From Patescibacteria group bacterium (GTDB lineage Bacteria; Patescibacteriota; Minisyncoccia; Phycocordibacterales; UBA9973): a stretch of DNA of 64,000 nucleotides. Below the pieces are notes generated by a model. The model was not told the DNA's origin, searched no databases, and saw only the letters and a program-made list of their open reading frames with translations. Numbering within the stretch: the stretch's first letter is position 1; every line of letters starts with the position of its first letter. The stretch covers positions 119,206-183,205 of the forward strand of contig JAGWUB010000001.1 of NCBI GenBank assembly GCA_028868715.1, given 5' to 3'. This document shows, one piece after another, positions 1 to 64,000 of this stretch. The position numbers and the translations under genes were made by a program.

Positions 1-1
1 T

Positions 2-1366
2 GATTTATTGACCCGCGGAGTGGGAGAGTTTATTGACCCCGAAGGTATATTTCGCAAAAAGCTTGAAAATAATCCTGAAAAAATTGTAATCAAGTTTGGG
101 ATTGATCCAACCAGACCAGATATTCACATCGGACATGCAGTGGTGCTTCATAAATTGCGTAAGTTTCAAGACCTAGGTTGCAAGGTTATTTTTTTAGTTG
201 GTGATTATACTGGGATGATTGGTGACCCCACTGGAAAAAGTAAAATACGCCCTGAAATACAATTGGCTGAAATTCAAGCTAATATGAAAACTTACCTTGT
301 TCAAGTTGGTAAGATTTTAAACGAAAACGCCGAAGTGTTTTCCTGGATTAAAAACTCCGATTGGTTTACTGATGTTTCAGACGTTATTCCTGGGCCAGAC
401 TCTGTTACCAATATTGAAATAATGGAAGGGGATACAAAAAAAATTTACTCCATAGACCCCAACTCATTTCCAGGTAAAGCGATAATTCTTGAAAATTCCA
501 GAATGCAAAAGATAGATTTAAAAAATCCCCAAATTCATAGCGTTTCACTTTCTGGAGTTTTAAGAACTCTGCGTCAGATTACCCATTCTCGTCTTATTGC
601 TCGGGATATGTTCAAAGAGCGCTTAAAAAAAGGTGAAGAATTATATATGAATGAAATGCTTTATCCGGTGTTGCAAGGACTAGACTCGCATGTACTAGAG
701 AAAGTTTATGGTGCTTGTGATCTTGAAATTGGTGGCACCGACCAAACCTTTAATATGCTTATGGGACGAGATGTAATGAAAATGTATAAACAACCTGAAC
801 AGGCAGTCCTATCAATTAAACTACTAGAAGGAACTGACGGTAAAGAAAAAATGTCTAAAAGCTTAGATAATTATATTGGAATTACTGATGAGCCAAATGA
901 TATGTATGGCAAGGTGATGTCTATTCCAGATTCCTCTATCGAGAATTATTTTGAACTTTGTACTTTTACACCAATGGCGGAAGTTGAAGAAATTCGTAAA
1001 AAACTCAAGAAAGTATCAGTTAATCCAAAAGATTTAAAAATGAGCTTGGCTCGTCAAATTGTTTCTATCTATCACGGAGAACCAAAAGCGATAGAAGCTG
1101 AAAATAATTTTGTAAATACTTTTCAGAAAAAAGAAATTCCAGAATCTATACCTGAGATAAAAGGTAAAATTGGTGAAGTATTAAGTGAGGTTTTGGTGAA
1201 TAATAAAATTTTGCCATCAAAAAGTGAATGGCGCAGACTGGTGTCCACAAATTCCATTCACAACCTAGATGACAAAAAAATTATCACAGATGTGGATCTA
1301 AAAGTACAAGAGAACTTAACTCTTAAAATTGGTAAGAAAAAATTTATTAGAATTGTGATAAATTAA
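2..1366 (+). CDS. tyrS: Tyrosyl-tRNA synthetase, 5' end truncated by the window edge
   Basis: HIGH motif (PDIHIGH) and KMSKS motif present; N-terminus aligns to TyrRS a few residues in from the start, so the gene begins before position 1. Confidence 0.85.
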   Translation, partial: DLLTRGVGEFIDPEGIFRKKLENNPEKIVIKFGIDPTRPDIHIGHAVVLHKLRKFQDLGCKVIFLVGDYTGMIGDPTGKSKIRPEIQLAEIQANMKTYLVQVGKILNENAEVFSWIKNSDWFTDVSDVIPGPDSVTNIEIMEGDTKKIYSIDPNSFPGKAIILENSRMQKIDLKNPQIHSVSLSGVLRTLRQITHSRLIARDMFKERLKKGEELYMNEMLYPVLQGLDSHVLEKVYGACDLEIGGTDQTFNMLMGRDVMKMYKQPEQAVLSIKLLEGTDGKEKMSKSLDNYIGITDEPNDMYGKVMSIPDSSIENYFELCTFTPMAEVEEIRKKLKKVSVNPKDLKMSLARQIVSIYHGEPKAIEAENNFVNTFQKKEIPESIPEIKGKIGEVLSEVLVNNKILPSKSEWRRLVSTNSIHNLDDKKIITDVDLKVQENLTLKIGKKKFIRIVIN

Positions 1367-1395
1367 AAAACCCCGCTAAGCGGGGTTTTTATTTA
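1365..1395. terminator. Intrinsic terminator (CCCCGC-TAAG-GCGGGG plus T-run), bidirectional
   Basis: GC hairpin flanked by an A-run upstream and a T-run downstream; convergent tyrS and small minus-strand ORF end here. Confidence 0.7.
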
Positions 1396-1533
1396 TCCAT
1401 CTCTCTCTGGGTTTTCATCTTCTAAATCATAATCATCTGGAATACTTTCGATGCCATCTGAAAACTCATCGTCATCATCATCGTAACTATTCATTTTAAA
1501 ACCATCTGAAAACTCATCGTCATCGTAACTCAT
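1393..1533 (-). CDS. Small (46 aa) extremely acidic tandem-repeat peptide (MSYDDDEFSDG...SYDDDDDEFSDG...)
   Basis: Uninterrupted minus-strand ORF built on a 23-nt direct repeat; stop abuts the bidirectional terminator; no clear SD. Confidence 0.35.
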   Translation of the reverse strand: MSYDDDEFSDGFKMNSYDDDDDEFSDGIESIPDDYDLEDENPERDG

Positions 1534-1650
1534 AAAAAATCAAATAAAATAGTGTTTCTTTTATTAAGCGACCTTATAATGCCTCCTTTGTAACAAAATA
1601 CAAAACACTTGGCAATAGCAAAATGACCAAAATGTGGATAACTAGATCTG

Positions 1651-1679
1651 TATTGTTTCTTTGGTTTTTTTGTGTTATA
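1651..1679 (+). promoter_or_regulatory. Sigma70-like promoter TTGTTT-17-TATATA
   Basis: Hexamers with 17-nt spacing about 70 nt upstream of the 1748 ORF. Confidence 0.35.
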
Positions 1680-1747
1680 TAAAAAACAGAAAAGACAACA
1701 AAAGTAAGTTATGGTGGCTTACTGGGACGTGTTCTTTTAGGAGTAAT

Positions 1748-1918
1748 ATGGTTGAAATAGAACAAACAACGTCTTTAGGGAGCCTTGATCCTGATCGTCC
1801 TTTGCCGAAAGACGAGTTTCAGGACCCACCATTGGATCCTGAAAAAACAAACAAGACCTGGCAGTTTTGCCAGGAATACGTTACCTCTTATGAGGACGAC
1901 CCTCCAAAGGAGTGGTAA
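1748..1918 (+). CDS. Small (56 aa) acidic, DP-rich hypothetical protein; GC content well above the local average
   Basis: AGGAG 6 nt upstream of ATG; upstream promoter-like hexamers; downstream hairpin plus T-run. Confidence 0.45.
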   Translation: MVEIEQTTSLGSLDPDRPLPKDEFQDPPLDPEKTNKTWQFCQEYVTSYEDDPPKEW

Positions 1919-1943
1919 GCTTTATTATGGGGGAAAATTAAGT

Positions 1944-1980
1944 GCCGGGACCATATGGACCCGGCCATTTTTATTTTAAT
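1944..1980 (+). terminator. Hairpin (GCCGGG...CCCGGC) plus T-run
   Basis: Stem-loop followed by ATTTTTATTTT; overlaps the ruvC stop codon. Confidence 0.5.
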
Positions 1981-2458
1981 TATTTTTCATATAGGCAAAG
2001 GCAGTCAGTGCTATTGCTATTGCATCTAGCTCATCATCAGAGGTTTTATTTTTTTCTACCTCCACGAGCATCTGCACCATTTTCATTATTTGATTTTTAT
2101 CTGCTCGGCCATAGCCAGTGGTAGCCACTTTTATTTGTAAGGGAGTTGCTTCAAAGATTTTTAATTCTACTTGTACAGCTTCATATATCACAACTCCGCG
2201 GGCTTCAGCCACCCGCATGACAGTCTTTTGGTTGCTGGTTAAAAATAAAGTTTCAATGGACAAAACTTCTGGTTTAAATTTTTTTATTACCTTGCGCACC
2301 TCTTCGCCAAGCAAAAGTAGTCTTTCAGAAAAATCTAACTTTGCTGAAGTTTTAAAACATTCTGAAAAAATAACTTTTTCTCGCTTGTCACCTTTATTTT
2401 TTTCTAAAACTGCAACTCCCAACCTCTCATACCCTGGGTCTATTCCTAAAATTCTCAT
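1976..2458 (-). CDS. ruvC: Holliday junction resolvase RuvC
   Basis: MRILGIDPGY...GVAVLE N-terminus, RuvC catalytic acidic residues, 160 aa. Confidence 0.9.
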   Translation of the reverse strand: MRILGIDPGYERLGVAVLEKNKGDKREKVIFSECFKTSAKLDFSERLLLLGEEVRKVIKKFKPEVLSIETLFLTSNQKTVMRVAEARGVVIYEAVQVELKIFEATPLQIKVATTGYGRADKNQIMKMVQMLVEVEKNKTSDDELDAIAIALTAFAYMKNN

Positions 2459-2654
2459 AAATAGATTTTAACATTATTTGTTATGTGTGGATAATTTACT
2501 TGCATTATGTATAAATATATGGTTTCCTTAATAGGAAGGTAACAATCAAGCTGTTCTTTAAGGCTTGTGGAAGTGCCACAACCCAACAACCGTTCTACTT
2601 TTTCTTATGAAGAAGTTTAGATAGGTCAGGCAAGGACCCATAAAGCTTGCCTCG

Positions 2655-2700
2655 AAACTAAAAAAATAGACGCTTTTTAAAAACAGCGTCGGACTCTGTG
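2655..2700 (-). terminator. Minus-strand intrinsic terminator (GACGCT-loop-AGCGTC plus T7), likely the ruvB terminator
   Basis: On the minus strand a 6-bp GC stem is followed by TATTTTTTTAG, about 100 nt downstream of the ruvB stop. Confidence 0.5.
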
Positions 2701-2763
2701 TCACTCTTGTCGCGCCAGCTGCTACTTTGCACTCCGGCAGGAGAACAGATGTACCATACAATA

Positions 2764-2800
2764 AGCACTAGGACCTTTTTGGACACTAGTGCTTTTCTTT
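2764..2800 (+). terminator. Plus-strand hairpin (AAGCACTAG...CTAGTGCTT) plus T-run
   Basis: 9-bp stem followed by TTCTTTTTTAT on the plus strand only; the function is unclear because no plus-strand gene was identified upstream. Confidence 0.3.
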
Positions 2801-2801
2801 T

Positions 2802-3833
2802 TTATAACAACTTTTCCTGACCCCCTTTAATATCAAAACCAAGATGCTCGTATGCTTTATTGGTAGCCACGCGTCCACGAGCAGTGCGTTCCAGTAGTCC
2901 GAGTTGGATTAAGTATGGCTCAATCACTTCTTCTACGGTAGCTTCTTCTTCGCTCATTGCGGCGGCAATAGTTTTTATTCCCACTGGTCCACCACCAAAT
3001 TTATCTATTAGTATTTCCAGAAATTTTCTATCTGACGTATTTAAACCGATGTCATCAATCGCCAACATATTCAGCGCATCTTTTACCATTTTTTTATCTA
3101 ATTTTCCCCCTCCACCATTTTGGCTTACTTGCGCAAAATCACGAACTCTTTTCAAAAAGTAATTTGCCGTACGTGGAGTAAATCGGCTGCGCTTGGCAAT
3201 TTCTTTTAAAGCCTCTTCCTCTAATTCTATTTCTAGCAATTTACTTGATCTATCTACTATTTTCCCAATTTCTTCATTGGAATAAAATTCCAATCTAAAA
3301 ACTCCACCGGAAAACCTAGAGCGAAGAGGGGAGGAAACGAGCGCCACCCGAGTGGTCGCTGCTATTAAAGTAAACGGTGGTAGATCCAATTGAATTGTGC
3401 GGGCTGAGGGACCCTTACCAATGATGATATCTAGGACACCAGACTCCATAGCAGGGTAGAGGATTTCTTCTACCATTTTATTCAATCTATGGATTTCATC
3501 TATAAATAGAATGTCCCCAGAGGTTAAGTTGGTCAAAATAGAGGCTAAATCACCGACTTTCTCTATGGCTGGTCCGGAAGTAATTTTCATTTGTCTACCA
3601 GTTTCATGGGCTATTAGGTGAGCAAGGGTAGTTTTCCCAAGTCCTGGCGGACCATAAAAAAGGATGTGTTCTGGAATATGCCCACGGCCGCTCGCAGCAT
3701 CAAGCAGTATTTTAACGTTGTCTTTTATGTGTTTTTGGCCGATGTATTCATTCCAGCGGGTAGGGCGGAGGGTTTGATCTAGGAAAGAATCATCAGTCTT
3801 TTCACCATTCTTTTTTGATTTAGTACTTGACAT
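2802..3833 (-). CDS. ruvB: Holliday junction branch-migration ATPase RuvB
   Basis: AAA+ Walker A GPPGLGKTTLA, Walker B ILFIDEIHRL, RuvB C-terminal winged helix. Confidence 0.95.
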   Translation of the reverse strand: MSSTKSKKNGEKTDDSFLDQTLRPTRWNEYIGQKHIKDNVKILLDAASGRGHIPEHILFYGPPGLGKTTLAHLIAHETGRQMKITSGPAIEKVGDLASILTNLTSGDILFIDEIHRLNKMVEEILYPAMESGVLDIIIGKGPSARTIQLDLPPFTLIAATTRVALVSSPLRSRFSGGVFRLEFYSNEEIGKIVDRSSKLLEIELEEEALKEIAKRSRFTPRTANYFLKRVRDFAQVSQNGGGGKLDKKMVKDALNMLAIDDIGLNTSDRKFLEILIDKFGGGPVGIKTIAAAMSEEEATVEEVIEPYLIQLGLLERTARGRVATNKAYEHLGFDIKGGQEKLL

Positions 3834-4138
3834 TGGTTTTATAATATGCTATATTGTAGGAGTAATACATTTATCAACACAGTATACACATAGCTATACA
3901 CATTATAGCATTTACGTATATTTCTATGTAGTACAATGTATTTAGACAGTAATCCGCTAGAGGCGGATATGTTTTTTAAAAAAGAAGACATTAATCTCTA
4001 AGCAATCAGCCACCGGTTATATGATTTTGCGTAGGACGTTTTGGTAAATTTATTTACTGGTGCTATCCTATAATAATTTATTACTTTTGGAGTTCAGCTC
4101 TAAAAGGATTGTTTAGAGATTAATGTTTTTTTTATTTT

Positions 4139-5836
4139 CTACTCTTCATTGAGATCTACCACACTGCGCACTTCTGCAATTGAAGTAATACCATTTAAGA
4201 TTTTTACGATGCCATCCTGACGCATGGTCAGTGTGCCTTGATTGCGAGCTACAACTTTTATTTCACGCTCGCTTGGATTCTCTGGTATTATTTTTTCTAT
4301 GGCTTCATCAGTGATAATAGCTTCAAAAATTCCTATTCGCCCATTAAAACCGGTCATGTTACATTTTTCACAACCAACGGCAGTAAAAATTTTAAAAGGT
4401 GCTTCAGGGTTTATATTGTAATTACTCAAACTTTTACCTTCTGCTTTTATACTTTCCATAACTAATTTTACAGTTTTATTTTCTTCGTCAGTTAAAGCTT
4501 GTTCCTTTTTACAGAAAGTACAAAGTTTACGCACTAACCGCTGGGCGATAGATAGCGACAATGCTGAAACTAAAATCTTTGGATTAACCCCAAGGTCAAT
4601 CAAACGAGGAATCACTCCAGCAGCATTGTTGGTGTGGAGGGTAGAGAAGACCATGTGTCCTGTCAAAGCTGACTGAACTGCAATCTCAGCAGTTTCTCTG
4701 TCACGTATTTCCCCAACCATTATTACATCAGGATCTTGTCGCAAGGCCGAGCGTAGTCCTTCAGCAAAGTTATAACCCTTCTTTTCGTTTGTTTGGGTTT
4801 GAGTTATTCCAGGGAGATGATATTCTACTGGATCTTCAATGGTTATTATATTTATTTCTTTAGAATATATTTTTCTTAAAAAGGCATATAGGGTAGTTGT
4901 TTTTCCAGATCCAGTCGGACCAGTGACTAGAATCAAGCCATTTGGTTTTACGATTTCTTTTTCAATAATACTAAAAAGATAAGGTTCAATTCCGATCTCT
5001 TCAAGATTCACTTGGATGGACTTCGGATCTAGTATACGCATGACAATAGCTTCACCATATGACCCAGGAATAAGTGAACAACGGATGCTTATTTCTTCGT
5101 CACCTTCCATAATATTGAAACGTCCATCTTGGGCAATCTTTGAGGTTAGTTTCATTTGAGACAATAGTTTTATGCGGGAGTTTAAAAGATGATACACATC
5201 TAAGTCAAAGAAATTTATATCTTGCAATACACCATCCAAGCGGAGTCGGAGTCTGCTGCGTTCTTTTTCTGGTTCAATATGTATATCCGAAGCTTTGACA
5301 GCGATACCGCCGGCTAGAATTATTTCTAGCAGACGAGAAATTTTATGAATTTTATTTCCCTCCAAAGCTTCCACGATTAATTTTTCAATATCTTGGATGT
5401 GATGGATACTTTTTGCAGTTTCTCTTAAAACCTCCCCAGAAATATCTAAACCACCAACCATAGAGCTTTCCGCCATCGAAATTTCTTTATATCTTTCCCA
5501 GACTTTGTTTAGGCTTGCCTGACTCGCCATATAAAAAGTGGGAATAAGATTTTGGCGTTGCATTAGATCTTTTAATTTTCCAATGAGATCATCATTAGGA
5601 GAGCGCATGGCGATAAAGATATTTTTTCCAAAAAGTTTAAATGGCGCGACTTTCATCTCCAGCGCATCTTTTTCTGAAATAGCCCGGAGGGCTTCGTTGT
5701 CTACACCAATGCGATATAGATCAATATAAGGCATGTGGTATTTTGATTCTGCGAGGACTGCCACCAGTTGCTCTTCTTCTTGTTTGTGTAACTCGTCCAG
5801 ATGTTTGTCTTCTGTTGTATCATCAAAATCTTTCAT
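4139..5836 (-). CDS. pilB: Type IV pilus assembly ATPase (PilB/GspE family)
   Basis: GSPII_E N-terminal domain, Walker A GPTGSGKTTT, His/Asp boxes, C-terminal CxxC...CxxC tetracysteine. Confidence 0.9.
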   Translation of the reverse strand: MKDFDDTTEDKHLDELHKQEEEQLVAVLAESKYHMPYIDLYRIGVDNEALRAISEKDALEMKVAPFKLFGKNIFIAMRSPNDDLIGKLKDLMQRQNLIPTFYMASQASLNKVWERYKEISMAESSMVGGLDISGEVLRETAKSIHHIQDIEKLIVEALEGNKIHKISRLLEIILAGGIAVKASDIHIEPEKERSRLRLRLDGVLQDINFFDLDVYHLLNSRIKLLSQMKLTSKIAQDGRFNIMEGDEEISIRCSLIPGSYGEAIVMRILDPKSIQVNLEEIGIEPYLFSIIEKEIVKPNGLILVTGPTGSGKTTTLYAFLRKIYSKEINIITIEDPVEYHLPGITQTQTNEKKGYNFAEGLRSALRQDPDVIMVGEIRDRETAEIAVQSALTGHMVFSTLHTNNAAGVIPRLIDLGVNPKILVSALSLSIAQRLVRKLCTFCKKEQALTDEENKTVKLVMESIKAEGKSLSNYNINPEAPFKIFTAVGCEKCNMTGFNGRIGIFEAIITDEAIEKIIPENPSEREIKVVARNQGTLTMRQDGIVKILNGITSIAEVRSVVDLNEE

Positions 5837-5914
5837 TATACGTAAAGTATACCCTGACGCCCACTTTCTTCAAAGTAAGTGTGTGGGTATAGCTTAAATG
5901 GTATACTTTTTACA

Positions 5915-8344
5915 ATGCCAGGTAATAATAAAACAAAAATCAAGACTCTAGTATTACTGGATGCTCATGCCATAATACACCGCGCTTACCATGCTCTCCC
6001 AGAGTTTTTGTCTTCTGATGGCGTTCCGACCGGAGCATTGTATGGACTCGCCACTATGTTGATGAAGATTATCACTGACTTAAAACCAGATTACATCGTG
6101 GCTTGTTATGATTTACCGCAAAAAACCTTTCGCCATGAAGCGTATGATGCTTATAAAGCTGGAAGAAAAAAAACTGATGACGCCCTAGTCACTCAATTAA
6201 TCAACTCTCGTAGCATATTTGAAGCCTTTAATATTCCCATATATGACAGCCCAGGATTTGAAGCCGATGACGTGCTAGGGACAATTGTAGAAAACCACAA
6301 AAATGATAAAGGGATTAAGATAATAATTGCCTCTGGGGATATGGATACGATGCAGTTGGTAGATGATAAAAAAGTACAAGTTTACACTCTCAAGAAAGGT
6401 ATCAACGACACTATTTTATACGATGAAGATAAAGTCGTGGAGAGATTTCACTTTAAGCCTAAACTTTTGCCAGACTACAAAGGTTTGCGTGGTGACCCAT
6501 CAGACAATATTATTGGTATTAAAGGAATTGGAGAAAAAACGGCTGAAAGCTTGATTCTTAATTTTGGGACTATTGAAGAAATTTATAAGAAAATCAAACA
6601 GGATGAAGGTGCTTTTAAAAAGGCGGGCCTCAGTCCAAGAATGATAGAGTTAATAAAAAATAATGAAGAAGAAGCCTTATTTTCAAAAACTTTAGCAACT
6701 ATTCGCACTGACGCGCCAATAAATTTTACTTTACCTAAAAAAACTTTTTGGGAAAGCGCTGATTTAAAGAAGGTTGAGCAAGTTTTTATGCAGTATGAAT
6801 TTCGAAGTTTATTTGCGAGACTTAAAACTTTTTTTGGAAATAATTCAGCCGAACAGGGTTCAGTAGAATTTTCTCAGGTCCTCGGAGATGGGGCCCCAAC
6901 CCCAACCAGACCATTCCAAAATTCTCCGAACCCTGTTCGGCTGAAAGAAGCTAGTATTGCCCTCTGGCTGATAAATTCTGAAATAGCCAACCCAAAACTA
7001 GAAGATGTGTTGCACTTTGCAAGAACGGAGGATTTTGAAGTCGCTTACGAATATATTTTTAAAAAACTTAAGGAAAAGAAATTGGAAAAGGTTTATGAAG
7101 AAATCGAGCAACCCATAATGTCTATTGTGAAAGAGATGGAAGACCATGGAATTTTAATTGATAAAAAATATTTTACCCAGTTGTCGAACGAATATCACAA
7201 AGAGTTGGATAAATTGACGATCAAGATATATAAAATGGCTGGAACTGAGTTTAACATAAATTCTCCCAAACAATTAGGAGAAGTACTTTTTGATAAATTA
7301 GGGATAACGCCACCTGGGAAAAAAACAGCAAAAAAAAGCGCCAATGGATCTTTCAGTACTAAAATTTCTGTGTTAGAAGAATTAGAACAAGAGAATGAAA
7401 TTATCAAAGAGATAATGGCTTATCGAGAACTTCAAAAATTACTTTCCACCTACATAGATGTGATACCCAAAATGGTTGATGCCAATGATCGACTACACGC
7501 AAAATTTTTACAAAATGGATCTTCAACAGGCAGATTTTCCTCACAGGATCCAAACCTTCAAAATTTGCCGATTAAAACGGAATTGGGTAAAAGAATCAGG
7601 GGAGGGTTTATAGCAGAGAAGGGTTATAAAATTACCGCATTTGACTATAGTCAGATTGAGTTGCGGGTGGTAGCCATGTTGTCAGGAGATAAAAAAATGA
7701 CACAAGTTTTTCGTGAAAAAAAAGATATTCATGCCGGAGTGGCTGCACTTGTTTTTAGTGTACCGATAGATAAAGTCGATAGCGAGATGCGCCGTAAGGC
7801 CAAGGTGATAAATTTCGGTATTATTTATGGTATGGGAGTTACGGCTCTGCGTAAAAATCTAGGAGGCACTAGAGAAGAGGCACAAAAATTCTATGATAAT
7901 TATTTCAATCAATTTTCTGGAGTACGAGATTATTTGGCTGGAGTAAAGAAGTTTGCAGTGGAGCATACCTATACGGAAACATTGTTCGGCCGGAAAAGAA
8001 GTTTCCCAAATATAAATTCCAGAATTCCTTTTTTAAAAAATATGGCCGAACGCACAGCCATCAATGCTCCGGTTCAGGGAACGGCAGCAGATATAATAAA
8101 ACTAGCCATTAGATACACCGACGAAGCTCTTAAAAAAGCAGGTTTACTAAAACAGGTACACTTGATGCTACAAATACATGACGAGCTAGTATACGAGATA
8201 GATGAAAGTGTGCTCACCAAAGCAAGTAAAATAATAAAAGATGCTATGGAAGGTGTACTAATGGAGTCATATTTGCATTATAAAACTGATATACCCCTAG
8301 AAGTTCACTATAATTCTGGTAATAATTTTGGGGAAGTAAAATAA
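5915..8344 (+). CDS. polA: DNA polymerase I
   Basis: 5'-3' exonuclease N-terminus; polymerase motifs DYSQIELR, KxxxFGxxYG and QVHDE; start chosen at ATG 5915 by alignment to PolI N-termini, though the ORF is open from GTG 5879. Confidence 0.9.
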   Translation: MPGNNKTKIKTLVLLDAHAIIHRAYHALPEFLSSDGVPTGALYGLATMLMKIITDLKPDYIVACYDLPQKTFRHEAYDAYKAGRKKTDDALVTQLINSRSIFEAFNIPIYDSPGFEADDVLGTIVENHKNDKGIKIIIASGDMDTMQLVDDKKVQVYTLKKGINDTILYDEDKVVERFHFKPKLLPDYKGLRGDPSDNIIGIKGIGEKTAESLILNFGTIEEIYKKIKQDEGAFKKAGLSPRMIELIKNNEEEALFSKTLATIRTDAPINFTLPKKTFWESADLKKVEQVFMQYEFRSLFARLKTFFGNNSAEQGSVEFSQVLGDGAPTPTRPFQNSPNPVRLKEASIALWLINSEIANPKLEDVLHFARTEDFEVAYEYIFKKLKEKKLEKVYEEIEQPIMSIVKEMEDHGILIDKKYFTQLSNEYHKELDKLTIKIYKMAGTEFNINSPKQLGEVLFDKLGITPPGKKTAKKSANGSFSTKISVLEELEQENEIIKEIMAYRELQKLLSTYIDVIPKMVDANDRLHAKFLQNGSSTGRFSSQDPNLQNLPIKTELGKRIRGGFIAEKGYKITAFDYSQIELRVVAMLSGDKKMTQVFREKKDIHAGVAALVFSVPIDKVDSEMRRKAKVINFGIIYGMGVTALRKNLGGTREEAQKFYDNYFNQFSGVRDYLAGVKKFAVEHTYTETLFGRKRSFPNINSRIPFLKNMAERTAINAPVQGTAADIIKLAIRYTDEALKKAGLLKQVHLMLQIHDELVYEIDESVLTKASKIIKDAMEGVLMESYLHYKTDIPLEVHYNSGNNFGEVK

Positions 8345-8393
8345 TTTACCTACCTACCTGCCAGTCGGCAGATTTTGTGGTATAATCCATAAA

Positions 8394-8864
8394 ATGGAAA
8401 CTGAAACTAAAAAGACCCACAAAGCCACAGTACACAGGGTTTTAGCCCACACCTATACAGTGTATTTGGTGTTGTTTTTGGTTGGAGTTTGTCTTGATTT
8501 TATCTTTAAAATTAAAATTTTAGAAGACTCTATCGTGGTACCAGTCGGTTTCTTTTTTCTGGTATTAGCTTCTGTGCTTATCATTTGGGCGCAAAAGACT
8601 GGACGGGACTTGAGAAAAGTTTCTGAAGTAAAAACTGAACATTTTTGCAAGGGTCCATATTGCTATACTCGTATACCTACCCAGTGGGGCCTATTCTTTT
8701 TAATGTTGGGGTTTGGTATTATCACTAATGCTTTTTTTGTAATTTTATCTACAATTGTTTCATTTTTTATTTCAAAATTCTTTTTCCAAAATAAGCATGA
8801 CAAACTTTTGGTTGAAAAATACGGTGATGCTTACGTAGAATACAAAAAATTAGTTAGGTTTTAA
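8394..8864 (+). CDS. Membrane methyltransferase of the isoprenylcysteine carboxyl/phospholipid methyltransferase family
   Basis: Four TM segments; GPYxYTRIP...EKYG C-terminal signature resembling the ICMT/PEMT family. Confidence 0.5.
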   Translation: METETKKTHKATVHRVLAHTYTVYLVLFLVGVCLDFIFKIKILEDSIVVPVGFFFLVLASVLIIWAQKTGRDLRKVSEVKTEHFCKGPYCYTRIPTQWGLFFLMLGFGIITNAFFVILSTIVSFFISKFFFQNKHDKLLVEKYGDAYVEYKKLVRF

Positions 8865-8867
8865 ATT

Positions 8868-9515
8868 ATGATATACCTTTTTACAGGGGATGATACTAAA
8901 AAAAAGCTTCCGGCCTATGAAAAATTTATAAAATCCATCCCAGCAGGGACGGAGAAATTTTTCATAAACAGGAATGATCTCAATCCTACGCAGATAGAAA
9001 GTTTTTACTCTGGGAGAGGACTATTCTTTAATAAATGCGCAATTGTATTTTCGGATATTTTAGAACGAGAAGAAGGACGGGAATTTATTTTAAAGAGATT
9101 AAAATTTATGAGCGATTCGGACAACTCTTTTATTTTTTTAGAAAGAAAATTAAACAAGCCGGTGGTAGATGCTTTTAAAAAGCACAAGAGTGAGCTTAAT
9201 ATATTTGAGCTAGCTAAAGAAAAAAAAGAGAAATTTAACAACTTTTTACTGGCTGATGCTTTTGAACAAAAAGATAAGTTGAATCTTTGGATTTATTATC
9301 GACAGGCCGTAGATAAAGGGGTGGGCTTAGAGGAACTCGTCGGGGTACTTTTCTGGAAAGCGAAAGACATGTTCTTGAAACGCAGATTTGGTAAGTTTAA
9401 AGAAGAGCAAGTAAAGAGTTTTGCTGAAAAACTCCCATATCTTTTATCAGAAGCTCGAAAGGCTGGCCGTGATGCCGAAATAGTTTTTGAGCAGTTTTTA
9501 CTAAGCGCTTTTTAA
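8868..9515 (+). CDS. holA: DNA polymerase III delta subunit-like
   Basis: MIYLFTGDD N-terminus typical of HolA; size; located next to polA. Confidence 0.5.
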   Translation: MIYLFTGDDTKKKLPAYEKFIKSIPAGTEKFFINRNDLNPTQIESFYSGRGLFFNKCAIVFSDILEREEGREFILKRLKFMSDSDNSFIFLERKLNKPVVDAFKKHKSELNIFELAKEKKEKFNNFLLADAFEQKDKLNLWIYYRQAVDKGVGLEELVGVLFWKAKDMFLKRRFGKFKEEQVKSFAEKLPYLLSEARKAGRDAEIVFEQFLLSAF

Positions 9516-9559
9516 TTATCTTGATTTTTAGCCTTATTTCCTATATATTTTGTATTCAA

Positions 9560-9635
9560 GCGCCCGTAGCTCAGTCGGTAGAGCAGCTCCCTTTTAAGGA
9601 GATGGTCGTAGGTTCGATTCCTACCGGGCGCACCA
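9560..9635 (+). tRNA. tRNA-Lys (anticodon TTT), CCA encoded
   Basis: Manual cloverleaf: acceptor GCGCCCG/CGGGCGC, T-loop GGTTCGATTCC, anticodon loop CTTTTAA. Confidence 0.9.
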
Positions 9636-9806
9636 ACACAAACCTCGTAAAGAATGTGTTAACATGTAAAGTATGCATAGGATTAATTTAACTTTAGTAT
9701 TTTTTCTTATCTTTACTATCATAAGTTCTGCGTTGGCTTATAAAATTGTAATGAGTGCTTATGATACCTATGATATTAGCTATAGTGAAGTTCAAGTAAC
9801 ACATAA

Positions 9807-11999
9807 ATGAGTATTTTTAAATTACATAATCCATTTCAGCCTGCTGGGGATCAACCAGCAGCCATTTTAAAACTAGTCCAAGGACTCAAAGATGGCATGC
9901 AGGCTCAGACATTGCTCGGTGCTACAGGCACGGGGAAGACTTTTACTATGGCTAATGTCATTGCAAAGCACAACAAACCCACTCTCGTGATAGCTCACAA
10001 TAAAACTCTCGCGGCACAACTAGCTCAAGAATTTCGGGAATTTTTCCCCACAGCTGCTGTGCATTATTTTGTTTCTTATTATGACTATTATCAACCCGAA
10101 GCTTATATGCCGGCATCGGATACTTATATTGAAAAAGATGCCTCCATCAATAAAGAGATAGACCGGCTTCGCCATGCTACCACTCAAGCGCTACTTACTA
10201 GACCAGATGTAATAATCGTAGCCTCCGTTTCCTGTATTTATGGCTTGGGTTCTCCGGAAGAGTACGAAAAAGTAAATTTAAAACTCGAAATAGGCCAGAA
10301 AATGGATAGGCTTGCGCTGATGAAAAGACTTATAACCATCCATTTTGAACGCACTAATGCCGACCTTACTTCTGGGAAATTCCGCTCTATTGGTTCTAGG
10401 GTAGAATTTATGCCGGTGTCAGAAATTATTATGTATCAAATAGAATTTTCTGGCGGAGTAATTGCTAAAATTACTAAAATTGACCCAGTTTCATCACACA
10501 TTCTTTCTGAAGAAAAAAATATCTTTATTTTCCCAGCAAAACATTTTATTACCGAAGACGTGAAGAAAAAAAGAGCTTTAGTGGAAATAAAAAAGGAACT
10601 AGAAACACAACTTAAGAAATTTAAAAAAGAAGGAAAGCTTTTAGAAGCTGAAAGAATTAAAAGAAGAACAAATTATGACCTAGCAATGATAAAAGAGATC
10701 GGATATTGTAATGGTATTGAAAATTATTCTCGACATCTCTCTGGCAAAGCCGAGGGAGAACCACCTGAAACTCTTTTGTCATACTTTCCTCATATAAAAA
10801 ATCCGGAACATACTCGCCGTCATTCGCACTCTGTTCTGGAAGGGAAAGACTTATCTGGTCGCAGCAAAGATTCCTCTGAGTATGTTCAGGACTTCCTAAC
10901 GATCATTGATGAATCGCATGTGACCTTACCACAACTGCAGGGGATGTATGCTGGTGATGCTTCGCGTAAAAATACCCTTGTAGAATATGGCTTTCGTCTG
11001 CCTTCAGCCAAAGATAACCGACCACTGAAATATGAAGAATTCAAGGAGCGCATAGGGCAAGTCGTATACACCAGTGCTACGCCAAGCGAAAGAGAACGTA
11101 GTCAAAGTGAACAAATTGTAGAACAGATTATTCGGCCGACAGGTTTAGTAGACCCAGAAACAATTGTTCGCCCAATCGGCGAAAAAAATAAATACAAAGG
11201 TCAGATATCAGATTTTATAGAGGAGACAGAAAAAACAATTAAAAAAGGATTTAGAGTTTTGGCGACCACGTTGACCAAAAAAATGGCAGAAGATCTTTCT
11301 ACTTATTTGAAAGATAAGAAAATCAAAGCAGAATATTTACATAGTGATATCAAGACGATGGATAGAATAAAAATTCTCACTCAGTTTCGTAAAGGGGAGT
11401 TTGATGTTTTGGTTGGGGTAAATCTTTTACGGGAAGGGCTAGATTTGCCTGAAGTAGCCTTGATTGGAATTTTAGATGCTGATAAATCTGGATTCCTAAG
11501 ATCTGAAACGTCGCTCATCCAAACCATTGGCCGAGCAGCCCGAAACAGTGAAGGGCGGGTTATTCTGTATGCTGACATCATGACGGATGCGATGGACTAT
11601 GCGTTAAAGGAAACTAAACGGCGTCGAGACATCCAGATTGCTTATAATAAAAAGCATGGTATCACCGCGACGACAATAAATAAAAAAATTCACGATATTA
11701 CTGAAGAGCTAGAGAGTGAGCATGGGAAAGTGGTAAACGCTGAACTCTTGCTAGACGTAGAGCTTTTCAAAAAAGCTTTTGCGAAAGACAAGAGCAATAA
11801 AGGGAAAAATGAATCTGATTCAATCAAAAATCTGGCGTTGAGTGATGAAGAAAGAAATAAAATAGTTTACGACAAGATAATAAAACTCAAAGAAAAAGAA
11901 ATGAACAAAGCCGTGAAAGAACTCGACTTCGAAACTGCTGCAATCTTGCGGGATGAAATTGTAGTTTTAAAAACTAGATTGGATAAAAAAGAAAAATAA
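9807..11999 (+). CDS. uvrB: Excinuclease ABC subunit B; carries an in-frame 26-aa palindromic-element insertion next to helicase motif II
   Basis: Walker A GATGTGKT, DESH motif, UVR domain at the C-terminus; extra peptide HTRRHSHSVLEGKDLSGRSKDSSEYV before DFLTIIDESH. Confidence 0.95.
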   Translation: MSIFKLHNPFQPAGDQPAAILKLVQGLKDGMQAQTLLGATGTGKTFTMANVIAKHNKPTLVIAHNKTLAAQLAQEFREFFPTAAVHYFVSYYDYYQPEAYMPASDTYIEKDASINKEIDRLRHATTQALLTRPDVIIVASVSCIYGLGSPEEYEKVNLKLEIGQKMDRLALMKRLITIHFERTNADLTSGKFRSIGSRVEFMPVSEIIMYQIEFSGGVIAKITKIDPVSSHILSEEKNIFIFPAKHFITEDVKKKRALVEIKKELETQLKKFKKEGKLLEAERIKRRTNYDLAMIKEIGYCNGIENYSRHLSGKAEGEPPETLLSYFPHIKNPEHTRRHSHSVLEGKDLSGRSKDSSEYVQDFLTIIDESHVTLPQLQGMYAGDASRKNTLVEYGFRLPSAKDNRPLKYEEFKERIGQVVYTSATPSERERSQSEQIVEQIIRPTGLVDPETIVRPIGEKNKYKGQISDFIEETEKTIKKGFRVLATTLTKKMAEDLSTYLKDKKIKAEYLHSDIKTMDRIKILTQFRKGEFDVLVGVNLLREGLDLPEVALIGILDADKSGFLRSETSLIQTIGRAARNSEGRVILYADIMTDAMDYALKETKRRRDIQIAYNKKHGITATTINKKIHDITEELESEHGKVVNAELLLDVELFKKAFAKDKSNKGKNESDSIKNLALSDEERNKIVYDKIIKLKEKEMNKAVKELDFETAAILRDEIVVLKTRLDKKEK
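10803..10890 (+). mobile_element. Roughly 80-nt palindromic (inverted-repeat-bounded) element inserted in frame in uvrB, copy 1
   Basis: Core 10807-10886 is identical, apart from one synonymous base, to 15110-15189 in uvrC; 13-bp terminal inverted repeats CCGGAACATACTC/GAGTATGTTCAGG. Confidence 0.7.
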
Positions 12000-12111
12000 A
12001 GACTTTTTAGTTTTTTCTGCTATACTAGAAGCAGTTAAATATAGATAGACACCCCCTATGAACAAGGCCGGGTGTGATTGTGTTATATATAGCAAAAATT
12101 AGTGAAAACCA

Positions 12112-14730
12112 ATGAAAAATCAGCAAAATATAGATAAAATAAGGGTTAAAGGGGCACGGACTCATAACCTCAAGAATATAGACATTGAGATGCCACGCAA
12201 CAAGATGGTGGTTATTACTGGCGTGTCTGGGAGTGGCAAAAGCTCACTTGCCTTTGATACTATCTTCGCCGAGGGACAGCGTCGATATGTAGAATCTCTT
12301 TCTTCGTATGCTCGACAATTTTTAAATCAAATGCCTAAGCCAGATGTGGATGAGATCACGGGTCTTTCTCCAGCAATTTCCATTGACCAAAAATCTCGGT
12401 CCAACAATCCACGCTCCACGGTGGCGACCATCACTGAAATTTATGACTATCTACGGGTGATGTATGCACGCATTGGGCATCCACATTGTCCCAAGTGTGG
12501 AGAGGAAATTAAAAAACTTTCCAACGAAGAAATTTTGAATTTTGTCTTAGAAAAGATAAATACTTTGACTAAAAGTAAAAAGAATAATAAAAAAATTATG
12601 GGGGTGGAATATGATGATACAAAAATTAGTATTTTTTCTCCCATTGTTCGTGGACGCAAGGGGGAATATTACCAATTACTCTACGATTTACTTGGGAAAG
12701 GTTTTTCTGAAATCCGCTTAGATGGTGTTATGAAAAAACTTCGCGAACAAATAACTCTTTCAAAAAATAAAGCGCACAACATAGATATTTTAGTAGATAG
12801 TTTTGCGGTGCATGAGTTTAAAGATAATAGGGAATCAAGTCGCATGCGACTTTCTGAAGCTCTAGAGAGGGCACTATTAGAAGCTGATGGATTAGTTTCT
12901 ATCAAAATAGGAGATGAAGAATTTATAATGTCTTCTAAGTTTGCCTGTAAAAATGACGGATTTTCTTTTCCAGAAGTCGAACCTCGTCTATTTTCTTTTA
13001 ACTCTCCATATGGCGCCTGTCCAACCTGTAATGGTTTGGGTTCTAAATATTTTATGGGAGATGAACCATGTGAAGACTGCAAGGGTGCGCGATTGCGACC
13101 CGAAGCTTTAAATGTCTTCTTAACCGCAGATGTTTTGGGAGATAATGGTAAGGCTCATAAAAGTAAAGTAAATATTTTAAATCTCGCTTCTCTCTCAATA
13201 AAAGATGCCCATAATTTCTTTAAAAACTTAAAACTTTCGGAGCAAGAGAAGGAAATATCTGTGCCGGTGGTTCGAGAAATAGAAGCTCGACTTCAATTTA
13301 TGCTAGATGTTGGTTTAGACTATTTACAATTGTCCCGTAAGGCTAATACACTCTCTGGTGGTGAGGCTCAACGCATACGTCTGGCTTCTCAGCTGGGCTC
13401 ACGGCTAGTGGGAGCGTTGTATGTGCTAGACGAACCAACCATAGGTTTACACCAGCGAGACAATGATCGCTTGATCAAGACCTTGGAAAATTTAAGAGAT
13501 TTAGGGAATACAATTTTAATTGTGGAGCATGATGAGGATACAATTTATGCCTCAGATTATATTGTGGACATCGGACCCAAGGCTGGAGTGCACGGAGGGG
13601 AAGTCATTGTCGCTGGATATCTTGAAGATTTATTAACTGCAAAGAAAAATACAAATAATTCTCGGACACTTTCATATTTACGTGGTGAGACAAAAATAGA
13701 AATTCCTAAAAAGCGCCGGGCTAGCAAAGGAGTGCTACGTATCGCTGGAGGCAAAGTTTTTAATATAAAAAATATGAATGTGGAGGTACCCTTGGGGGTG
13801 ATGACATCGATTACTGGTGTTTCTGGTTCTGGTAAAAGTTCTTTTATGTATGAAATTCTTTACAAGAATCTTCAAGGACGATTAGAACGTAAATATCGCA
13901 CCGCTAAAATTTTTAACTGCAGTAGTTTTAGTGGCACTGAATATCTTTCTCGGGCAATTTTAATTGACCAATCTCCAATTGGTAGAACCCCACGTTCCAA
14001 TATCGCTACTTATACAGGAGCTTTTACCCATATCCGAGATCTCTTTGCGACGACTGAAGAAGCGCGACTTCGTGGCTGGAAAGCAAACCGTTTTTCATTC
14101 AATGTAAAAGGTGGACGTTGCGAAGCCTGCGAGGGTAATGGTGAGATAGCAGTTGAAATGCATTTCTTGCCGACAGTTTATGTGACCTGTGATGTATGTA
14201 ACGGAAAACGTTTCGACAAGGAAACACTTACCGTAAAATACAAAAAGAAAAATATTTATGAAGTCCTACATATGACTGTAGAAAATGGATTAACTTTTTT
14301 CAAAGATATCCCAGCAGTTTCTGACAGATTGCAAACTTTGATGGATGTGGGTCTTGGTTATCTGGAGTTGGGACAGAGTGCTACGACTCTTTCAGGAGGA
14401 GAAGCACAACGGGTAAAAATTAGCAGTGAGCTTTATCGCCCACATACTGAAAAGACTATATATTTGCTTGATGAGCCTACTGTCGGACTGCACTATGATG
14501 ATGTGCAAAAGCTCTTAGAGGTGCTAAATAAGCTTGTAAGTAAAGGGAATACTGTGGTTCTGATAGAGCATAATTTGGATATAGTTAAAAGTTCTGATTA
14601 TATAATAGATATAGGTCCTGAAGGCGGAGTGTTGGGCGGAAACCTTGTAGCCAAAGGAACTCCAGAGGAGATTGCCAATAATGCCAAGAGTTATACCGGA
14701 AAATATTTAAAAAAAGTTCTCAAGAAATAA
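12112..14730 (+). CDS. uvrA: Excinuclease ABC subunit A
   Basis: Two ABC ATPase modules (GVSGSGKSS twice), zinc-finger cysteines, LSGGE signature twice. Confidence 0.95.
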   Translation: MKNQQNIDKIRVKGARTHNLKNIDIEMPRNKMVVITGVSGSGKSSLAFDTIFAEGQRRYVESLSSYARQFLNQMPKPDVDEITGLSPAISIDQKSRSNNPRSTVATITEIYDYLRVMYARIGHPHCPKCGEEIKKLSNEEILNFVLEKINTLTKSKKNNKKIMGVEYDDTKISIFSPIVRGRKGEYYQLLYDLLGKGFSEIRLDGVMKKLREQITLSKNKAHNIDILVDSFAVHEFKDNRESSRMRLSEALERALLEADGLVSIKIGDEEFIMSSKFACKNDGFSFPEVEPRLFSFNSPYGACPTCNGLGSKYFMGDEPCEDCKGARLRPEALNVFLTADVLGDNGKAHKSKVNILNLASLSIKDAHNFFKNLKLSEQEKEISVPVVREIEARLQFMLDVGLDYLQLSRKANTLSGGEAQRIRLASQLGSRLVGALYVLDEPTIGLHQRDNDRLIKTLENLRDLGNTILIVEHDEDTIYASDYIVDIGPKAGVHGGEVIVAGYLEDLLTAKKNTNNSRTLSYLRGETKIEIPKKRRASKGVLRIAGGKVFNIKNMNVEVPLGVMTSITGVSGSGKSSFMYEILYKNLQGRLERKYRTAKIFNCSSFSGTEYLSRAILIDQSPIGRTPRSNIATYTGAFTHIRDLFATTEEARLRGWKANRFSFNVKGGRCEACEGNGEIAVEMHFLPTVYVTCDVCNGKRFDKETLTVKYKKKNIYEVLHMTVENGLTFFKDIPAVSDRLQTLMDVGLGYLELGQSATTLSGGEAQRVKISSELYRPHTEKTIYLLDEPTVGLHYDDVQKLLEVLNKLVSKGNTVVLIEHNLDIVKSSDYIIDIGPEGGVLGGNLVAKGTPEEIANNAKSYTGKYLKKVLKK

Positions 14731-14734
14731 TTTT

Positions 14735-16051
14735 ATGAAAATTGAATCTTTCAAAAAAATAAAATTACCAAATAAACCCGGAGTATATTTTTTTCAAAAA
14801 GGTAAAACTATTTTATATATTGGTAAGGCAACTTCTCTTCGAGATAGGGTCAAAAGTTATTTTGGGAGAGATTTGATCAACACCCGAGGTCCGCTTTTAG
14901 TAGATATGATTTTTAAGGTAGATAAAATAAAGTGGCAGGAGACAGACAGTGTCTTGGAATCACTTATCTTAGAAGCTAGTTTCATAAAGAAACACCAACC
15001 TTACTACAACACTAAAGAAAAAGATGATAAAAGTTTTAACTATGTAATTATTACAAAAGAAAAACTACCCAAAGTTATTACCATTCGAGGCAAAGAATTA
15101 AAGATGCAGAAACATACTCGCCGTCATTCGCACTCTGTTCTGGAAGGGAAAGACTTATCTGGTCGTAGCAAAGATTCCTCTGAGTATGTTTCTGCATCTT
15201 TCGGTCCGTTTACGAGTGGTCCTCAATTACGTGAAGCATTGAAAATAATCCGCAAGATTTTTCCATTCCTAGACGATAAAAGTAAAAATTATATGGAATT
15301 TTATCGGCAGATAAATTTAGTACCAGATTTAAATGACCATAAATTATACTTGCAAAACATAAGGAACATAAAATTATTTTTTCAAGGCAAAAAGAAAGAA
15401 ATTTTTAGAAATCTAAAAAAGGAAATGCATGCTTATGCCAAAGCCAGAGAATTTGAAAAGGCAAGCGAAATAAAAAGACAGCTTTTTGCTCTGCAACATA
15501 TAAATGACATTGCTATGTTGAAACAAGAATCTACTTTTTCTCAGTCGCTCGGGGATGAGCTTCGCTCAACCACTCCTTCAAAAAAGCAAATTCTTGTTTC
15601 AGCCTCTATACGTATAGAGGCTTACGACATAGCTCATATGGGAGGTAAAAATATGGTTGGGGCTATGGTAGTGCTTGAAAATGGTGAGCCAGCAAAGAGT
15701 GAATATAAAAGGTTCAAAATTAGAACTCAAGACAATACAAATGATACTGGGGCACTAAAGGAAGTGCTGGAAAGGAGGCTGGCACATACAGAATGGGCCT
15801 ACCCGAGCTTGATAGTTGTAGATGGTGGCACAGCGCAAATAAATGTAACTAAAAATGTTTTAAATAAGCTCAAGGTAAATATTCCTATAGTTTCAGTATT
15901 AAAAGACGAACGACACAAACCCAAAGATATTATGGGTGACAAAAAAAATGCTTTGAAGTACAAGCGAGAAATTTTATTAGCCAATAGTGAGGCGCATAGA
16001 TTTGCCATTGCTTATCATAAAAATATGCGCAACAAAAACTTTTTGAAATAA
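14735..16051 (+). CDS. uvrC: Excinuclease ABC subunit C; carries the same in-frame 26-aa element insertion before the FGPF motif
   Basis: GIY-YIG N-terminus (GVYFF...ILYIGKA), UvrC central and endonuclease V-like regions; inserted peptide identical to that in UvrB. Confidence 0.9.
   Translation: MKIESFKKIKLPNKPGVYFFQKGKTILYIGKATSLRDRVKSYFGRDLINTRGPLLVDMIFKVDKIKWQETDSVLESLILEASFIKKHQPYYNTKEKDDKSFNYVIITKEKLPKVITIRGKELKMQKHTRRHSHSVLEGKDLSGRSKDSSEYVSASFGPFTSGPQLREALKIIRKIFPFLDDKSKNYMEFYRQINLVPDLNDHKLYLQNIRNIKLFFQGKKKEIFRNLKKEMHAYAKAREFEKASEIKRQLFALQHINDIAMLKQESTFSQSLGDELRSTTPSKKQILVSASIRIEAYDIAHMGGKNMVGAMVVLENGEPAKSEYKRFKIRTQDNTNDTGALKEVLERRLAHTEWAYPSLIVVDGGTAQINVTKNVLNKLKVNIPIVSVLKDERHKPKDIMGDKKNALKYKREILLANSEAHRFAIAYHKNMRNKNFLK
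15100..15199 (+). mobile_element. Palindromic in-frame element in uvrC, copy 2, with 19-bp perfect terminal inverted repeats
   Basis: AAGATGCAGAAACATACTC...GAGTATGTTTCTGCATCTT flank an internal sequence that is near-identical to the uvrB copy. Confidence 0.7.
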
Positions 16052-16530
16052 TGAAAATTAAACAGGAAAATATTTTAATATTAAATGATATTCGAAGTGT
16101 AGAAAATGTGGGCGCGATATTTCGTACCGCTGATGCAGCGGGGATAATTAAAATTTATTTAACAGGTTACACCCCAGCTCCGCTTGATCGTTTCGGACGA
16201 AAGCGAAAAGACCTAGCTAAGTCTGCGCTCGGGGCAGAGGAGTTTGTGGCTTGGGAGCAGAAGAAAAGTATTTTACCACTTTTGGAAAAACTAAAACGAG
16301 AAAATTATTTAATTATAGCTATTGAGCAAGATGAAAAATCTATTGATTACAAAAAGGTGAAATTAAAAAACAAAAACGTATTTATTGTCGGAGCAGAAGT
16401 CACGGGCATACCAAAAAATATTTTACAAAAGTGTGACGTTATTGCTGAGATTCCAATGCGAGGCAAAAAAGAATCATTGAACGTTTCAGTGGCACTTGGA
16501 GTGGCGCTGTTCGGTATGCTTAAGATTTAA
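16051..16530 (+). CDS. SpoU/TrmH-family RNA 2'-O-methyltransferase
   Basis: SPOUT fold motifs (NVGAIFRTADAAG; C-terminal knot region). Confidence 0.75.
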   Translation: MKIKQENILILNDIRSVENVGAIFRTADAAGIIKIYLTGYTPAPLDRFGRKRKDLAKSALGAEEFVAWEQKKSILPLLEKLKRENYLIIAIEQDEKSIDYKKVKLKNKNVFIVGAEVTGIPKNILQKCDVIAEIPMRGKKESLNVSVALGVALFGMLKI

Positions 16531-16650
16531 TATTTGCGGAAATTAAAATCCTACCGGACTCACCACGAAATTTTTTTGCTAAAAAATTTCTCTGTCCGTC
16601 GCCGTCGCTCCTACCAAGGGTTCGCTCGGCAGCATTTTAATTTCCACAAC

Positions 16651-17550
16651 CTACTTTTGACAATGGGGGCAGAAGATTGTTGTTCGGCTTTGGATGATAG
16701 TTTTCTTCAGCGGTTTGCCACAATTAACACACAGCTTGCCGGCCTTGCCATAAACTTTATGTTCTCTCGCATAGTTGCCCCTAGTATCGTCTAGTAGTCT
16801 GTATGTAGCCACAGAGGAACCGCCGACTTTGATTGCTCGATGCATAATTCTCAATATAGCCTTACGCAGTTTAGTTACTTCAGAGATAGAAAGAGAATTA
16901 GCATTTCTGTCTGGACGGACACGTGCTTCAAATAAACTCTCATCAGCGTAAATATTCCCGAGACCAGTCACTATTTTTTGATCCATTAATACCGCTTTAA
17001 TTTTTCCCTTCTTTTGTTTGAGTGCTTCCTTAAAATATTTGAGAGTAAATTTGGGTGAAAGTGGTTCCAAGCCTAGTAACCCGAAATGGTTTTCTAATTC
17101 AAACATTTTTGTATTCTTATAATATAGAAGATACCCAAACATTCGGGTGTCGTTATAATAGAGAGCTCCACGCTCAAGTTCAAATAGCACGTGAGTGTGT
17201 TTATTGGGGAGTTTTGTCTCTGATAGTTCTATGGGATGACCGCCACTGATAACCTTTGAATTAGTGAAGGACTTATAGACAAATTGTCCAGACATTTTAA
17301 GATGCGCCAAAATGATTTTTCCATGACTCAATTTAAAAATAAGATTTTTGGCCCGTCTATCAACTGCAATAAATCGTTCTCCAGTGACTCCTTTTATAAA
17401 CTCTGCTTTTTTCTTTTCGGATGCTGTACGCTGAGTTCCTTTACCAGAAACAAGCTTTGGTTTACTAATTTTCACTATACGGATTTTTTGACCGAGAATT
17501 ACTCGGACGAGTCCTTGTCTTAGGTTTTCTACTTCAGGTAATTCAGGCAT
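16651..17550 (-). CDS. mutM: Formamidopyrimidine-DNA glycosylase (Fpg/MutM)
   Basis: MPELPEVE N-terminus with catalytic Pro2/Glu3; H2TH; C-terminal zinc finger CxxC...CxxC. Confidence 0.9.
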   Translation of the reverse strand: MPELPEVENLRQGLVRVILGQKIRIVKISKPKLVSGKGTQRTASEKKKAEFIKGVTGERFIAVDRRAKNLIFKLSHGKIILAHLKMSGQFVYKSFTNSKVISGGHPIELSETKLPNKHTHVLFELERGALYYNDTRMFGYLLYYKNTKMFELENHFGLLGLEPLSPKFTLKYFKEALKQKKGKIKAVLMDQKIVTGLGNIYADESLFEARVRPDRNANSLSISEVTKLRKAILRIMHRAIKVGGSSVATYRLLDDTRGNYAREHKVYGKAGKLCVNCGKPLKKTIIQSRTTIFCPHCQK

Positions 17551-17557
17551 AGCAACT

Positions 17558-18133
17558 CTACTTACCCCCCAATATCTTTAAAGCTTCGCGAATTTTTGAA
17601 TTAGTATCTGCGTCACTAGTAACTTTCTTTAAAGCTTCGCGCGCTTCATTTTGTGAGTAACCCAAAGATTTTAGTGCCTCCAATGCATCCAATTCACCCT
17701 GCAGGGAAAGGCTAGATTTTTCGCCAGTTTCATTCTTGATTCTGTCTCGCAGTTCAATCACGATTTTTTCTGCAGTTTTCTTACCAATACCAGAAATTTT
17801 GGTGAGGTATGAAGTGTCACCAGTGCTGATAGCGCGCTTGAGGGTTTCAATTGTGGTAATGCCCAAAATGGAGAGTGCTCCACGAGGTCCGATGCCAGAA
17901 ACATTTATCAACATCTCAAAAAATTCTAGTTCTGGATAGTCAGGGAATCCATATAAATCAAAAGAGTCTTCACGTACATGGGTATGGATGAATAGAAAAA
18001 TTTCATCGCCTATTTTTTTAGTTTTAGACAGCGTGTCGGGAGATATGCTGATTTTATATCCAACCCCAGCGGTTTCCACTATCAAAAACTTCTCGTTTTT
18101 TAAAATTATTTTACCCTTTATGCTTCCGATCAT
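17558..18133 (-). CDS. ruvA: Holliday junction DNA helicase RuvA
   Basis: MIGSIKG N-terminus, two HhH motifs, C-terminal domain III. Confidence 0.9.
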   Translation of the reverse strand: MIGSIKGKIILKNEKFLIVETAGVGYKISISPDTLSKTKKIGDEIFLFIHTHVREDSFDLYGFPDYPELEFFEMLINVSGIGPRGALSILGITTIETLKRAISTGDTSYLTKISGIGKKTAEKIVIELRDRIKNETGEKSSLSLQGELDALEALKSLGYSQNEAREALKKVTSDADTNSKIREALKILGGK

Positions 18134-18214
18134 ATGTTTATCATAGCATATTCACTCTATATTTCACGAAAGGCCGAGTTTGTGTTTTTTGAGGTTTTTT
18201 GCTATATTAAATCT

Positions 18215-18466
18215 ATGCCAATTACAAAATCAGCTAAAAAAGCAGTTCGGGGATCTCTTCGCAAGAAGGCCTTAAACGATCAACGCAAGCGTGCGATGAA
18301 GGAGATAATCAAGAAAATTGATAAACTTTCTAAAACAAATAAAGCCGAAGCGCTCAAATTATTGAGCTCCGCCTTCGCAGCCATAGATAAGGCCGCAGGA
18401 AAGGGTGTTATAAAAAAGAACAACGCCGCTCGTAAAAAATCTCGCTTATCAAGAATAACTAAATAA
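18215..18466 (+). CDS. rpsT: 30S ribosomal protein S20
   Basis: MPITKSAKKA...RKRA start typical of S20, basic, 83 aa. Confidence 0.8.
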   Translation: MPITKSAKKAVRGSLRKKALNDQRKRAMKEIIKKIDKLSKTNKAEALKLLSSAFAAIDKAAGKGVIKKNNAARKKSRLSRITK

Positions 18467-18473
18467 AAAAAAG

Positions 18474-18758
18474 ATGAATCATCTTTTGGAATTTTATGGA
18501 ACTGAATGCCCACACTGCGTGCGTATGCATGAGCTGGTAGAGCGTTTGGATAAAGAAGAGGGAATAAAAGTTGAAAGTTTGGAAGTTTGGCACAACAAAG
18601 AAAACGAAAAGAAACTTTTAGAACTCGACAAAGATATGTGTGGTGGCGTACCATTTTTCTATAACACAAAGACAGAGAAATTTATTTGCGGAGAGGCTGA
18701 TTACGATATTTTAAAAAAATGGGCAAAAGGAGAAGAATTTACTCAATCAGAACAGTAG
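18474..18758 (+). CDS. Glutaredoxin-like (NrdH/thioredoxin-fold) protein
   Basis: CPHC redox motif near the N-terminus, about 94 aa. Confidence 0.6.
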   Translation: MNHLLEFYGTECPHCVRMHELVERLDKEEGIKVESLEVWHNKENEKKLLELDKDMCGGVPFFYNTKTEKFICGEADYDILKKWAKGEEFTQSEQ

Positions 18759-18766
18759 GATTTTAA

Positions 18767-19615
18767 ATGAAAAAAATTATCTTGGTATTAAAAATTATCA
18801 TAGTCGTTTTTGCCTTGATAGGTCTTTTTTTTACGATAGTTTTTATTGGGATGCAGTTTGGATTATTAAATGTTCGTGGAAGTATTACAGAGCGTAATAA
18901 ATTTTTTACTGGAAATATTCTAAATAATACCTTGCTTGCAAGACCTTTCAGCACATCCAATAGGCCGGTTTATAATTGGGAACAAACACCAGAGTGGAAT
19001 GTACTTTCTACAGCTTTTACCAAGGACGCTCCAACAATTAATAAAGTTGCCTCGGAGACAGATGTTCCAGCTCGATTGATAGTGAGTGTCGTCGTACCCG
19101 AACAAATTCGATTCTTTACTTCAAACAGAGAATCATATAAAAAATATTTTGAACCATTAAAAATTTTAGGTACTTTGTCTCAGTTTTCCCTAGGTGTCAG
19201 TGGCATAAAACCAGAAACTGCAAAACAAATTGAGAAAAATAATATTGATCCAACGTCCTCATTTTATCCTGGTGATAAATATAAAAATTTATTAAATTAT
19301 CCTCAAGGAGCATTACATGATGTTGAGCTATACAATAGACTTACGGATCCACATGATCACTATTATCAATATTTATATACCGCTCTATTTATAAAGCAGG
19401 TCATGCATCAATGGCAGAGCTCTGGATTTGATTTAAACAATAACCCAGAAATTATGGCTACTATTTTTAATATCGGATTTGATCATTCGGTGCCAAGTAA
19501 TCAGCCAATTGTCGGTGGGGCACCAATTGAAATAGGCGGTGAAACTTTAAGTTATGGTGGGCTAAGTGGAGAATTTTACCGTTCCGGAGAACTGCTGGAT
19601 CAATTTCCAAATTAA
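18767..19615 (+). CDS. Membrane-anchored extracytoplasmic hypothetical protein; weak resemblance to lytic transglycosylase/lysozyme-like motifs
   Basis: N-terminal TM helix; ES...GxxQ...TA-like pattern; no firm family assignment. Confidence 0.35.
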   Translation: MKKIILVLKIIIVVFALIGLFFTIVFIGMQFGLLNVRGSITERNKFFTGNILNNTLLARPFSTSNRPVYNWEQTPEWNVLSTAFTKDAPTINKVASETDVPARLIVSVVVPEQIRFFTSNRESYKKYFEPLKILGTLSQFSLGVSGIKPETAKQIEKNNIDPTSSFYPGDKYKNLLNYPQGALHDVELYNRLTDPHDHYYQYLYTALFIKQVMHQWQSSGFDLNNNPEIMATIFNIGFDHSVPSNQPIVGGAPIEIGGETLSYGGLSGEFYRSGELLDQFPN

Positions 19616-19630
19616 AAAATAAGAAAATAA

Positions 19631-19658
19631 AAAAGCCCCAAAGTGGGGCTTTTTTATT
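19631..19658. terminator. Bidirectional intrinsic terminator (GCCCCA-AA-GTGGGGC)
   Basis: A-run, GC hairpin, T-run between convergent genes. Confidence 0.75.
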
Positions 19659-19668
19659 TGAAAGAATA

Positions 19669-19866
19669 TTACGCGCGTTGTACGTTTGTAGCATTCAATC
19701 CTTTTGGTGATTCTTCTGTTTCAAAAGAAACAGTATCACCTTCTTTTAACTCGTCAAAAGTTACGCCAACAAGAGAATTGCTGTGGAAGAATAAATCCTT
19801 CTCTAGTCCTTCTGCTGTTATGAAGCCGAAACCTTTATCAGTGAGTCTTTTTATAGTACCAGTCAT
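19669..19866 (-). CDS. cspA: Cold-shock protein (CspA family)
   Basis: KGFGFI RNP1 motif and VFFH RNP2 motif, 65 aa. Confidence 0.9.
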   Translation of the reverse strand: MTGTIKRLTDKGFGFITAEGLEKDLFFHSNSLVGVTFDELKEGDTVSFETEESPKGLNATNVQRA

Positions 19867-20027
19867 TGATGTTTTAGTTTAAATTGTTAAATACAAATTG
19901 GTTGTTCTTAAGAAATCGACGCTACTTGGCTCTTCTTCTACCTACTTTGTCTGTAAAGAATATCACAAAACAATACATTCTGTCAAGTGAGCTTTCTATT
20001 TTAGCTTGAATAAGCTAATCTACAGGG

Positions 20028-21536
20028 ATGTCCAAAGAACCAAAAGAAACGAAAAAAACCCAAGAAGCCATAGTCAGATTCGATAAGGTCTCATTTGAGT
20101 GGGGGGTCAATAAGCCTATTCTAGACGAAGTATCGTTTACTCTACGACGTGGAGTTAAGTTTGCTCTGATGGGGCAAAATGGGGCCGGGAAGAGCACTAT
20201 CTTTGGATTGATAGCTCGCACGAATACTCCAGAATCAGGGGTAATTAATGTTATAAACGGAGTAAGCATTGCTCTGTCTAGGCAAGTTATACCGAAAATA
20301 GAATTGGAACTGACTGTACGAGAATTTTTTGAAAAAAGTTTACTAAATGTTTCCTCCAAAAAGGTTTACGATATTGATCCTAAAATAGATGAAATTTTAG
20401 AAGTAGTAAATTTAAAAGGTCACGAAAAAGTACATGACAGAATAATCAAAACTTTTTCAGGAGGACAGCAGGCGAGGCTCCTTTTAGCTTCGGCTCTTAT
20501 CCAAAACCCAGACCTACTTCTCTTAGATGAGCCGACAAATAACCTAGACAAAGCTGGGATTGCACACCTGACAAGATATTTAATTAATTATAAAAAAACT
20601 GTTTTAGTTATTTCGCACGATGCTGAATTTTTAAATGCCTTTACTGAAGGGGTGCTGTATTTAGATATATATACAAAAAAAATAGAACAATATGTGGGAA
20701 ACTACTTTAACGTAGTTAAAGACATCACCGCGAGGGTGGAGAAAGAAAATATGAAGAATGCCCAATTGCAAAAAGAAATTCAGGCAAAAAAAGATCAAGC
20801 CAATGTGTTTGCTTACAAAGGCGGAAGACTAAGATTGGTAGCTAAGCGAATGCGTGAAAAAGCAGAAGAGCTGGAAGAAGAAATTGTGGATGTGCGAAAA
20901 GAAGATAAAGCCATCAGACCGTTTATAATTCCTTCACAGCCAGATTTAGTGGGTGAAATTTTAAAAATAACTTCATTTACTACCATGAAAAATGGGAAAA
21001 TAGTAAAACATAAAGTGAATGTGAGTTTAAATAAAAATATCCACTTACTACTCCAAGGTCCAAATGGTATTGGTAAAACTACTTTATTGGAAAGACTGGC
21101 GAGTGGTCATGCTGAAGGAGAAAAGGTGAAAGATGGAATTCGGATTGGTTACTATCGGCAAGATTTTTCCACGCTCAATTTTGAAGACACGGTTTATCAA
21201 TCACTTGGTAGTGCCATGCAGGAAGGAGGAGATATATTAAACGAAGAACATATGCGTTCTGTGGCGGCAGGATTTTTGATTACTGGAGAATTTATTCGCA
21301 CAAAAATAGGTAGCTTATCAGAAGGCCAAAAAGGTTTGGTAGCTTTTGCCAGACTTGTGCTTCAAAAACCCGGACTTCTTATCTTGGATGAGCCGACCAA
21401 TCATATCAACTTCAGACACCTTCCTGTTATCGCAGAGGCCTTAGACAAATATAAAGGGGCCATGATCATCGTTTCTCACGTACCTGACTTTATAAAACAA
21501 ATTAGGATTGATGAAGTACTTGATCTAGAAAAATAG
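20028..21536 (+). CDS. ABC-F family ATPase (two ABC domains, no transmembrane domain)
   Basis: Two Walker A motifs (GQNGAGKST; GPNGIGKTT), two LSGGQ-like signatures, linker between them. Confidence 0.85.
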   Translation: MSKEPKETKKTQEAIVRFDKVSFEWGVNKPILDEVSFTLRRGVKFALMGQNGAGKSTIFGLIARTNTPESGVINVINGVSIALSRQVIPKIELELTVREFFEKSLLNVSSKKVYDIDPKIDEILEVVNLKGHEKVHDRIIKTFSGGQQARLLLASALIQNPDLLLLDEPTNNLDKAGIAHLTRYLINYKKTVLVISHDAEFLNAFTEGVLYLDIYTKKIEQYVGNYFNVVKDITARVEKENMKNAQLQKEIQAKKDQANVFAYKGGRLRLVAKRMREKAEELEEEIVDVRKEDKAIRPFIIPSQPDLVGEILKITSFTTMKNGKIVKHKVNVSLNKNIHLLLQGPNGIGKTTLLERLASGHAEGEKVKDGIRIGYYRQDFSTLNFEDTVYQSLGSAMQEGGDILNEEHMRSVAAGFLITGEFIRTKIGSLSEGQKGLVAFARLVLQKPGLLILDEPTNHINFRHLPVIAEALDKYKGAMIIVSHVPDFIKQIRIDEVLDLEK

Positions 21537-22167
21537 ATAGTTCCTTGCCGGTAATTTCATGTAGAGATTTTGGTTTTAAATTACCCAATTTTATATTCAT
21601 AATTCTTTCGCGTTTTAAGTCGGCAACCTCTTGAAACAGAGCCGAGCACATTCTCCGAATTTGATGTTTCTTTCCTTCAGTTAAAATTACCCTAAAAGTA
21701 AAATCATTTACGATTGTTACCTTGCAAGGTTTTGTTTTATAACCTTCAATATTTACCCCTTTTTCCATTTTGTCTTTAAAACTTCCGCGCAATTTTTCTT
21801 TTGTTTTTACCACATATTCTTTTTCGTGAAAGTATTTTGGTGAAAGTAGCTGGTCAGTAATACGTCCATCGTTGGTAAGTATCAAAAGTCCGTGGCTAGC
21901 CTTATCGAGGCGCCCAAGGGGGAATAGCCCAGCTTTTGGTGAATCGGTCTCTACTCCTATCGGTTTATTATAAGCATAGTATTTATACTCTTTTGCTTTA
22001 GCTCCTTTTATTTCTACTTTATCTGTCTCGCTAACCTGACTACCAAGTACGGCCCTCTTGCCATTAATGAAAACTTTTTGTTCTCTGATTAACTCATCAG
22101 CGCCTCTCCTAGTAGAGATTTTTTTTAGTGCCAGATATTTATTTATACGCATTGGATAATTCTCCAT
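21502..22167 (-). CDS. Pseudouridine synthase (RsuA/RluB family) with S4 domain
   Basis: S4 RNA-binding N-terminus; catalytic RLDKASHGLL motif. Confidence 0.85.
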   Translation of the reverse strand: MENYPMRINKYLALKKISTRRGADELIREQKVFINGKRAVLGSQVSETDKVEIKGAKAKEYKYYAYNKPIGVETDSPKAGLFPLGRLDKASHGLLILTNDGRITDQLLSPKYFHEKEYVVKTKEKLRGSFKDKMEKGVNIEGYKTKPCKVTIVNDFTFRVILTEGKKHQIRRMCSALFQEVADLKRERIMNIKLGNLKPKSLHEITGKELSIFLDQVLHQS

Positions 22168-22221
22168 AAAACAAATAATAGCACATTTCTGTGCTATTAT
22201 TTTTGTGGGTTAATATTAATT

Positions 22222-24261
22222 TTATTGTGTCACAGTGGTAGTTTTTCTACCAGAAGGTTGCTCCAAAGTCGTGGTAGTTTTTCTCTGGAATGATTGACCA
22301 AAGAGGTATTTAGCCAAAAGGATCAATACTAAGATTAGAATCAAGAGTAGAAGCCAACCAAAGATACTGTTTGGTAGGAAGCCAGCTCCGAAGACATTTG
22401 CTCCAAGAGATACACCAGATACAGTTCCACAAACATTTGCTGAGACATTTGCGCTGACTGATTGTGGCGCACCAGAAGGATCAACATAACTCAAGGTAGC
22501 AGGGAAGTTCAAAGGTGCACCAGCGGATATATTTTCTCTTACATGCACTCTGGCTGTCACTGTACCTTGTCCGTTTGCTCGCAAGGTTCCCAAGTTAAAG
22601 ATTAAAGTTTGCCCAGAAATAGTTGCGTTGCTTGGATTTGAGGATAGGTAAGTAACTTCTGCTGGAAGATCTACTCGCAGCACTAGGCCAGTAATAGATG
22701 CATTGCCGATGTTTTGATAAGTTATGCTGTAATTAATATCATCTCCAGGACATGGATTAGTATTGTCGAGCGTAGGGACGATTGGTCGATTACGGTCTAC
22801 GGTAGAAGTGACCAAGACCAAAGAGGTAGGTGTTCTATTAGTGGTAACTCCTAATACTTGTCCATTTACATTTACCGTCACAAAATCACTTGCTGATCCC
22901 ATACCATTAGTACAAGTTATTGAATAAGTTCTAGTGCCAGTCAAACTTCCAGTGTAGAAAGCACCTGGACCGATAGACTTTATTCCTGCCCAACCGACAG
23001 ATCCACCAGAGGCATTACAAGAAGTTGCATTAGTGGTGCTCCAGCGGATTGTCGTAGCTCCGTTGAAGGCTAGGTTAGTTTGATCTGCAGTTATAGTTAC
23101 TGTTGGTTGATAAGTTACTGGAAAAATGTTTCCACCAGTTACATAAACTGTAGTTGAACCAACTGCATTTCCAGTACCGTTACTACAATTTATATTGAAG
23201 GTCGTTGTGTTAGTTAGTGGTCCAGTGTAGAAACTTCCAGACAAATTTTGAGTGCCATACCAGCCGTTGGTGCCACCACTCGCGGTACAGTAAGTCGCAT
23301 TAGTCGAATACCAAGTTATGGTGCTTGTACCATTGTAGTTTACATTTGATGGGCTAGCGTAGATACTAACAACTGGATACTGTTGATTATTATAATTATT
23401 TACATAAACCGTAGTTGAAGCCACTGCACTTCCAGTACCGTTACTACAATTTATATTGAAGGTCGTTGTGTTAGTTAGTGGTCCAGTGTAGAAACTTCCA
23501 GACAAGTTTTGAGTGCCATACCAACCGTTGGTAGTACCACCACCTCCACTTGCTGTACAGTAACTTGCATTGGTTGAATACCAAGTTATGGTACTTGTGC
23601 CGTTGTAGTTTACATTTGATGGGCTAGCATAAATACTGACGGTCGGAACATTTTGGTTGTTATTTACATAAACCGTTGCAGTCGCGCTAGCTGATTGACC
23701 AGTACTATTTGTACAAGTAGTCGTGTAAGTCGTAGTTCCGGTCGGAGTAACTATACCCGATCCAGAGGTTGCAGTGCTTCCAGTCCAAAAAGCGGAGCAA
23801 GAAGTTGCATTAGTTGAATACCAAGTAAGAGTACTTGAATTACCAGAGTTAATAGTTGAAGGATTTGCATTTAGAGTTACAGTTGGAGTCGAGATTTGGT
23901 TACAAGAAGGAGTCGTAAAAGTTCTAGTTTCGCCAGTATAATTACCATTCCTATTTGAGGCCATCGCTCGGAACGAATAAACAGTATTTTCCGTAAGACC
24001 ACTTATGTATTGAGAGTAGCTTCCACTTACTGTAAAGCTTTGCTGAGGAGTAGTGTTATCAAGGGAACCACCTTGACCCCATTCAAACCATGCCAAAGTT
24101 GCCACACCGCCGGTATTAACATTTCCATCTAAAGTGGCGCTATTGCATGTCATTGCAAAAGCAGTCTTTGCTGGCATTAAGGGTACAGCCAAAATACCCA
24201 TAAATACGACCATACTTAGTAAAAGCAAACCTTTATTCAATTGTGTTTTTAAATTGTTCAT
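22222..24261 (-). CDS. Large secreted/surface protein with tandem Ig-like repeats and a C-terminal DUF11-like domain plus hydrophobic anchor
   Basis: Signal peptide; fourfold repeated roughly 80-aa modules (ITWYSTNA.YCTASGG...FNINCSNGTG); C-terminal TM segment; S/T/N/G-rich. Confidence 0.7.
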   Translation of the reverse strand: MNNLKTQLNKGLLLLSMVVFMGILAVPLMPAKTAFAMTCNSATLDGNVNTGGVATLAWFEWGQGGSLDNTTPQQSFTVSGSYSQYISGLTENTVYSFRAMASNRNGNYTGETRTFTTPSCNQISTPTVTLNANPSTINSGNSSTLTWYSTNATSCSAFWTGSTATSGSGIVTPTGTTTYTTTCTNSTGQSASATATVYVNNNQNVPTVSIYASPSNVNYNGTSTITWYSTNASYCTASGGGGTTNGWYGTQNLSGSFYTGPLTNTTTFNINCSNGTGSAVASTTVYVNNYNNQQYPVVSIYASPSNVNYNGTSTITWYSTNATYCTASGGTNGWYGTQNLSGSFYTGPLTNTTTFNINCSNGTGNAVGSTTVYVTGGNIFPVTYQPTVTITADQTNLAFNGATTIRWSTTNATSCNASGGSVGWAGIKSIGPGAFYTGSLTGTRTYSITCTNGMGSASDFVTVNVNGQVLGVTTNRTPTSLVLVTSTVDRNRPIVPTLDNTNPCPGDDINYSITYQNIGNASITGLVLRVDLPAEVTYLSSNPSNATISGQTLIFNLGTLRANGQGTVTARVHVRENISAGAPLNFPATLSYVDPSGAPQSVSANVSANVCGTVSGVSLGANVFGAGFLPNSIFGWLLLLILILVLILLAKYLFGQSFQRKTTTTLEQPSGRKTTTVTQ

Positions 24262-24468
24262 AATGTTTTTCTATAACATATGCTCACTTGTGTCAAGTAG
24301 AGCAACTAATAATATAATAATGAAATAAGGGGAGAGCGAAAACAAACGGATCTCACTCTCTAAAGACATGACGTAGAAATAATATTCTTATTTCATGGCT
24401 TTAGAGAGTGGAGGAGGGGAGGTCCTAAAAACTCTCTCCCTCCTCCCGATGAATATCAGGAGAAGATT

Positions 24469-25110
24469 TTAATGCGCACCGATGGTTGTTACACCACCAC
24501 CGCCGATCCTTCCGGCTCGACAGAAGCCTCGGAAACCTACTGCGCATAGAACACCTATGGTTCCACCTACTGCAGTGGCTGAAACCACTACCGTTTTGGT
24601 CGTGGACCAACCACCAGTTTTGATTTCCCGCCTAGTGCAGGAGTCATATTGGCGTGGACGACCTTTGGAGTCGGTCATCACCAGTACTGTGCAACGGTTC
24701 TCGAGGGTTGTCACCCTATTTTCGAGTACCCCTATGTCTTCCTCAGTCTTATCCACTCGACTTCCCAGCTCTTTTATTTGAGCTAACAAGTCCATGATCT
24801 TCTGATGGTCTTCCGGGTAGCGCTCGCTAGCCGGCTTGTTTCTGATCGCATTGATCTGCGCTTGCAGATCGGCGATTTCCTTGCTACAGCAAGCTACTGT
24901 TGTAGTAGTGGTGCTATAGTATTTTTTTACAACTGTCACTGGCCGTACCGATCTTTTTGCCACATGCCTTTTTGCAGGTGGCTTGGGGATTGGTGCTACG
25001 CACACATTCGGCGCCACGCACGGTTTATCGTCCTGTGCGTAAACTGACGCACTCAGGGCCACCATGGCCAATAAAACAACGATAACGAAACCGAAAAATT
25101 TCTTGTTCAT
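24469..25110 (-). CDS. Secreted coiled-coil protein, GC-rich relative to the genome, Gly-rich hydrophobic C-terminus
   Basis: Signal peptide MNKKFFGFVIVVLLAMVALSASVYA; heptad region; GC composition anomaly. Confidence 0.6.
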   Translation of the reverse strand: MNKKFFGFVIVVLLAMVALSASVYAQDDKPCVAPNVCVAPIPKPPAKRHVAKRSVRPVTVVKKYYSTTTTTVACCSKEIADLQAQINAIRNKPASERYPEDHQKIMDLLAQIKELGSRVDKTEEDIGVLENRVTTLENRCTVLVMTDSKGRPRQYDSCTRREIKTGGWSTTKTVVVSATAVGGTIGVLCAVGFRGFCRAGRIGGGGVTTIGAH

Positions 25111-25358
25111 TTTAATCTCCTGATATTTGATTTTGAAGAACTTTTTGTAGGGAGAACCCCTACTTGGAGCCCTTCCTTTTACTCTAGGATTGTATCATAG
25201 TCTACTGTAAATGTCAAGATAGGTTAAATTGCCATTAATTTTGGTAAATCTGGTAATATGCTTTTAAATTTTCGTATTTTGAATAGTTTTTGTTAAAAAA
25301 ATCCAAATCATATAATTTAATTTGGATTTTTAGTGAAAAACTGTTAGTCTAAAAATAT

Positions 25359-25430
25359 CCTCTCGTCGTTCAATGGATAGGACGTAACTTTGCGGAAGTT
25401 ATGATGTAGGTTCGATTCCTACCGAGAGGA
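25359..25430 (+). tRNA. tRNA-Arg with unusual anticodon GCG
   Basis: Manual cloverleaf: acceptor CCTCTCG/CGAGAGG, D-arm identical to the tRNA-Arg(TCT) at 35282, anticodon stem TAACT/AGTTA, loop TTGCGGA, T-loop GGTTCGATTCC. Confidence 0.7.
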
Positions 25431-25447
25431 CAATTAAAAAATAAAAG

Positions 25448-25939
25448 TTAGAACCCTAGGGCTTCCATAATTTTCTCTGAAAAAGTTTCTCTCATTTCTT
25501 CTTCGATTACATTTTTTTCAAGTAAGAAAGAACGAATATGTGGCGCCATATCGTTTTCTATCGGCGCTAAAATAATTGGCATAAAAAATCTTTCAGATTT
25601 TATGAAAAGAAGTGGTTTTAAGTTTTCACCGGGCTTTTCAGAAAAATTCTCTCTCTGGACCCAGAAAGATTTTATATTTTCATAAGGATAGAGACTAGTC
25701 TCAACACCAAACCCCCTGTCATTTAGTTCATAAGCCACCATTGTTGGTTTTTTTGTTGCTAAAAATCCAAGTAACACTCCACTCAAGATAATGAGTGCGG
25801 CAAAAAAATAATTGTTGTAAATAATGGCTGCGAGAGATGCGGTGACAACGATGATTCCGAGCGCCCAGAACCAATCATTGCTTCGCTCTTTATCTTCATA
25901 CTCCAAGGCAGACCATTGTAGATTTTCTCCTCTATTCAT
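25448..25939 (-). CDS. Hypothetical membrane protein (2 TM)
   Basis: ORF with hydrophobic helices; no recognisable family. Confidence 0.45.
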   Translation of the reverse strand: MNRGENLQWSALEYEDKERSNDWFWALGIIVVTASLAAIIYNNYFFAALIILSGVLLGFLATKKPTMVAYELNDRGFGVETSLYPYENIKSFWVQRENFSEKPGENLKPLLFIKSERFFMPIILAPIENDMAPHIRSFLLEKNVIEEEMRETFSEKIMEALGF

Positions 25940-25997
25940 AGGTTAATTTTAGCACTAAATAGTGTATTTTGGCAAAGTAATGTAAGATTATTATGTT

Positions 25998-27263
25998 ATG
26001 CACAGACCCTTAACTATTGTCGTTTTTGGAACCACCGGAGATTTATATCAAAATAAGCTTGCTACGGCTTTATTTGATTTATTTTCTTCCGGATTTTTAC
26101 CTGCAAAGTTTACAATTTTGGGTTTTGCCAGGAAGCCATTAGCAGATTTAGAATTTCGTAAATTTAGTGAAGCCGCTATAAAAAAAAGAGGCAAAAAAAT
26201 TAATAAAACAAAACTTGTTGCTTTTTTAAAACATTTGGAATACATACAAGGAGATTTAAATTCTATTGAAAGTTTTAAAAACTTGAGACTTAAACTTGCT
26301 AGTAATGATAAGAAAAATGGTGCTTGCTCCAATAAACTTTTTTACTTAGCTGTACCACCGACTTTTTATCGATCTATATTTCAAAGTATTTCCAAAACAG
26401 GGCTTAGCGTTCCGTGTGCCACCAAAGAAGGGGACAAGAAATGCACTTGGACCCGAATCTTGGTGGAAAAACCCTTTGGGCAAGATATAAAAGAAGCAGA
26501 AAATTTAGACAAAATGCTAGGTAAACTTTTTGACGAATCACAAATATTTCGCATAGATCACTATCTTGCCAAGGAAGCCGTACAGAACATTTTAAACTTT
26601 CGTTTTAATAATGGAATTTTTGAACCCCTTTGGAATAATAAAAAAATTGAAAAAGTGCGCATCGTTTTTCATGAAAATAATAACGTTTCTAACAGAGGTG
26701 CTTTTTACGATGATTTGGGAGCCTTGCGTGATGTGGGACAAAATCACATGTTGCAATTATTAGCACTTATTGCAATGGATAATCCAGCACAAATGAATAA
26801 AAAAGAAATTCATGCGGCTCGGCAAATGATTTTAGAGAATACTAAATTTAGAAATGTTTTGGTGCGAGGACAATACGAAGGATATTTAAACGAAAAAGAT
26901 GTCAAAGGTGATTCAAATACTGAAACCTTTTTTCGCTTGAATGTTTCCATAAATATTCCGCGTTGGAAAGGTGTGTGTTTTGAGCTGGAATCCGGAAAAG
27001 CTTTGGCTAATGGAGAAGTCTTTATTGAGGTTTATTTTAAAAACATAAATGCACATCTTACTTTTTCCATTTCTTCCAACGAAGGAGTTACTTATGATGC
27101 TTATGAAAAAGTATTATATGATGCTATTTTGGGAGATCAAACTTTATTTGTAAGTACAAAAGAGATTATGTCTGAATGGGTTTTAATAACTGATATAATA
27201 AAAAAATGGCAAAAGATACCATTAGTAATTTATAAAAAAGGCTCCAAAGGAGAAGATATATGA
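25998..27263 (+). CDS. zwf: Glucose-6-phosphate 1-dehydrogenase (compact form)
   Basis: NADP-binding GTTGDL; catalytic RIDHYLAKE motif. Confidence 0.85.
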   Translation: MHRPLTIVVFGTTGDLYQNKLATALFDLFSSGFLPAKFTILGFARKPLADLEFRKFSEAAIKKRGKKINKTKLVAFLKHLEYIQGDLNSIESFKNLRLKLASNDKKNGACSNKLFYLAVPPTFYRSIFQSISKTGLSVPCATKEGDKKCTWTRILVEKPFGQDIKEAENLDKMLGKLFDESQIFRIDHYLAKEAVQNILNFRFNNGIFEPLWNNKKIEKVRIVFHENNNVSNRGAFYDDLGALRDVGQNHMLQLLALIAMDNPAQMNKKEIHAARQMILENTKFRNVLVRGQYEGYLNEKDVKGDSNTETFFRLNVSINIPRWKGVCFELESGKALANGEVFIEVYFKNINAHLTFSISSNEGVTYDAYEKVLYDAILGDQTLFVSTKEIMSEWVLITDIIKKWQKIPLVIYKKGSKGEDI

Positions 27264-28192
27264 AAAAACAAATTGGCTACATCGGGCTTGGGAAGATGGG
27301 TAAAAATATGGTTTTTCGATTGTTGCAAAATGGCTGGAATGTAATTGCTTACAACCGAGATACAGAGAAAGAAAAGGAAGTTATCGCTCAAGGAGCTCTT
27401 GGTACCACAAGCATAAAAGAATTAATTTCAAAACTCTCAACACCACGGGTGGTGTGGTTGATGGTGGCACATCAAGCAGTGGATGAAGTTATAAATGAAT
27501 TGGTGCCACTACTTGATAAAGGTGATCTCATTATTGATGGTGGAAATTCTCCATACCAAGAAACGATGCGTCGAGCCAAAGAATTTTCCGACAAAGGAAT
27601 TAACTTTTTAGACATTGGAGTTTCTGGTGGTCCAGGTGGAGCGCTAAATGGAGCTTGCATGATGGCTGGTGGGGAAAAGGAGATATATAACAAATTGGAA
27701 GCTACGGGATTTTTTAAAGATACTTGTTTGCCAAATGGTTTTGGATATATGGGCCCTTCAGGTGCGGGGCATTTTGTGAAAATGGTTCACAATGGTATTG
27801 AATATGGAATGATGCAATCCATCGCCGAAGGATTTGATTTGCTTAGACACTCTAGTGAATTTGATTTAGATTTAAATAAGGTAACTGAAGTATATTCTCA
27901 TGGCAGTGTCATTACCTCTAGCTTGGTTTCTTGGATGCAGGATGGGTATAAAAAATATGGGAAAGATTTGAATGAAATTTCAGGTAAAGCCTCGGCTTCT
28001 GGTGAGGGTAAATGGACATTAGAAGCGGGCAAGAGGGAAAACATATCTATGCCCGCTATCCAAACATCACTTGATGTCAGAAGTGCATCTCAACAAAAAC
28101 CAACTTACCAAGGCAAAGTAGTTTCAACTATGCGCGGAGAATTTGGACAACACCCAGTAAAGAGAGCCGAAGACGAACCAGAAATTTTGTAA
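27260..28192 (+). CDS. gnd: 6-phosphogluconate dehydrogenase, short (roughly 300 aa, GntZ/YqeC-like) form
   Basis: N-terminal Rossmann fold GLGKMG; 6PGD catalytic-domain motifs; 4-nt overlap with zwf. Confidence 0.85.
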   Translation: MKKQIGYIGLGKMGKNMVFRLLQNGWNVIAYNRDTEKEKEVIAQGALGTTSIKELISKLSTPRVVWLMVAHQAVDEVINELVPLLDKGDLIIDGGNSPYQETMRRAKEFSDKGINFLDIGVSGGPGGALNGACMMAGGEKEIYNKLEATGFFKDTCLPNGFGYMGPSGAGHFVKMVHNGIEYGMMQSIAEGFDLLRHSSEFDLDLNKVTEVYSHGSVITSSLVSWMQDGYKKYGKDLNEISGKASASGEGKWTLEAGKRENISMPAIQTSLDVRSASQQKPTYQGKVVSTMRGEFGQHPVKRAEDEPEIL

Positions 28193-28201
28193 TTATAAAA
28201 T

Positions 28202-28828
28202 ATGAAAATTATAGACATATCTTTACCACTAAATAACCAGACCCCTATTTATCCAGAGAACGTTCCTCTCTCTGTTAGTATGCACCATGCGATGCCGAAA
28301 TATTCTACTCAGCTCTCGGCAATTACTTTTGGGTCACATACTGGGACACACATAGATGCTCCAGCGCATTGCCTGGTGGGTGGGCTTACTCTTGATCAAA
28401 TTCCACTCGAGACTTTAATCGGGCCATGCCGAGTGTTGGACTTTTCCCAAAATCAAAGTGAGTGCGTGACGCAAGAAATGCTCCAAAGTAAAAATGTAAA
28501 AAAAGGAGAGCGGGTACTTTTGAAAACAAAAAACTCTATTCGAGGTTTTAAAGAATTTTATAAAGATTTTGTATATTTGGATGGAGACGGGGCAGATTAT
28601 CTGGCGGGCTTGGGTGTTTTACTGGTTGGGATTGATTCTTTGTCTATAAAAAAAAGTGGTGGACCAGACAGTCGCCCACACACAGCGCTACTTTCCAAAA
28701 ATATTCCCATAATTGAAGGGTTGAATATGTCTACGGTGATTGAAGGAGAATACAAACTCATTTGCTTGCCACTAAATTTCACTGGCATCGAAGGCGCTCC
28801 AGCTCGGGCGGTGCTTATAGAAAGGTAA
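28202..28828 (+). CDS. Cyclase-family metal-dependent hydrolase (kynurenine formamidase-like)
   Basis: HxGTHxDAPxH motif (GSHTGTHIDAPAH). Confidence 0.7.
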   Translation: MKIIDISLPLNNQTPIYPENVPLSVSMHHAMPKYSTQLSAITFGSHTGTHIDAPAHCLVGGLTLDQIPLETLIGPCRVLDFSQNQSECVTQEMLQSKNVKKGERVLLKTKNSIRGFKEFYKDFVYLDGDGADYLAGLGVLLVGIDSLSIKKSGGPDSRPHTALLSKNIPIIEGLNMSTVIEGEYKLICLPLNFTGIEGAPARAVLIER

Positions 28829-28849
28829 ATAGGTATATAATGGATAAAT

Positions 28850-29335
28850 ATGAAAGGCGGGAAATTTAAACCTTCACATTTATTTTTAGGTATTGCAGGA
28901 TTACTAATCATTGAGGCTTTTTTGTTGTGGTTTTTGCCTGTGGTGGCTGCGAATGAAACTTTTATTCTGATATTTGCAATATTGGGCGCAGGAATGAATA
29001 TATATGTTTCCGTTGAAGCGATCAAAGAAGTTCAGGGCCACATGCGGATACTCGCATTTCTATCATTGGTTGTTTTGGAATTTATTGCTTTTTTTGCTTT
29101 TGAATATTATTTTCTACTTTTGGTGCAACCAGCAAGCTTCCCGACACTTACCGATGATATAATAAGCTTGCTCTTACATAGCTCAATGGTGTTTGTCTTT
29201 AATCCACTTTATCTGCCAGCCACTTTGGCTGGGCGGACTCTCTTACTCATCAATACACTCAGTGCTCTAGGCCTAGTTCTTTTTATATTGCAAAACATAT
29301 GGCAGCTTCGTCCAAAATTATCAGAGCCTACGTAA
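28850..29335 (+). CDS. Hypothetical integral membrane protein (4 TM)
   Basis: Hydrophobic ORF, no recognisable family. Confidence 0.45.
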   Translation: MKGGKFKPSHLFLGIAGLLIIEAFLLWFLPVVAANETFILIFAILGAGMNIYVSVEAIKEVQGHMRILAFLSLVVLEFIAFFAFEYYFLLLVQPASFPTLTDDIISLLLHSSMVFVFNPLYLPATLAGRTLLLINTLSALGLVLFILQNIWQLRPKLSEPT

Positions 29336-29452
29336 GTAGACTTAAGAGTTAGCTCTGTCACTGCAACTTTTAGGCCTTCACAAACGTATATGTTAGTACA
29401 CGGACTTTGTCGTAGTCTGTAAGTTTATTAGTAGAAAAATAATATAAAAAAT

Positions 29453-30280
29453 ATGAAGGAAAAGAAATATGTTTATGTAGCAATGGCTTTATTAGCAGTC
29501 ACAACTTTGATAGGCTCTCTGCCTGTCTTAGCAGACAATAATGATAATACCCAAACAAATAATCCGCCTAGTACTTTTGGAGTGAGGGGGATGATGGAGG
29601 GAAGAGGAGATGGAAGAGAAATGATGAAACCAGCTGTGTACGGTACAGTTTCAGCGATAAGTGTTAACACCATAACCGTAAATAGTATCCGAGGTTTTGG
29701 TACAAATGCAGTTACTACAACTTATACAGTAGACGCAACCAATGCAAAAATCTTCAAAGACAAAGTTGCCGGTACTATCTCCAGCATTGTCGTAGGTGAT
29801 ACTATTGTCGCTCAAGGTACTTTAACTGGAACAAATCTTGTTGCGACAATAATTCGTGACGGTAAATTAAATATGGGTACAATACGTGGTGGTCGTATGG
29901 GTGAAAAAAATGGGTCTAAGGGCACCAACACTCCACTCATCACAGGAAACGGACAACCGATTGTGGCTGGTACAGTGACTGCAATTTCTGGATCAAGTAT
30001 AACGATTACAAATAAAAGTAACGTTACCTATACGATTGATGCAACCAATGCAAAGATCACTAGAGGTCCAAATGTTATTGCAGTTTCAGGTGTCGCGGTA
30101 GGTGATATGGTAATTGCTCAAGGAACAATCAATGGCAACGCTGTTGTTGCGACTAGTGTAATCGATCAAACTAAAATAGCCAATACTAACTCAGGTGATT
30201 CAGGTGAACAATCTGATAAAGGAAAAGGTGGATTTTTTGGAGGCATCGGTTCATTCTTTGCACATCTATTCGGATTCTAA
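29453..30280 (+). CDS. Secreted protein with two roughly 70-aa repeats and a Gly/Phe-rich tail
   Basis: Signal peptide; internal duplication (TYTVDATNAKI...VGD.IVAQGT twice). Confidence 0.55.
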   Translation: MKEKKYVYVAMALLAVTTLIGSLPVLADNNDNTQTNNPPSTFGVRGMMEGRGDGREMMKPAVYGTVSAISVNTITVNSIRGFGTNAVTTTYTVDATNAKIFKDKVAGTISSIVVGDTIVAQGTLTGTNLVATIIRDGKLNMGTIRGGRMGEKNGSKGTNTPLITGNGQPIVAGTVTAISGSSITITNKSNVTYTIDATNAKITRGPNVIAVSGVAVGDMVIAQGTINGNAVVATSVIDQTKIANTNSGDSGEQSDKGKGGFFGGIGSFFAHLFGF

Positions 30281-30300
30281 ATTAATATAACAGAGAACAA

Positions 30301-30327
30301 AAAAACCTCCACGCGGAGGTTTTTTTG
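30301..30327 (+). terminator. Intrinsic terminator (CCTCC-ACGC-GGAGG plus T7)
   Basis: A-run, GC hairpin, T-run. Confidence 0.75.
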
Positions 30328-30397
30328 TTTGGTGGACAGTTCGGTACGCTGTTAAACTATTTTATTGATAAATAAGGCTAAAATTAAGATTGTCGGG

Positions 30398-30931
30398 TTA
30401 AATAATACAAGACTTCACAACTTTAGCAATATTTTCATTCCAATCATGACCAGCATCTACTTCAAGGACTTTAAAACCTTTATTTTTCAATATTTCTACT
30501 GATTTTTTATCACAAAAGTAATTGTCATTTTTACCCCTAATGATTGTAATATTTTCTTTCGGTATTTTTATTATAGTATCCAAAACATCAATATTTAAAA
30601 TTTCCAAAACCCTTTTAATTCCAAATAACCAACTTCTAATTGGAGTTACTTTTCTCCAAGATATGCCTTCCGTGAAAAAGAATTTAAACCATCTTATTAA
30701 AACAAACAAAAAATTTTCCTTTTTAATCAAAGGATTAACCAAAATAAATTTTCCGTTTTTTATTGAATTATAATGAGATAAAATAAAATTTACCCCTCCA
30801 CTATGGCCAATATAATAATCCGCAACGGGCAATTCATCCGGAAAAGATTTTAACCAAATATCTAGACCATCGTAACCTCCATAATTTTTTACATATTGAA
30901 ACGCACCCGGAAAAATAAGAGCTTTCTTCAT
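30398..30931 (-). CDS. Alpha/beta-hydrolase fold protein (putative esterase)
   Basis: GHSGG nucleophile elbow; C-terminal Asp/His candidates. Confidence 0.55.
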   Translation of the reverse strand: MKKALIFPGAFQYVKNYGGYDGLDIWLKSFPDELPVADYYIGHSGGVNFILSHYNSIKNGKFILVNPLIKKENFLFVLIRWFKFFFTEGISWRKVTPIRSWLFGIKRVLEILNIDVLDTIIKIPKENITIIRGKNDNYFCDKKSVEILKNKGFKVLEVDAGHDWNENIAKVVKSCII

Positions 30932-30959
30932 AAATTTATTTTATCATAAAAACCATCTG

Positions 30960-31044
30960 CGGAGGCGGTGAGATTCGAACTCACGGTGCCTTGCGGCACT
31001 CCTGTTTTCAAGACAGGTGCACTAAGCCTCTATGCGACGCCTCC
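30960..31044 (-). tRNA. tRNA-Ser (anticodon TGA), class II with long variable arm
   Basis: Manual fold of the reverse complement: acceptor GGAGGCG/CGCCTCC, 3-bp D-stem with long D-loop, anticodon loop CTTGAAA, long variable arm, T-loop GAGTTCGAATCTC. Confidence 0.85.
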
Positions 31045-31050
31045 ATTTAT

Positions 31051-31302
31051 TTATTTCTTTTTAAACCTAAGCACTTGCTTGAAAAATCTCCAAGCTCCCT
31101 TGAAATCATGTTTTACTTCCACCCAAGGTTTTTTTACAATCTTGAAAATATAAAAGATTTCTAAAATCCCCACAGTGTTTACTAAAAGTAGTACCACAAA
31201 CCATACCTTTTCCTTGCGTTCGCAGGCCAGCCACACCGCGTAAACTTTCCATGGAATAGCCCAAAGAGCCAATATTACTAATATTATATTTAATGTATTC
31301 AT
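31051..31302 (-). CDS. Small membrane protein (2 TM), hypothetical
   Basis: ORF with two hydrophobic helices and a basic tail. Confidence 0.4.
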   Translation of the reverse strand: MNTLNIILVILALWAIPWKVYAVWLACERKEKVWFVVLLLVNTVGILEIFYIFKIVKKPWVEVKHDFKGAWRFFKQVLRFKKK

Positions 31303-31341
31303 AAAAAAATCATATCAGAAAAATGCTTTTTATGCTAGTAT

Positions 31342-31791
31342 GTGACTATGAGAATTCTAGGTATCGATTATGGAACTAAAAGGATCGGTTTGGCGCTAAC
31401 AGATGAAAATAACAGGCTAGCTTTTCCGAAAGAAATCTTGGTTAATGACTCCAATACTTTCAAAAAACTAGAGCAGATTATAAAAGAGGAACAAATTTCA
31501 GAAATTGTGGTCGGCGAATCAGTGGATTTTTCCGGTAAATTAAACGCCTTGTCAGCTAGAATTGAAGTTTTTATCTTAGAACTCGAGGAGAAATTTAGGT
31601 TACCAATTCATAAACAAAAAGAATTTTTAACTTCAGTAGAAGCCAGAAAGTCTGGGGTTAATAAGAAAAGCTTGAGCCCATCACAAGCCCACAGTAAAAT
31701 AAAGCAAATAAAAAGTGGTCGGATAGATGCACAGGCAGCTGCGCTCATCCTACAACGATATTTGGATAAAAAGAACTTAAGTAGTAATTAA
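31342..31791 (+). CDS. ruvX: Putative pre-16S rRNA nuclease / Holliday junction resolvase-like YqgF (RuvX)
   Basis: MRILGIDYGTKRIGLAL N-terminus, RNase H-like fold. Confidence 0.8.
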   Translation: MTMRILGIDYGTKRIGLALTDENNRLAFPKEILVNDSNTFKKLEQIIKEEQISEIVVGESVDFSGKLNALSARIEVFILELEEKFRLPIHKQKEFLTSVEARKSGVNKKSLSPSQAHSKIKQIKSGRIDAQAAALILQRYLDKKNLSSN

Positions 31792-31840
31792 GCAAGGTAA
31801 AACGATAGCAAGAAATAGGATAGTATCGTATAATATAACC

Positions 31841-32935
31841 ATGTTTAAGAATTCATTTGATAAACTTTTTCTTAGATTTTTTCCTGTACCGAAGTTTTTT
31901 GTAGCACCTTCCTTTGGCTTAGATATTTCCGATGAGTCCTTAAAATTTACTGAGCTGACTATATCAAAAAATGGTATTAAACTAGGAAGATATGGAGAGC
32001 GTAAAATACCATTAGGAATAATTGAGTCTGGTAAAATAAAAGATCCAAAACGAATGGTAGAAGTTCTATCAGCGCTTAGAAAAGAAGAAGGCTTAAGGTC
32101 TGTACGTGTTTCTTTACCTGAAGAGCAAGTATATCTTTTTAGACTTAGCCTAGACAAAGCTGGTTTAGACAATGTTCGCGAGGCCATCGAGCTCTCTCTA
32201 GAGGAGCATATTCCAATATCAGCTGAAGATGCTATCTTTGACTATGAATTCTTAAGTGAGGATGAACAAAAAATAGAACTTCAAATCGCAGCTATTCCCA
32301 AAAATATAATTGAAAATTACCTATTAGTTTTTAGAGATTCTGCAATAACAGTTCAGTCTTTTGAGCTGGAAGCACAAGCCATTTCTCGGGCAGTTGTTAA
32401 AAAAGGGGATATGAATACTTACATGATTGTAGACTTTGGACAAACTCGCACTGGTATCTTTATCGTATCAAAAGGAGTGGTGACATTTACTTCCACGTTG
32501 GATGTCGGAGGAGTGACACTAAATAATATGATTGCAAAAAATTTCAAAATAAGTCCCGAAGAAGCAAAGCAAATGAAACAGCAGTATGGTTTACAGCGAA
32601 ATATCGCCAACAAAGAAATATTCGCTGTACTTTTAAATAGTGTCTCAGTTTTGCGCGATGAAATAGTTAAACACTTCTTGTATTGGAATACGCACAAAGA
32701 TGAAGCGGGTAACAATAATCCGCCTATTAAAAAAATTATTCTTTGTGGTGGTGATGCAAACTTGATCGGGTTGGCTGATTACTTGTCCGTGAGTATGAAA
32801 AGTCCAGTGGAAATGGCCAATGTTTGGATTAATATAGTGAATACAGAAGAGTACACACCCAAAATAAGCTTTAGACAAGCTCTTTATTTTGCCACAGCTC
32901 TAGGACTGGCCTTGGGAGATTTTGAGGAGAAATAA
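31841..32935 (+). CDS. pilM: Type IV pilus assembly protein PilM
   Basis: Actin/FtsA-like ATPase fold, PilM-type N-terminus, IVDFGQTRTGI phosphate motif. Confidence 0.8.
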   Translation: MFKNSFDKLFLRFFPVPKFFVAPSFGLDISDESLKFTELTISKNGIKLGRYGERKIPLGIIESGKIKDPKRMVEVLSALRKEEGLRSVRVSLPEEQVYLFRLSLDKAGLDNVREAIELSLEEHIPISAEDAIFDYEFLSEDEQKIELQIAAIPKNIIENYLLVFRDSAITVQSFELEAQAISRAVVKKGDMNTYMIVDFGQTRTGIFIVSKGVVTFTSTLDVGGVTLNNMIAKNFKISPEEAKQMKQQYGLQRNIANKEIFAVLLNSVSVLRDEIVKHFLYWNTHKDEAGNNNPPIKKIILCGGDANLIGLADYLSVSMKSPVEMANVWINIVNTEEYTPKISFRQALYFATALGLALGDFEEK

Positions 32936-32946
32936 TTTAAATTCAT

Positions 32947-33489
32947 ATGATTAATTTAATTCCAAATCAAGAAAAGAAAAAAATGATCAAGGGTTTTTAT
33001 TATCGACTCACAATTTTATCTTTATTGATGCTCTCTGTTTCTATTTTTATTGCCATTCTTTCACTTATGCCGGCGTATTTTTTTTCTAGTTCCAGAAACA
33101 ACATTGCTAACCAAAAATTAGAAATACAAAAAAAAGAATTATTACCCTTGGTGGACCAACAAACTTCAGTAATCATAAACGACATAAATAAGAAGCTCAC
33201 TTTGGTTGAAAAAGCCGAGAAGAATAAATATTCTGTTTCTGAAAGAGTGATAAATGCTATTTTCCTGAAAAAAATTTCTAGTATCAAAATCACCCAAATT
33301 ACTTATCAAAACAATTTGCTTGATGGGAAGAAAATAAATATTAGTGGCACCGCACCATCCAGAGAAGTTTTACTCTTATTTCGCCAGGCGCTAGAAGAAG
33401 ATCCTTCTTTCAAGAGTGTTAACTTACCAATTTCAAATTTTGTCAAAGGTTCTGATATCCAATTTTACTTAAGTTTAATTCCTGTATAA
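32947..33489 (+). CDS. pilN: Type IV pilus assembly protein PilN
   Basis: MINLIPN signature, single N-terminal TM. Confidence 0.7.
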   Translation: MINLIPNQEKKKMIKGFYYRLTILSLLMLSVSIFIAILSLMPAYFFSSSRNNIANQKLEIQKKELLPLVDQQTSVIINDINKKLTLVEKAEKNKYSVSERVINAIFLKKISSIKITQITYQNNLLDGKKINISGTAPSREVLLLFRQALEEDPSFKSVNLPISNFVKGSDIQFYLSLIPV

Positions 33490-33490
33490 T

Positions 33491-34066
33491 ATGAAAAATA
33501 ATTTTAAAATAATACAGTTACTGCTCTCTATGATACTTTTTTTGTTCGCATCTTTTGCTCTTTTTCTTTTATATAGAGAAATAAATTTAAATAATCAAAA
33601 AGCAACTATGTCTACTACAGAATTAGAAAATGAAACCAGTAGACGCAACGAAGTAAAGCTACTCAATGATTCAATTGAGGTAATTAAAGAAGATAAATCT
33701 TTACTGGAGACGCATTTTGCACAGAGTTCTGATGTGGTGCCCTTCTTAGATACGATAGAAGCGCTCGGCCCGATGGTGGGAGTTAAGGCCCAAACTACTT
33801 CGGTTGATATTTTAAAAGACAATACTGGACTGGTGGTTAAAATAAGTGCCTCAGGTGATTTTAAAAATATTTATAAATTTCTGACTCTCTTAGAAAATTC
33901 ACCATATGAGCTTGAAATTACTTCAATGGATTTACAAAAAGAAGCAAGTACTATTGTACCCGTAGACCCTACAGCACCTCAGGACTCAAAACCAGTAATA
34001 GCTTTACCCCAAGAGTCAAAATGGCAGGCTGTATTTGGAATAAAACTTTTAAGCTTCGTTCAATAA
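33491..34066 (+). CDS. pilO: Type IV pilus assembly protein PilO-like
   Basis: N-terminal TM plus coiled coil; position after pilN with a 1-nt gap. Confidence 0.6.
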   Translation: MKNNFKIIQLLLSMILFLFASFALFLLYREINLNNQKATMSTTELENETSRRNEVKLLNDSIEVIKEDKSLLETHFAQSSDVVPFLDTIEALGPMVGVKAQTTSVDILKDNTGLVVKISASGDFKNIYKFLTLLENSPYELEITSMDLQKEASTIVPVDPTAPQDSKPVIALPQESKWQAVFGIKLLSFVQ

Positions 34067-34072
34067 AATCAA

Positions 34073-34378
34073 ATGAAAATCAATTTTTTAAAACCTAAAA
34101 AGAATTTCAAGAAAAAAAATTTAGAGCTTAATTCAAATTTTTATTGGAAAATTATTATGTTTTCAGTATTCATTTTAACCGCCGTTTCTTTTGTTTTTGG
34201 GTATTATATGTTTGTGCAAGTGAAAGATGAGGCAAGTTCTTCGGCTGGAAACGTCAACCAGAAACAACCAATAGAAAAACAGAGGCTGGAAAAAGTTTTA
34301 GATATTTTCTCTGCGCGAGAAAAAAAATCAAATGAAATATTAAATTCTCCGGCCCCAGTCGTTGACCCATCGCTCTAA
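34073..34378 (+). CDS. Small membrane protein, possible pilus-assembly accessory (PilP-like position)
   Basis: Single TM, follows pilMNO. Confidence 0.4.
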   Translation: MKINFLKPKKNFKKKNLELNSNFYWKIIMFSVFILTAVSFVFGYYMFVQVKDEASSSAGNVNQKQPIEKQRLEKVLDIFSAREKKSNEILNSPAPVVDPSL

Positions 34379-34400
34379 ACATGTTAATTTAAGGTTACTT

Positions 34401-34473
34401 GCGCGGTTAGCTCAGTTGGTAGAGCAACTCTTTTACACAGAGAAGGTCGTAGGTTCAAGTCCTACACCGCGCA
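34401..34473 (+). tRNA. tRNA-Val (anticodon TAC)
   Basis: Manual cloverleaf: acceptor GCGCGGT/ACCGCGC, anticodon loop TTTACAC, T-loop GGTTCAAGTCC. Confidence 0.9.
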
Positions 34474-34481
34474 CTAGAAAT

Positions 34482-35219
34482 ATGAACTTAAAGATTGCGA
34501 CGTATAACATAAAACACGGGCTCAAGTTGGCGAAAATTATAGAAAATATGCAGGAGCTTTCAGCTTCTGGGGTTATGGTTTTCTGCTTGCAAGAAATGCG
34601 CGAATCTAACAAAAAAGAGCCTTCAGTCTTGGGAGCTTGCCTCAAAGCTTTGGGTGAAGGCTGGGAACATGAAACATTTCTAGAACCTCATAGTATAAAT
34701 TTTGGGCTATGCTTCATCTGGAGAGCCGATGTGTTGAAGGTAAAAAAATTAGAAAAGCTTGTTCTGCCTAAAATTCCTAAATTTAATATAAGAGTCATTG
34801 CTAAGAAAATCAAAAAAATAATTGATAGAGGCGCATTGATTGGAACTTTTGAGATGAATGGTAAATTAATTAGAATAAGCAATATCCACCTAGATTGTCA
34901 TGGCCAATTTGCGCAAAGAGAAAGACAACTAAAGGCTCTGGTTGATTATTTAAAGTCTAATTCTTCAATAGATAAGGAAATTATTTGTGGCGACTTTAAT
35001 ACTATTGGAATGGAAGCTTTGTCAAAAAAACAAGAAAAGAAAATACTAGATATATTGGGCCCTAATTTTATTAATGCTCACCCGCGCAGTACTCCAACGT
35101 TTCATTTACTACAACGCTTAGACTACATATTCGTAAAAAATATTAAAGTAAAAAAAGCTGAAGTATTAAAACTAAAAGGTTCGGATCATCGACCGATCAT
35201 AGCTAGTTTAGAAATATAA
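34482..35219 (+). CDS. Endonuclease/exonuclease/phosphatase (EEP) family protein
   Basis: YNIKHG N-terminus; C-terminal GSDHRPI catalytic motif. The annotated ORF starting at 34362 reads through tRNA-Val, so the start was moved to the Met at 34482. Confidence 0.7.
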   Translation: MNLKIATYNIKHGLKLAKIIENMQELSASGVMVFCLQEMRESNKKEPSVLGACLKALGEGWEHETFLEPHSINFGLCFIWRADVLKVKKLEKLVLPKIPKFNIRVIAKKIKKIIDRGALIGTFEMNGKLIRISNIHLDCHGQFAQRERQLKALVDYLKSNSSIDKEIICGDFNTIGMEALSKKQEKKILDILGPNFINAHPRSTPTFHLLQRLDYIFVKNIKVKKAEVLKLKGSDHRPIIASLEI

Positions 35220-35281
35220 TTTATTTTTTTGGTAAAAAGGACTGTTTGTAGTATATTGAATATGTTTATGTTCAATAATCT

Positions 35282-35356
35282 GCCCTTGTAGTTCAATGGA
35301 TAGAACGAAGCTCTTCTAAGGCTTTGATGTAGGTTCGATTCCTACCAAGGGCACCA
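35282..35356 (+). tRNA. tRNA-Arg (anticodon TCT), CCA encoded
   Basis: Manual cloverleaf: acceptor GCCCTTG/CAAGGGC, anticodon loop CTTCTAA, T-loop GGTTCGATTCC. Confidence 0.9.
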
Positions 35357-35361
35357 ACCAG

Positions 35362-36069
35362 ATGGCAAATAGCATCAAAATTTTATATGAGGATAAAGAT
35401 ATTTTAGCCATAGATAAACCTGCGGGTATTGCCGTGCACCCCGACGGAAGGAGTAAAGAAAAGACAATTACTGATTGGATTTTGAAAAACTACCCGAAAA
35501 TGAAAAACGTGGGTGAACCCATGGGGGAAATAAAAAGACCAGGGATAGTGCACAGGTTAGATAAAGATACTTCTGGTGTTTTACTTTTGGCAAAAAATCA
35601 AAAAGCATATGAATTTCTAAAAGGACAATTTAAAAATCGTGAAGTTAAAAAAACATACAATGCTATTGTGAATGGGTGGTTCAAGGAAGACAGGGGAGTA
35701 ATAAATAAACCAATCGGCCGAAGTCCGTCAGATTTTAGAAAATATTCTGCCAGCCGTGGGGCGCGAGGCGAGATGCGGGAGGCCATTACTCGATATAAAG
35801 TTTTAAAAAGATTTAATGAAGGAAAACTTCACAAATATACTTTCTTAGAAGTATATCCAAAAACTGGCCGAACCCATCAGATCCGGGTGCACCTGAAAGC
35901 CGTAGATCATCCGGTAGTTTGTGATTCATTATATAACCCAAAAGGTTCTTGTCCAAAGAGTATCACTCGCATGGCACTTCATGCAAAAGCCATTGAATTT
36001 AAAGACTCAAAAGGCAAAATCATAAAAGTGGAATCGCTTTTGCCTGCAGAGTGGAGAGGCATTGAGTAA
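35362..36069 (+). CDS. RluA-family pseudouridine synthase
   Basis: HRLDKDTSGVLLLAK catalytic motif. Confidence 0.85.
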   Translation: MANSIKILYEDKDILAIDKPAGIAVHPDGRSKEKTITDWILKNYPKMKNVGEPMGEIKRPGIVHRLDKDTSGVLLLAKNQKAYEFLKGQFKNREVKKTYNAIVNGWFKEDRGVINKPIGRSPSDFRKYSASRGARGEMREAITRYKVLKRFNEGKLHKYTFLEVYPKTGRTHQIRVHLKAVDHPVVCDSLYNPKGSCPKSITRMALHAKAIEFKDSKGKIIKVESLLPAEWRGIE

Positions 36070-36127
36070 ATCTAGTAAAGTGATATCATTTTATATAAAG
36101 GTCGTAATCTAATTTATGTAAAATTAT

Positions 36128-36433
36128 ATGATTTTCATATATACAACCTGTTCAAACGAGAAAGAGGCAAAAAAGCTTGGTAACTCAATGATTACCAAAA
36201 AAATGGCAGCGTGTGTTGATTTCTGGCCAGTTCAATCTTGCTATCATTGGGACAAAGAACTTAAATGTGTTTCTCAATTTATGATTATTGTCACGACCTT
36301 TGAAACAAAAATTGAGGAAGTGAATGAACTTATTTCTAAAAATCATAGCTACAGTGTTCCTTTAATTGCTGGGGTAGATGTTCGTCGAATTAATCGATCT
36401 TATAAAGAATGGATGATGAAGGAAGTACCATAA
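36128..36433 (+). CDS. cutA: Divalent-cation tolerance protein CutA
   Basis: Roughly 100 aa, CutA1 pattern (YTTCS...AAC...YxW.G). Confidence 0.7.
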   Translation: MIFIYTTCSNEKEAKKLGNSMITKKMAACVDFWPVQSCYHWDKELKCVSQFMIIVTTFETKIEEVNELISKNHSYSVPLIAGVDVRRINRSYKEWMMKEVP

Positions 36434-36500
36434 TATTCAAAAATCGTCCAAGATACAAAATTAATTGCCTTAAAAATTTTTTTATGGTAAAGTTCTTTCA

Positions 36501-36911
36501 ATGAAAATCAGTAACACAAAACTTACCCCAGTGGACATAGAAGCCCGCAAGAAACTCGACTTTAAAGCCGGAGACACTATTCGTGTCTGGTCCAAAATTA
36601 AAGATGAAAAAGGCAAATTTCGCTTGCAGGCCTTTGAGGGCATAGTTCTCGCTCGTAAACACGGTACAGAAATTGGTGCTACTTTTACCGTAAGGAAAGT
36701 CGCTTCAGGGGTAGGAGTTGAAAGAATTTTTCCAATTTACTCTCCAATGATAGATAAGATTGAAATAGTTAAGAGATCTCGCGCTCGCCGATCAAAGCTA
36801 TATTATATTCGCACTAAAGCGGTCAAAGATATTCGCCGAAAAATGCGTTCAGTGGTACCTCAAGCTGAAGGTAAGGCAGAAGCTGAAGAAGCAGTTGCTG
36901 TAGAAATCTAA
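36501..36911 (+). CDS. rplS: 50S ribosomal protein L19 with a C-terminal Ala/Glu-rich extension
   Basis: L19 core (GDTIRV...RLQAFEG...RK) plus extra tail. Confidence 0.9.
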   Translation: MKISNTKLTPVDIEARKKLDFKAGDTIRVWSKIKDEKGKFRLQAFEGIVLARKHGTEIGATFTVRKVASGVGVERIFPIYSPMIDKIEIVKRSRARRSKLYYIRTKAVKDIRRKMRSVVPQAEGKAEAEEAVAVEI

Positions 36912-36956
36912 ATAAAATTTGTTTATAGTGTTTGTTTATTGTTATAATTCTATTAT

Positions 36957-37040
36957 GCCCAGGTGGCGAAACTGGTAGACGTACTACCTTGAGGTGGTAG
37001 CGCCCGCAAGGGCATGGGAGTTCAAATCTCCCCCTGGGCA
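36957..37040 (+). tRNA. tRNA-Leu (anticodon GAG), class II
   Basis: Manual cloverleaf: long variable arm, anticodon loop TTGAGGT, T-loop GAGTTCAAATCTC. Confidence 0.85.
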
Positions 37041-37050
37041 CACATAACTT

Positions 37051-37458
37051 ATGGACAATAAAAATATTCCAACTGAAGAAGAATTGAAGAATAAATTAGA
37101 CAAAGAACAGTACAGAGTTCTAAGGGAAAAGGGAACTGAAGCCCCTTTTTCTGGTAAATATTTAAATGAAAAAAGATCTGGAACTTACACATGTGTTGTT
37201 TGCGACAATCCCTTATTTCCATCTACCGCTAAGTTTGATTCTAGTATTTCTGGGCTAGCTGGTTGGCCTTCATTTGACCAGGCATTACCTGGAGCTATTA
37301 AATTTCAGAAGGACTTATCTTATAACATGGAACGCACCGAAGTTCTCTGCGCCAAGTGTAATTCTCACCTGGGGCATGTCTTTGATGATGAATCGGCAAA
37401 GACGGGAAAGCATTACTGTCTGAATTCTATTTGCTTAAATTTAAAAGAAGAAAAATAG
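37051..37458 (+). CDS. msrB: Peptide methionine-(R)-sulfoxide reductase MsrB
   Basis: Two CxxC zinc motifs, catalytic RCxxHLGHVF. Confidence 0.9.
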   Translation: MDNKNIPTEEELKNKLDKEQYRVLREKGTEAPFSGKYLNEKRSGTYTCVVCDNPLFPSTAKFDSSISGLAGWPSFDQALPGAIKFQKDLSYNMERTEVLCAKCNSHLGHVFDDESAKTGKHYCLNSICLNLKEEK

Positions 37459-37474
37459 ATCGTATAATTACCAT

Positions 37475-37909
37475 ATGCAATTCACAAGTGAAGTATTAAT
37501 AAAAATAGCTATTTTTATTTTAGGTCTGTGTGGTTTTTTAGTAGCAAAACATATCTACAACCACAAAACAAAAAATACACCGCTTATTTGTCCAGCTAGA
37601 TTTGATTGTCATGCGGTGGTCCACAGTGATTATTCTAGATTTCTAGGTATAAGGGTGGAGATTTTAGGTATGTGTTATTACGCCTTTACAGTTGTTGCGT
37701 ATGCTGTATTTATTTTTAAGTCAGAACTTTTATTTTTTGGTCACGCTGACCTGATTAATATATTTTTTTTCTCCTTGTCATTGGCAGCCTTCCTTTTTTC
37801 CACCTATCTGATTGCTGTACAAATTTTTATATTAAAAAAAGGTTGCTCTTGGTGTATAGTCTCAGCCTTTATTTGTCTTTGTATTTTTATACTAACTGTG
37901 ATTAAATAG
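37475..37909 (+). CDS. Vitamin K epoxide reductase (VKOR) family membrane protein
   Basis: Four TM; loop Cys pair (CPARFDC) and CSWC active site. Confidence 0.7.
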   Translation: MQFTSEVLIKIAIFILGLCGFLVAKHIYNHKTKNTPLICPARFDCHAVVHSDYSRFLGIRVEILGMCYYAFTVVAYAVFIFKSELLFFGHADLINIFFFSLSLAAFLFSTYLIAVQIFILKKGCSWCIVSAFICLCIFILTVIK

Positions 37910-37918
37910 CTAGTACAT

Positions 37919-37991
37919 GGTGCCCATGGTGTAACGGTTAACACGGAGGTTTGTGGAACCTTCGATTCGGGTTCAATTCCCGATGGGCACC
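37919..37991 (+). tRNA. tRNA-His (anticodon GTG) with genome-encoded G-1
   Basis: Manual cloverleaf: G-1:C73 pair, anticodon loop TTGTGGA, T-loop GGGTTCAATTCCC. Confidence 0.9.
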
Positions 37992-37995
37992 CATT

Positions 37996-38388
37996 TTATT
38001 TTCTTTCTATCTCTCCATCTATATGGTCTAGTTTTTTCTCTAACCTTGTCAGAGTATTTTGTAGATTTTTTATTTGAGTTTCTTCTGTTTCTATTTCTCC
38101 CTCCTCTTTTTCTTCAAGTTTTTTCTCTCCAACCAAACCAGAAATAATAAGTTTGTTACCAATAAATTCTGCAACAAAAACTCCGATAATAATTAGGATT
38201 ATCGATCCAGAAATTAGAGATATTAAACTACCCAGATTAATTTCGTCGGCGATATGCCATACTCCACGCCAAAATAATACTATCCCTATACCGCCGATAA
38301 ATGCATACAGGATGGGATAGTGGCTCAATTTACCCCTTATCCTATATTCCAACCTATCAAAAGATTTTACAATTTTTCTTGCGAACAT
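37996..38388 (-). CDS. Hypothetical membrane protein with an acidic coiled-coil C-terminus
   Basis: Two TM helices then EEKEEGEIETEE and a heptad region. Confidence 0.4.
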   Translation of the reverse strand: MFARKIVKSFDRLEYRIRGKLSHYPILYAFIGGIGIVLFWRGVWHIADEINLGSLISLISGSIILIIIGVFVAEFIGNKLIISGLVGEKKLEEKEEGEIETEETQIKNLQNTLTRLEKKLDHIDGEIERK

Positions 38389-38496
38389 TTTTTAATTATA
38401 GCAACAAATAAGTAGTATATCCAAGTTTGCCTATTTTTCAGTTTTGGGTCGAAGTCCAGATAGCAATCCACATACATTAATAGTAGAATTATCAGC

Positions 38497-39075
38497 ATGG
38501 AGGGGGGAAATGAAAATTTGATAAAAGTTTTGCAGGATAATGGCGTGGTAGTTATGCCCACAGATACCTTATACGGTATCGTGGGTAAAGCACTCAGCTC
38601 TGACGCCGTTGAGCGTATATATGTCATAAGAAAAAGAGCACCTCAAAAACCATGCATAATATTAATAGGAGAGATAAATGAACTTGAAAAATTTTCTATA
38701 ACTCTTTCTTCGGAACAAAAAGAAAAATTAAAAGAATACTGGTCCTTCGATAATCTAGAAGATAGACCTGCTCCGATTAGTATTGTGCTGGATTGCCCCA
38801 ATGATAGATTCACATATTTACATCGGGGCACTAATACTTTAGCTTTTAGGTTGCCTTACCAGAAAGAGCTTCAAAATTTACTTTTAAAAACTGGACCACT
38901 GATTGCTCCTTCTGCCAACCTAGAAGGCTTACCTCCAGCTCGGAATATTTTTGAAGCGAAAGAATATTTTGGAAATTTAATTAACCTGTACATAGATGGC
39001 GGAGAGTTAAACGGTAAGGCGTCTAAAGTTATTAAATTGCATAAAGATGGTTCGGTGACTATAATTCGTGAGTGA
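38497..39075 (+). CDS. tsaC: L-threonylcarbamoyladenylate synthase (YrdC/Sua5/TsaC family)
   Basis: YrdC-fold motifs (PTDTLYGI; KxR...P). Confidence 0.8.
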   Translation: MEGGNENLIKVLQDNGVVVMPTDTLYGIVGKALSSDAVERIYVIRKRAPQKPCIILIGEINELEKFSITLSSEQKEKLKEYWSFDNLEDRPAPISIVLDCPNDRFTYLHRGTNTLAFRLPYQKELQNLLLKTGPLIAPSANLEGLPPARNIFEAKEYFGNLINLYIDGGELNGKASKVIKLHKDGSVTIIRE

Positions 39076-39144
39076 GAATAATAAGTTAACTTAATTAAAC
39101 GAGTAAATAATGTAATTATATTGTATTCGTTATATACTTAGGGA

Positions 39145-40515
39145 ATGAAGAAAGGAATTCTGGAAAAATTTTTCAGCGCCCCAGCCGAGATATTGGAAAA
39201 AGGAGTTGAGATAGGGCATGATTTAAAAAAGGATATAGAACAAGAACGCCCTGTGAAGGCAGCTGCGAGCTATTGGAAGATTTTGGGCCCAGGATTAACT
39301 ACTGGAGCCGCTGATGATGATCCATCTGGAATCGCTACTTATTCACAGATGGGCGCTTTCCGAGGTTTTAATTTAATTTGGCTATCTTTGTTTTCCTTTC
39401 CTTTAATGGGAGTTATCCAAGAAATGTGTGCTCGCATTGGATTGACCACCGGCGTAGGGCTGGCCACTAATATCAAGAGACATTTCTCAAAGAGACTTTT
39501 GTATTTTTGTACAGTACTACTTCTTTTCGCAAACGTTTTCAACATCGGAGCAGACCTAGGAGCGATGGCTAAGGGCACTCAACTTATTTTCCCCAGAATA
39601 GATTTTACTTTTTTGGTTGTGTTTTTTGTGATAGCGAGCCTCGTCCTCCAGATTTTTATTTCTTACAAAAAATATTCAAAATATTTAAAGTATCTCGCTC
39701 TGGTTCTTTTCGCTTATGTCTTTTCCGCATTTTCCGTAGCCATAAATTGGGGAGATGTATTTAGACACTTAGTAATTCCAACAATTTCTGTTTCCAAAGA
39801 TGAAATTATTTTAATTTGTGCTGCTTTTGGTACCACTATTTCACCGTACTTGTTCTTTTGGCAGACTGCCCAAGAAGTAGAAGAACAAATATTGAAAGGT
39901 GAAAAAACAGAAGAACAAAGACGAGCCTTAAATACCAGTAAAGATATTTATGACATGAGGGTAGATGTCTGGTCAGGGATGCTTCTCTCTAATTTGATTA
40001 TGTTTTTTATAATTGCGACCTGTGCGGCAACACTATTTGCCAATGGCATTACAAACATAGGCACCGCTGCCGATGCGGCACTAGCCTTAAAGCCATTCGC
40101 TGGAGATTTTGCTTTTACATTATTTGCAATTGGGATTGTAGGAGTCGGGCTTCTGGCAATTCCAATTCTTGCAGGATCAGCGTCTTATGCATTGTCTGAG
40201 ACATTCAATTGGAAAACAGGCCTTTATCGAAAATTAAAGCAAGCTACTTCTTTTTATGGAGTGATAATCATAGCAATGCTCTTGGGGATGATTTTAAATT
40301 TCATTGGATTGGATCCCATTAAAACCCTTATTTATTCGGCTGTTTTCAACGGTATTATTTCTCCGGTTATTTTATTTTTTATAGTGAAGATAAGCGCCAG
40401 CGAAGAAATAATGGGAGAATACAAAAACAAAAGAACTGCCAACATCATCGGTTGGTTTTCAGTGGTACTATTATTTGTGGTAAGTCTTAGTACAATAATT
40501 TTTCTTTTCGTGTAA
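39145..40515 (+). CDS. NRAMP-family divalent metal transporter
   Basis: GPGLTTGAADDDPSGIATYSQMGA signature, about 11 TM. Confidence 0.75.
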   Translation: MKKGILEKFFSAPAEILEKGVEIGHDLKKDIEQERPVKAAASYWKILGPGLTTGAADDDPSGIATYSQMGAFRGFNLIWLSLFSFPLMGVIQEMCARIGLTTGVGLATNIKRHFSKRLLYFCTVLLLFANVFNIGADLGAMAKGTQLIFPRIDFTFLVVFFVIASLVLQIFISYKKYSKYLKYLALVLFAYVFSAFSVAINWGDVFRHLVIPTISVSKDEIILICAAFGTTISPYLFFWQTAQEVEEQILKGEKTEEQRRALNTSKDIYDMRVDVWSGMLLSNLIMFFIIATCAATLFANGITNIGTAADAALALKPFAGDFAFTLFAIGIVGVGLLAIPILAGSASYALSETFNWKTGLYRKLKQATSFYGVIIIAMLLGMILNFIGLDPIKTLIYSAVFNGIISPVILFFIVKISASEEIMGEYKNKRTANIIGWFSVVLLFVVSLSTIIFLFV

Positions 40516-40516
40516 G

Positions 40517-41530
40517 ATGGAAATTCAGCAAAACTATGATTTAACTAAATTAAATACCTTAGGAGTATCTGCTCACGCTAAATTTTTTACTGAGTTAAAT
40601 AATGAGCAGGAGCTGAAAGAACTTTTTGATTTAGCAGAGTTTAAACAGGAAAAAAAAATATTTCTAGGTGGTGGAAGCAATGTTTTATTTACACAGGACT
40701 TTGACGGTCTGGTTATTTTAAATAAACTCAAAGGAATTGAAATTCTAGAGGAAAATAATCAAGAGGTAAGCATAAGATCTATCAGCGGAGAAATATGGCA
40801 TGACCTTGTTTCTTTTTCGGTAGACAAAGAACTTTGGGGTATTGAAAATCTTTCGCTTATTCCTGGCACAGTCGGTGGTGCACCGGTGCAAAATATTGGA
40901 GCGTATGGAGCAGAGTTAAAAAATGTTCTGGAGAATGTTGAAGCATACAATATTGTTGATGGCTCAAAGCGGATTTTTGCAGTAGAGGAATGTGCACTTG
41001 GTTACAGAGATAGCGTTTTTAAAAATAAACTAAAAGGTCAATATTTTATTTCAGCGGTAACTTTAAAATTGAGCAAAATACCAAGACCAAATATTTCTTA
41101 CAAGTTATTGGCTGACTATTTGAAAGAAAATAATATTGAAGTGCATAACCCTAGGGACATAAGCGGTGCGGTGATAGCCATCAGAAGCAGTAAGTTGCCA
41201 GACCCAGCTGTTATAGGTAATGCCGGTAGTTTTTTTAAAAATGTTTTTGTTAACGATGAAAAATTAAAAGACTTGCAAAAATCTTTTCCAGAAATTAAAT
41301 ATTTTAAAGAACAGGAGCAAATAAAAATTCCCGCTGGTTGGCTGATAGAACAGTGTGGCTGGAAGGGGAGACGAATCGGGAACGTCGGTGTGCATGAACA
41401 ACATGCCTTGGTCTTGGTAAATTACGGTGGTGGGTCAGGGAAAGAGCTTGAAAATTTAGCGCAGAAAATAATTGACTCGGTTTACGCTAAATTTGGCTTG
41501 AAATTAGTTCCAGAAGTCAATTTTATTTAG
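40517..41530 (+). CDS. murB: UDP-N-acetylenolpyruvoylglucosamine reductase MurB
   Basis: FAD-binding domain (LGGGSN), MurB C-terminal domain. Confidence 0.85.
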   Translation: MEIQQNYDLTKLNTLGVSAHAKFFTELNNEQELKELFDLAEFKQEKKIFLGGGSNVLFTQDFDGLVILNKLKGIEILEENNQEVSIRSISGEIWHDLVSFSVDKELWGIENLSLIPGTVGGAPVQNIGAYGAELKNVLENVEAYNIVDGSKRIFAVEECALGYRDSVFKNKLKGQYFISAVTLKLSKIPRPNISYKLLADYLKENNIEVHNPRDISGAVIAIRSSKLPDPAVIGNAGSFFKNVFVNDEKLKDLQKSFPEIKYFKEQEQIKIPAGWLIEQCGWKGRRIGNVGVHEQHALVLVNYGGGSGKELENLAQKIIDSVYAKFGLKLVPEVNFI

Positions 41531-41548
41531 GTATGTTATAATACATAC

Positions 41549-42382
41549 ATGGAAACTTTAGAAGAAAACAAAAAAAAGCTATATAAAGTAGCATTTATAT
41601 TATTAATTATATTATCAGCTTATTTTGCAGTTAGAATATTTTCTGAGCTAAAGAAAACTAGTATGCTCGGTGAAAGTGCGACTCCAACCACAATTTCATT
41701 CTCAGGGCACGGAGAAGTCACGGCGGTGCCGGATATTGCCACTATTGATTTTACAATTAGCAAAGATGACGCAACAGTTAAAAATGCACAGGCGGGAGTG
41801 GCAACCATTGAAAAGAAGGCCCTAGATTTTTTAAAGACAAAAGGGGTAGCTGATAAAGATATTCAGACTGCCAATGCATCTTTTTATCCTAAATATGAAT
41901 ATAGGCAAGCTGCCTGTCCACCAATACCAATGGGGACTGGCACAGCCGGAGGCACTGTTAACACAATATCTCCTTACTACTGTCCCCCTAGCAGGCAAGT
42001 GATCACAGGCTATACAGCTAGTGAAAGTATCACGGTAAAAGTTCGTAATACTGATGATGCTGGGGCCATAATGCAAGGCTTGGGTGCTACTGGAGTTTCA
42101 AACCTAAATGGTCCAAATTTTGAGATAGATAATCCAGAGGTTCTAAAGGGGGAAGCTAGAAAAAAAGCGATAGATGAAGCAAAAGCAAAAGCAGTTGCCT
42201 TGGCAAAAGATTTAGGTGTGAGCCTAGGTAAAATCGCGAGCTTCAATGAGTCCGGCAATAGTCCGATCATGTATGCCAAGGATTCACTAATGGCTAGTGG
42301 CGTAGCTCCAGCTCCAGCAGAAATTCCAAAAGGACAAAATACTATAACTTCAGATGTAACCATAACTTACGAAATAAGATAA
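41549..42382 (+). CDS. SIMPL-domain (DUF541) secreted protein
   Basis: N-terminal TM/signal anchor; SIMPL-family architecture. Confidence 0.65.
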   Translation: METLEENKKKLYKVAFILLIILSAYFAVRIFSELKKTSMLGESATPTTISFSGHGEVTAVPDIATIDFTISKDDATVKNAQAGVATIEKKALDFLKTKGVADKDIQTANASFYPKYEYRQAACPPIPMGTGTAGGTVNTISPYYCPPSRQVITGYTASESITVKVRNTDDAGAIMQGLGATGVSNLNGPNFEIDNPEVLKGEARKKAIDEAKAKAVALAKDLGVSLGKIASFNESGNSPIMYAKDSLMASGVAPAPAEIPKGQNTITSDVTITYEIR

Positions 42383-42436
42383 TAGCTATAAGCCGAGAGA
42401 GCCAGTTTGACTATTTGAGGTAAAAAGAGTACTATT

Positions 42437-42463
42437 AAAAGAGCCCTTTCGGGGGCTTTTTTA
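42437..42463 (+). terminator. Intrinsic terminator (AGCCC-TTTC-GGGGGCT plus T6)
   Basis: GC hairpin plus T-run. Confidence 0.7.
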
Positions 42464-42487
42464 AGAGAAGTAGTATAATAAAATTAC

Positions 42488-42673
42488 ATGTCAAAAATCA
42501 CTGAATATTTTAAAGAGACAAAGATAGAGTTAAAGCACGTAATTTGGCCTTCCAGAAGCCAGACCATTTACTACACTTTGATCGTCATCATTCTGTCTGT
42601 TTTGATAGGATATTATTTAGGTATCTTTGACTTTATTTTCTCAAAGGGATTGGAAAAACTAATCACACGTTAA
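42488..42673 (+). CDS. secE: Preprotein translocase subunit SecE
   Basis: 61 aa, single TM, position upstream of nusG. Confidence 0.85.
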   Translation: MSKITEYFKETKIELKHVIWPSRSQTIYYTLIVIILSVLIGYYLGIFDFIFSKGLEKLITR

Positions 42674-42681
42674 GTTATATT

Positions 42682-43224
42682 ATGAAACAAGAAGTACAAG
42701 GAGCCCGAAATTGGTACGCTATCCATACTTATGCAGGGTATGAGAATGTTGTTTTGCGTAATTTACGTCAACGTATTGATTCTCTGGGAATGAACGACAA
42801 AATTTTTAATGTGATTGTTCCAATTGAAAAGAAAATAAAAATAAAAGGTGGCAAGCGAGTAGAAGTGGAAGAAAAAATTTACCCTGGTTACTTGTTGGTA
42901 GATATGATTGTAACGGATGATTCATGGTATGTAGTCAGGAATACTCCTAGAGTTACTGGATTCGTAGGCGCTGGAGTTAATCCGGTTCCTTTGAAAAAAG
43001 AAGAAGTGGACTATCTATTTAAGAAAATGGATGCAGGCACAGCCAAGCATAACATTGATATGACTGTCGGAGAGAGTATTTTGATTACTGACGGACCATT
43101 TAAAGACCTAGAGGGCAAGATAAACTCCATTGATCAAGATCGTGGCAAGATCAAAGTGCTTGTTTCTATGTTCGGCCGAGAAACCCCAATAGAATTAGAC
43201 TTCTTGCAAGTTAAGAAAATTTAA
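42682..43224 (+). CDS. nusG: Transcription termination/antitermination factor NusG
   Basis: NGN domain plus C-terminal KOW. Confidence 0.9.
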   Translation: MKQEVQGARNWYAIHTYAGYENVVLRNLRQRIDSLGMNDKIFNVIVPIEKKIKIKGGKRVEVEEKIYPGYLLVDMIVTDDSWYVVRNTPRVTGFVGAGVNPVPLKKEEVDYLFKKMDAGTAKHNIDMTVGESILITDGPFKDLEGKINSIDQDRGKIKVLVSMFGRETPIELDFLQVKKI

Positions 43225-43241
43225 GTTAATCTAAGAATCAC

Positions 43242-43664
43242 ATGGCAAAAAAAATAACCAAAAAAATAAAACTTCAAATACAAGCTGCGAAAGCTACTCC
43301 AGCTCCACCACTAGGTCCAGCGCTTGGACAGGCTGGTATTAATATCGGTGACTTTGTCACTAAGTTTAATGCGGCCACAAGTAAAATGGCAGGGGATAAA
43401 GTCGGTGTGGTGATCACTGTCTATGAAGATCGAAGCTATGATTTCGCTATCAAAACTCCACCAGTTACTGGTCTTATCTTAAAGGCAGCTGGTGTAGAGA
43501 AAGGATCTGGTAAAAATACTTCTACCAAAGTAGGCAAGATAACTAGAGCTCAAGCACTTGAAATCGCAAACAAGAAAATGGCAGACTTGAATGCCAAGGA
43601 CGACGAAGGAGCTATAAACATTGTCGCTGGCTCCGCTCGAAGTATGGGCATTGAAGTGAAATAA
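43242..43664 (+). CDS. rplK: 50S ribosomal protein L11
   Basis: L11 motifs ([12 protein letters not shown]). Confidence 0.95.
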
Positions 43665-43765
43665 TTCACTTCAATGAACCGGAGCCCGACGGGGTGAGGT
43701 GTGCCCAGGCAATTTTTCAGCAGAAAAATATGCGTGGGTTGAAGTGAAATAAATTTTAACACTAG

Positions 43766-43800
43766 AAAAAAAGCCAACGGTCACCCGTTGGCTTTTTTAG
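43766..43800 (+). terminator. Intrinsic terminator (AGCCAACGG-TCAC-CCGTTGGCT plus T6)
   Basis: 9-bp GC hairpin plus T-run 100 nt after the rplK stop; rplA does not follow. Confidence 0.75.
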
Positions 43801-43853
43801 TTGCATTGTGGTTATATTGAATTTAGCAGAGTTCATTCTAAGGAGAAACAAAT

Positions 43854-44279
43854 ATGTTAAAGCTTTACGTTGGATGTGGGCTGACCCACGCTTCCGAAGA
43901 ATTTAAGGCGAATGTTGAAGAGCTCAAGGAAAAGTTTGCCAACATTCCTGGTATTCAACTGCTTAAATTCTTGGGGCTGGCAGACGGAACAGCACACGAT
44001 GTTTATGTTCACGACATCATAAACTGCGTTCACAAGTGCAACATAATGGTCGCCATTTGTGATGAGCCGTCGATCGGTCTCGGATGGGAAATGGCTGTTC
44101 AATCTAGCAGAGGAAAACCACTATTGGCTTTTGGGCACGACAAATCAAAGATCACGAGATTAATTCTCGATCCGAGGTTGCCAAACTATCAATTTTTTAG
44201 ATATCAAACCTTTGAAGAAATATATGAAATTGTGTTTACTGAGATAAGGACACATTTTCATATACAAGGTTCTTTCTAA
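43854..44279 (+). CDS. Nucleoside 2-deoxyribosyltransferase-like (Rossmann) protein
   Basis: Pattern DEPSIGLGWEMAVQSSRGKP resembles the NDT/DNPH1 catalytic-Glu motif; strong RBS AAGGAG. Confidence 0.45.
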   Translation: MLKLYVGCGLTHASEEFKANVEELKEKFANIPGIQLLKFLGLADGTAHDVYVHDIINCVHKCNIMVAICDEPSIGLGWEMAVQSSRGKPLLAFGHDKSKITRLILDPRLPNYQFFRYQTFEEIYEIVFTEIRTHFHIQGSF

Positions 44280-44327
44280 AATCAAGAACAATTTTATTTG
44301 ATGCCAGCGAGCGATCGCTGGCTTTTT

Positions 44328-44864
44328 CTATTTAAAATTTTTCCACATCATTGACTCCTTTGGGAGTTTTTCTTTATTGCCGTATTTGGCACTAACCTTT
44401 TTATTGTAAAGTCTTTCTACTTTTCCTTCTACTACATAATAGATAAGTTGGGCAATAGGCATTCCTGGATAAATTCGTACTGGCTTTGATGTTGATACTT
44501 CCATTGTCCAATATCCACAAAAACCTACGTCACCCTTGCCAGCCGTAGCATGTATATCTATACCAAGTCTACCAGTTGAAGATTTACCCTCTAAAAATGG
44601 CACATGTTTATGGGTTTCTGTGTATTCAGTTGTGGTACACAGATATAATTCTCCAGGCTTTAGGACAAAACCACTTTCTGGAATTTCAAAGTGCTTAACT
44701 TTATTATGTTTTTTTGCATCTAATGTTTTATCTATGTATGTCGCAAAATATTTACTCAAGTGTACATCATAAGAGTTGCCACCCATATTCTTTGCATCAA
44801 ACGGTTTTATTACTATACTTCCTTTTTTTATTTCTCCAAGAATTTTTTTATCAGATAATATCAT
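44328..44864 (-). CDS. dcd: dCTP deaminase
   Basis: dUTPase-like fold; typical Dcd N-terminus MILSDKKI. Confidence 0.8.
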   Translation of the reverse strand: MILSDKKILGEIKKGSIVIKPFDAKNMGGNSYDVHLSKYFATYIDKTLDAKKHNKVKHFEIPESGFVLKPGELYLCTTTEYTETHKHVPFLEGKSSTGRLGIDIHATAGKGDVGFCGYWTMEVSTSKPVRIYPGMPIAQLIYYVVEGKVERLYNKKVSAKYGNKEKLPKESMMWKNFK

Positions 44865-44898
44865 ACTGCAAGTTTCGCATAATTAGATTTTTTGTCAA

Positions 44899-45387
44899 TT
44901 AAAAGAATTTTTCGTAAATAGAAAAAGTGTAATCAAAAGGATTCTCAGAATCCTTTTTGTGTTCTTCATGAGTAGTTTCATTCCAAACTATCGGAATAAT
45001 TTCTGGGAAAAATGTATCGGCGTCTTTATTTTCGGCATCTACGTGGGTGATGTAAAGTTTATCCGCAAAGTCCATAGCCAGTTTGTAAATTTCTGCCCCG
45101 CCGATTATAAAAACTTCACTATCGTTTCCAGCTAGTTTTATCGCCTCTTCAAGTGAATTAACTATATCTACACCATGGCGTAGATAAGTTTTGTCTCGAG
45201 TAACTACAATGTTCTTTCGGTTGGGCAGGGGGTTGCCGATACTTTCAAAAGTTTTACGTCCCATTATTACTGCATGTCCTTTAGTAGTCTCGCGGAAATA
45301 TTTCATATCCGCCGGCATATGCCAAAGCAAAGTATTGCCTTTTCCCAATTCATTATTTTTACCGATTGCTGCAATTAATGAAATCAT
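44899..45387 (-). CDS. folA: Dihydrofolate reductase
   Basis: MISLIAAIGKNNELG start, GRKT motif, GG..IY. Confidence 0.9.
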   Translation of the reverse strand: MISLIAAIGKNNELGKGNTLLWHMPADMKYFRETTKGHAVIMGRKTFESIGNPLPNRKNIVVTRDKTYLRHGVDIVNSLEEAIKLAGNDSEVFIIGGAEIYKLAMDFADKLYITHVDAENKDADTFFPEIIPIVWNETTHEEHKKDSENPFDYTFSIYEKFF

Positions 45388-45393
45388 ATTATT

Positions 45394-46335
45394 TTATACA
45401 GCAATAGGGGCCTTAATACTTTCATGTGGATTATAATCAACCAATTCAAAATCTTCTATGGTGAAATCTTCTATATTTTTTTTAGCAGGATTTATCTTCA
45501 TTTTTGGCATAGGTCGGATATCTAGCTTTCTGGAAATTTGTAAATTTGCTTGCTCTAAATGATTTAAATACAAATGAACGTCACCACCAGTCCAAACAAA
45601 TTCTCCAGGCCGTAGTCCACATATTTGAGCTATGATCATTGTGAATAATGCATAGGAAGCAATATTAAATGGCACACCCAGAAAGGTGTCACAGCTTCGC
45701 TGATATAGTTGGCAGGAAAGTTTTCCATCAACTACATAAAACTGAAAGAAACAATGGCAAGGAGGAAGTCCGGCTTTAGCCATTTCATCTATGTCGGCAA
45801 CATTCCAAGCAGATACTATTAGTCGGCGTGAGTCTGGAGTTTTTTTAATATCTTCAATTACATTTTTTAATTGATCTATATGTTTTCCGTTTGGTGTGGG
45901 CCAGCTTCGCCATTGATAGCCATAAATAGGACCGAGATTGCCATAATCCTTGGCAAAATTTTCATCATTTTTTATTTTTTCAATAAATTCTTTTATTCCT
46001 GCATTCCACTCGTCAGATCCAGTTTTCGGCACATTAATTTTATTTCTAATCAAATATGCTTTATATGGCCACTCGTCCCAAATATGTACATTGTTATCAG
46101 CTAAATATTTTAGATTTGTGTCTCCGCGCATAAACCAAAGCAACTCATGAATGATTGATTTTATTGGAACTTTCTTGGTGGTGAGGAGAGGGAAGCCATC
46201 GGCAAGATTGAAGCGCATTTGATAGCCAAACACACTTTTGGTGCCAGTGTCAGTACGATCAGTTTTAGTCGCACCATTTTTTATTATGTGTTCCAGTAAA
46301 TCTATATAGGATTCATCTACATGTTTGCCCTGCAT
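45394..46335 (-). CDS. thyA: Thymidylate synthase (ThyA type)
   Basis: Catalytic-Cys region [12 protein letters not shown], 313 aa. Confidence 0.9.
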
Positions 46336-46458
46336 GTCACTAGTATAACTTTTCTAAATAATTAACGAAACTATTGACAAATAGTCATATAAAATATATA
46401 AACAAACACGGATAGTATTATGAGGATTTTCTCACATTTTAGGAAAAGGTAAAAAATA

Positions 46459-46683
46459 ATGAGAAATGATATAGGCGAACAAGAGCTGAATGAATTAATT
46501 CGGCTTCAAGCAGAGCAAAGAAAAAAATTCCTTGCTGGAGAAATTACCATTGAACATATTAAATGGTTCAATGGTCTTAACTTTTGGCAACGACGATGGC
46601 TACTAATTGGTAAATGGGAAGGGTTGATGGCGAAAATGGTAAAGTCAGGTCTTCAAAGCCTTAGTCGAGCAAAAAACGAATAA
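46459..46683 (+). CDS. Small hypothetical protein (74 aa)
   Basis: ORF followed by a hairpin plus T-run. Confidence 0.35.
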   Translation: MRNDIGEQELNELIRLQAEQRKKFLAGEITIEHIKWFNGLNFWQRRWLLIGKWEGLMAKMVKSGLQSLSRAKNE

Positions 46684-46820
46684 CTTATCATCAACCGCCC
46701 CCAACAGGAAGAGAACCTCGGAGGCGGTTTCTCTTTTTTATTTGACAAAATAACGATAAAATGCTATTCTTAAAACATCATTCTCATCTAACCTAATACA
46801 TTTTTGGGAGTGACCCAATT

Positions 46821-48083
46821 ATGTACACACGCAACTCGGCCTCTCCGAAAAAATTCGGACGCCCTACTTCTGCGTTTAGAGCGAAACCTCGCTTTAGCGG
46901 AGCAAGAAAATTTAATAACTCTAGACCTGCTTTTAAAAGAAGTGGAGGAGGTAAGCGAAGTCGCGGAGAGCGAATTGATTTTTCACGTTTTATTAAAAAA
47001 GGAGTGCTTGTAGAGGAAAAGCCATATGTTTCTAAGCATACTTTTTCTGATTTTCCTTTTCATGCCCAACTTCATAAAAACATTGCTCGTGCTGGGTATA
47101 TTCATCCGCGCCCAATTCAAGATCAAACTATTCCTACAATCTTAAAAGGCAAGGATGTATTTGGCATGGCCAACACTGGCACTGGCAAGACCGCAGCCTT
47201 TCTGCTTCCACTGATTGAAAAGGTTGTAAAAACCAAAGGACAGAATATGCGCGAAAAAGTTTTAATTATGGCACCGACTCGTGAATTGGCTCTGCAGATA
47301 GAAAGTGATTTTAAAAATTTGGCTTTTGGATTCGGAATGTTTTCAGTCGCTTGTGTTGGTGGTTTGCCAATCAGTAAGCAAATCCGAGAAATACAGATGG
47401 GAGTTTCTTTTATCATTGGTACCCCAGGGCGACTACGAGATCTTCTAGATCGAAAAGTTTTAGATTTATCTACCTGCCATAGTGTGGTCTTAGACGAAGC
47501 AGATAGAATGCTAGACATGGGTTTTCGTGATGAAATGGTTTATATCATCGGCAAGACAGCCACCGAAAGACAAACTCTTTTCTTTTCAGCAACACTTTCG
47601 CCTGAAATTAAAAAATTAACAGAGAAATATTTAAAAGACCCAGTTTTTATCTCGGTGATTTCTGGCGAGACTGCAAAGAATATTGATCAAGATGTGATTC
47701 GTGTCCGAGGTAAAGAAGAAAAGTTAGAAAAATTGCATGAAGTTTTAAATAAAGATGGTTCTGATAAAGTACTTATTTTCCGAGAGATGAAACACAGCGT
47801 GGATGAACTTGCCAAAGAATTAGCCAAACGCGGATTTAAAGTCGGAGGCATTCATGGCGACAAGCGAAGTCGCGAACGCATTCGCATTTTGGATTCATTT
47901 AAGAAAAATCAGATAAATATATTGATTGCCACTGATGTAGCGGCAAGAGGGCTGGATATTCCAGATGTGACTCACGTCATCAACTACGATGTGCCTCAAA
48001 CTTACGATACCTACATTCACCGCATCGGCCGTACTGGTCGCAGTGGTAAAAAAGGAACTGCTCTTACTTTTGTTCCTGCCTAA
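46821..48083 (+). CDS. DEAD-box ATP-dependent RNA helicase with a roughly 60-aa Arg/Lys-rich N-terminal extension
   Basis: Q-motif, Walker A ANTGTGKT, DEAD, SAT, HRIGRTGR. Confidence 0.9.
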   Translation: MYTRNSASPKKFGRPTSAFRAKPRFSGARKFNNSRPAFKRSGGGKRSRGERIDFSRFIKKGVLVEEKPYVSKHTFSDFPFHAQLHKNIARAGYIHPRPIQDQTIPTILKGKDVFGMANTGTGKTAAFLLPLIEKVVKTKGQNMREKVLIMAPTRELALQIESDFKNLAFGFGMFSVACVGGLPISKQIREIQMGVSFIIGTPGRLRDLLDRKVLDLSTCHSVVLDEADRMLDMGFRDEMVYIIGKTATERQTLFFSATLSPEIKKLTEKYLKDPVFISVISGETAKNIDQDVIRVRGKEEKLEKLHEVLNKDGSDKVLIFREMKHSVDELAKELAKRGFKVGGIHGDKRSRERIRILDSFKKNQINILIATDVAARGLDIPDVTHVINYDVPQTYDTYIHRIGRTGRSGKKGTALTFVPA

Positions 48084-48092
48084 AAACTAAAG

Positions 48093-48130
48093 AAGCCCGA
48101 AGACCTCTTTGGTTGGTCTTCGGGCTTATG
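48093..48130. terminator. Bidirectional hairpin (AAGCCCGAAGACC...GGTCTTCGGGCTT)
   Basis: 13-bp stem between convergent genes with A/T runs on both sides. Confidence 0.65.
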
Positions 48131-48137
48131 CGACTAT

Positions 48138-48344
48138 TTAAATTACTATGCCGAAGCTCTCTGGTTCCGTTCTGCCTCGATAGATCCTAAGGCACTCAAA
48201 TGAGTGGTAAGATCCTCTACCAGGTAGGTAAATATATATATTTCCTTTCTGGATTTGGTGACCACATTCTAAGCATTTGTGATCCTTTTGCGCCTTTCGT
48301 TCCGAGAAGCCATTACGGACTTCTCTTTCCGTGTCTTTTTTCAT
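48138..48344 (-). CDS. Small Cys-containing hypothetical protein (68 aa), GC-rich
   Basis: GGAGT SD-like sequence upstream; CLECGH motif; elevated GC. Confidence 0.35.
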   Translation of the reverse strand: MKKDTEREVRNGFSERKAQKDHKCLECGHQIQKGNIYIYLPGRGSYHSFECLRIYRGRTEPESFGIVI

Positions 48345-48400
48345 AGTTTTTGTACACTCCTACGAAAGACATTACTTTATTTTTATTATATAATCAAGAC

Positions 48401-48622
48401 ATGTCACCCATGGAAGATATATCTAAAAAAACTGGAATTTACAATAAAACAAAGATTGATTCATCTCCAAATCTATATATACTTGTTATCAAAGGTTTAG
48501 CAAAAGATAAGGGAATAGAATTTGGAAAAGCTGAAGAAATATTCAGAAAACAACTAGAAGAAGGTGCAGACAGTACGACAAATTTAAAAGCGCTAAACGA
48601 AGCACTCGAATCAATAAAATAA
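48401..48622 (+). CDS. Small hypothetical protein (73 aa)
   Basis: ORF ending at a strong terminator; start uncertain (TTG at 48350 is also possible). Confidence 0.3.
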   Translation: MSPMEDISKKTGIYNKTKIDSSPNLYILVIKGLAKDKGIEFGKAEEIFRKQLEEGADSTTNLKALNEALESIK

Positions 48623-48653
48623 AAAACCCTCACGATCGTGAGGGTTTTTTTTA
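48621..48653. terminator. Bidirectional intrinsic terminator (CCCTCACGATCGTGAGGG)
   Basis: A6, perfect 8-bp hairpin, T8. Confidence 0.8.
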
Positions 48654-48662
48654 AAAGTTGTT

Positions 48663-48914
48663 TTATTTGGCTTGGATTAGTCCAGCTTTGAGGAGGGTAG
48701 CGTAAGCGCCATTTTTAGTTATCGTTCGCATCCCGCGAGCAGATATTTCTATGCTAACTGTTTTGTTTAATTCAGGAACAAAAAGCCTCTTCTTTTGAAG
48801 ATTTGGGTATTTTCTCTTTTTTCCAGTTGGGTTAAATTTGGTGGCACGAGTTCTATTTGAATACCCGCCCCCGACGATTGAACCTTTCTTTGTTATTGCG
48901 CATATTTTCGGCAT
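48663..48914 (-). CDS. rpmB: 50S ribosomal protein L28
   Basis: MPKICAITKK...NRTR pattern typical of L28. Confidence 0.8.
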   Translation of the reverse strand: MPKICAITKKGSIVGGGYSNRTRATKFNPTGKKRKYPNLQKKRLFVPELNKTVSIEISARGMRTITKNGAYATLLKAGLIQAK

Positions 48915-48942
48915 AGTTTTTTTATGTTATCATTAAAGCTGT

Positions 48943-49563
48943 ATGAATGCAACCAACGCTATATTTTACGTAGCCATCCTAATAATGTCAGTTGTAATCC
49001 ACGAAATTTCACACGGCTTCATGGCCGAGCATTTTGGGGACAAAACTGCCCGAAATGCTGGACGGCTCACCTTGAATCCGCTTCAACACCTGGATTTATT
49101 TGGATCTATAATTTTGCCAGCATTTTTAATCTTGTCTCACGCTGGTTTTCTGTTTGGTTGGGCCAAGCCAGTACCATATAATCCAGATAATTTAAGCAAT
49201 AGAAAATGGGGCACTATAGCTGTGGCCGGAGCCGGAGTAATGGCCAATTTTTTTATCGCAATTGTTTTTGGTTTAATTCTTCGATTTGGTATTTCATTCA
49301 CAACATCTCCAGGCTTTTATTTTATAGTTTCCGCTATCGTCATAGTGAACCTGGCCTTGGCCATATTTAACCTAGTTCCTATCCCGCCACTTGATGGCTC
49401 TAGAATATTCCTATCACTTTTGCCAGAATCTATATATAGATCAATTGAAATTATTGAACGATACTCCATTATCCTACTTGTTATTTTTATTGTATATTTT
49501 TCTAATTATTTATATCCAATCTTAGCTTTCTTATTTCACTTAATTACAGGCCTAAAAATATAG
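48943..49563 (+). CDS. Site-2 protease family zinc metalloprotease (membrane)
   Basis: HEISHG (HExxH) in TM1, LDG motif, multiple TM. Confidence 0.75.
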   Translation: MNATNAIFYVAILIMSVVIHEISHGFMAEHFGDKTARNAGRLTLNPLQHLDLFGSIILPAFLILSHAGFLFGWAKPVPYNPDNLSNRKWGTIAVAGAGVMANFFIAIVFGLILRFGISFTTSPGFYFIVSAIVIVNLALAIFNLVPIPPLDGSRIFLSLLPESIYRSIEIIERYSIILLVIFIVYFSNYLYPILAFLFHLITGLKI

Positions 49564-49665
49564 GTCCCTGCCCCGTAGGAAGCTTCGCTTTCCTTCGGGG
49601 TTGCAATTTAGTTATTTAAATAGTATATTATTGTCAATAGTCCCATGGGGCTATTTTGTTTAGAT

Positions 49666-50082
49666 ATGCCAACAATCAACCAATTAATAAAGAAGAATAG
49701 AACTAAAGTCCACCGTAAACACAAGACGGTTGCTTTGGCTAAGGGGTTTAATGTCTTAAAAAATAGACCAGTTTATTTTCCTAGTCCTTTCAAGCGTGGC
49801 GTTTGTACGAAAGTTTTGACCACTACCCCAAAGAAACCAAACTCAGCATTGCGTAAAATTGCCAGAGTGCGTTTGACCAATGGAATGGAAGTTACCGCTT
49901 ATATCCCAGGAGAAGGCCACAATCTACAAGAACACTCAGTGGTATTGCTGCGCGGAGGACGCGTGAAAGACTTGATCGGAGTAAGATATCATATCGTGCG
50001 TGGAGTGCTGGATACTCAAGGAGTTGAAAAGAGACGACAAAGTCGATCTAGATATGGAACGAAGAAACCCAAAGCTAAATAA
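49666..50082 (+). CDS. rpsL: 30S ribosomal protein S12
   Basis: MPTINQLI start, [10 protein letters not shown] motif. Confidence 0.95.
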
Positions 50083-50092
50083 TTAAAATAAT

Positions 50093-50563
50093 ATGCGAAG
50101 AAAAGTTAAAAACAGAAATATAGTACAACCAGACTTTATCTACAATTCTCAAAAATTGGAGAAATTTATCAATTACATTATGTGGTCCGGTAAAAAAGAA
50201 ACTTCCCGTAAAGTTGTTTACCAAGCTTTTGATGTAATTAAAGAAAAAACTGGTAATCCAAATCCATTAGAAGTTTTTGATTTGGCTTTAAAAAATGCTG
50301 GCCCACTCACTGAAGTTCGCTCCAAGCGTATCGGTGGCGCAAACTATCAAGTGCCTAGAGAAGTACGAGCTGAGCGACGCCTAGCTTTGTCTATGCGCTG
50401 GATCCGGGATGCGGCTCGCGCTGGTAAAGGACGTCCAATGCATATCAAACTTGCCGATGAGTTAATTGCTGCTTCCAAGAACGAAGGCAGTGCTATTAAA
50501 AAGAAAGACGATACTCACAAAATGGCCGAAGCCAACAAGGCCTTTGCTCACTTTGCATGGTAA
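50093..50563 (+). CDS. rpsG: 30S ribosomal protein S7
   Basis: S7 family, follows rpsL. Confidence 0.95.
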   Translation: MRRKVKNRNIVQPDFIYNSQKLEKFINYIMWSGKKETSRKVVYQAFDVIKEKTGNPNPLEVFDLALKNAGPLTEVRSKRIGGANYQVPREVRAERRLALSMRWIRDAARAGKGRPMHIKLADELIAASKNEGSAIKKKDDTHKMAEANKAFAHFAW

Positions 50564-50572
50564 TTTAAAATT

Positions 50573-52720
50573 ATGGAACGAGACTATCCCTTAGAAAAAG
50601 TTAGGAATATTGGAATTATTGCGCATATTGATGCGGGTAAGACTACCACGACAGAACGTGTGCTTTTTTATACTGGAGTTTCCCACAAAATAGGAGAAGT
50701 GCATGATGGAGAAACTACTACAGACTGGATGGAACAAGAACGAGAAAGAGGTATAACCATCACGTCCGCGGCGGTTACTTGTTTCTGGACTCCTACATAT
50801 GATTTAAAAAATAAAGCCTTAAAACATCGTTTTAATATTATTGATACTCCTGGACACATCGACTTTACCGTAGAGGTGAAGCGTTCTCTGCGTGTGCTCG
50901 ACGGTGCGGTGGTGGTGTTTGATGGCGTGGCTGGAGTGGAACCTCAGTCTGAGACAAACTGGCGCTATGCTGACGAAGCCAAAGTTCCACGAGTCTGTTT
51001 TGTGAATAAACTAGATAGAACCGGTGCTTCTTTTGAGCATTCTTATTCAACTATTTTAGACAGACTTAGTAAAAAAGCTGTCCGAATGCAGATTCCTATT
51101 GGGCTCGAAGAAAAGCATGAAGGAGTCATAGACTTGCTAAAAATGAAAGCTTATTACTTTGAAGGCAACATGGGTAATGAAGTCAGAGAAGCAGAAATTC
51201 CAGAAGAATTAAAAAAAGAAGCAGAAGGATATCACAATGAGCTTGTAGAAAAAATAGTTGAGACGGATGATGTGATGATGACTGAATATTTGGACGGAAT
51301 TATTCCAGATATCGCGGTTTTAAAGAAAACTCTTCGCAAGGCAGTGATCGCCAATGAAATTTTTCCAGTCTTTGCAGGATCTGCGTTAAAGAACAAAGGT
51401 GTCCAGCTGGTGCTCGATGCAGTAGTGGACTATTTGCCATCACCCCTAGATATTCCTCCTGTGCCTGGCGTTAATCCAGAGACCGAAGAACCAATGGTGC
51501 GACATGCCTCTGACGCAGAGCCATTTTCTGCTCTTGCTTTCAAAGTAGCCACTGACCCATTTGTTGGTCAATTAATTTTCTTCCGAGTTTATTCAGGTAC
51601 GCTTTCTGCTGGTAGTTATATTTACAATCCACGTACTCGCAACAAAGAACGCATCGGCCGAATCTTGCGTATGCATGCCAACGACCGAGAAGAAGTAAAA
51701 CAAGTTTTTGCTGGAGAAATAGCTGCAGCCGTAGGACTGAAAGATACTATAACTTCCGATACTATTTGCGATGAAAACGCTCCGATTATTTTAGACCGAA
51801 TTGTTTTCCCTGAACCAGTCATTTCACTTCGCATTGAACCAAAAACCAAAGCTGACCAAGAAAAAATGGGTATGGCACTTAACCGCCTAGCACAAGAGGA
51901 CCCTACTTTTAAAGTTTCTACCGATCAAGAAACAGGGGAGACTATTATCGCTGGAATGGGAGAATTGCACTTGGAAATTATTGTTGACCGTATGAAGCGT
52001 GAGTTTACTGTAGAGGCTAATGTCGGCAAGCCACAGGTAGCTTACCGTGAGACTATCACTGGCAATTCTTCTGCTGAAGGAAAATACATCAAACAGTCGG
52101 GTGGACGCGGAAACTACGGACACGTGAAGATAAAAGTTAAACCAATGAAACTTTTAACTAAGGAAGAAATAGAAGATTTACCAAAAAATACAAAACGTGC
52201 GCCTGGATTTGAATTTATCAACAGCATCAAAGGGGGAGTCATCCCGCAAGAATACATCGCACCTTGTGAAAAAGGATTCAAAGAAGGACTTGATCGCGGA
52301 ATTTTAGCTGGATTTAAAATGGTAAATGTTTCCGTAGAACTTTGGGACGGAAGTTATCACGAAGTGGACTCCAACGAAATGGCTTTCAAAATTGCTTCAT
52401 CCATGGCTATCCAAGATGCTTGCCGAGCTGCTAGCCCAGTAATTCTAGAACCAATGATGAAAGTTGAAGTCGTGACTCCAGACAAATTTATGGGAGACGT
52501 AACCGGAAATCTTTCGAGTAAACGTGGACTTATTGAAGCTATGGAAGATCGCGGAATGAACAAAGTTATCAAAGCCATTGTGCCTCTTTCTGAAATGTTT
52601 GGATATATGACCGGCCTACGGTCCATGACTGAAGGTCGCGCTTCTTTCACTATGGAATTCTTCCGCTACGACATTGTCCCTCAAAACGTCGCCGAAACTA
52701 TTATCACTGCAAGAAAATAA
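50573..52720 (+). CDS. fusA: Elongation factor G
   Basis: G1 [10 protein letters not shown]3 DTPGH, NKLD; 715 aa. Confidence 0.97.
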
Positions 52721-52752
52721 AAAACTACTCGATCCGAGTAGTTTTTTTTTAT
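52721..52752 (+). terminator. Intrinsic terminator (ACTACTCG-ATC-CGAGTAGT plus T9)
   Basis: Hairpin plus long T-run after fusA. Confidence 0.8.
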
Positions 52753-52866
52753 TGATTGACATTTATTTTGAGAATGCTACACCTAAGGTAGAGCCCGATT
52801 TTCTGGCACCTGTTTCGGCAGTTTAAACCGACTTAGCTTTTTGAAATTCAATAAAAGGAGGAGACC

Positions 52867-53682
52867 ATGAAAAGGTTTCAAACATTATTTATATTAATGT
52901 TAGTGCTTTGCGTATTTCCATTGTTTGGCCAAAAACTTAGTAGAATCTCCTCGAGGCCATTGGAGATTAAACAAGTTAAGGCGAGTTTGGAAGAAATCGA
53001 ATGGGCTAAAAATACTGGGCAGGCGAATTCCCCGGACTGCCTAAATGGAGAAATCATCAATGATCCAGCATTAGAAAAGTACTTGGATAGCTTAGTAAAA
53101 AAGGTACTTTCCAGAGCACCAAGTTACTTCAAAGGTTTTGCTTACAAAGTTAGAGTCATAAAAAATCCATGGCTCTATGCTTTAGCATTTCCCAACGGCG
53201 AAATTTTTATTGGTTCTAAATTTTTTTATAGTTTGGAATTCGAGGATGTACTGGTCGGGATGTTAGCCCACGAGATATCTCACGTGGCATTGCGTCATAA
53301 GATCGGCGAGTTTCAAATGAGTAGGAAGCTTCAGAATGAACAATTGAAATTTGTCGGCAAAGCAAAAGACTTTGCACGTATAGAAAATAGAAATTCAGTT
53401 TTATTGGCGAAATATTTTCAGTACCATGAAACTGAGTCAGACTTGATGGCTATTCGTATATTACTGATGGTCGGATACGACGCAAGTAAGTATTCGGAAT
53501 ACATGCTCATGCATTTTGTTAATGATAAAAATGACAAAGAGCATCCGTCAGCCCAAAAACGATTTGCCAATACCTCCAAGGAGATCGAGGTGTGGAAGAG
53601 AATTTTACATTCTTGGAAACCAATTCCGCACCCAATGATAAACTCTTTTTTGGAATATCGAAGCACTCTTTATTCTAGATAG
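52867..53682 (+). CDS. Secreted M48-family zinc metallopeptidase
   Basis: Signal peptide; HEISHVALRH (HExxH) plus downstream Glu; strong RBS AAGGAGGAG. Confidence 0.7.
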   Translation: MKRFQTLFILMLVLCVFPLFGQKLSRISSRPLEIKQVKASLEEIEWAKNTGQANSPDCLNGEIINDPALEKYLDSLVKKVLSRAPSYFKGFAYKVRVIKNPWLYALAFPNGEIFIGSKFFYSLEFEDVLVGMLAHEISHVALRHKIGEFQMSRKLQNEQLKFVGKAKDFARIENRNSVLLAKYFQYHETESDLMAIRILLMVGYDASKYSEYMLMHFVNDKNDKEHPSAQKRFANTSKEIEVWKRILHSWKPIPHPMINSFLEYRSTLYSR

Positions 53683-53707
53683 AGAAAACTTATCATTTTT
53701 CAATTTT

Positions 53708-53744
53708 CGCCCCGCAGCAATGTCGGGGCGCTTTTTATTTTTTG
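53708..53744 (+). terminator. Intrinsic terminator (CGCCCCG...CGGGGCG plus T-run)
   Basis: 7-bp GC stem plus TTTTTATTTTTT. Confidence 0.75.
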
Positions 53745-54274
53745 TCCTGATCTAAAAAATTTAGATATTCTTGGAGCAGTTCCCATTGCTCCCCAAAATT
53801 ACTGTCGGCAGATTCTAAATCCATTGCGTTGTAATATGTATCCATTACATCCTTCACTGCAAAACCTGCAAAGTTGGCTTTGAAAACTAGCGCATGCATG
53901 TGCTCGTGGCAGATGGTCACGTAGTCTAACTCTGGCGGATTTAATTCGTCAGTTAAAATATCGATGAAAGGTTGACTAGCGGGGCAGTAGCAGAACCCTG
54001 TCGGAATATTTGGTGGCGGGAATTCTCGGCCATTGAAAACAAAGGAAGTGAAATCATAACTTTCATCTATGGGTACCACTTGTTCCATATATGGCTGAAG
54101 TAATATTCTTTCTCCTTGTGGAAACTGCACCTTGATATATGACAAATTCTGATAATCTGACTCTATAAATTCAAAGTCTATATCTACTCCGTGCCTATGA
54201 AAATAATCCTCCGCTCGTTTATACAGCATCTCATAGTCTACGGCCACTCGATTGATGTAAACTTTTTCTTTCAT
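53735..54274 (-). CDS. Hypothetical acidic protein with a HExxH (CHEHMH) zincin-like motif
   Basis: 179-aa ORF; HEHMH near the C-terminus; no firm family. Confidence 0.45.
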   Translation of the reverse strand: MKEKVYINRVAVDYEMLYKRAEDYFHRHGVDIDFEFIESDYQNLSYIKVQFPQGERILLQPYMEQVVPIDESYDFTSFVFNGREFPPPNIPTGFCYCPASQPFIDILTDELNPPELDYVTICHEHMHALVFKANFAGFAVKDVMDTYYNAMDLESADSNFGEQWELLQEYLNFLDQDKK

Positions 54275-54312
54275 TATCTGATTTTAGCATGATTTTACGG
54301 GGATAATTATAT

Positions 54313-54340
54313 TTGACAATGTTTTTTAATCTGCTATTAT
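54313..54340 (+). promoter_or_regulatory. Sigma70 promoter TTGACA-16-TATTAT upstream of tuf
   Basis: Consensus -35 and near-consensus -10 with 16-nt spacing. Confidence 0.55.
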
Positions 54341-54484
54341 GTAGGCAACTGCACTTTTGCAGTTTTTCTATTGGTTTTCCAGTAGTTAATTTGCAAGTAG
54401 CAATTATTAGTTAATATATAGTTAGTAATTAAGCCTTAGCGACTGGTTGTCGTACGTTAAGTTTTAACTATTAATCACAAAAAT

Positions 54485-55678
54485 ATGGCAGAAGAATTTA
54501 AAAGAGATAAGCCACACGTAAATGTGGGAACCATTGGTCACGTTGACCATGGAAAGACTACTTTAACAGCTGCAATTTTGCACGTGTTAAATTTAGCAGG
54601 AAAAACAGTTCGTCTTCGAGACGTTGGTCAAATTGACAATGCTCCAGAAGAAAAAGCTCGTGGAATTACGATTAACATCTCTCACAATGAGTATGCTACT
54701 GACGCTCGTCACTATGCACACATTGATGCCCCTGGACACGCTGATTACATAAAGAACATGATTACTGGTGCTGCTCAAATGGACGGTGCTATTCTTGTAG
54801 TTGCGGCAACTGACGGTGCTATGCCTCAGACTCGTGAGCACGTTCTCCTTGCAAAGCAAGTAGGTGTGCCAAAGATAATTGTATTCTTAAACAAGTGCGA
54901 CATGGTTGACGACAAAGACATGATTGACCTAGTTGAAGAAGAAATTCGTGAGCTTTTGACAAAGCAAGGATTTGACGGCGCAGGCGCTCCAGTTATCCGT
55001 GGTTCTGCTCTTAAGGCCTTAGAAGCAAAGTCAATTGACGATGAATGGGCAAAGAAAATTATTGAACTTACCGATGCACTTGATACTTACATCCCAGTTC
55101 CTGAACGAGATGTTACCAAGCCTTTCTTGATGCCAGTAGAAGACATCTTCTCAATTGAAGGCCGAGGTACAGTTGTTACTGGAAAAATTGAAAGAGGTGT
55201 AGTCAAAGTTGGTGAAGAAGTGGAAATTGTTGGAATTAAAGCTACTCAAAAATCTGTAGTTACTGGAATTGAAATGTTCAACAAAAATCTTCAAGAAGGT
55301 ATGGCCGGAGACAACGCTGGTATTCTTCTTCGAGGTCTTAAAAAAGAAGACATTACTCGTGGACAGGTGCTTTCTAAGCCTGGAACTACTACTCCACACG
55401 ATAACTTTACAGCTGAAATATACGTTTTGAAAAAAGAAGAAGGTGGACGACACACTCCTTTCTTCAAGGGTTACAAGCCTCAGTTCTACATCCGTACGAC
55501 AGATGTGACTGGTGATGTTACTCTAGCAGAAGGTACAGAGATGGTTATGCCAGGAGATACAGTAAAGATTACAGTTAAATTAGTAACTCCAGTGGCCCTC
55601 GAAGAGTCACAGAGATTTGCTATCCGTGAAGGAGGCAAGACTGTCGGTGCCGGAGTAGTTACTAAGATCTTGGGCTAA
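54485..55678 (+). CDS. tuf: Elongation factor Tu
   Basis: [18 protein letters not shown]; 397 aa. Confidence 0.97.
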
Positions 55679-55716
55679 ATTAGTTAATTGTTAATTGAGT
55701 TAAAAAAAGTTCTTTC

Positions 55717-56154
55717 ATGCCAACAACAGAAAAAAAATTAAAAAAGACCCCGACTAAAAAAGTAGGGATCAAAGCTACTAAAGAAAAAATTTCTTCCAAA
55801 AAAGATAAAGTTGAAAAGGCAAGCACTCGACTAGGTGGGGAGAAAGATAAAGTCATTCTTCGCATACGTGTACGAGCGTACGAGAGTAAAATTATTGATA
55901 GCTCAGTCAAGCAAATTATGGACACAGCTACTCGATACGATGCAATCATTGTCGGACCAGTGCCTCTGCCAACTGAAATTAAAAAATATACAGTCAATCG
56001 CTCAGCTTTTATTTACAAGAACGCTAGAGAACAATTTGAAATTAGAGTTCACAAAAGATTGATCGACATTGTAAACCCTTCTCCAAAAACAATCGAAGCC
56101 CTTACCAACCTGTCACTTCCTTCTGGAGTTGATATTGACGTGAAGATGTTGTAA
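55717..56154 (+). CDS. rpsJ: 30S ribosomal protein S10 with a roughly 45-aa Lys-rich N-terminal extension
   Basis: S10 core (IRIRVRAYE...GPVPLPT) preceded by a KKxxK-rich segment. Confidence 0.9.
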   Translation: MPTTEKKLKKTPTKKVGIKATKEKISSKKDKVEKASTRLGGEKDKVILRIRVRAYESKIIDSSVKQIMDTATRYDAIIVGPVPLPTEIKKYTVNRSAFIYKNAREQFEIRVHKRLIDIVNPSPKTIEALTNLSLPSGVDIDVKML

Positions 56155-56158
56155 TTTT

Positions 56159-56773
56159 ATGAAATTTATCTTGGGAACAAAAGAAAATATGACAGAGTAC
56201 TTTTCTCCCGAGGGAGTAGTTTTTCCTGTTACCATAATTTCAGCTGGGCCGGTGACAGTGACTAGAGTTTTTTCTAAAGCTAAAGACGGTTACGACTCTG
56301 TTCAAGTTGGTTTTGGAGCTCAAAAAAAAGAAAGAGTCAGCAAGGGAAGAGCAGGAGCCATGAAAGGTGCCTTTTATAAATATCTTAAAGAATTCAGATT
56401 AAAAGAAGGGGCTACCTCAGAAGTAAAAGAGGGAGACAACATAGACGTTTCAGTCTTTGCTCCTGGGGACAAAATTGTGGTTTCCAGTATATCAAAAGGT
56501 AAAGGTTTTCAGGGTGTGGTAAAGCGCCATGGATTCAAGGGAGGTCCACGTACTCATGGTCAAAAACATTCTGAAAGAGAGGCTGGAAGTATCGGAGGAG
56601 GTCTACGAACTCATGTACCTAAAGGAATGAGAATGGCCGGCAGAATGGGTTCAGATAGAATAACCCAAAAGAATTTGAAAGTTGTTTTTGTAGATAAAGA
56701 AAATAACCTTATGCTTATCAAAGGGGCGGTATCAGGCAGACGCGGAACTTTAGTTGAAGTCGTTGCAAAATAA
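56159..56773 (+). CDS. rplC: 50S ribosomal protein L3
   Basis: L3 family. Confidence 0.95.
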   Translation: MKFILGTKENMTEYFSPEGVVFPVTIISAGPVTVTRVFSKAKDGYDSVQVGFGAQKKERVSKGRAGAMKGAFYKYLKEFRLKEGATSEVKEGDNIDVSVFAPGDKIVVSSISKGKGFQGVVKRHGFKGGPRTHGQKHSEREAGSIGGGLRTHVPKGMRMAGRMGSDRITQKNLKVVFVDKENNLMLIKGAVSGRRGTLVEVVAK

Positions 56774-56775
56774 TT

Positions 56776-57471
56776 ATGGAAGCAAAAACAGACAAAAAAA
56801 TAAAAGATAAAATGGAAGCAAAAATCTATGACCAAAAGGGAGGTGTAGCTGGCAGTATTGATTTACCAGCAAAAGTTTTTGCCGCTAAATGGCGCAGTGA
56901 CTTGGTGCACCAAGTCGTGGAAGGTATGCGTTCCAACAAACGCGCTGGTACAGCTGATACCAAGGGTCGTGGTGAAGTCAGAGGTGGAGGCAAGAAACCT
57001 TGGAAGCAAAAGGGAACTGGCCGTGCTCGACATGGATCTTCTCGTAGTCCTATCTGGGTTGGTGGCGGAGTTACTCATGGACCTCTAGCCGAAAAGAATT
57101 ATAAAAGAAAAATTTCAAAAAAAATGCGTGCCCAAGCTCTCTTTTCTGTTCTATCTAAAAAATTAAAAGATAATGAAATAATTTTTGTTGATACCCTTAC
57201 CCAATCTGACATCAAAACAAAAAAAGGAGTAGAAGTAATTAAAAATTTGGCAAAAGCTTCTGGGTTTCCGACGCTGGCAACTTCTAAAAAACCTAGAGCG
57301 CTGACAGCTCTTTTTGGACGAAGTGAAAAGACAGAAAAAAGTTTTAGAAATATTCCATCCCTACAAATTGTATTTCTTAAAAATTTGAATCCACTAGATG
57401 TTTTAAATCGTAAATATCTTGTAATAGAAAATCCGACTGAAGCAGTAAAATTTTTAGAATCTAGAAGTTAA
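56776..57471 (+). CDS. rplD: 50S ribosomal protein L4
   Basis: L4 family. Confidence 0.9.
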   Translation: MEAKTDKKIKDKMEAKIYDQKGGVAGSIDLPAKVFAAKWRSDLVHQVVEGMRSNKRAGTADTKGRGEVRGGGKKPWKQKGTGRARHGSSRSPIWVGGGVTHGPLAEKNYKRKISKKMRAQALFSVLSKKLKDNEIIFVDTLTQSDIKTKKGVEVIKNLAKASGFPTLATSKKPRALTALFGRSEKTEKSFRNIPSLQIVFLKNLNPLDVLNRKYLVIENPTEAVKFLESRS

Positions 57472-57482
57472 AAAATACACAA

Positions 57483-57755
57483 ATGATTACAAATTTTATT
57501 AAAAATCCAAGAATTACCGAAAAAGCATCATTTGCCGCAGAGCAAAATGTTTACACTTTTAATGTTTCTAATTCTGCGAACAAGACAGAAATAAAGAAAG
57601 CAATTTTTGCACTCTACAAAGTGCATCCCGTTAAAGTAAACGTTTTACCAATTCCAAAGAAAAATATTATTTCCAAAGGTAAAAAGGGAGTTCGTGGCGG
57701 TGGAAGGAAAGCGCTTGTTTACTTAAAAGCTGGGGATAAGATAGAAATTATTTAG
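57483..57755 (+). CDS. rplW: 50S ribosomal protein L23
   Basis: L23 family. Confidence 0.9.
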   Translation: MITNFIKNPRITEKASFAAEQNVYTFNVSNSANKTEIKKAIFALYKVHPVKVNVLPIPKKNIISKGKKGVRGGGRKALVYLKAGDKIEII

Positions 57756-57773
57756 GCATATCGAATTAATATA

Positions 57774-58613
57774 ATGAAAACGTACAAACCTACAAGTAAA
57801 TCCAGAAGGCAAATGACGAATATCAAATATCGTGATATTTTGACGACTTCGACACCTACTAAATCATTGACTCACGGATTCAGACGTTCTGTCGGAAGAA
57901 ATAGCCAAGGACGTATCACCATGCGACACAAGGGTGGCGGACACAAGCGTCTTTTCAGAGAAGTAGACTTTTTATATAACAAGCAAGATATCCCAGCCAA
58001 AATAAAATCGATTGAATATGATCCAAACCGTTCAGCTTTTATCGGCCTAGCTGTCTACAAAGACGGTGAGAAAAGATACGTAATATTGCCAAAATCTGTA
58101 AAACCCGGTGACTCTTTTGTCGTTTCTGAAAAAGCTCCACTTACAGCTGGCAACCGACTACCTTTAAAAAATATCCCAGTTGGAACCTTTATTTATAATA
58201 TTGAAATAAAACCGAGAGGAGGTGCCAAGATCGGCCGCAGTGCTGGAATCTTTGCCCAAGTGGTTGCTAACGACAAAGGATATACAAATATCAAAATGCC
58301 TTCATCTGAAGTTAGAAGGATAAACGAAAATTGCTTTGCTTCAATCGGAACTGTCTCTAACGAAGAACACTTTTTGGAAAATTATGGAAAAGCTGGTAGA
58401 AGTCGCTGGAAGGGAATCCGTCCGACAGTCCGAGGTAGTGCCATGAACCCAGTAGACCATCCATACGGAGGTGGAGAGGGCAGACAAGGCCGAGGTACCA
58501 AGCGTCCAAAAACTATGTGGGGTAAAGTCACTGGTGGTAGAAAAACCCGCAGTCCTAAAAAGTATTCTAACGTATTTATCGTCTCTCGCCGCAAGGTTGG
58601 TAAGAAGAAATAG
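57774..58613 (+). CDS. rplB: 50S ribosomal protein L2
   Basis: L2 motifs (GGGHKR; HP.GGGEG). Confidence 0.97.
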   Translation: MKTYKPTSKSRRQMTNIKYRDILTTSTPTKSLTHGFRRSVGRNSQGRITMRHKGGGHKRLFREVDFLYNKQDIPAKIKSIEYDPNRSAFIGLAVYKDGEKRYVILPKSVKPGDSFVVSEKAPLTAGNRLPLKNIPVGTFIYNIEIKPRGGAKIGRSAGIFAQVVANDKGYTNIKMPSSEVRRINENCFASIGTVSNEEHFLENYGKAGRSRWKGIRPTVRGSAMNPVDHPYGGGEGRQGRGTKRPKTMWGKVTGGRKTRSPKKYSNVFIVSRRKVGKKK

Positions 58614-58728
58614 TTATACACATTTTCTATTGTATATATTCTCATATGTGGTATAAACATAAACGGATGAGGATGCAGTTTATTCTCTTGTGATCAAGGG
58701 GTGTGATGGAAATCAATATTGGAGGAAA

Positions 58729-58902
58729 ATGATGTCATCGTTCAAGAACCAGCTTAAGAGAGCGCTTAGACGTGCGGGAATTCACGCAAAAAACCCCAAG
58801 AAAAAGAGACGAGCACTAGCTTGTCATAGGACCGATCAACCAGATCTTGATCGGATCCAGGAAAGAAAAGAAGAGATCGAGGCAAGAACCTCGCTCGACT
58901 GA
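58729..58902 (+). CDS. Small (57 aa) highly basic hypothetical protein, GC-rich (about 50 percent GC)
   Basis: GGAGGA SD 3-6 nt before ATG ATG; followed by a perfect 10-bp-stem hairpin; composition anomaly. Confidence 0.45.
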   Translation: MMSSFKNQLKRALRRAGIHAKNPKKKRRALACHRTDQPDLDRIQERKEEIEARTSLD

Positions 58903-58910
58903 TCGGCATC

Positions 58911-58950
58911 GGCCGGTTGCTTATAAGCAACCGGCCACCACTATTTTTAG
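58911..58950 (+). terminator. Perfect palindrome GGCCGGTTGC-TTATAA-GCAACCGGCC plus downstream T-run
   Basis: 10-bp GC-rich stem, 6-nt loop, T5 within 8 nt. Confidence 0.55.
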
Positions 58951-58976
58951 CCACTATTTTTTGATATACTACCTCT

Positions 58977-59759
58977 ATGACATGGGCGCTAAAAAGACAA
59001 ATTTTATATATACTAATTCTAGTTTTATTTTTCTCGGGCATTGGATTTTTAATAATTTACCCGCAAATAACCAAAGCTCCATCCTGCTTTGACGGTAAAC
59101 AAAATGGCACAGAGACGGGGGTGGACTGCGGAGGTTCATGTGTCAAAGCCTGCTTAAATCAAGTAGATCAACTTTCTGTTATTTGGTCTCGTATTTTTAG
59201 AGTTGTCCCGGGGCGCTACAATGCCGTGGCATATGTGGTTAATCATAATAAAAACACAGCCATTGAAAAAATAAATTACCGATTTCGCTTTGCCGATCAG
59301 AATAATATTTATATCGGTAAACGTGATGGTAGCACTTACGTACCACCGACTGGAGCGTTTGCAGTATTTGAGCCGGCGATTGATTTAGGTAGCTCTGTAC
59401 CGGTTTATGTTACTTTTGAGTTTACTGAAGTTCCTAATTGGGTTTTTGTATCAGAGCAGAAAATTAATCAAATTAAAGTACTTGTTTCCAATCACGAGCT
59501 TACAGGGGCAGATAGTAGTCCAAGGTTGTCTGCCACTATAAAAAACAATTCATTATTTTCAATTCCAAATGTAAACGTTATCGCAATTCTTTACGATGCT
59601 TCCCACAACGCGGTGTCGGTCAGCCGTACTTACGTAGATATGCTTAATCAGCAAGAATCCAAAGATATCAATTTCACTTGGCCAGAACCATTCGGAAGTT
59701 CTGTAGTTGCCGAAGAAATAATTCCTATCTACGATATTTTTCTTGCAAAGCTTAAATAA
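58977..59759 (+). CDS. Membrane-anchored extracytoplasmic hypothetical protein
   Basis: N-terminal TM; Cys-containing ectodomain; no recognisable family. Confidence 0.45.
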   Translation: MTWALKRQILYILILVLFFSGIGFLIIYPQITKAPSCFDGKQNGTETGVDCGGSCVKACLNQVDQLSVIWSRIFRVVPGRYNAVAYVVNHNKNTAIEKINYRFRFADQNNIYIGKRDGSTYVPPTGAFAVFEPAIDLGSSVPVYVTFEFTEVPNWVFVSEQKINQIKVLVSNHELTGADSSPRLSATIKNNSLFSIPNVNVIAILYDASHNAVSVSRTYVDMLNQQESKDINFTWPEPFGSSVVAEEIIPIYDIFLAKLK

Positions 59760-59763
59760 TTAA

Positions 59764-60894
59764 ATGGCAGAAAAGGCTCTCAAAAGAATAGACTGGTTGT
59801 TGGTTATTTTTATCCTTCCGATAATTGCTGCCGGACTCGTAACCATGAAATCCTTTACTCCACTAGAATCGACGGCAGATTTTTTTGGTAAACAAATTAT
59901 CTGGGTTCTAATATCTTTTGCCGTATTTTTTATATTTTCTTTTATTGACTTTCGTTTTTTAAAACGTACAGAGGTATTAGTATTTTTATTTTTATTCCTT
60001 TCTTTACTTTTATTTATCCTTATTATCATTGGGCATATTTCTCATGGGCACAAAAGTTGGTTTAATTTCGGCTTCTTTTCATTTCAGCCAGTGGATACGA
60101 TGAAATTAGTTTTGGTCTTAATTTTAGCTAAATATTTCTCCCGTCGGCATGTGGAAATTCGAGACATTAAACATATTTTTATTTCTGGATTTTACGCTCT
60201 AGTACCTCTGGTTTTAGTTTTACTCCAGCCGGACTTTGGCTCTGCAATGATTGTAATGTGCATCTGGTTCGGGATGATATTAGTTTCCGGAATCTCTAAA
60301 GTGCATTTGTTTTTGGTGCTTACTTCTGGAGCAATGATTTTCATCATGCTCTGGGCTTTTGTTTTTGCTCCATACCAGAAAGCTCGAATTTATAATTTCG
60401 TTAATCCCTTGGCAGATATTCATGGGACAGGCTACAACGTCTTTCAATCAACCATCGCTGTCGGTTCAGGACAGCTGACTGGTAAAGGCTTGGGCTTTGG
60501 AACTCAGTCAAGATTAAAATTTTTACCAGTACCCCAATCGGATTTTATTTTCGCTGCATACTCAGAAGAGTGGGGCTTCATTGGCTCATTTCTGATACTC
60601 ATACTATATTGTCTGGTAATTTGGCGGATTCTCTATTTGGCTTCTTTGGGTGCTTCTAATTTTGAAATACTTTTCGGCATGGGAATTGCTATTTTTTTCA
60701 TGAGTCATATTCTTATAAATGTCGGTATGAATCTGGGAATTTTGCCGGTGACTGGTATTCCTCTGCCATTTATGAGTTATGGTGGTTCACACTTACTGAC
60801 TGAATTTGCAGGTTTGGGCATCTTGATGAGCATGCGCAGATATGTGAGAACGGCGCATAGAGATAAAATGCACAATGAATTTTTCGGAATGTAA
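59764..60894 (+). CDS. ftsW: Peptidoglycan glycosyltransferase FtsW/RodA (SEDS family)
   Basis: 10 TM; SEDS motifs (QPSEF-like DFGSAMI; PVTGIPLPFMSYGGS). Confidence 0.9.
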   Translation: MAEKALKRIDWLLVIFILPIIAAGLVTMKSFTPLESTADFFGKQIIWVLISFAVFFIFSFIDFRFLKRTEVLVFLFLFLSLLLFILIIIGHISHGHKSWFNFGFFSFQPVDTMKLVLVLILAKYFSRRHVEIRDIKHIFISGFYALVPLVLVLLQPDFGSAMIVMCIWFGMILVSGISKVHLFLVLTSGAMIFIMLWAFVFAPYQKARIYNFVNPLADIHGTGYNVFQSTIAVGSGQLTGKGLGFGTQSRLKFLPVPQSDFIFAAYSEEWGFIGSFLILILYCLVIWRILYLASLGASNFEILFGMGIAIFFMSHILINVGMNLGILPVTGIPLPFMSYGGSHLLTEFAGLGILMSMRRYVRTAHRDKMHNEFFGM

Positions 60895-60898
60895 TTAT

Positions 60899-61744
60899 AT
60901 GCAAATAATTAATGGGAAAAAAATAGCTGAAGAAATTTTAACTAAAATAAAAAGTGAAGTGGCAACCCTGCCATTTACTCCAGTTTTTTGCGATATATTA
61001 GTTGGCGAGGATCCATCTTCTGTCCAATATGTCAAAATGAAGGCCAACGCCGCTACTTCAGTCGGCATTAAGTTTCACACAGCAAATTTTCCTAGCGCCA
61101 TCACTACAGATGAATTAGTTAAAGAAATAAAGCTCTTAAATAAAATAGAAAATATGTGCGGAATCATTGCTCAGCTTCCCTTAGAAGAACACATAGACAA
61201 GAGAGCGATTCTCGATGCCATCAGTCCAGACTTAGATGTAGATTGTTTAGGGGTGGTAGCTAGTAATAAATTTTACGACGGGGAAAATGCTTTAGGGTTT
61301 CCTTCGGCAATGGCTTGTATGACTGTTTTAGATTCTTTAAATTTAGATTTGAAAAATAAAAATATAGTTGTGCTGGGGCAGGGTGATTTGGTGGGGAGGC
61401 CAGTAACAGCGCTTTTGAAGTTTAGAGGACTAGATCCAAAGATAATTAGAAGTAAAACTGAAGGTCGGGAGAAGCTAATTAAGGATGCAGATGTTATAAT
61501 TTCTGGCATCGGCAAGGGTAAATATATAACTGGCGACATGGTCAAAGATGGAGCGGTGTTGATAGACGCTGGAACATCTGAATCAAATGGTAGTATTGTA
61601 GGGGATATTGACTTGGAGTCAGTAAAAGAAATAGCTGGTTTTATTTCTCCGGTTCCGGGTGGCGTAGGTCCGGTGACAGTGGCCACTTTACTTAATAACG
61701 TATTAATAGTCGCTAAAAATCTTAATAAAAATAAACATGAATAA
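60899..61744 (+). CDS. folD: Bifunctional methylenetetrahydrofolate dehydrogenase/cyclohydrolase FolD
   Basis: FolD motifs (GKK...; PGGVGP.T). Confidence 0.85.
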   Translation: MQIINGKKIAEEILTKIKSEVATLPFTPVFCDILVGEDPSSVQYVKMKANAATSVGIKFHTANFPSAITTDELVKEIKLLNKIENMCGIIAQLPLEEHIDKRAILDAISPDLDVDCLGVVASNKFYDGENALGFPSAMACMTVLDSLNLDLKNKNIVVLGQGDLVGRPVTALLKFRGLDPKIIRSKTEGREKLIKDADVIISGIGKGKYITGDMVKDGAVLIDAGTSESNGSIVGDIDLESVKEIAGFISPVPGGVGPVTVATLLNNVLIVAKNLNKNKHE

Positions 61745-62261
61745 TAATATTTTTTTCTTTTTTTATAATTTCGCACATCAATCAGCTTGGCTAGATAACT
61801 GTATAATTTTTCTGGCTGTCTATTTACCTTATATAGTAGTAGTTTTAGCTATGATCTTTTTGCTGATGCATCATGAAGTTTTTAAAGCCGACAATACCTT
61901 TCAGGTTTTTCTCCAAAAGAAAAAAGAAATATTTGGTGCATTTATTGTTGGAGTGATAACTTGGGCTTTAGCATATATTTTAAAAATTTTGGTGCACACT
62001 TCCAGACCTTTTGATATTTTACCCCAGGTACATTCACTTTTCCCTGAAACAGGGCATGCTTTTCCGTCAGGACACGCCACTTTCTTTATGGCCCTAGCGG
62101 TGGCAATATTTTTCTATCACAAAAAAGCTGGCTACTTATTTATGTTTCTTGCTTTGCTCATCGGGATTGCTCGTATTGCAGGCGGAGTGCATTTTCCAAT
62201 TGATATTTTAGGTGGATTCATCCTCGGAGCTCTAGTTGCTTATTTTATGAAAAATGTATAG
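61737..62261 (+). CDS. PAP2-family phosphatase (undecaprenyl-diphosphatase-like) membrane protein
   Basis: KxxxxxxRP...PSGH...R...H acid phosphatase motifs. Confidence 0.7.
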   Translation: MNNNIFFFFYNFAHQSAWLDNCIIFLAVYLPYIVVVLAMIFLLMHHEVFKADNTFQVFLQKKKEIFGAFIVGVITWALAYILKILVHTSRPFDILPQVHSLFPETGHAFPSGHATFFMALAVAIFFYHKKAGYLFMFLALLIGIARIAGGVHFPIDILGGFILGALVAYFMKNV

Positions 62262-62276
62262 AATATCGTTGTATTT

Positions 62277-63656
62277 ATGATTAAAAAATTAATTTTAGCC
62301 ATTATAATCCTTTTACTAGGCGCCAGCGTTGCCTTTTTTGTTTACAAAACTGAACCAAGACTAAACAAGAATTTTGAGACTCAAAAAGCATTTTTTAAGA
62401 AATTTCCTTTTCGTCTAGGATTGGATCTTTCGGGTGGTAGTCACTTGATATACAAAGCCGATGTCAGCGGTGTTCCTGCTGGCCAGGTGGCAGACTCTAT
62501 GGATGCGCTTCGCGATATTATCGAACGCAGAGTAAATCTTTTCGGGGTTTCTGAACCAGTAGTCCAAATACAACACGGCAGTGTAATTTCTGGTGCGGGG
62601 GAGCAATTGATAGTTGATCTTCCGGGGGTGACCGACGTCAATAAAGCAATTGAAATGATAGGGCAGACACCACTTTTGGAATTTAAAGTTGAAAGACCAA
62701 AAGATCAGCCAATAAAAATAACAAGTGCCAATATTGGCAAAGATGGCAAAGTAGACGTAGGAACTCTAAACTTAGGGCAACAATACGTTGCTACTGAACT
62801 TACTGGTAGATACCTCCAGAAGGCAACCTTGGAATTTGATCAAAATACTCGGGAGCCAAGAGTGAGCTTGCAATTTGATGATGTTGGTACAAAACTTTTT
62901 GCGCAAATTACCAAAGACAATATCGGAAAAACTGTAGCCATTTACTTGGATGGAGCACCTATCTCTACACCAGTAGTGCGGGAACAAATTCCAAACGGCC
63001 AGGCGGTTATCTCTGGGAGCTTTACTCCGACTGAGGCAAGAACTCTAGTGGGTCGGCTTAATTCTGGAGCACTACCTGTGCCGATATCCCTACTTTCTAC
63101 CCAAACTATCGGAGCTACTTTAGGTGATAGCGCTGTCCACGCCGGAGTTAAAGCGACAATTATCGGATTCTTACTCGTGGCGCTATTCTTGATTCTTTGG
63201 TATCGCTTACCTGGCTTGGTGGCCACTGTCTCTCTTTCTATTTTCATTGCAATAATTTTGGCGTTGTTTAAATTGATGCCAGTGACTTTGACAGCTGCCG
63301 GTATAGCAGGATTTATAATTTCAATAGGCATAGCTGTGGATGCCAATGTCTTGATTTTTGAAAGAATTAAAGAGGAGTTACGTTCTGGGAGAACCATAAA
63401 TGATTCAGTAAAATTTGGATTTTCTAGAGCTTGGTTTTCTATTCGGGATTCAAATATTTCAAACTTCATCACCGCAGTTATTCTTTTTTGGTTTGGAACA
63501 TCACTCATCAAGGGTTTCGCGTTGACACTTGGAATGGGAGTTATCGTATCCATGTTTAGTGCCATTACCATCACTAGAATTTTCTTAGGAACCCTAGGCT
63601 TTATTGGAGAGGGTAAGGTCGCTAAATTTTTATTCGGAAGCGGACTTAGTAAATAA
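62277..63656 (+). CDS. secD: Protein translocase subunit SecD
   Basis: SecD periplasmic domain plus C-terminal 6-TM domain. Confidence 0.9.
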   Translation: MIKKLILAIIILLLGASVAFFVYKTEPRLNKNFETQKAFFKKFPFRLGLDLSGGSHLIYKADVSGVPAGQVADSMDALRDIIERRVNLFGVSEPVVQIQHGSVISGAGEQLIVDLPGVTDVNKAIEMIGQTPLLEFKVERPKDQPIKITSANIGKDGKVDVGTLNLGQQYVATELTGRYLQKATLEFDQNTREPRVSLQFDDVGTKLFAQITKDNIGKTVAIYLDGAPISTPVVREQIPNGQAVISGSFTPTEARTLVGRLNSGALPVPISLLSTQTIGATLGDSAVHAGVKATIIGFLLVALFLILWYRLPGLVATVSLSIFIAIILALFKLMPVTLTAAGIAGFIISIGIAVDANVLIFERIKEELRSGRTINDSVKFGFSRAWFSIRDSNISNFITAVILFWFGTSLIKGFALTLGMGVIVSMFSAITITRIFLGTLGFIGEGKVAKFLFGSGLSK

Positions 63657-63668
63657 TTTTAAATTGTT

Positions 63669-64000
63669 ATGTTTATTATAAAACACAAAAAAATATTTAT
63701 CGGCATATCCATTGGTTTGGTTGTTTTGTCACTTCTTTCTTTTTTTGTATTTGGACTAAACGTCGGAATTGATTTCAAGGGCGGTGCTCTCTCAGAAGTT
63801 GTTTACGGAGGTCCACGTCCGGCCCAAGCTGATTTAAACCAATCTCTAAAAACTTTGAACTTTGGAACCATCCTTCTCCAACCAACTGGAGACAAGGGCT
63901 ATATTGTAAAGACTAGAGACTTGAGCACTTCCGAGCATGCCCTACTACTTGAAACTCTTTCCCAAAAAGGCTTAAATCCGCTTACGGAGACAAATTTTGA
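63669..64000 (+). CDS. secF: Protein translocase subunit SecF, 3' end truncated by the window edge
   Basis: N-terminal TM plus GIDFKGG motif; continues past the window end. Confidence 0.8.
   Translation, partial: MFIIKHKKIFIGISIGLVVLSLLSFFVFGLNVGIDFKGGALSEVVYGGPRPAQADLNQSLKTLNFGTILLQPTGDKGYIVKTRDLSTSEHALLLETLSQKGLNPLTETNF

Follow-up and report, generated by a model that had tools for sequence, protein, structure and literature searches.

A probably old family of hairpin-forming repeats lies in frame within repair genes of Patescibacteria

Two near-identical hairpins lie in frame within uvrB and uvrC in the 64-kb stretch of Patescibacteria DNA analysed here (the window, part of a contig of ~313 kb). 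We consider that they are probably paralogues within an old family of hairpin-forming repeats that do not move autonomously and, taken jointly with the whole of the explanation developed below, give this reading a probability of roughly 60%. The carriers are a subclade of Patescibacteria that is Paceibacteria/Nomurabacteria-like. Among known systems they most resemble the Rickettsia palindromic elements (RPE; Ogata et al. 2000, 2002), in-frame palindromic repeats of Rickettsia summarised in PMC10969869; our literature search found no description of such elements in the bacteria studied here.

Near-identical hairpins in uvrB and uvrC

The first copy lies in uvrB (9807..11999, + strand, an ORF of 730 aa), where the whole hairpin spans 10796..10897 (+) between YFP and DFLTIIDESH (uvrB site 1). 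Its 5' arm runs to 10815, its loop covers 10816-10877 and its 3' arm begins at 10878. The second lies in uvrC (14735..16051, + strand, an ORF encoding a short form of 438 aa) and spans 15100..15201 (+) between RGKEL and FGPF (uvrC site 1), with arms at 15100-15119 and 15182-15201 and a loop at 15120-15181. The 80-nt segment common to both, which comprises the 9-nt inner arms and the 62-nt loop, occupies 10807..10886 in uvrB and 15111..15190 in uvrC, both on the + strand. The two segments are identical at 79 of 80 positions, differ by CGC/CGT alone and are in the same frame, as the original prediction had described from the sequence; its uvrB coordinates were exact, and its uvrC coordinates (15110-15189) were one base too low. 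Both copies lie at codon position 2 of their ORFs. The inverted repeats that the prediction had proposed are real but slightly longer than it gave: the inner 14 bp of the uvrB arms are paired with one mismatch (or 17 bp at 88%), the outer part having decayed, and the uvrC arms form a perfect stem of 20 bp.

Both copies encode the peptide HTRRHSHSVLEGKDLSGRSKDSSEYV. A search of the window at up to 3 mismatches returned these two places, where chance predicts no 80-nt repeat, and a profile search of the 64 kb found no further copies of their loop family. The hairpin interior is non-palindromic in both copies, pairing being limited to the terminal arms, and the RNA fold of the uvrC copy had a z-score of -3.8 on the + strand and -5.1 on the - strand. 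Rfam models searched over 3900-16800 gave no match at the gathering threshold or at E <= 1.

The window UvrB matched solved UvrB structures (phmmer E = 1e-227), which aligned both upstream and downstream of the insert; the alignment was interrupted at query residues 329-360, a stretch of 32 aa left unmatched between YFP and DFLxIxDESH. The excess was 26 aa relative to UvrB of other Patescibacteria, and the window UvrC, which matches the GIY-YIG and endonuclease domains of solved UvrC, exceeded insert-free UvrC relatives by ~25 aa. The claim that some 26 residues are extra thus held against UvrB structures, Patescibacteria UvrB and insert-free UvrC. In AlphaFold2 models of the two hosts the inserts appeared as low-confidence coil excursions with well-modelled flanks on either side, with pLDDT below 50 at residues 338-354 of UvrB and 132-149 of UvrC. 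The models agree with surface exposure and place the predicted insertion points in loops that are disordered or on the surface and that the fold can accommodate. Looking up the two full window proteins by exact sequence returned no record of either; the window UvrC is 100% identical to an NCBI MAG protein (P0001).

Near-identity alone might be taken to mean that faulty assembly had placed one segment in two genes, but both ORFs are intact and the family recurs at these codon positions in independent NCBI, JGI, ENA and Logan assemblies, and we give this reading practically no weight.

Other long hairpins were present in the window. An insert with a second loop family lies in frame in polA (6844..6945, +; 18-bp perfect arms, 66-nt loop), at a linker hot spot where L002, L005 and others carry a member of the first family. 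A second uvrC insert (site 2; 15519..15601, +) has a loop related to that of the polA insert (peptide FSQSLGD...) and pLDDT below 50 at residues 263-290. A third loop family forms an intergenic hairpin at 16534..16649 (+), which has a 90%-identical relative inside the L005 uvrC, in reverse orientation and in frame. The window thus has four long hairpins inside genes, every one of them in polA, uvrB or uvrC.

A repeat family across related Patescibacteria

A scan with a degenerate loop pattern yielded 39 metagenome stretches which, together with earlier loci, gave 41 distinct copies; nhmmer added 5, for about 46 distinct copies in related Patescibacteria. These sit in polA, uvrA, cca, uvrB (sites 1 and 2) and uvrC (sites 1 and 2) with one exception, which is AT-rich and probably intergenic. 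Copies measure ~100-106 nt and consist of the conserved 62-nt loop and arms of 19-22 bp, the latter present in 30 of 41 copies; about a quarter have decayed arms. Orientation and phase are the same and the host ORF is intact in 48 of 51 copies, and in two copies (L097, L111) the loop is inverted with the ORF still intact. The family persists in lineages whose host proteins share only 70-85% identity, and the same sites in other lineages hold several unrelated loop families or no insert. No viral contig matched the repeat.

Strict preservation of frame and openness argues for translation, and against removal, of the insert, which would then be transcribed and translated with its host; on this sequence evidence the inserts appear to form part of the host proteins. 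Copies in polA, uvrA, cca and the second uvrB and uvrC sites, in both orientations, point to a repeat family and not to an ancient protein motif. The original prediction would have accepted such a motif had diverged orthologues been found at the same sites with no further copies anywhere; diverged orthologues do occur there, but so do the additional copies in polA, uvrA and cca.

We also considered whether the peptide (xRRSHSVLEGQ..SGRSEDSSEH) is a functional module, for example one for docking or modification, that several nucleic-acid enzymes have gained. One frame is used at all sites even though a second forward frame is often open, and an RRxS-like motif is conserved; part of this conservation, however, is imposed by the search pattern itself. 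The peptide is predicted to be disordered, non-synonymous variation is abundant, the conserved codons lack synonymous variation, and the same sites tolerate inverted and unrelated inserts. Protein searches placed the peptide in no other protein: a representative-protein search with the 34-aa peptide gave one match, a spurious ORF over a tandem repeat, and an index of 5.8 billion proteins gave none, although the window's own proteins were likewise unscored there. A protein module is therefore highly unlikely. Two further candidates were rejected during this work: the HKKDGSP loop of UvrB is not an element footprint, being conserved across distant Patescibacteria, and uvrB genes that had seemed split were ordinary partial or frameshifted calls.

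Hairpin arms drift in sequence and remain paired

Arm sequences differ between sites, with only about 6 inner bases (ATGCTC/GAGCAT) semi-conserved within a core, CCGGA(A/T)NATGCTC, that is shared by arms at different sites. The element is therefore defined by its conserved 62-nt loop and not by conserved terminal inverted repeats. In this respect the predicted palindromic element was right in forming a stem and in surviving in frame as RPE do, and wrong in being defined by its termini. Pairing was nevertheless maintained: 21 of 22 arm pairs covaried through double changes, 87% of arm cells were paired, where shuffled arms gave 58% and slid controls about 40%, and changes were compensated in 161 cells but one-sided in only about 6. 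At uvrB site 1, where the 3' arm includes the PDFL codons, synonymous changes in these codons are followed by the 5' arm. No covarying helix was found inside the loop.

Extensive covariation of this kind is also what a cis-regulatory hairpin would leave, in which a common protein, small RNA or RNase binds the conserved 62-nt loop, displayed single-stranded on its 20-bp stem in mRNA or transient ssDNA, and co-regulates excision repair and tRNA-end repair (uvrA, uvrB, uvrC, polA, cca). The loop is conserved and unstructured, the hosts recovered by an unbiased DNA scan are one pathway plus cca, all the long intragenic hairpins of the window fall in that pathway, and the family has persisted across lineages with 70-85% identical host proteins. 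The mismatches, however, are unlike those of selected RNA stems. Among 619 arm positions, 589 were Watson-Crick; of the remainder, A·C combinations (17) outnumbered G·U (8), with 5 of other kinds. The sense strand thus shows no G·U preference, and wobble intermediates were far rarer than compensated changes. Moreover, loop conservation between orthologues is no higher than that of flanking coding DNA, close relatives hold many unrelated loop families or none at these sites, the arms of about a quarter of copies have decayed, and Rfam gave no match. We regard cis-regulation as unlikely.

The lack of G·U preference and the excess of compensated over wobble changes point to DNA-level copying between arms. 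We propose that the arms stay complementary because replication switches templates inside the hairpin, a known quasipalindrome process that would act in place of selection on an RNA fold and for which arm homogenisation and spacer inversion are documented (PMC8604942, PMC7202029). Template switching would explain the perfect arms, their one-step compensation, the copying of synonymous 3'-arm changes into the 5' arm, and rare inversion (PMC7202029, PMC8604942). It is a mutational process and not an element, and leaves the origin and spread of the loop and the choice of host genes unexplained. Drift would not be expected to keep the arms at a uniform ~20 bp, which counts against our explanation.

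Perfect 20-bp inverted repeats around a short in-frame segment also resemble intragenic invertons (PMC10028968), and both orientations of the present family occur in nature. Under such a scheme the 62-nt loop would flip, recoding 20 residues or, in many relatives, adding a stop, as a form of reversible repair variation. The inverted loop is open in frame in both window copies, and L097 and L111 are fixed in the inverted orientation. Across the family, however, only 22 of 39 copies would keep an open frame after inversion, a proportion equal to that of control frames and no excess of the kind that a recoding inverton would leave; orientation differences are seen between genomes, some 95% of assemblies have the loop forward, no invertase lies next to the window copies, and template switching alone accounts for rare inversions (PMC8604942). 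A Xer-like tyrosine recombinase near cca in L097 is probably a housekeeping enzyme. An invertible segment is very unlikely.

The native PDFL codons in the 3' arm at uvrB site 1 had suggested that the arms are an inverted target duplication made at insertion. We dropped this origin as a general rule because the net gain at L117 uvrB site 2 is the whole GC-rich hairpin; the core common to arms at different sites also counters it.

Old sites with homogenised copies

Both window sites are occupied in relatives: uvrB site 1 in L005, L088, L092, L101, L107, L118, L121 and P0130, with a deletion remnant in L002, and uvrC site 1 in L001, L002 and P0006. Orthologous hairpins are at the identical codon position, the 5' outer arm of the window uvrB copy, AAAAAATCCGG, is identical in the orthologous L118/L120 copy, and L001 and L002 have the element at uvrC site 1 with 15 of 20 arm bases identical. 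By sequence comparison, both window sites appear to have been filled before the split from these relatives, and their occupancy implies that the 79/80 identity reflects homogenised old copies and not a new insertion.

The pattern of identities is consistent with this. Between the window uvrB and uvrC copies the loop is 98% identical and the flanks 26-30%, whereas between the window uvrB and its orthologues in L118, L107 and L005 the loop is 90, 82 and 73% identical, respectively, and the flanks 72-78%. Mean identity was 0.88 for different sites in the same genome compared to 0.75 for the same site in different genomes. The near-identity would be best explained by gene conversion within the genome, in which a recent non-reciprocal recombination tract covering the loop and the 9-nt inner arms produced the match. 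Conversion probably ran from uvrB to uvrC, since the inner-arm sequence AACATACTC is of the uvrB-site type. Gene conversion is indistinguishable here from a master copy having been inserted anew at a site already filled.

The original prediction had offered recent mobility or gene conversion; the pair was correctly identified, and mobility is disfavoured by the relatives' occupied sites. A miniature transposon that is still active and has lately moved between the two uvr genes would fit the 79/80 identity, which includes 9-bp inner inverted repeats, and the presence of one loop family in different genes and both orientations among genomes. Against it, both sites have orthologous copies in relatives, the arms are not conserved termini, neither window copy is flanked by a direct target duplication, the 64 kb hold no further copy, viral contigs gave no match, and none of the 20 window ORFs scanned is a transposase. 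We consider a recent jump improbable.

Comparison with known repeats

Like RPE, the repeats are short (about 100-150 bp) with a palindromic stem and no mobility coding of their own, lie in frame in housekeeping genes where they add a peptide compatible with the protein fold, and recur at orthologous sites among related species whose lineage has a reduced genome. Features by which RPE are recognised were found here: several unrelated host genes, in-frame insertion without stops, pairing ends and surface insertion points. The likeness is one of behaviour; the phylum is different and homology to RPE-1 to RPE-10 is not expected. Whereas RPE are spread among a large number of unrelated genes, nearly all copies of the present family are confined to five. 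The conserved loop, the site-specific covarying arms and the clear homogenisation within genomes are further differences.

Miniature inverted-repeat elements (MITEs) such as Correia, ERIC, BOX and Nezha are likewise small and non-autonomous with terminal inverted repeats, and are sometimes intragenic and in frame (PMC10969869), but their termini are conserved and match a parent insertion sequence, while the arms here vary with compensation; MITEs also have direct target-site duplications. REP/BIME sequences are hairpin-forming repeats too, but REPs and REPINs are imperfect palindromes of 20-40 nt, extragenic and tied to a RAYT transposase, in contrast to units of ~100 nt with a 62-nt loop that are almost always intragenic. 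In SOS splicing (PMC12779559) a paired inverted-repeat stem is the signal for mRNA excision; this is an RNA process of animals, whereas the Patescibacteria insert appears to be translated and not removed.

Restriction to repair genes

The original prediction had found it striking that both copies fall in nucleotide-excision-repair genes. Across the family, residence in repair genes is systematic and not the chance of two matches. Within the repeat-family explanation, a streamlined genome may offer few permissive, non-essential hosts, and existing hairpin sites would have been repeatedly overwritten with no ongoing random transposition. Two observations weigh against this. The host range is far narrower than random insertion with a tolerance filter predicts, and the unrelated loop families at the same sites require repeated independent colonisation or loop replacement. 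That the hosts make up a whole pathway (uvrA, uvrB, uvrC, polA) hints at function or targeting. A pathway-specific device, in which a trans factor reads the mRNA or ssDNA hairpin or the loop flips proteins between isoforms or off states, is a speculative prospect with a small chance of being correct. If the trans-factor version were true, it would mean co-regulated repair in a lineage that lacks the classical SOS circuit.

The repeats extend selfish DNA inside protein-coding genes, hitherto a hallmark of Rickettsia, to the candidate phyla radiation, with the unusual anatomy of a conserved loop between arms that drift yet are kept paired. They offer clean natural material for studying how palindromes are maintained at the DNA level, through arm homogenisation and spacer inversion, and how repeats of 60-80 nt undergo gene conversion. 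They also carry a warning for annotation, as repeat inserts are the source of differing lengths among the UvrA, UvrB, UvrC, PolA and CCA-adding enzymes of these bacteria. Should the inserts prove functional, their near-exclusive residence in excision-repair genes would point to a new way of regulating repair.

Near-identical in-frame copies in uvrB and uvrC

The original prediction described a near-identical 80-nt segment shared by uvrB and uvrC, and this was borne out. The 80-mer AACATACTC...GAGTATGTT occupies 10807-10886 in uvrB, exactly as predicted, and 15111-15190 in uvrC, shifted rightward by one base from the predicted start; the copies differ by a single C/T change, and no match of this kind is expected by chance. 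The host organism is an uncultured Patescibacteria bacterium, and the host ORFs, both on the + strand, are uvrB (9807-11999, E = 1e-227 to solved UvrB chains) and a short uvrC (14735-16051, encoding a protein 100% identical to an NCBI MAG protein). Each copy begins at codon position 2 and encodes HTRRHSHSVLEGKDLSGRSKDSSEYV, confirming the same reading frame in both genes, with a G+C content of 46% compared to 37.6% for the window. Terminal inverted repeats were also present as anticipated: a perfect 20-bp repeat in uvrC (15100-15119/15182-15201) and a 14-bp repeat with one mismatch in uvrB, where pairing weakens towards the outside. No convincing fold was detected within the 62-nt interior, pairing being confined to the arms.

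The encoded residues are extra relative to canonical UvrB and UvrC, as gaps against both solved structures and insert-free relatives showed. UvrB residues 329-360, between YFP and DFLxIxDESH, were unmatched by solved structures, whose alignment covers query residues 3-328 and 361-634; because most Patescibacteria relatives carry YFP-HKxDGxP-DFL at this site, the excess in the window protein is 26 residues. The spacing from RG to GP(F/Y) is 37 residues in the window UvrC and 12 in insert-free relatives. AlphaFold2 models built on these alignments had confident UvrB and UvrC cores and assigned pLDDT <50 and no secondary structure to UvrB 338-354 and UvrC 132-149, predicting that the inserted residues sit in disordered loops.

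A hairpin family with a conserved loop and variable arms

We found the same 62-nt loop in DNA loci from relatives and metagenomes (L numbers): at the first uvrC site in L001 and L002, in polA in L002 and L005, at the first uvrB site in L005 and at another uvrB site in L002. The arm sequences at these places are unlike one another. A degenerate 32-nt loop pattern matched 39 stretches in JGI metagenomes and none in viral contigs, and a profile search of all DNA gathered for the analysis added five further copies. Arms were at least 18 bp in 30 of the 41 distinct pattern-defined copies (perfect in 12 of these 30), with a mode of 20-22 and a whole hairpin of 100-109 nt. Only the six loop-adjacent arm bases are semi-conserved (ATGCTC/GAGCAT); a CCGGA(A/T) motif recurs farther from the loop at several sites, and the remaining arm bases differ. 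A classical MITE does not fit, given the lack of conserved termini among copies and of target duplications around the two window copies.

Pairing of the arms is nevertheless maintained. In an ungapped alignment of 24 copies, the 22 arm pairs were 87% paired, compared to 58% when shuffled and about 40% with a slid partner. Both-sided changes occurred in 21 of the 22 pairs, the arm covariation score was 0.71 versus 0.18, and RNAalifold recovered the arm stem and no other structure.

Probable homogenisation of two old copies

At the first uvrB site, the outer 5' arm AAAAAATCCGG is the same in the window and in L118/L120 (UvrB proteins 84% identical), and at the first uvrC site 15 of 20 arm bases are common to the window and L002. 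By these sequence comparisons, both window sites are orthologously occupied in relatives. Identity of the window uvrB loop to its orthologues is 90% for L118, 82% for L107 and 73% for L005, with 72-78% identity in the flanking gene, whereas the window uvrB and uvrC loops are 98% identical between flanks at the random level (26-30%). Over the 30 loop positions free of search-pattern constraint, mean identity was 0.88 for pairs from the same genome at different sites and 0.75 for pairs at the same site in different genomes. The pattern of within-genome likeness was repeated in four other genomes, and indicates concerted evolution of the loop.

The simplest mechanism would be a gene-conversion tract confined to the homologous 80 nt. 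Its direction was probably from uvrB to uvrC, since the first uvrB site in L092 and L101 has this inner-arm type, AACATACTC. A master copy re-inserted where a copy already sat would look the same. Of the two sources originally proposed for the near-identity, recent mobility or gene conversion, a new insertion is unlikely, the sites being occupied in relatives, and homogenisation of two old copies is reasonably settled.

Maintenance of arm pairing

Well-preserved copies provided 619 arm positions, of which Watson-Crick pairing accounted for 589, A·C for 17, G·U for 8 and other combinations for 5, and the 24-copy alignment held 161 compensated cells against approximately six one-sided wobble states. 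A stem selected as RNA is expected to be rich in transcribed-strand G·U pairs and wobble intermediates; these were not enriched, and the arm stem is therefore unlike an RNA-selected one. Removal of the hairpin from mRNA is unlikely because reading frame and openness are strictly preserved.

The first uvrB site is informative in that the conserved PDFL codons fall within the 3' arm and the 5' arm mirrors their synonymous variants, pairing CCGGATTTTTT with AAAAAATCCGG in L118, CCGACTTCC with GGAAGTCGG in L101 and CCCGAC with GTCGGG in L088, with the amino acids of the 5' arm altered by the mirroring. The window outer arms are of two different types and thus have four mismatches. Template switching inside the inverted repeat, by which one arm would be copied from the other at the DNA level, fits the behavior of these arms. 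Such switching, documented in E. coli and yeast, also inverts spacers (PMC7202029, PMC8604942). In two copies, L097 (cca) and L111 (first uvrB site), the loop has the opposite orientation between its arms and the host ORF stays intact. A recoding inverton was also considered and is not supported: both window copies have an open inverted frame, but overall this holds for only 22 of 39 copies, the same as control frames.

At the first uvrB site of L002 (~5890-5935), only the 3' arm and the last 9 loop nt are left (HIKDEDSFEYIPDFL), a deletion remnant that shows a route of element loss.

Restriction to a few host genes

Host genes were called by comparing the ORF across each copy with window proteins, Pfam and the PDB. 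The insertion points (^) lie in the polA linker after the 5'-3' exonuclease domain, at uvrB YFP^DFL (site 1) and RPVSE^YPGQI (site 2), at uvrC RGKEL^FGPY (site 1) and a second uvrC site, in uvrA (L107, L116), and in a class II CCA-adding enzyme with an HD domain (FHDIGKPK^YTFYGHEV). The sole copy outside polA, uvrA, uvrB, uvrC and cca is that of L105, whose surroundings are AT-rich and probably intergenic. One orientation and phase are shared by 48 of 51 copies, giving the peptide xLRRSHS(V/I)LEGQ..SG(R/S)SE(D/Y)SSEH. Because the scan used a DNA pattern blind to genes, the host restriction is a result and not an ascertainment effect.

Eight inverted repeats in the window combine a stem of 14 bp or more with a spacer of 25-120 nt, and six lie within 3.9-16.7 kb; all four strong intragenic ones lie in polA, uvrB or uvrC, which make up about one tenth of window coding DNA. 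Across 276 kb of metagenome loci, long hairpins were otherwise few and again fell in uvrB and uvrC. That two repair genes were hit had been called striking, and host restriction proved systematic across the scanned copies.

The most interesting alternative is a regulatory element common to excision-repair genes, which would suit a host range concentrated on repair genes and the persistence of both stem and loop, but is weakened by the arm mismatch spectrum, by loop evolution about as fast as that of the surrounding gene, by frequent loss or decay and by the filling of the same sites with unrelated loop families. In genomes with the element in cca, genes for a protein of the exonuclease III family and for a Xer-like tyrosine recombinase lie in the neighborhood (L097, 2239-3961).

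Other inserts and neighborhood features

The DNA-repair neighborhood (2802-18133; ruvB(-), polA, uvrB, uvrA, uvrC, fpg(-) and ruvA(-) within 15 kb) is syntenic in L001 and L002. Window polA has an in-frame insert of another loop family (6844-6945; perfect 18-bp arms, 66-nt loop, peptide EFSQVLGDGAPTPTRPFQNS). This peptide type fills UvrC site 1 in proteins of other species (P0023, P0039, P0061, P0077, P0109), and the RRSHS family occupies this polA position in L002 and L005. A second uvrC hairpin insert (15519-15601; 21-nt arms at 90%, peptide FSQSLGDELRSTTPSKK, loop related to that of polA) lies in the hypervariable stretch that precedes the endonuclease domain, and the model shows this insert (aa 263-290) as disordered. 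An intergenic hairpin between a SpoU methylase gene and fpg (16534-16649) has a loop that matches, at 90% identity over 74 nt, a uvrC insert of L005 (10861-10934) lying in frame and in reverse orientation, and the hairpin resembles the UvrC site-1 inserts of P0099 and P0116. Hairpin families also occur in uvrA of L002 (7748-7839; 23-bp arms, 46-nt loop) and, as one family, inside polA and in a ruvA-adjoining intergenic spacer of L001 (1049-1117 and 13680-13756).

In the UvrC protein alignment, clade members, including that encoded at 14735-16051, are short (~390-460 aa), stopping after the endonuclease domain without the canonical C-terminal helix-hairpin-helix region. Several relatives have a small extra insert before EKLPKV (KPARAGGGE, KVYLRHGVNE, KPASTRGDSSTRGGE) that the window UvrC (~aa 108) lacks; to judge only from how the peptides look, a short G+C-rich palindrome could underlie it.

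Further window repeats comprise 30-nt inverted repeats that are 87% complementary, are separated by 99 nt and occupy the spacer from ruvB to a type II/IV secretion ATPase gene (3978-4136); a 261-270-nt tandem duplication with identities of 94% and 81% (23139-23663), in a DUF11 repeat protein gene (22222-24261, -); a 28-nt near-palindrome with a 1-nt center in an intergenic spacer (24354-24410); and a 48-nt tandem repeat (1426-1521) directly 3' of a Trp/Tyr-tRNA synthetase family gene.

Relation to known elements

The present element behaves like Rickettsia palindromic elements, as predicted; those lie in frame, are palindromic and surface-located, and are conserved at orthologous sites (PMC10969869). 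No account of such elements in Patescibacteria emerged from a literature search of limited reach. The original finding is real and more systematic than was visible from the window sequence alone. Unlike Rickettsia palindromic elements and MITEs, the element conserves its loop while its arms drift, is extremely restricted in its hosts and is clearly homogenised within genomes.
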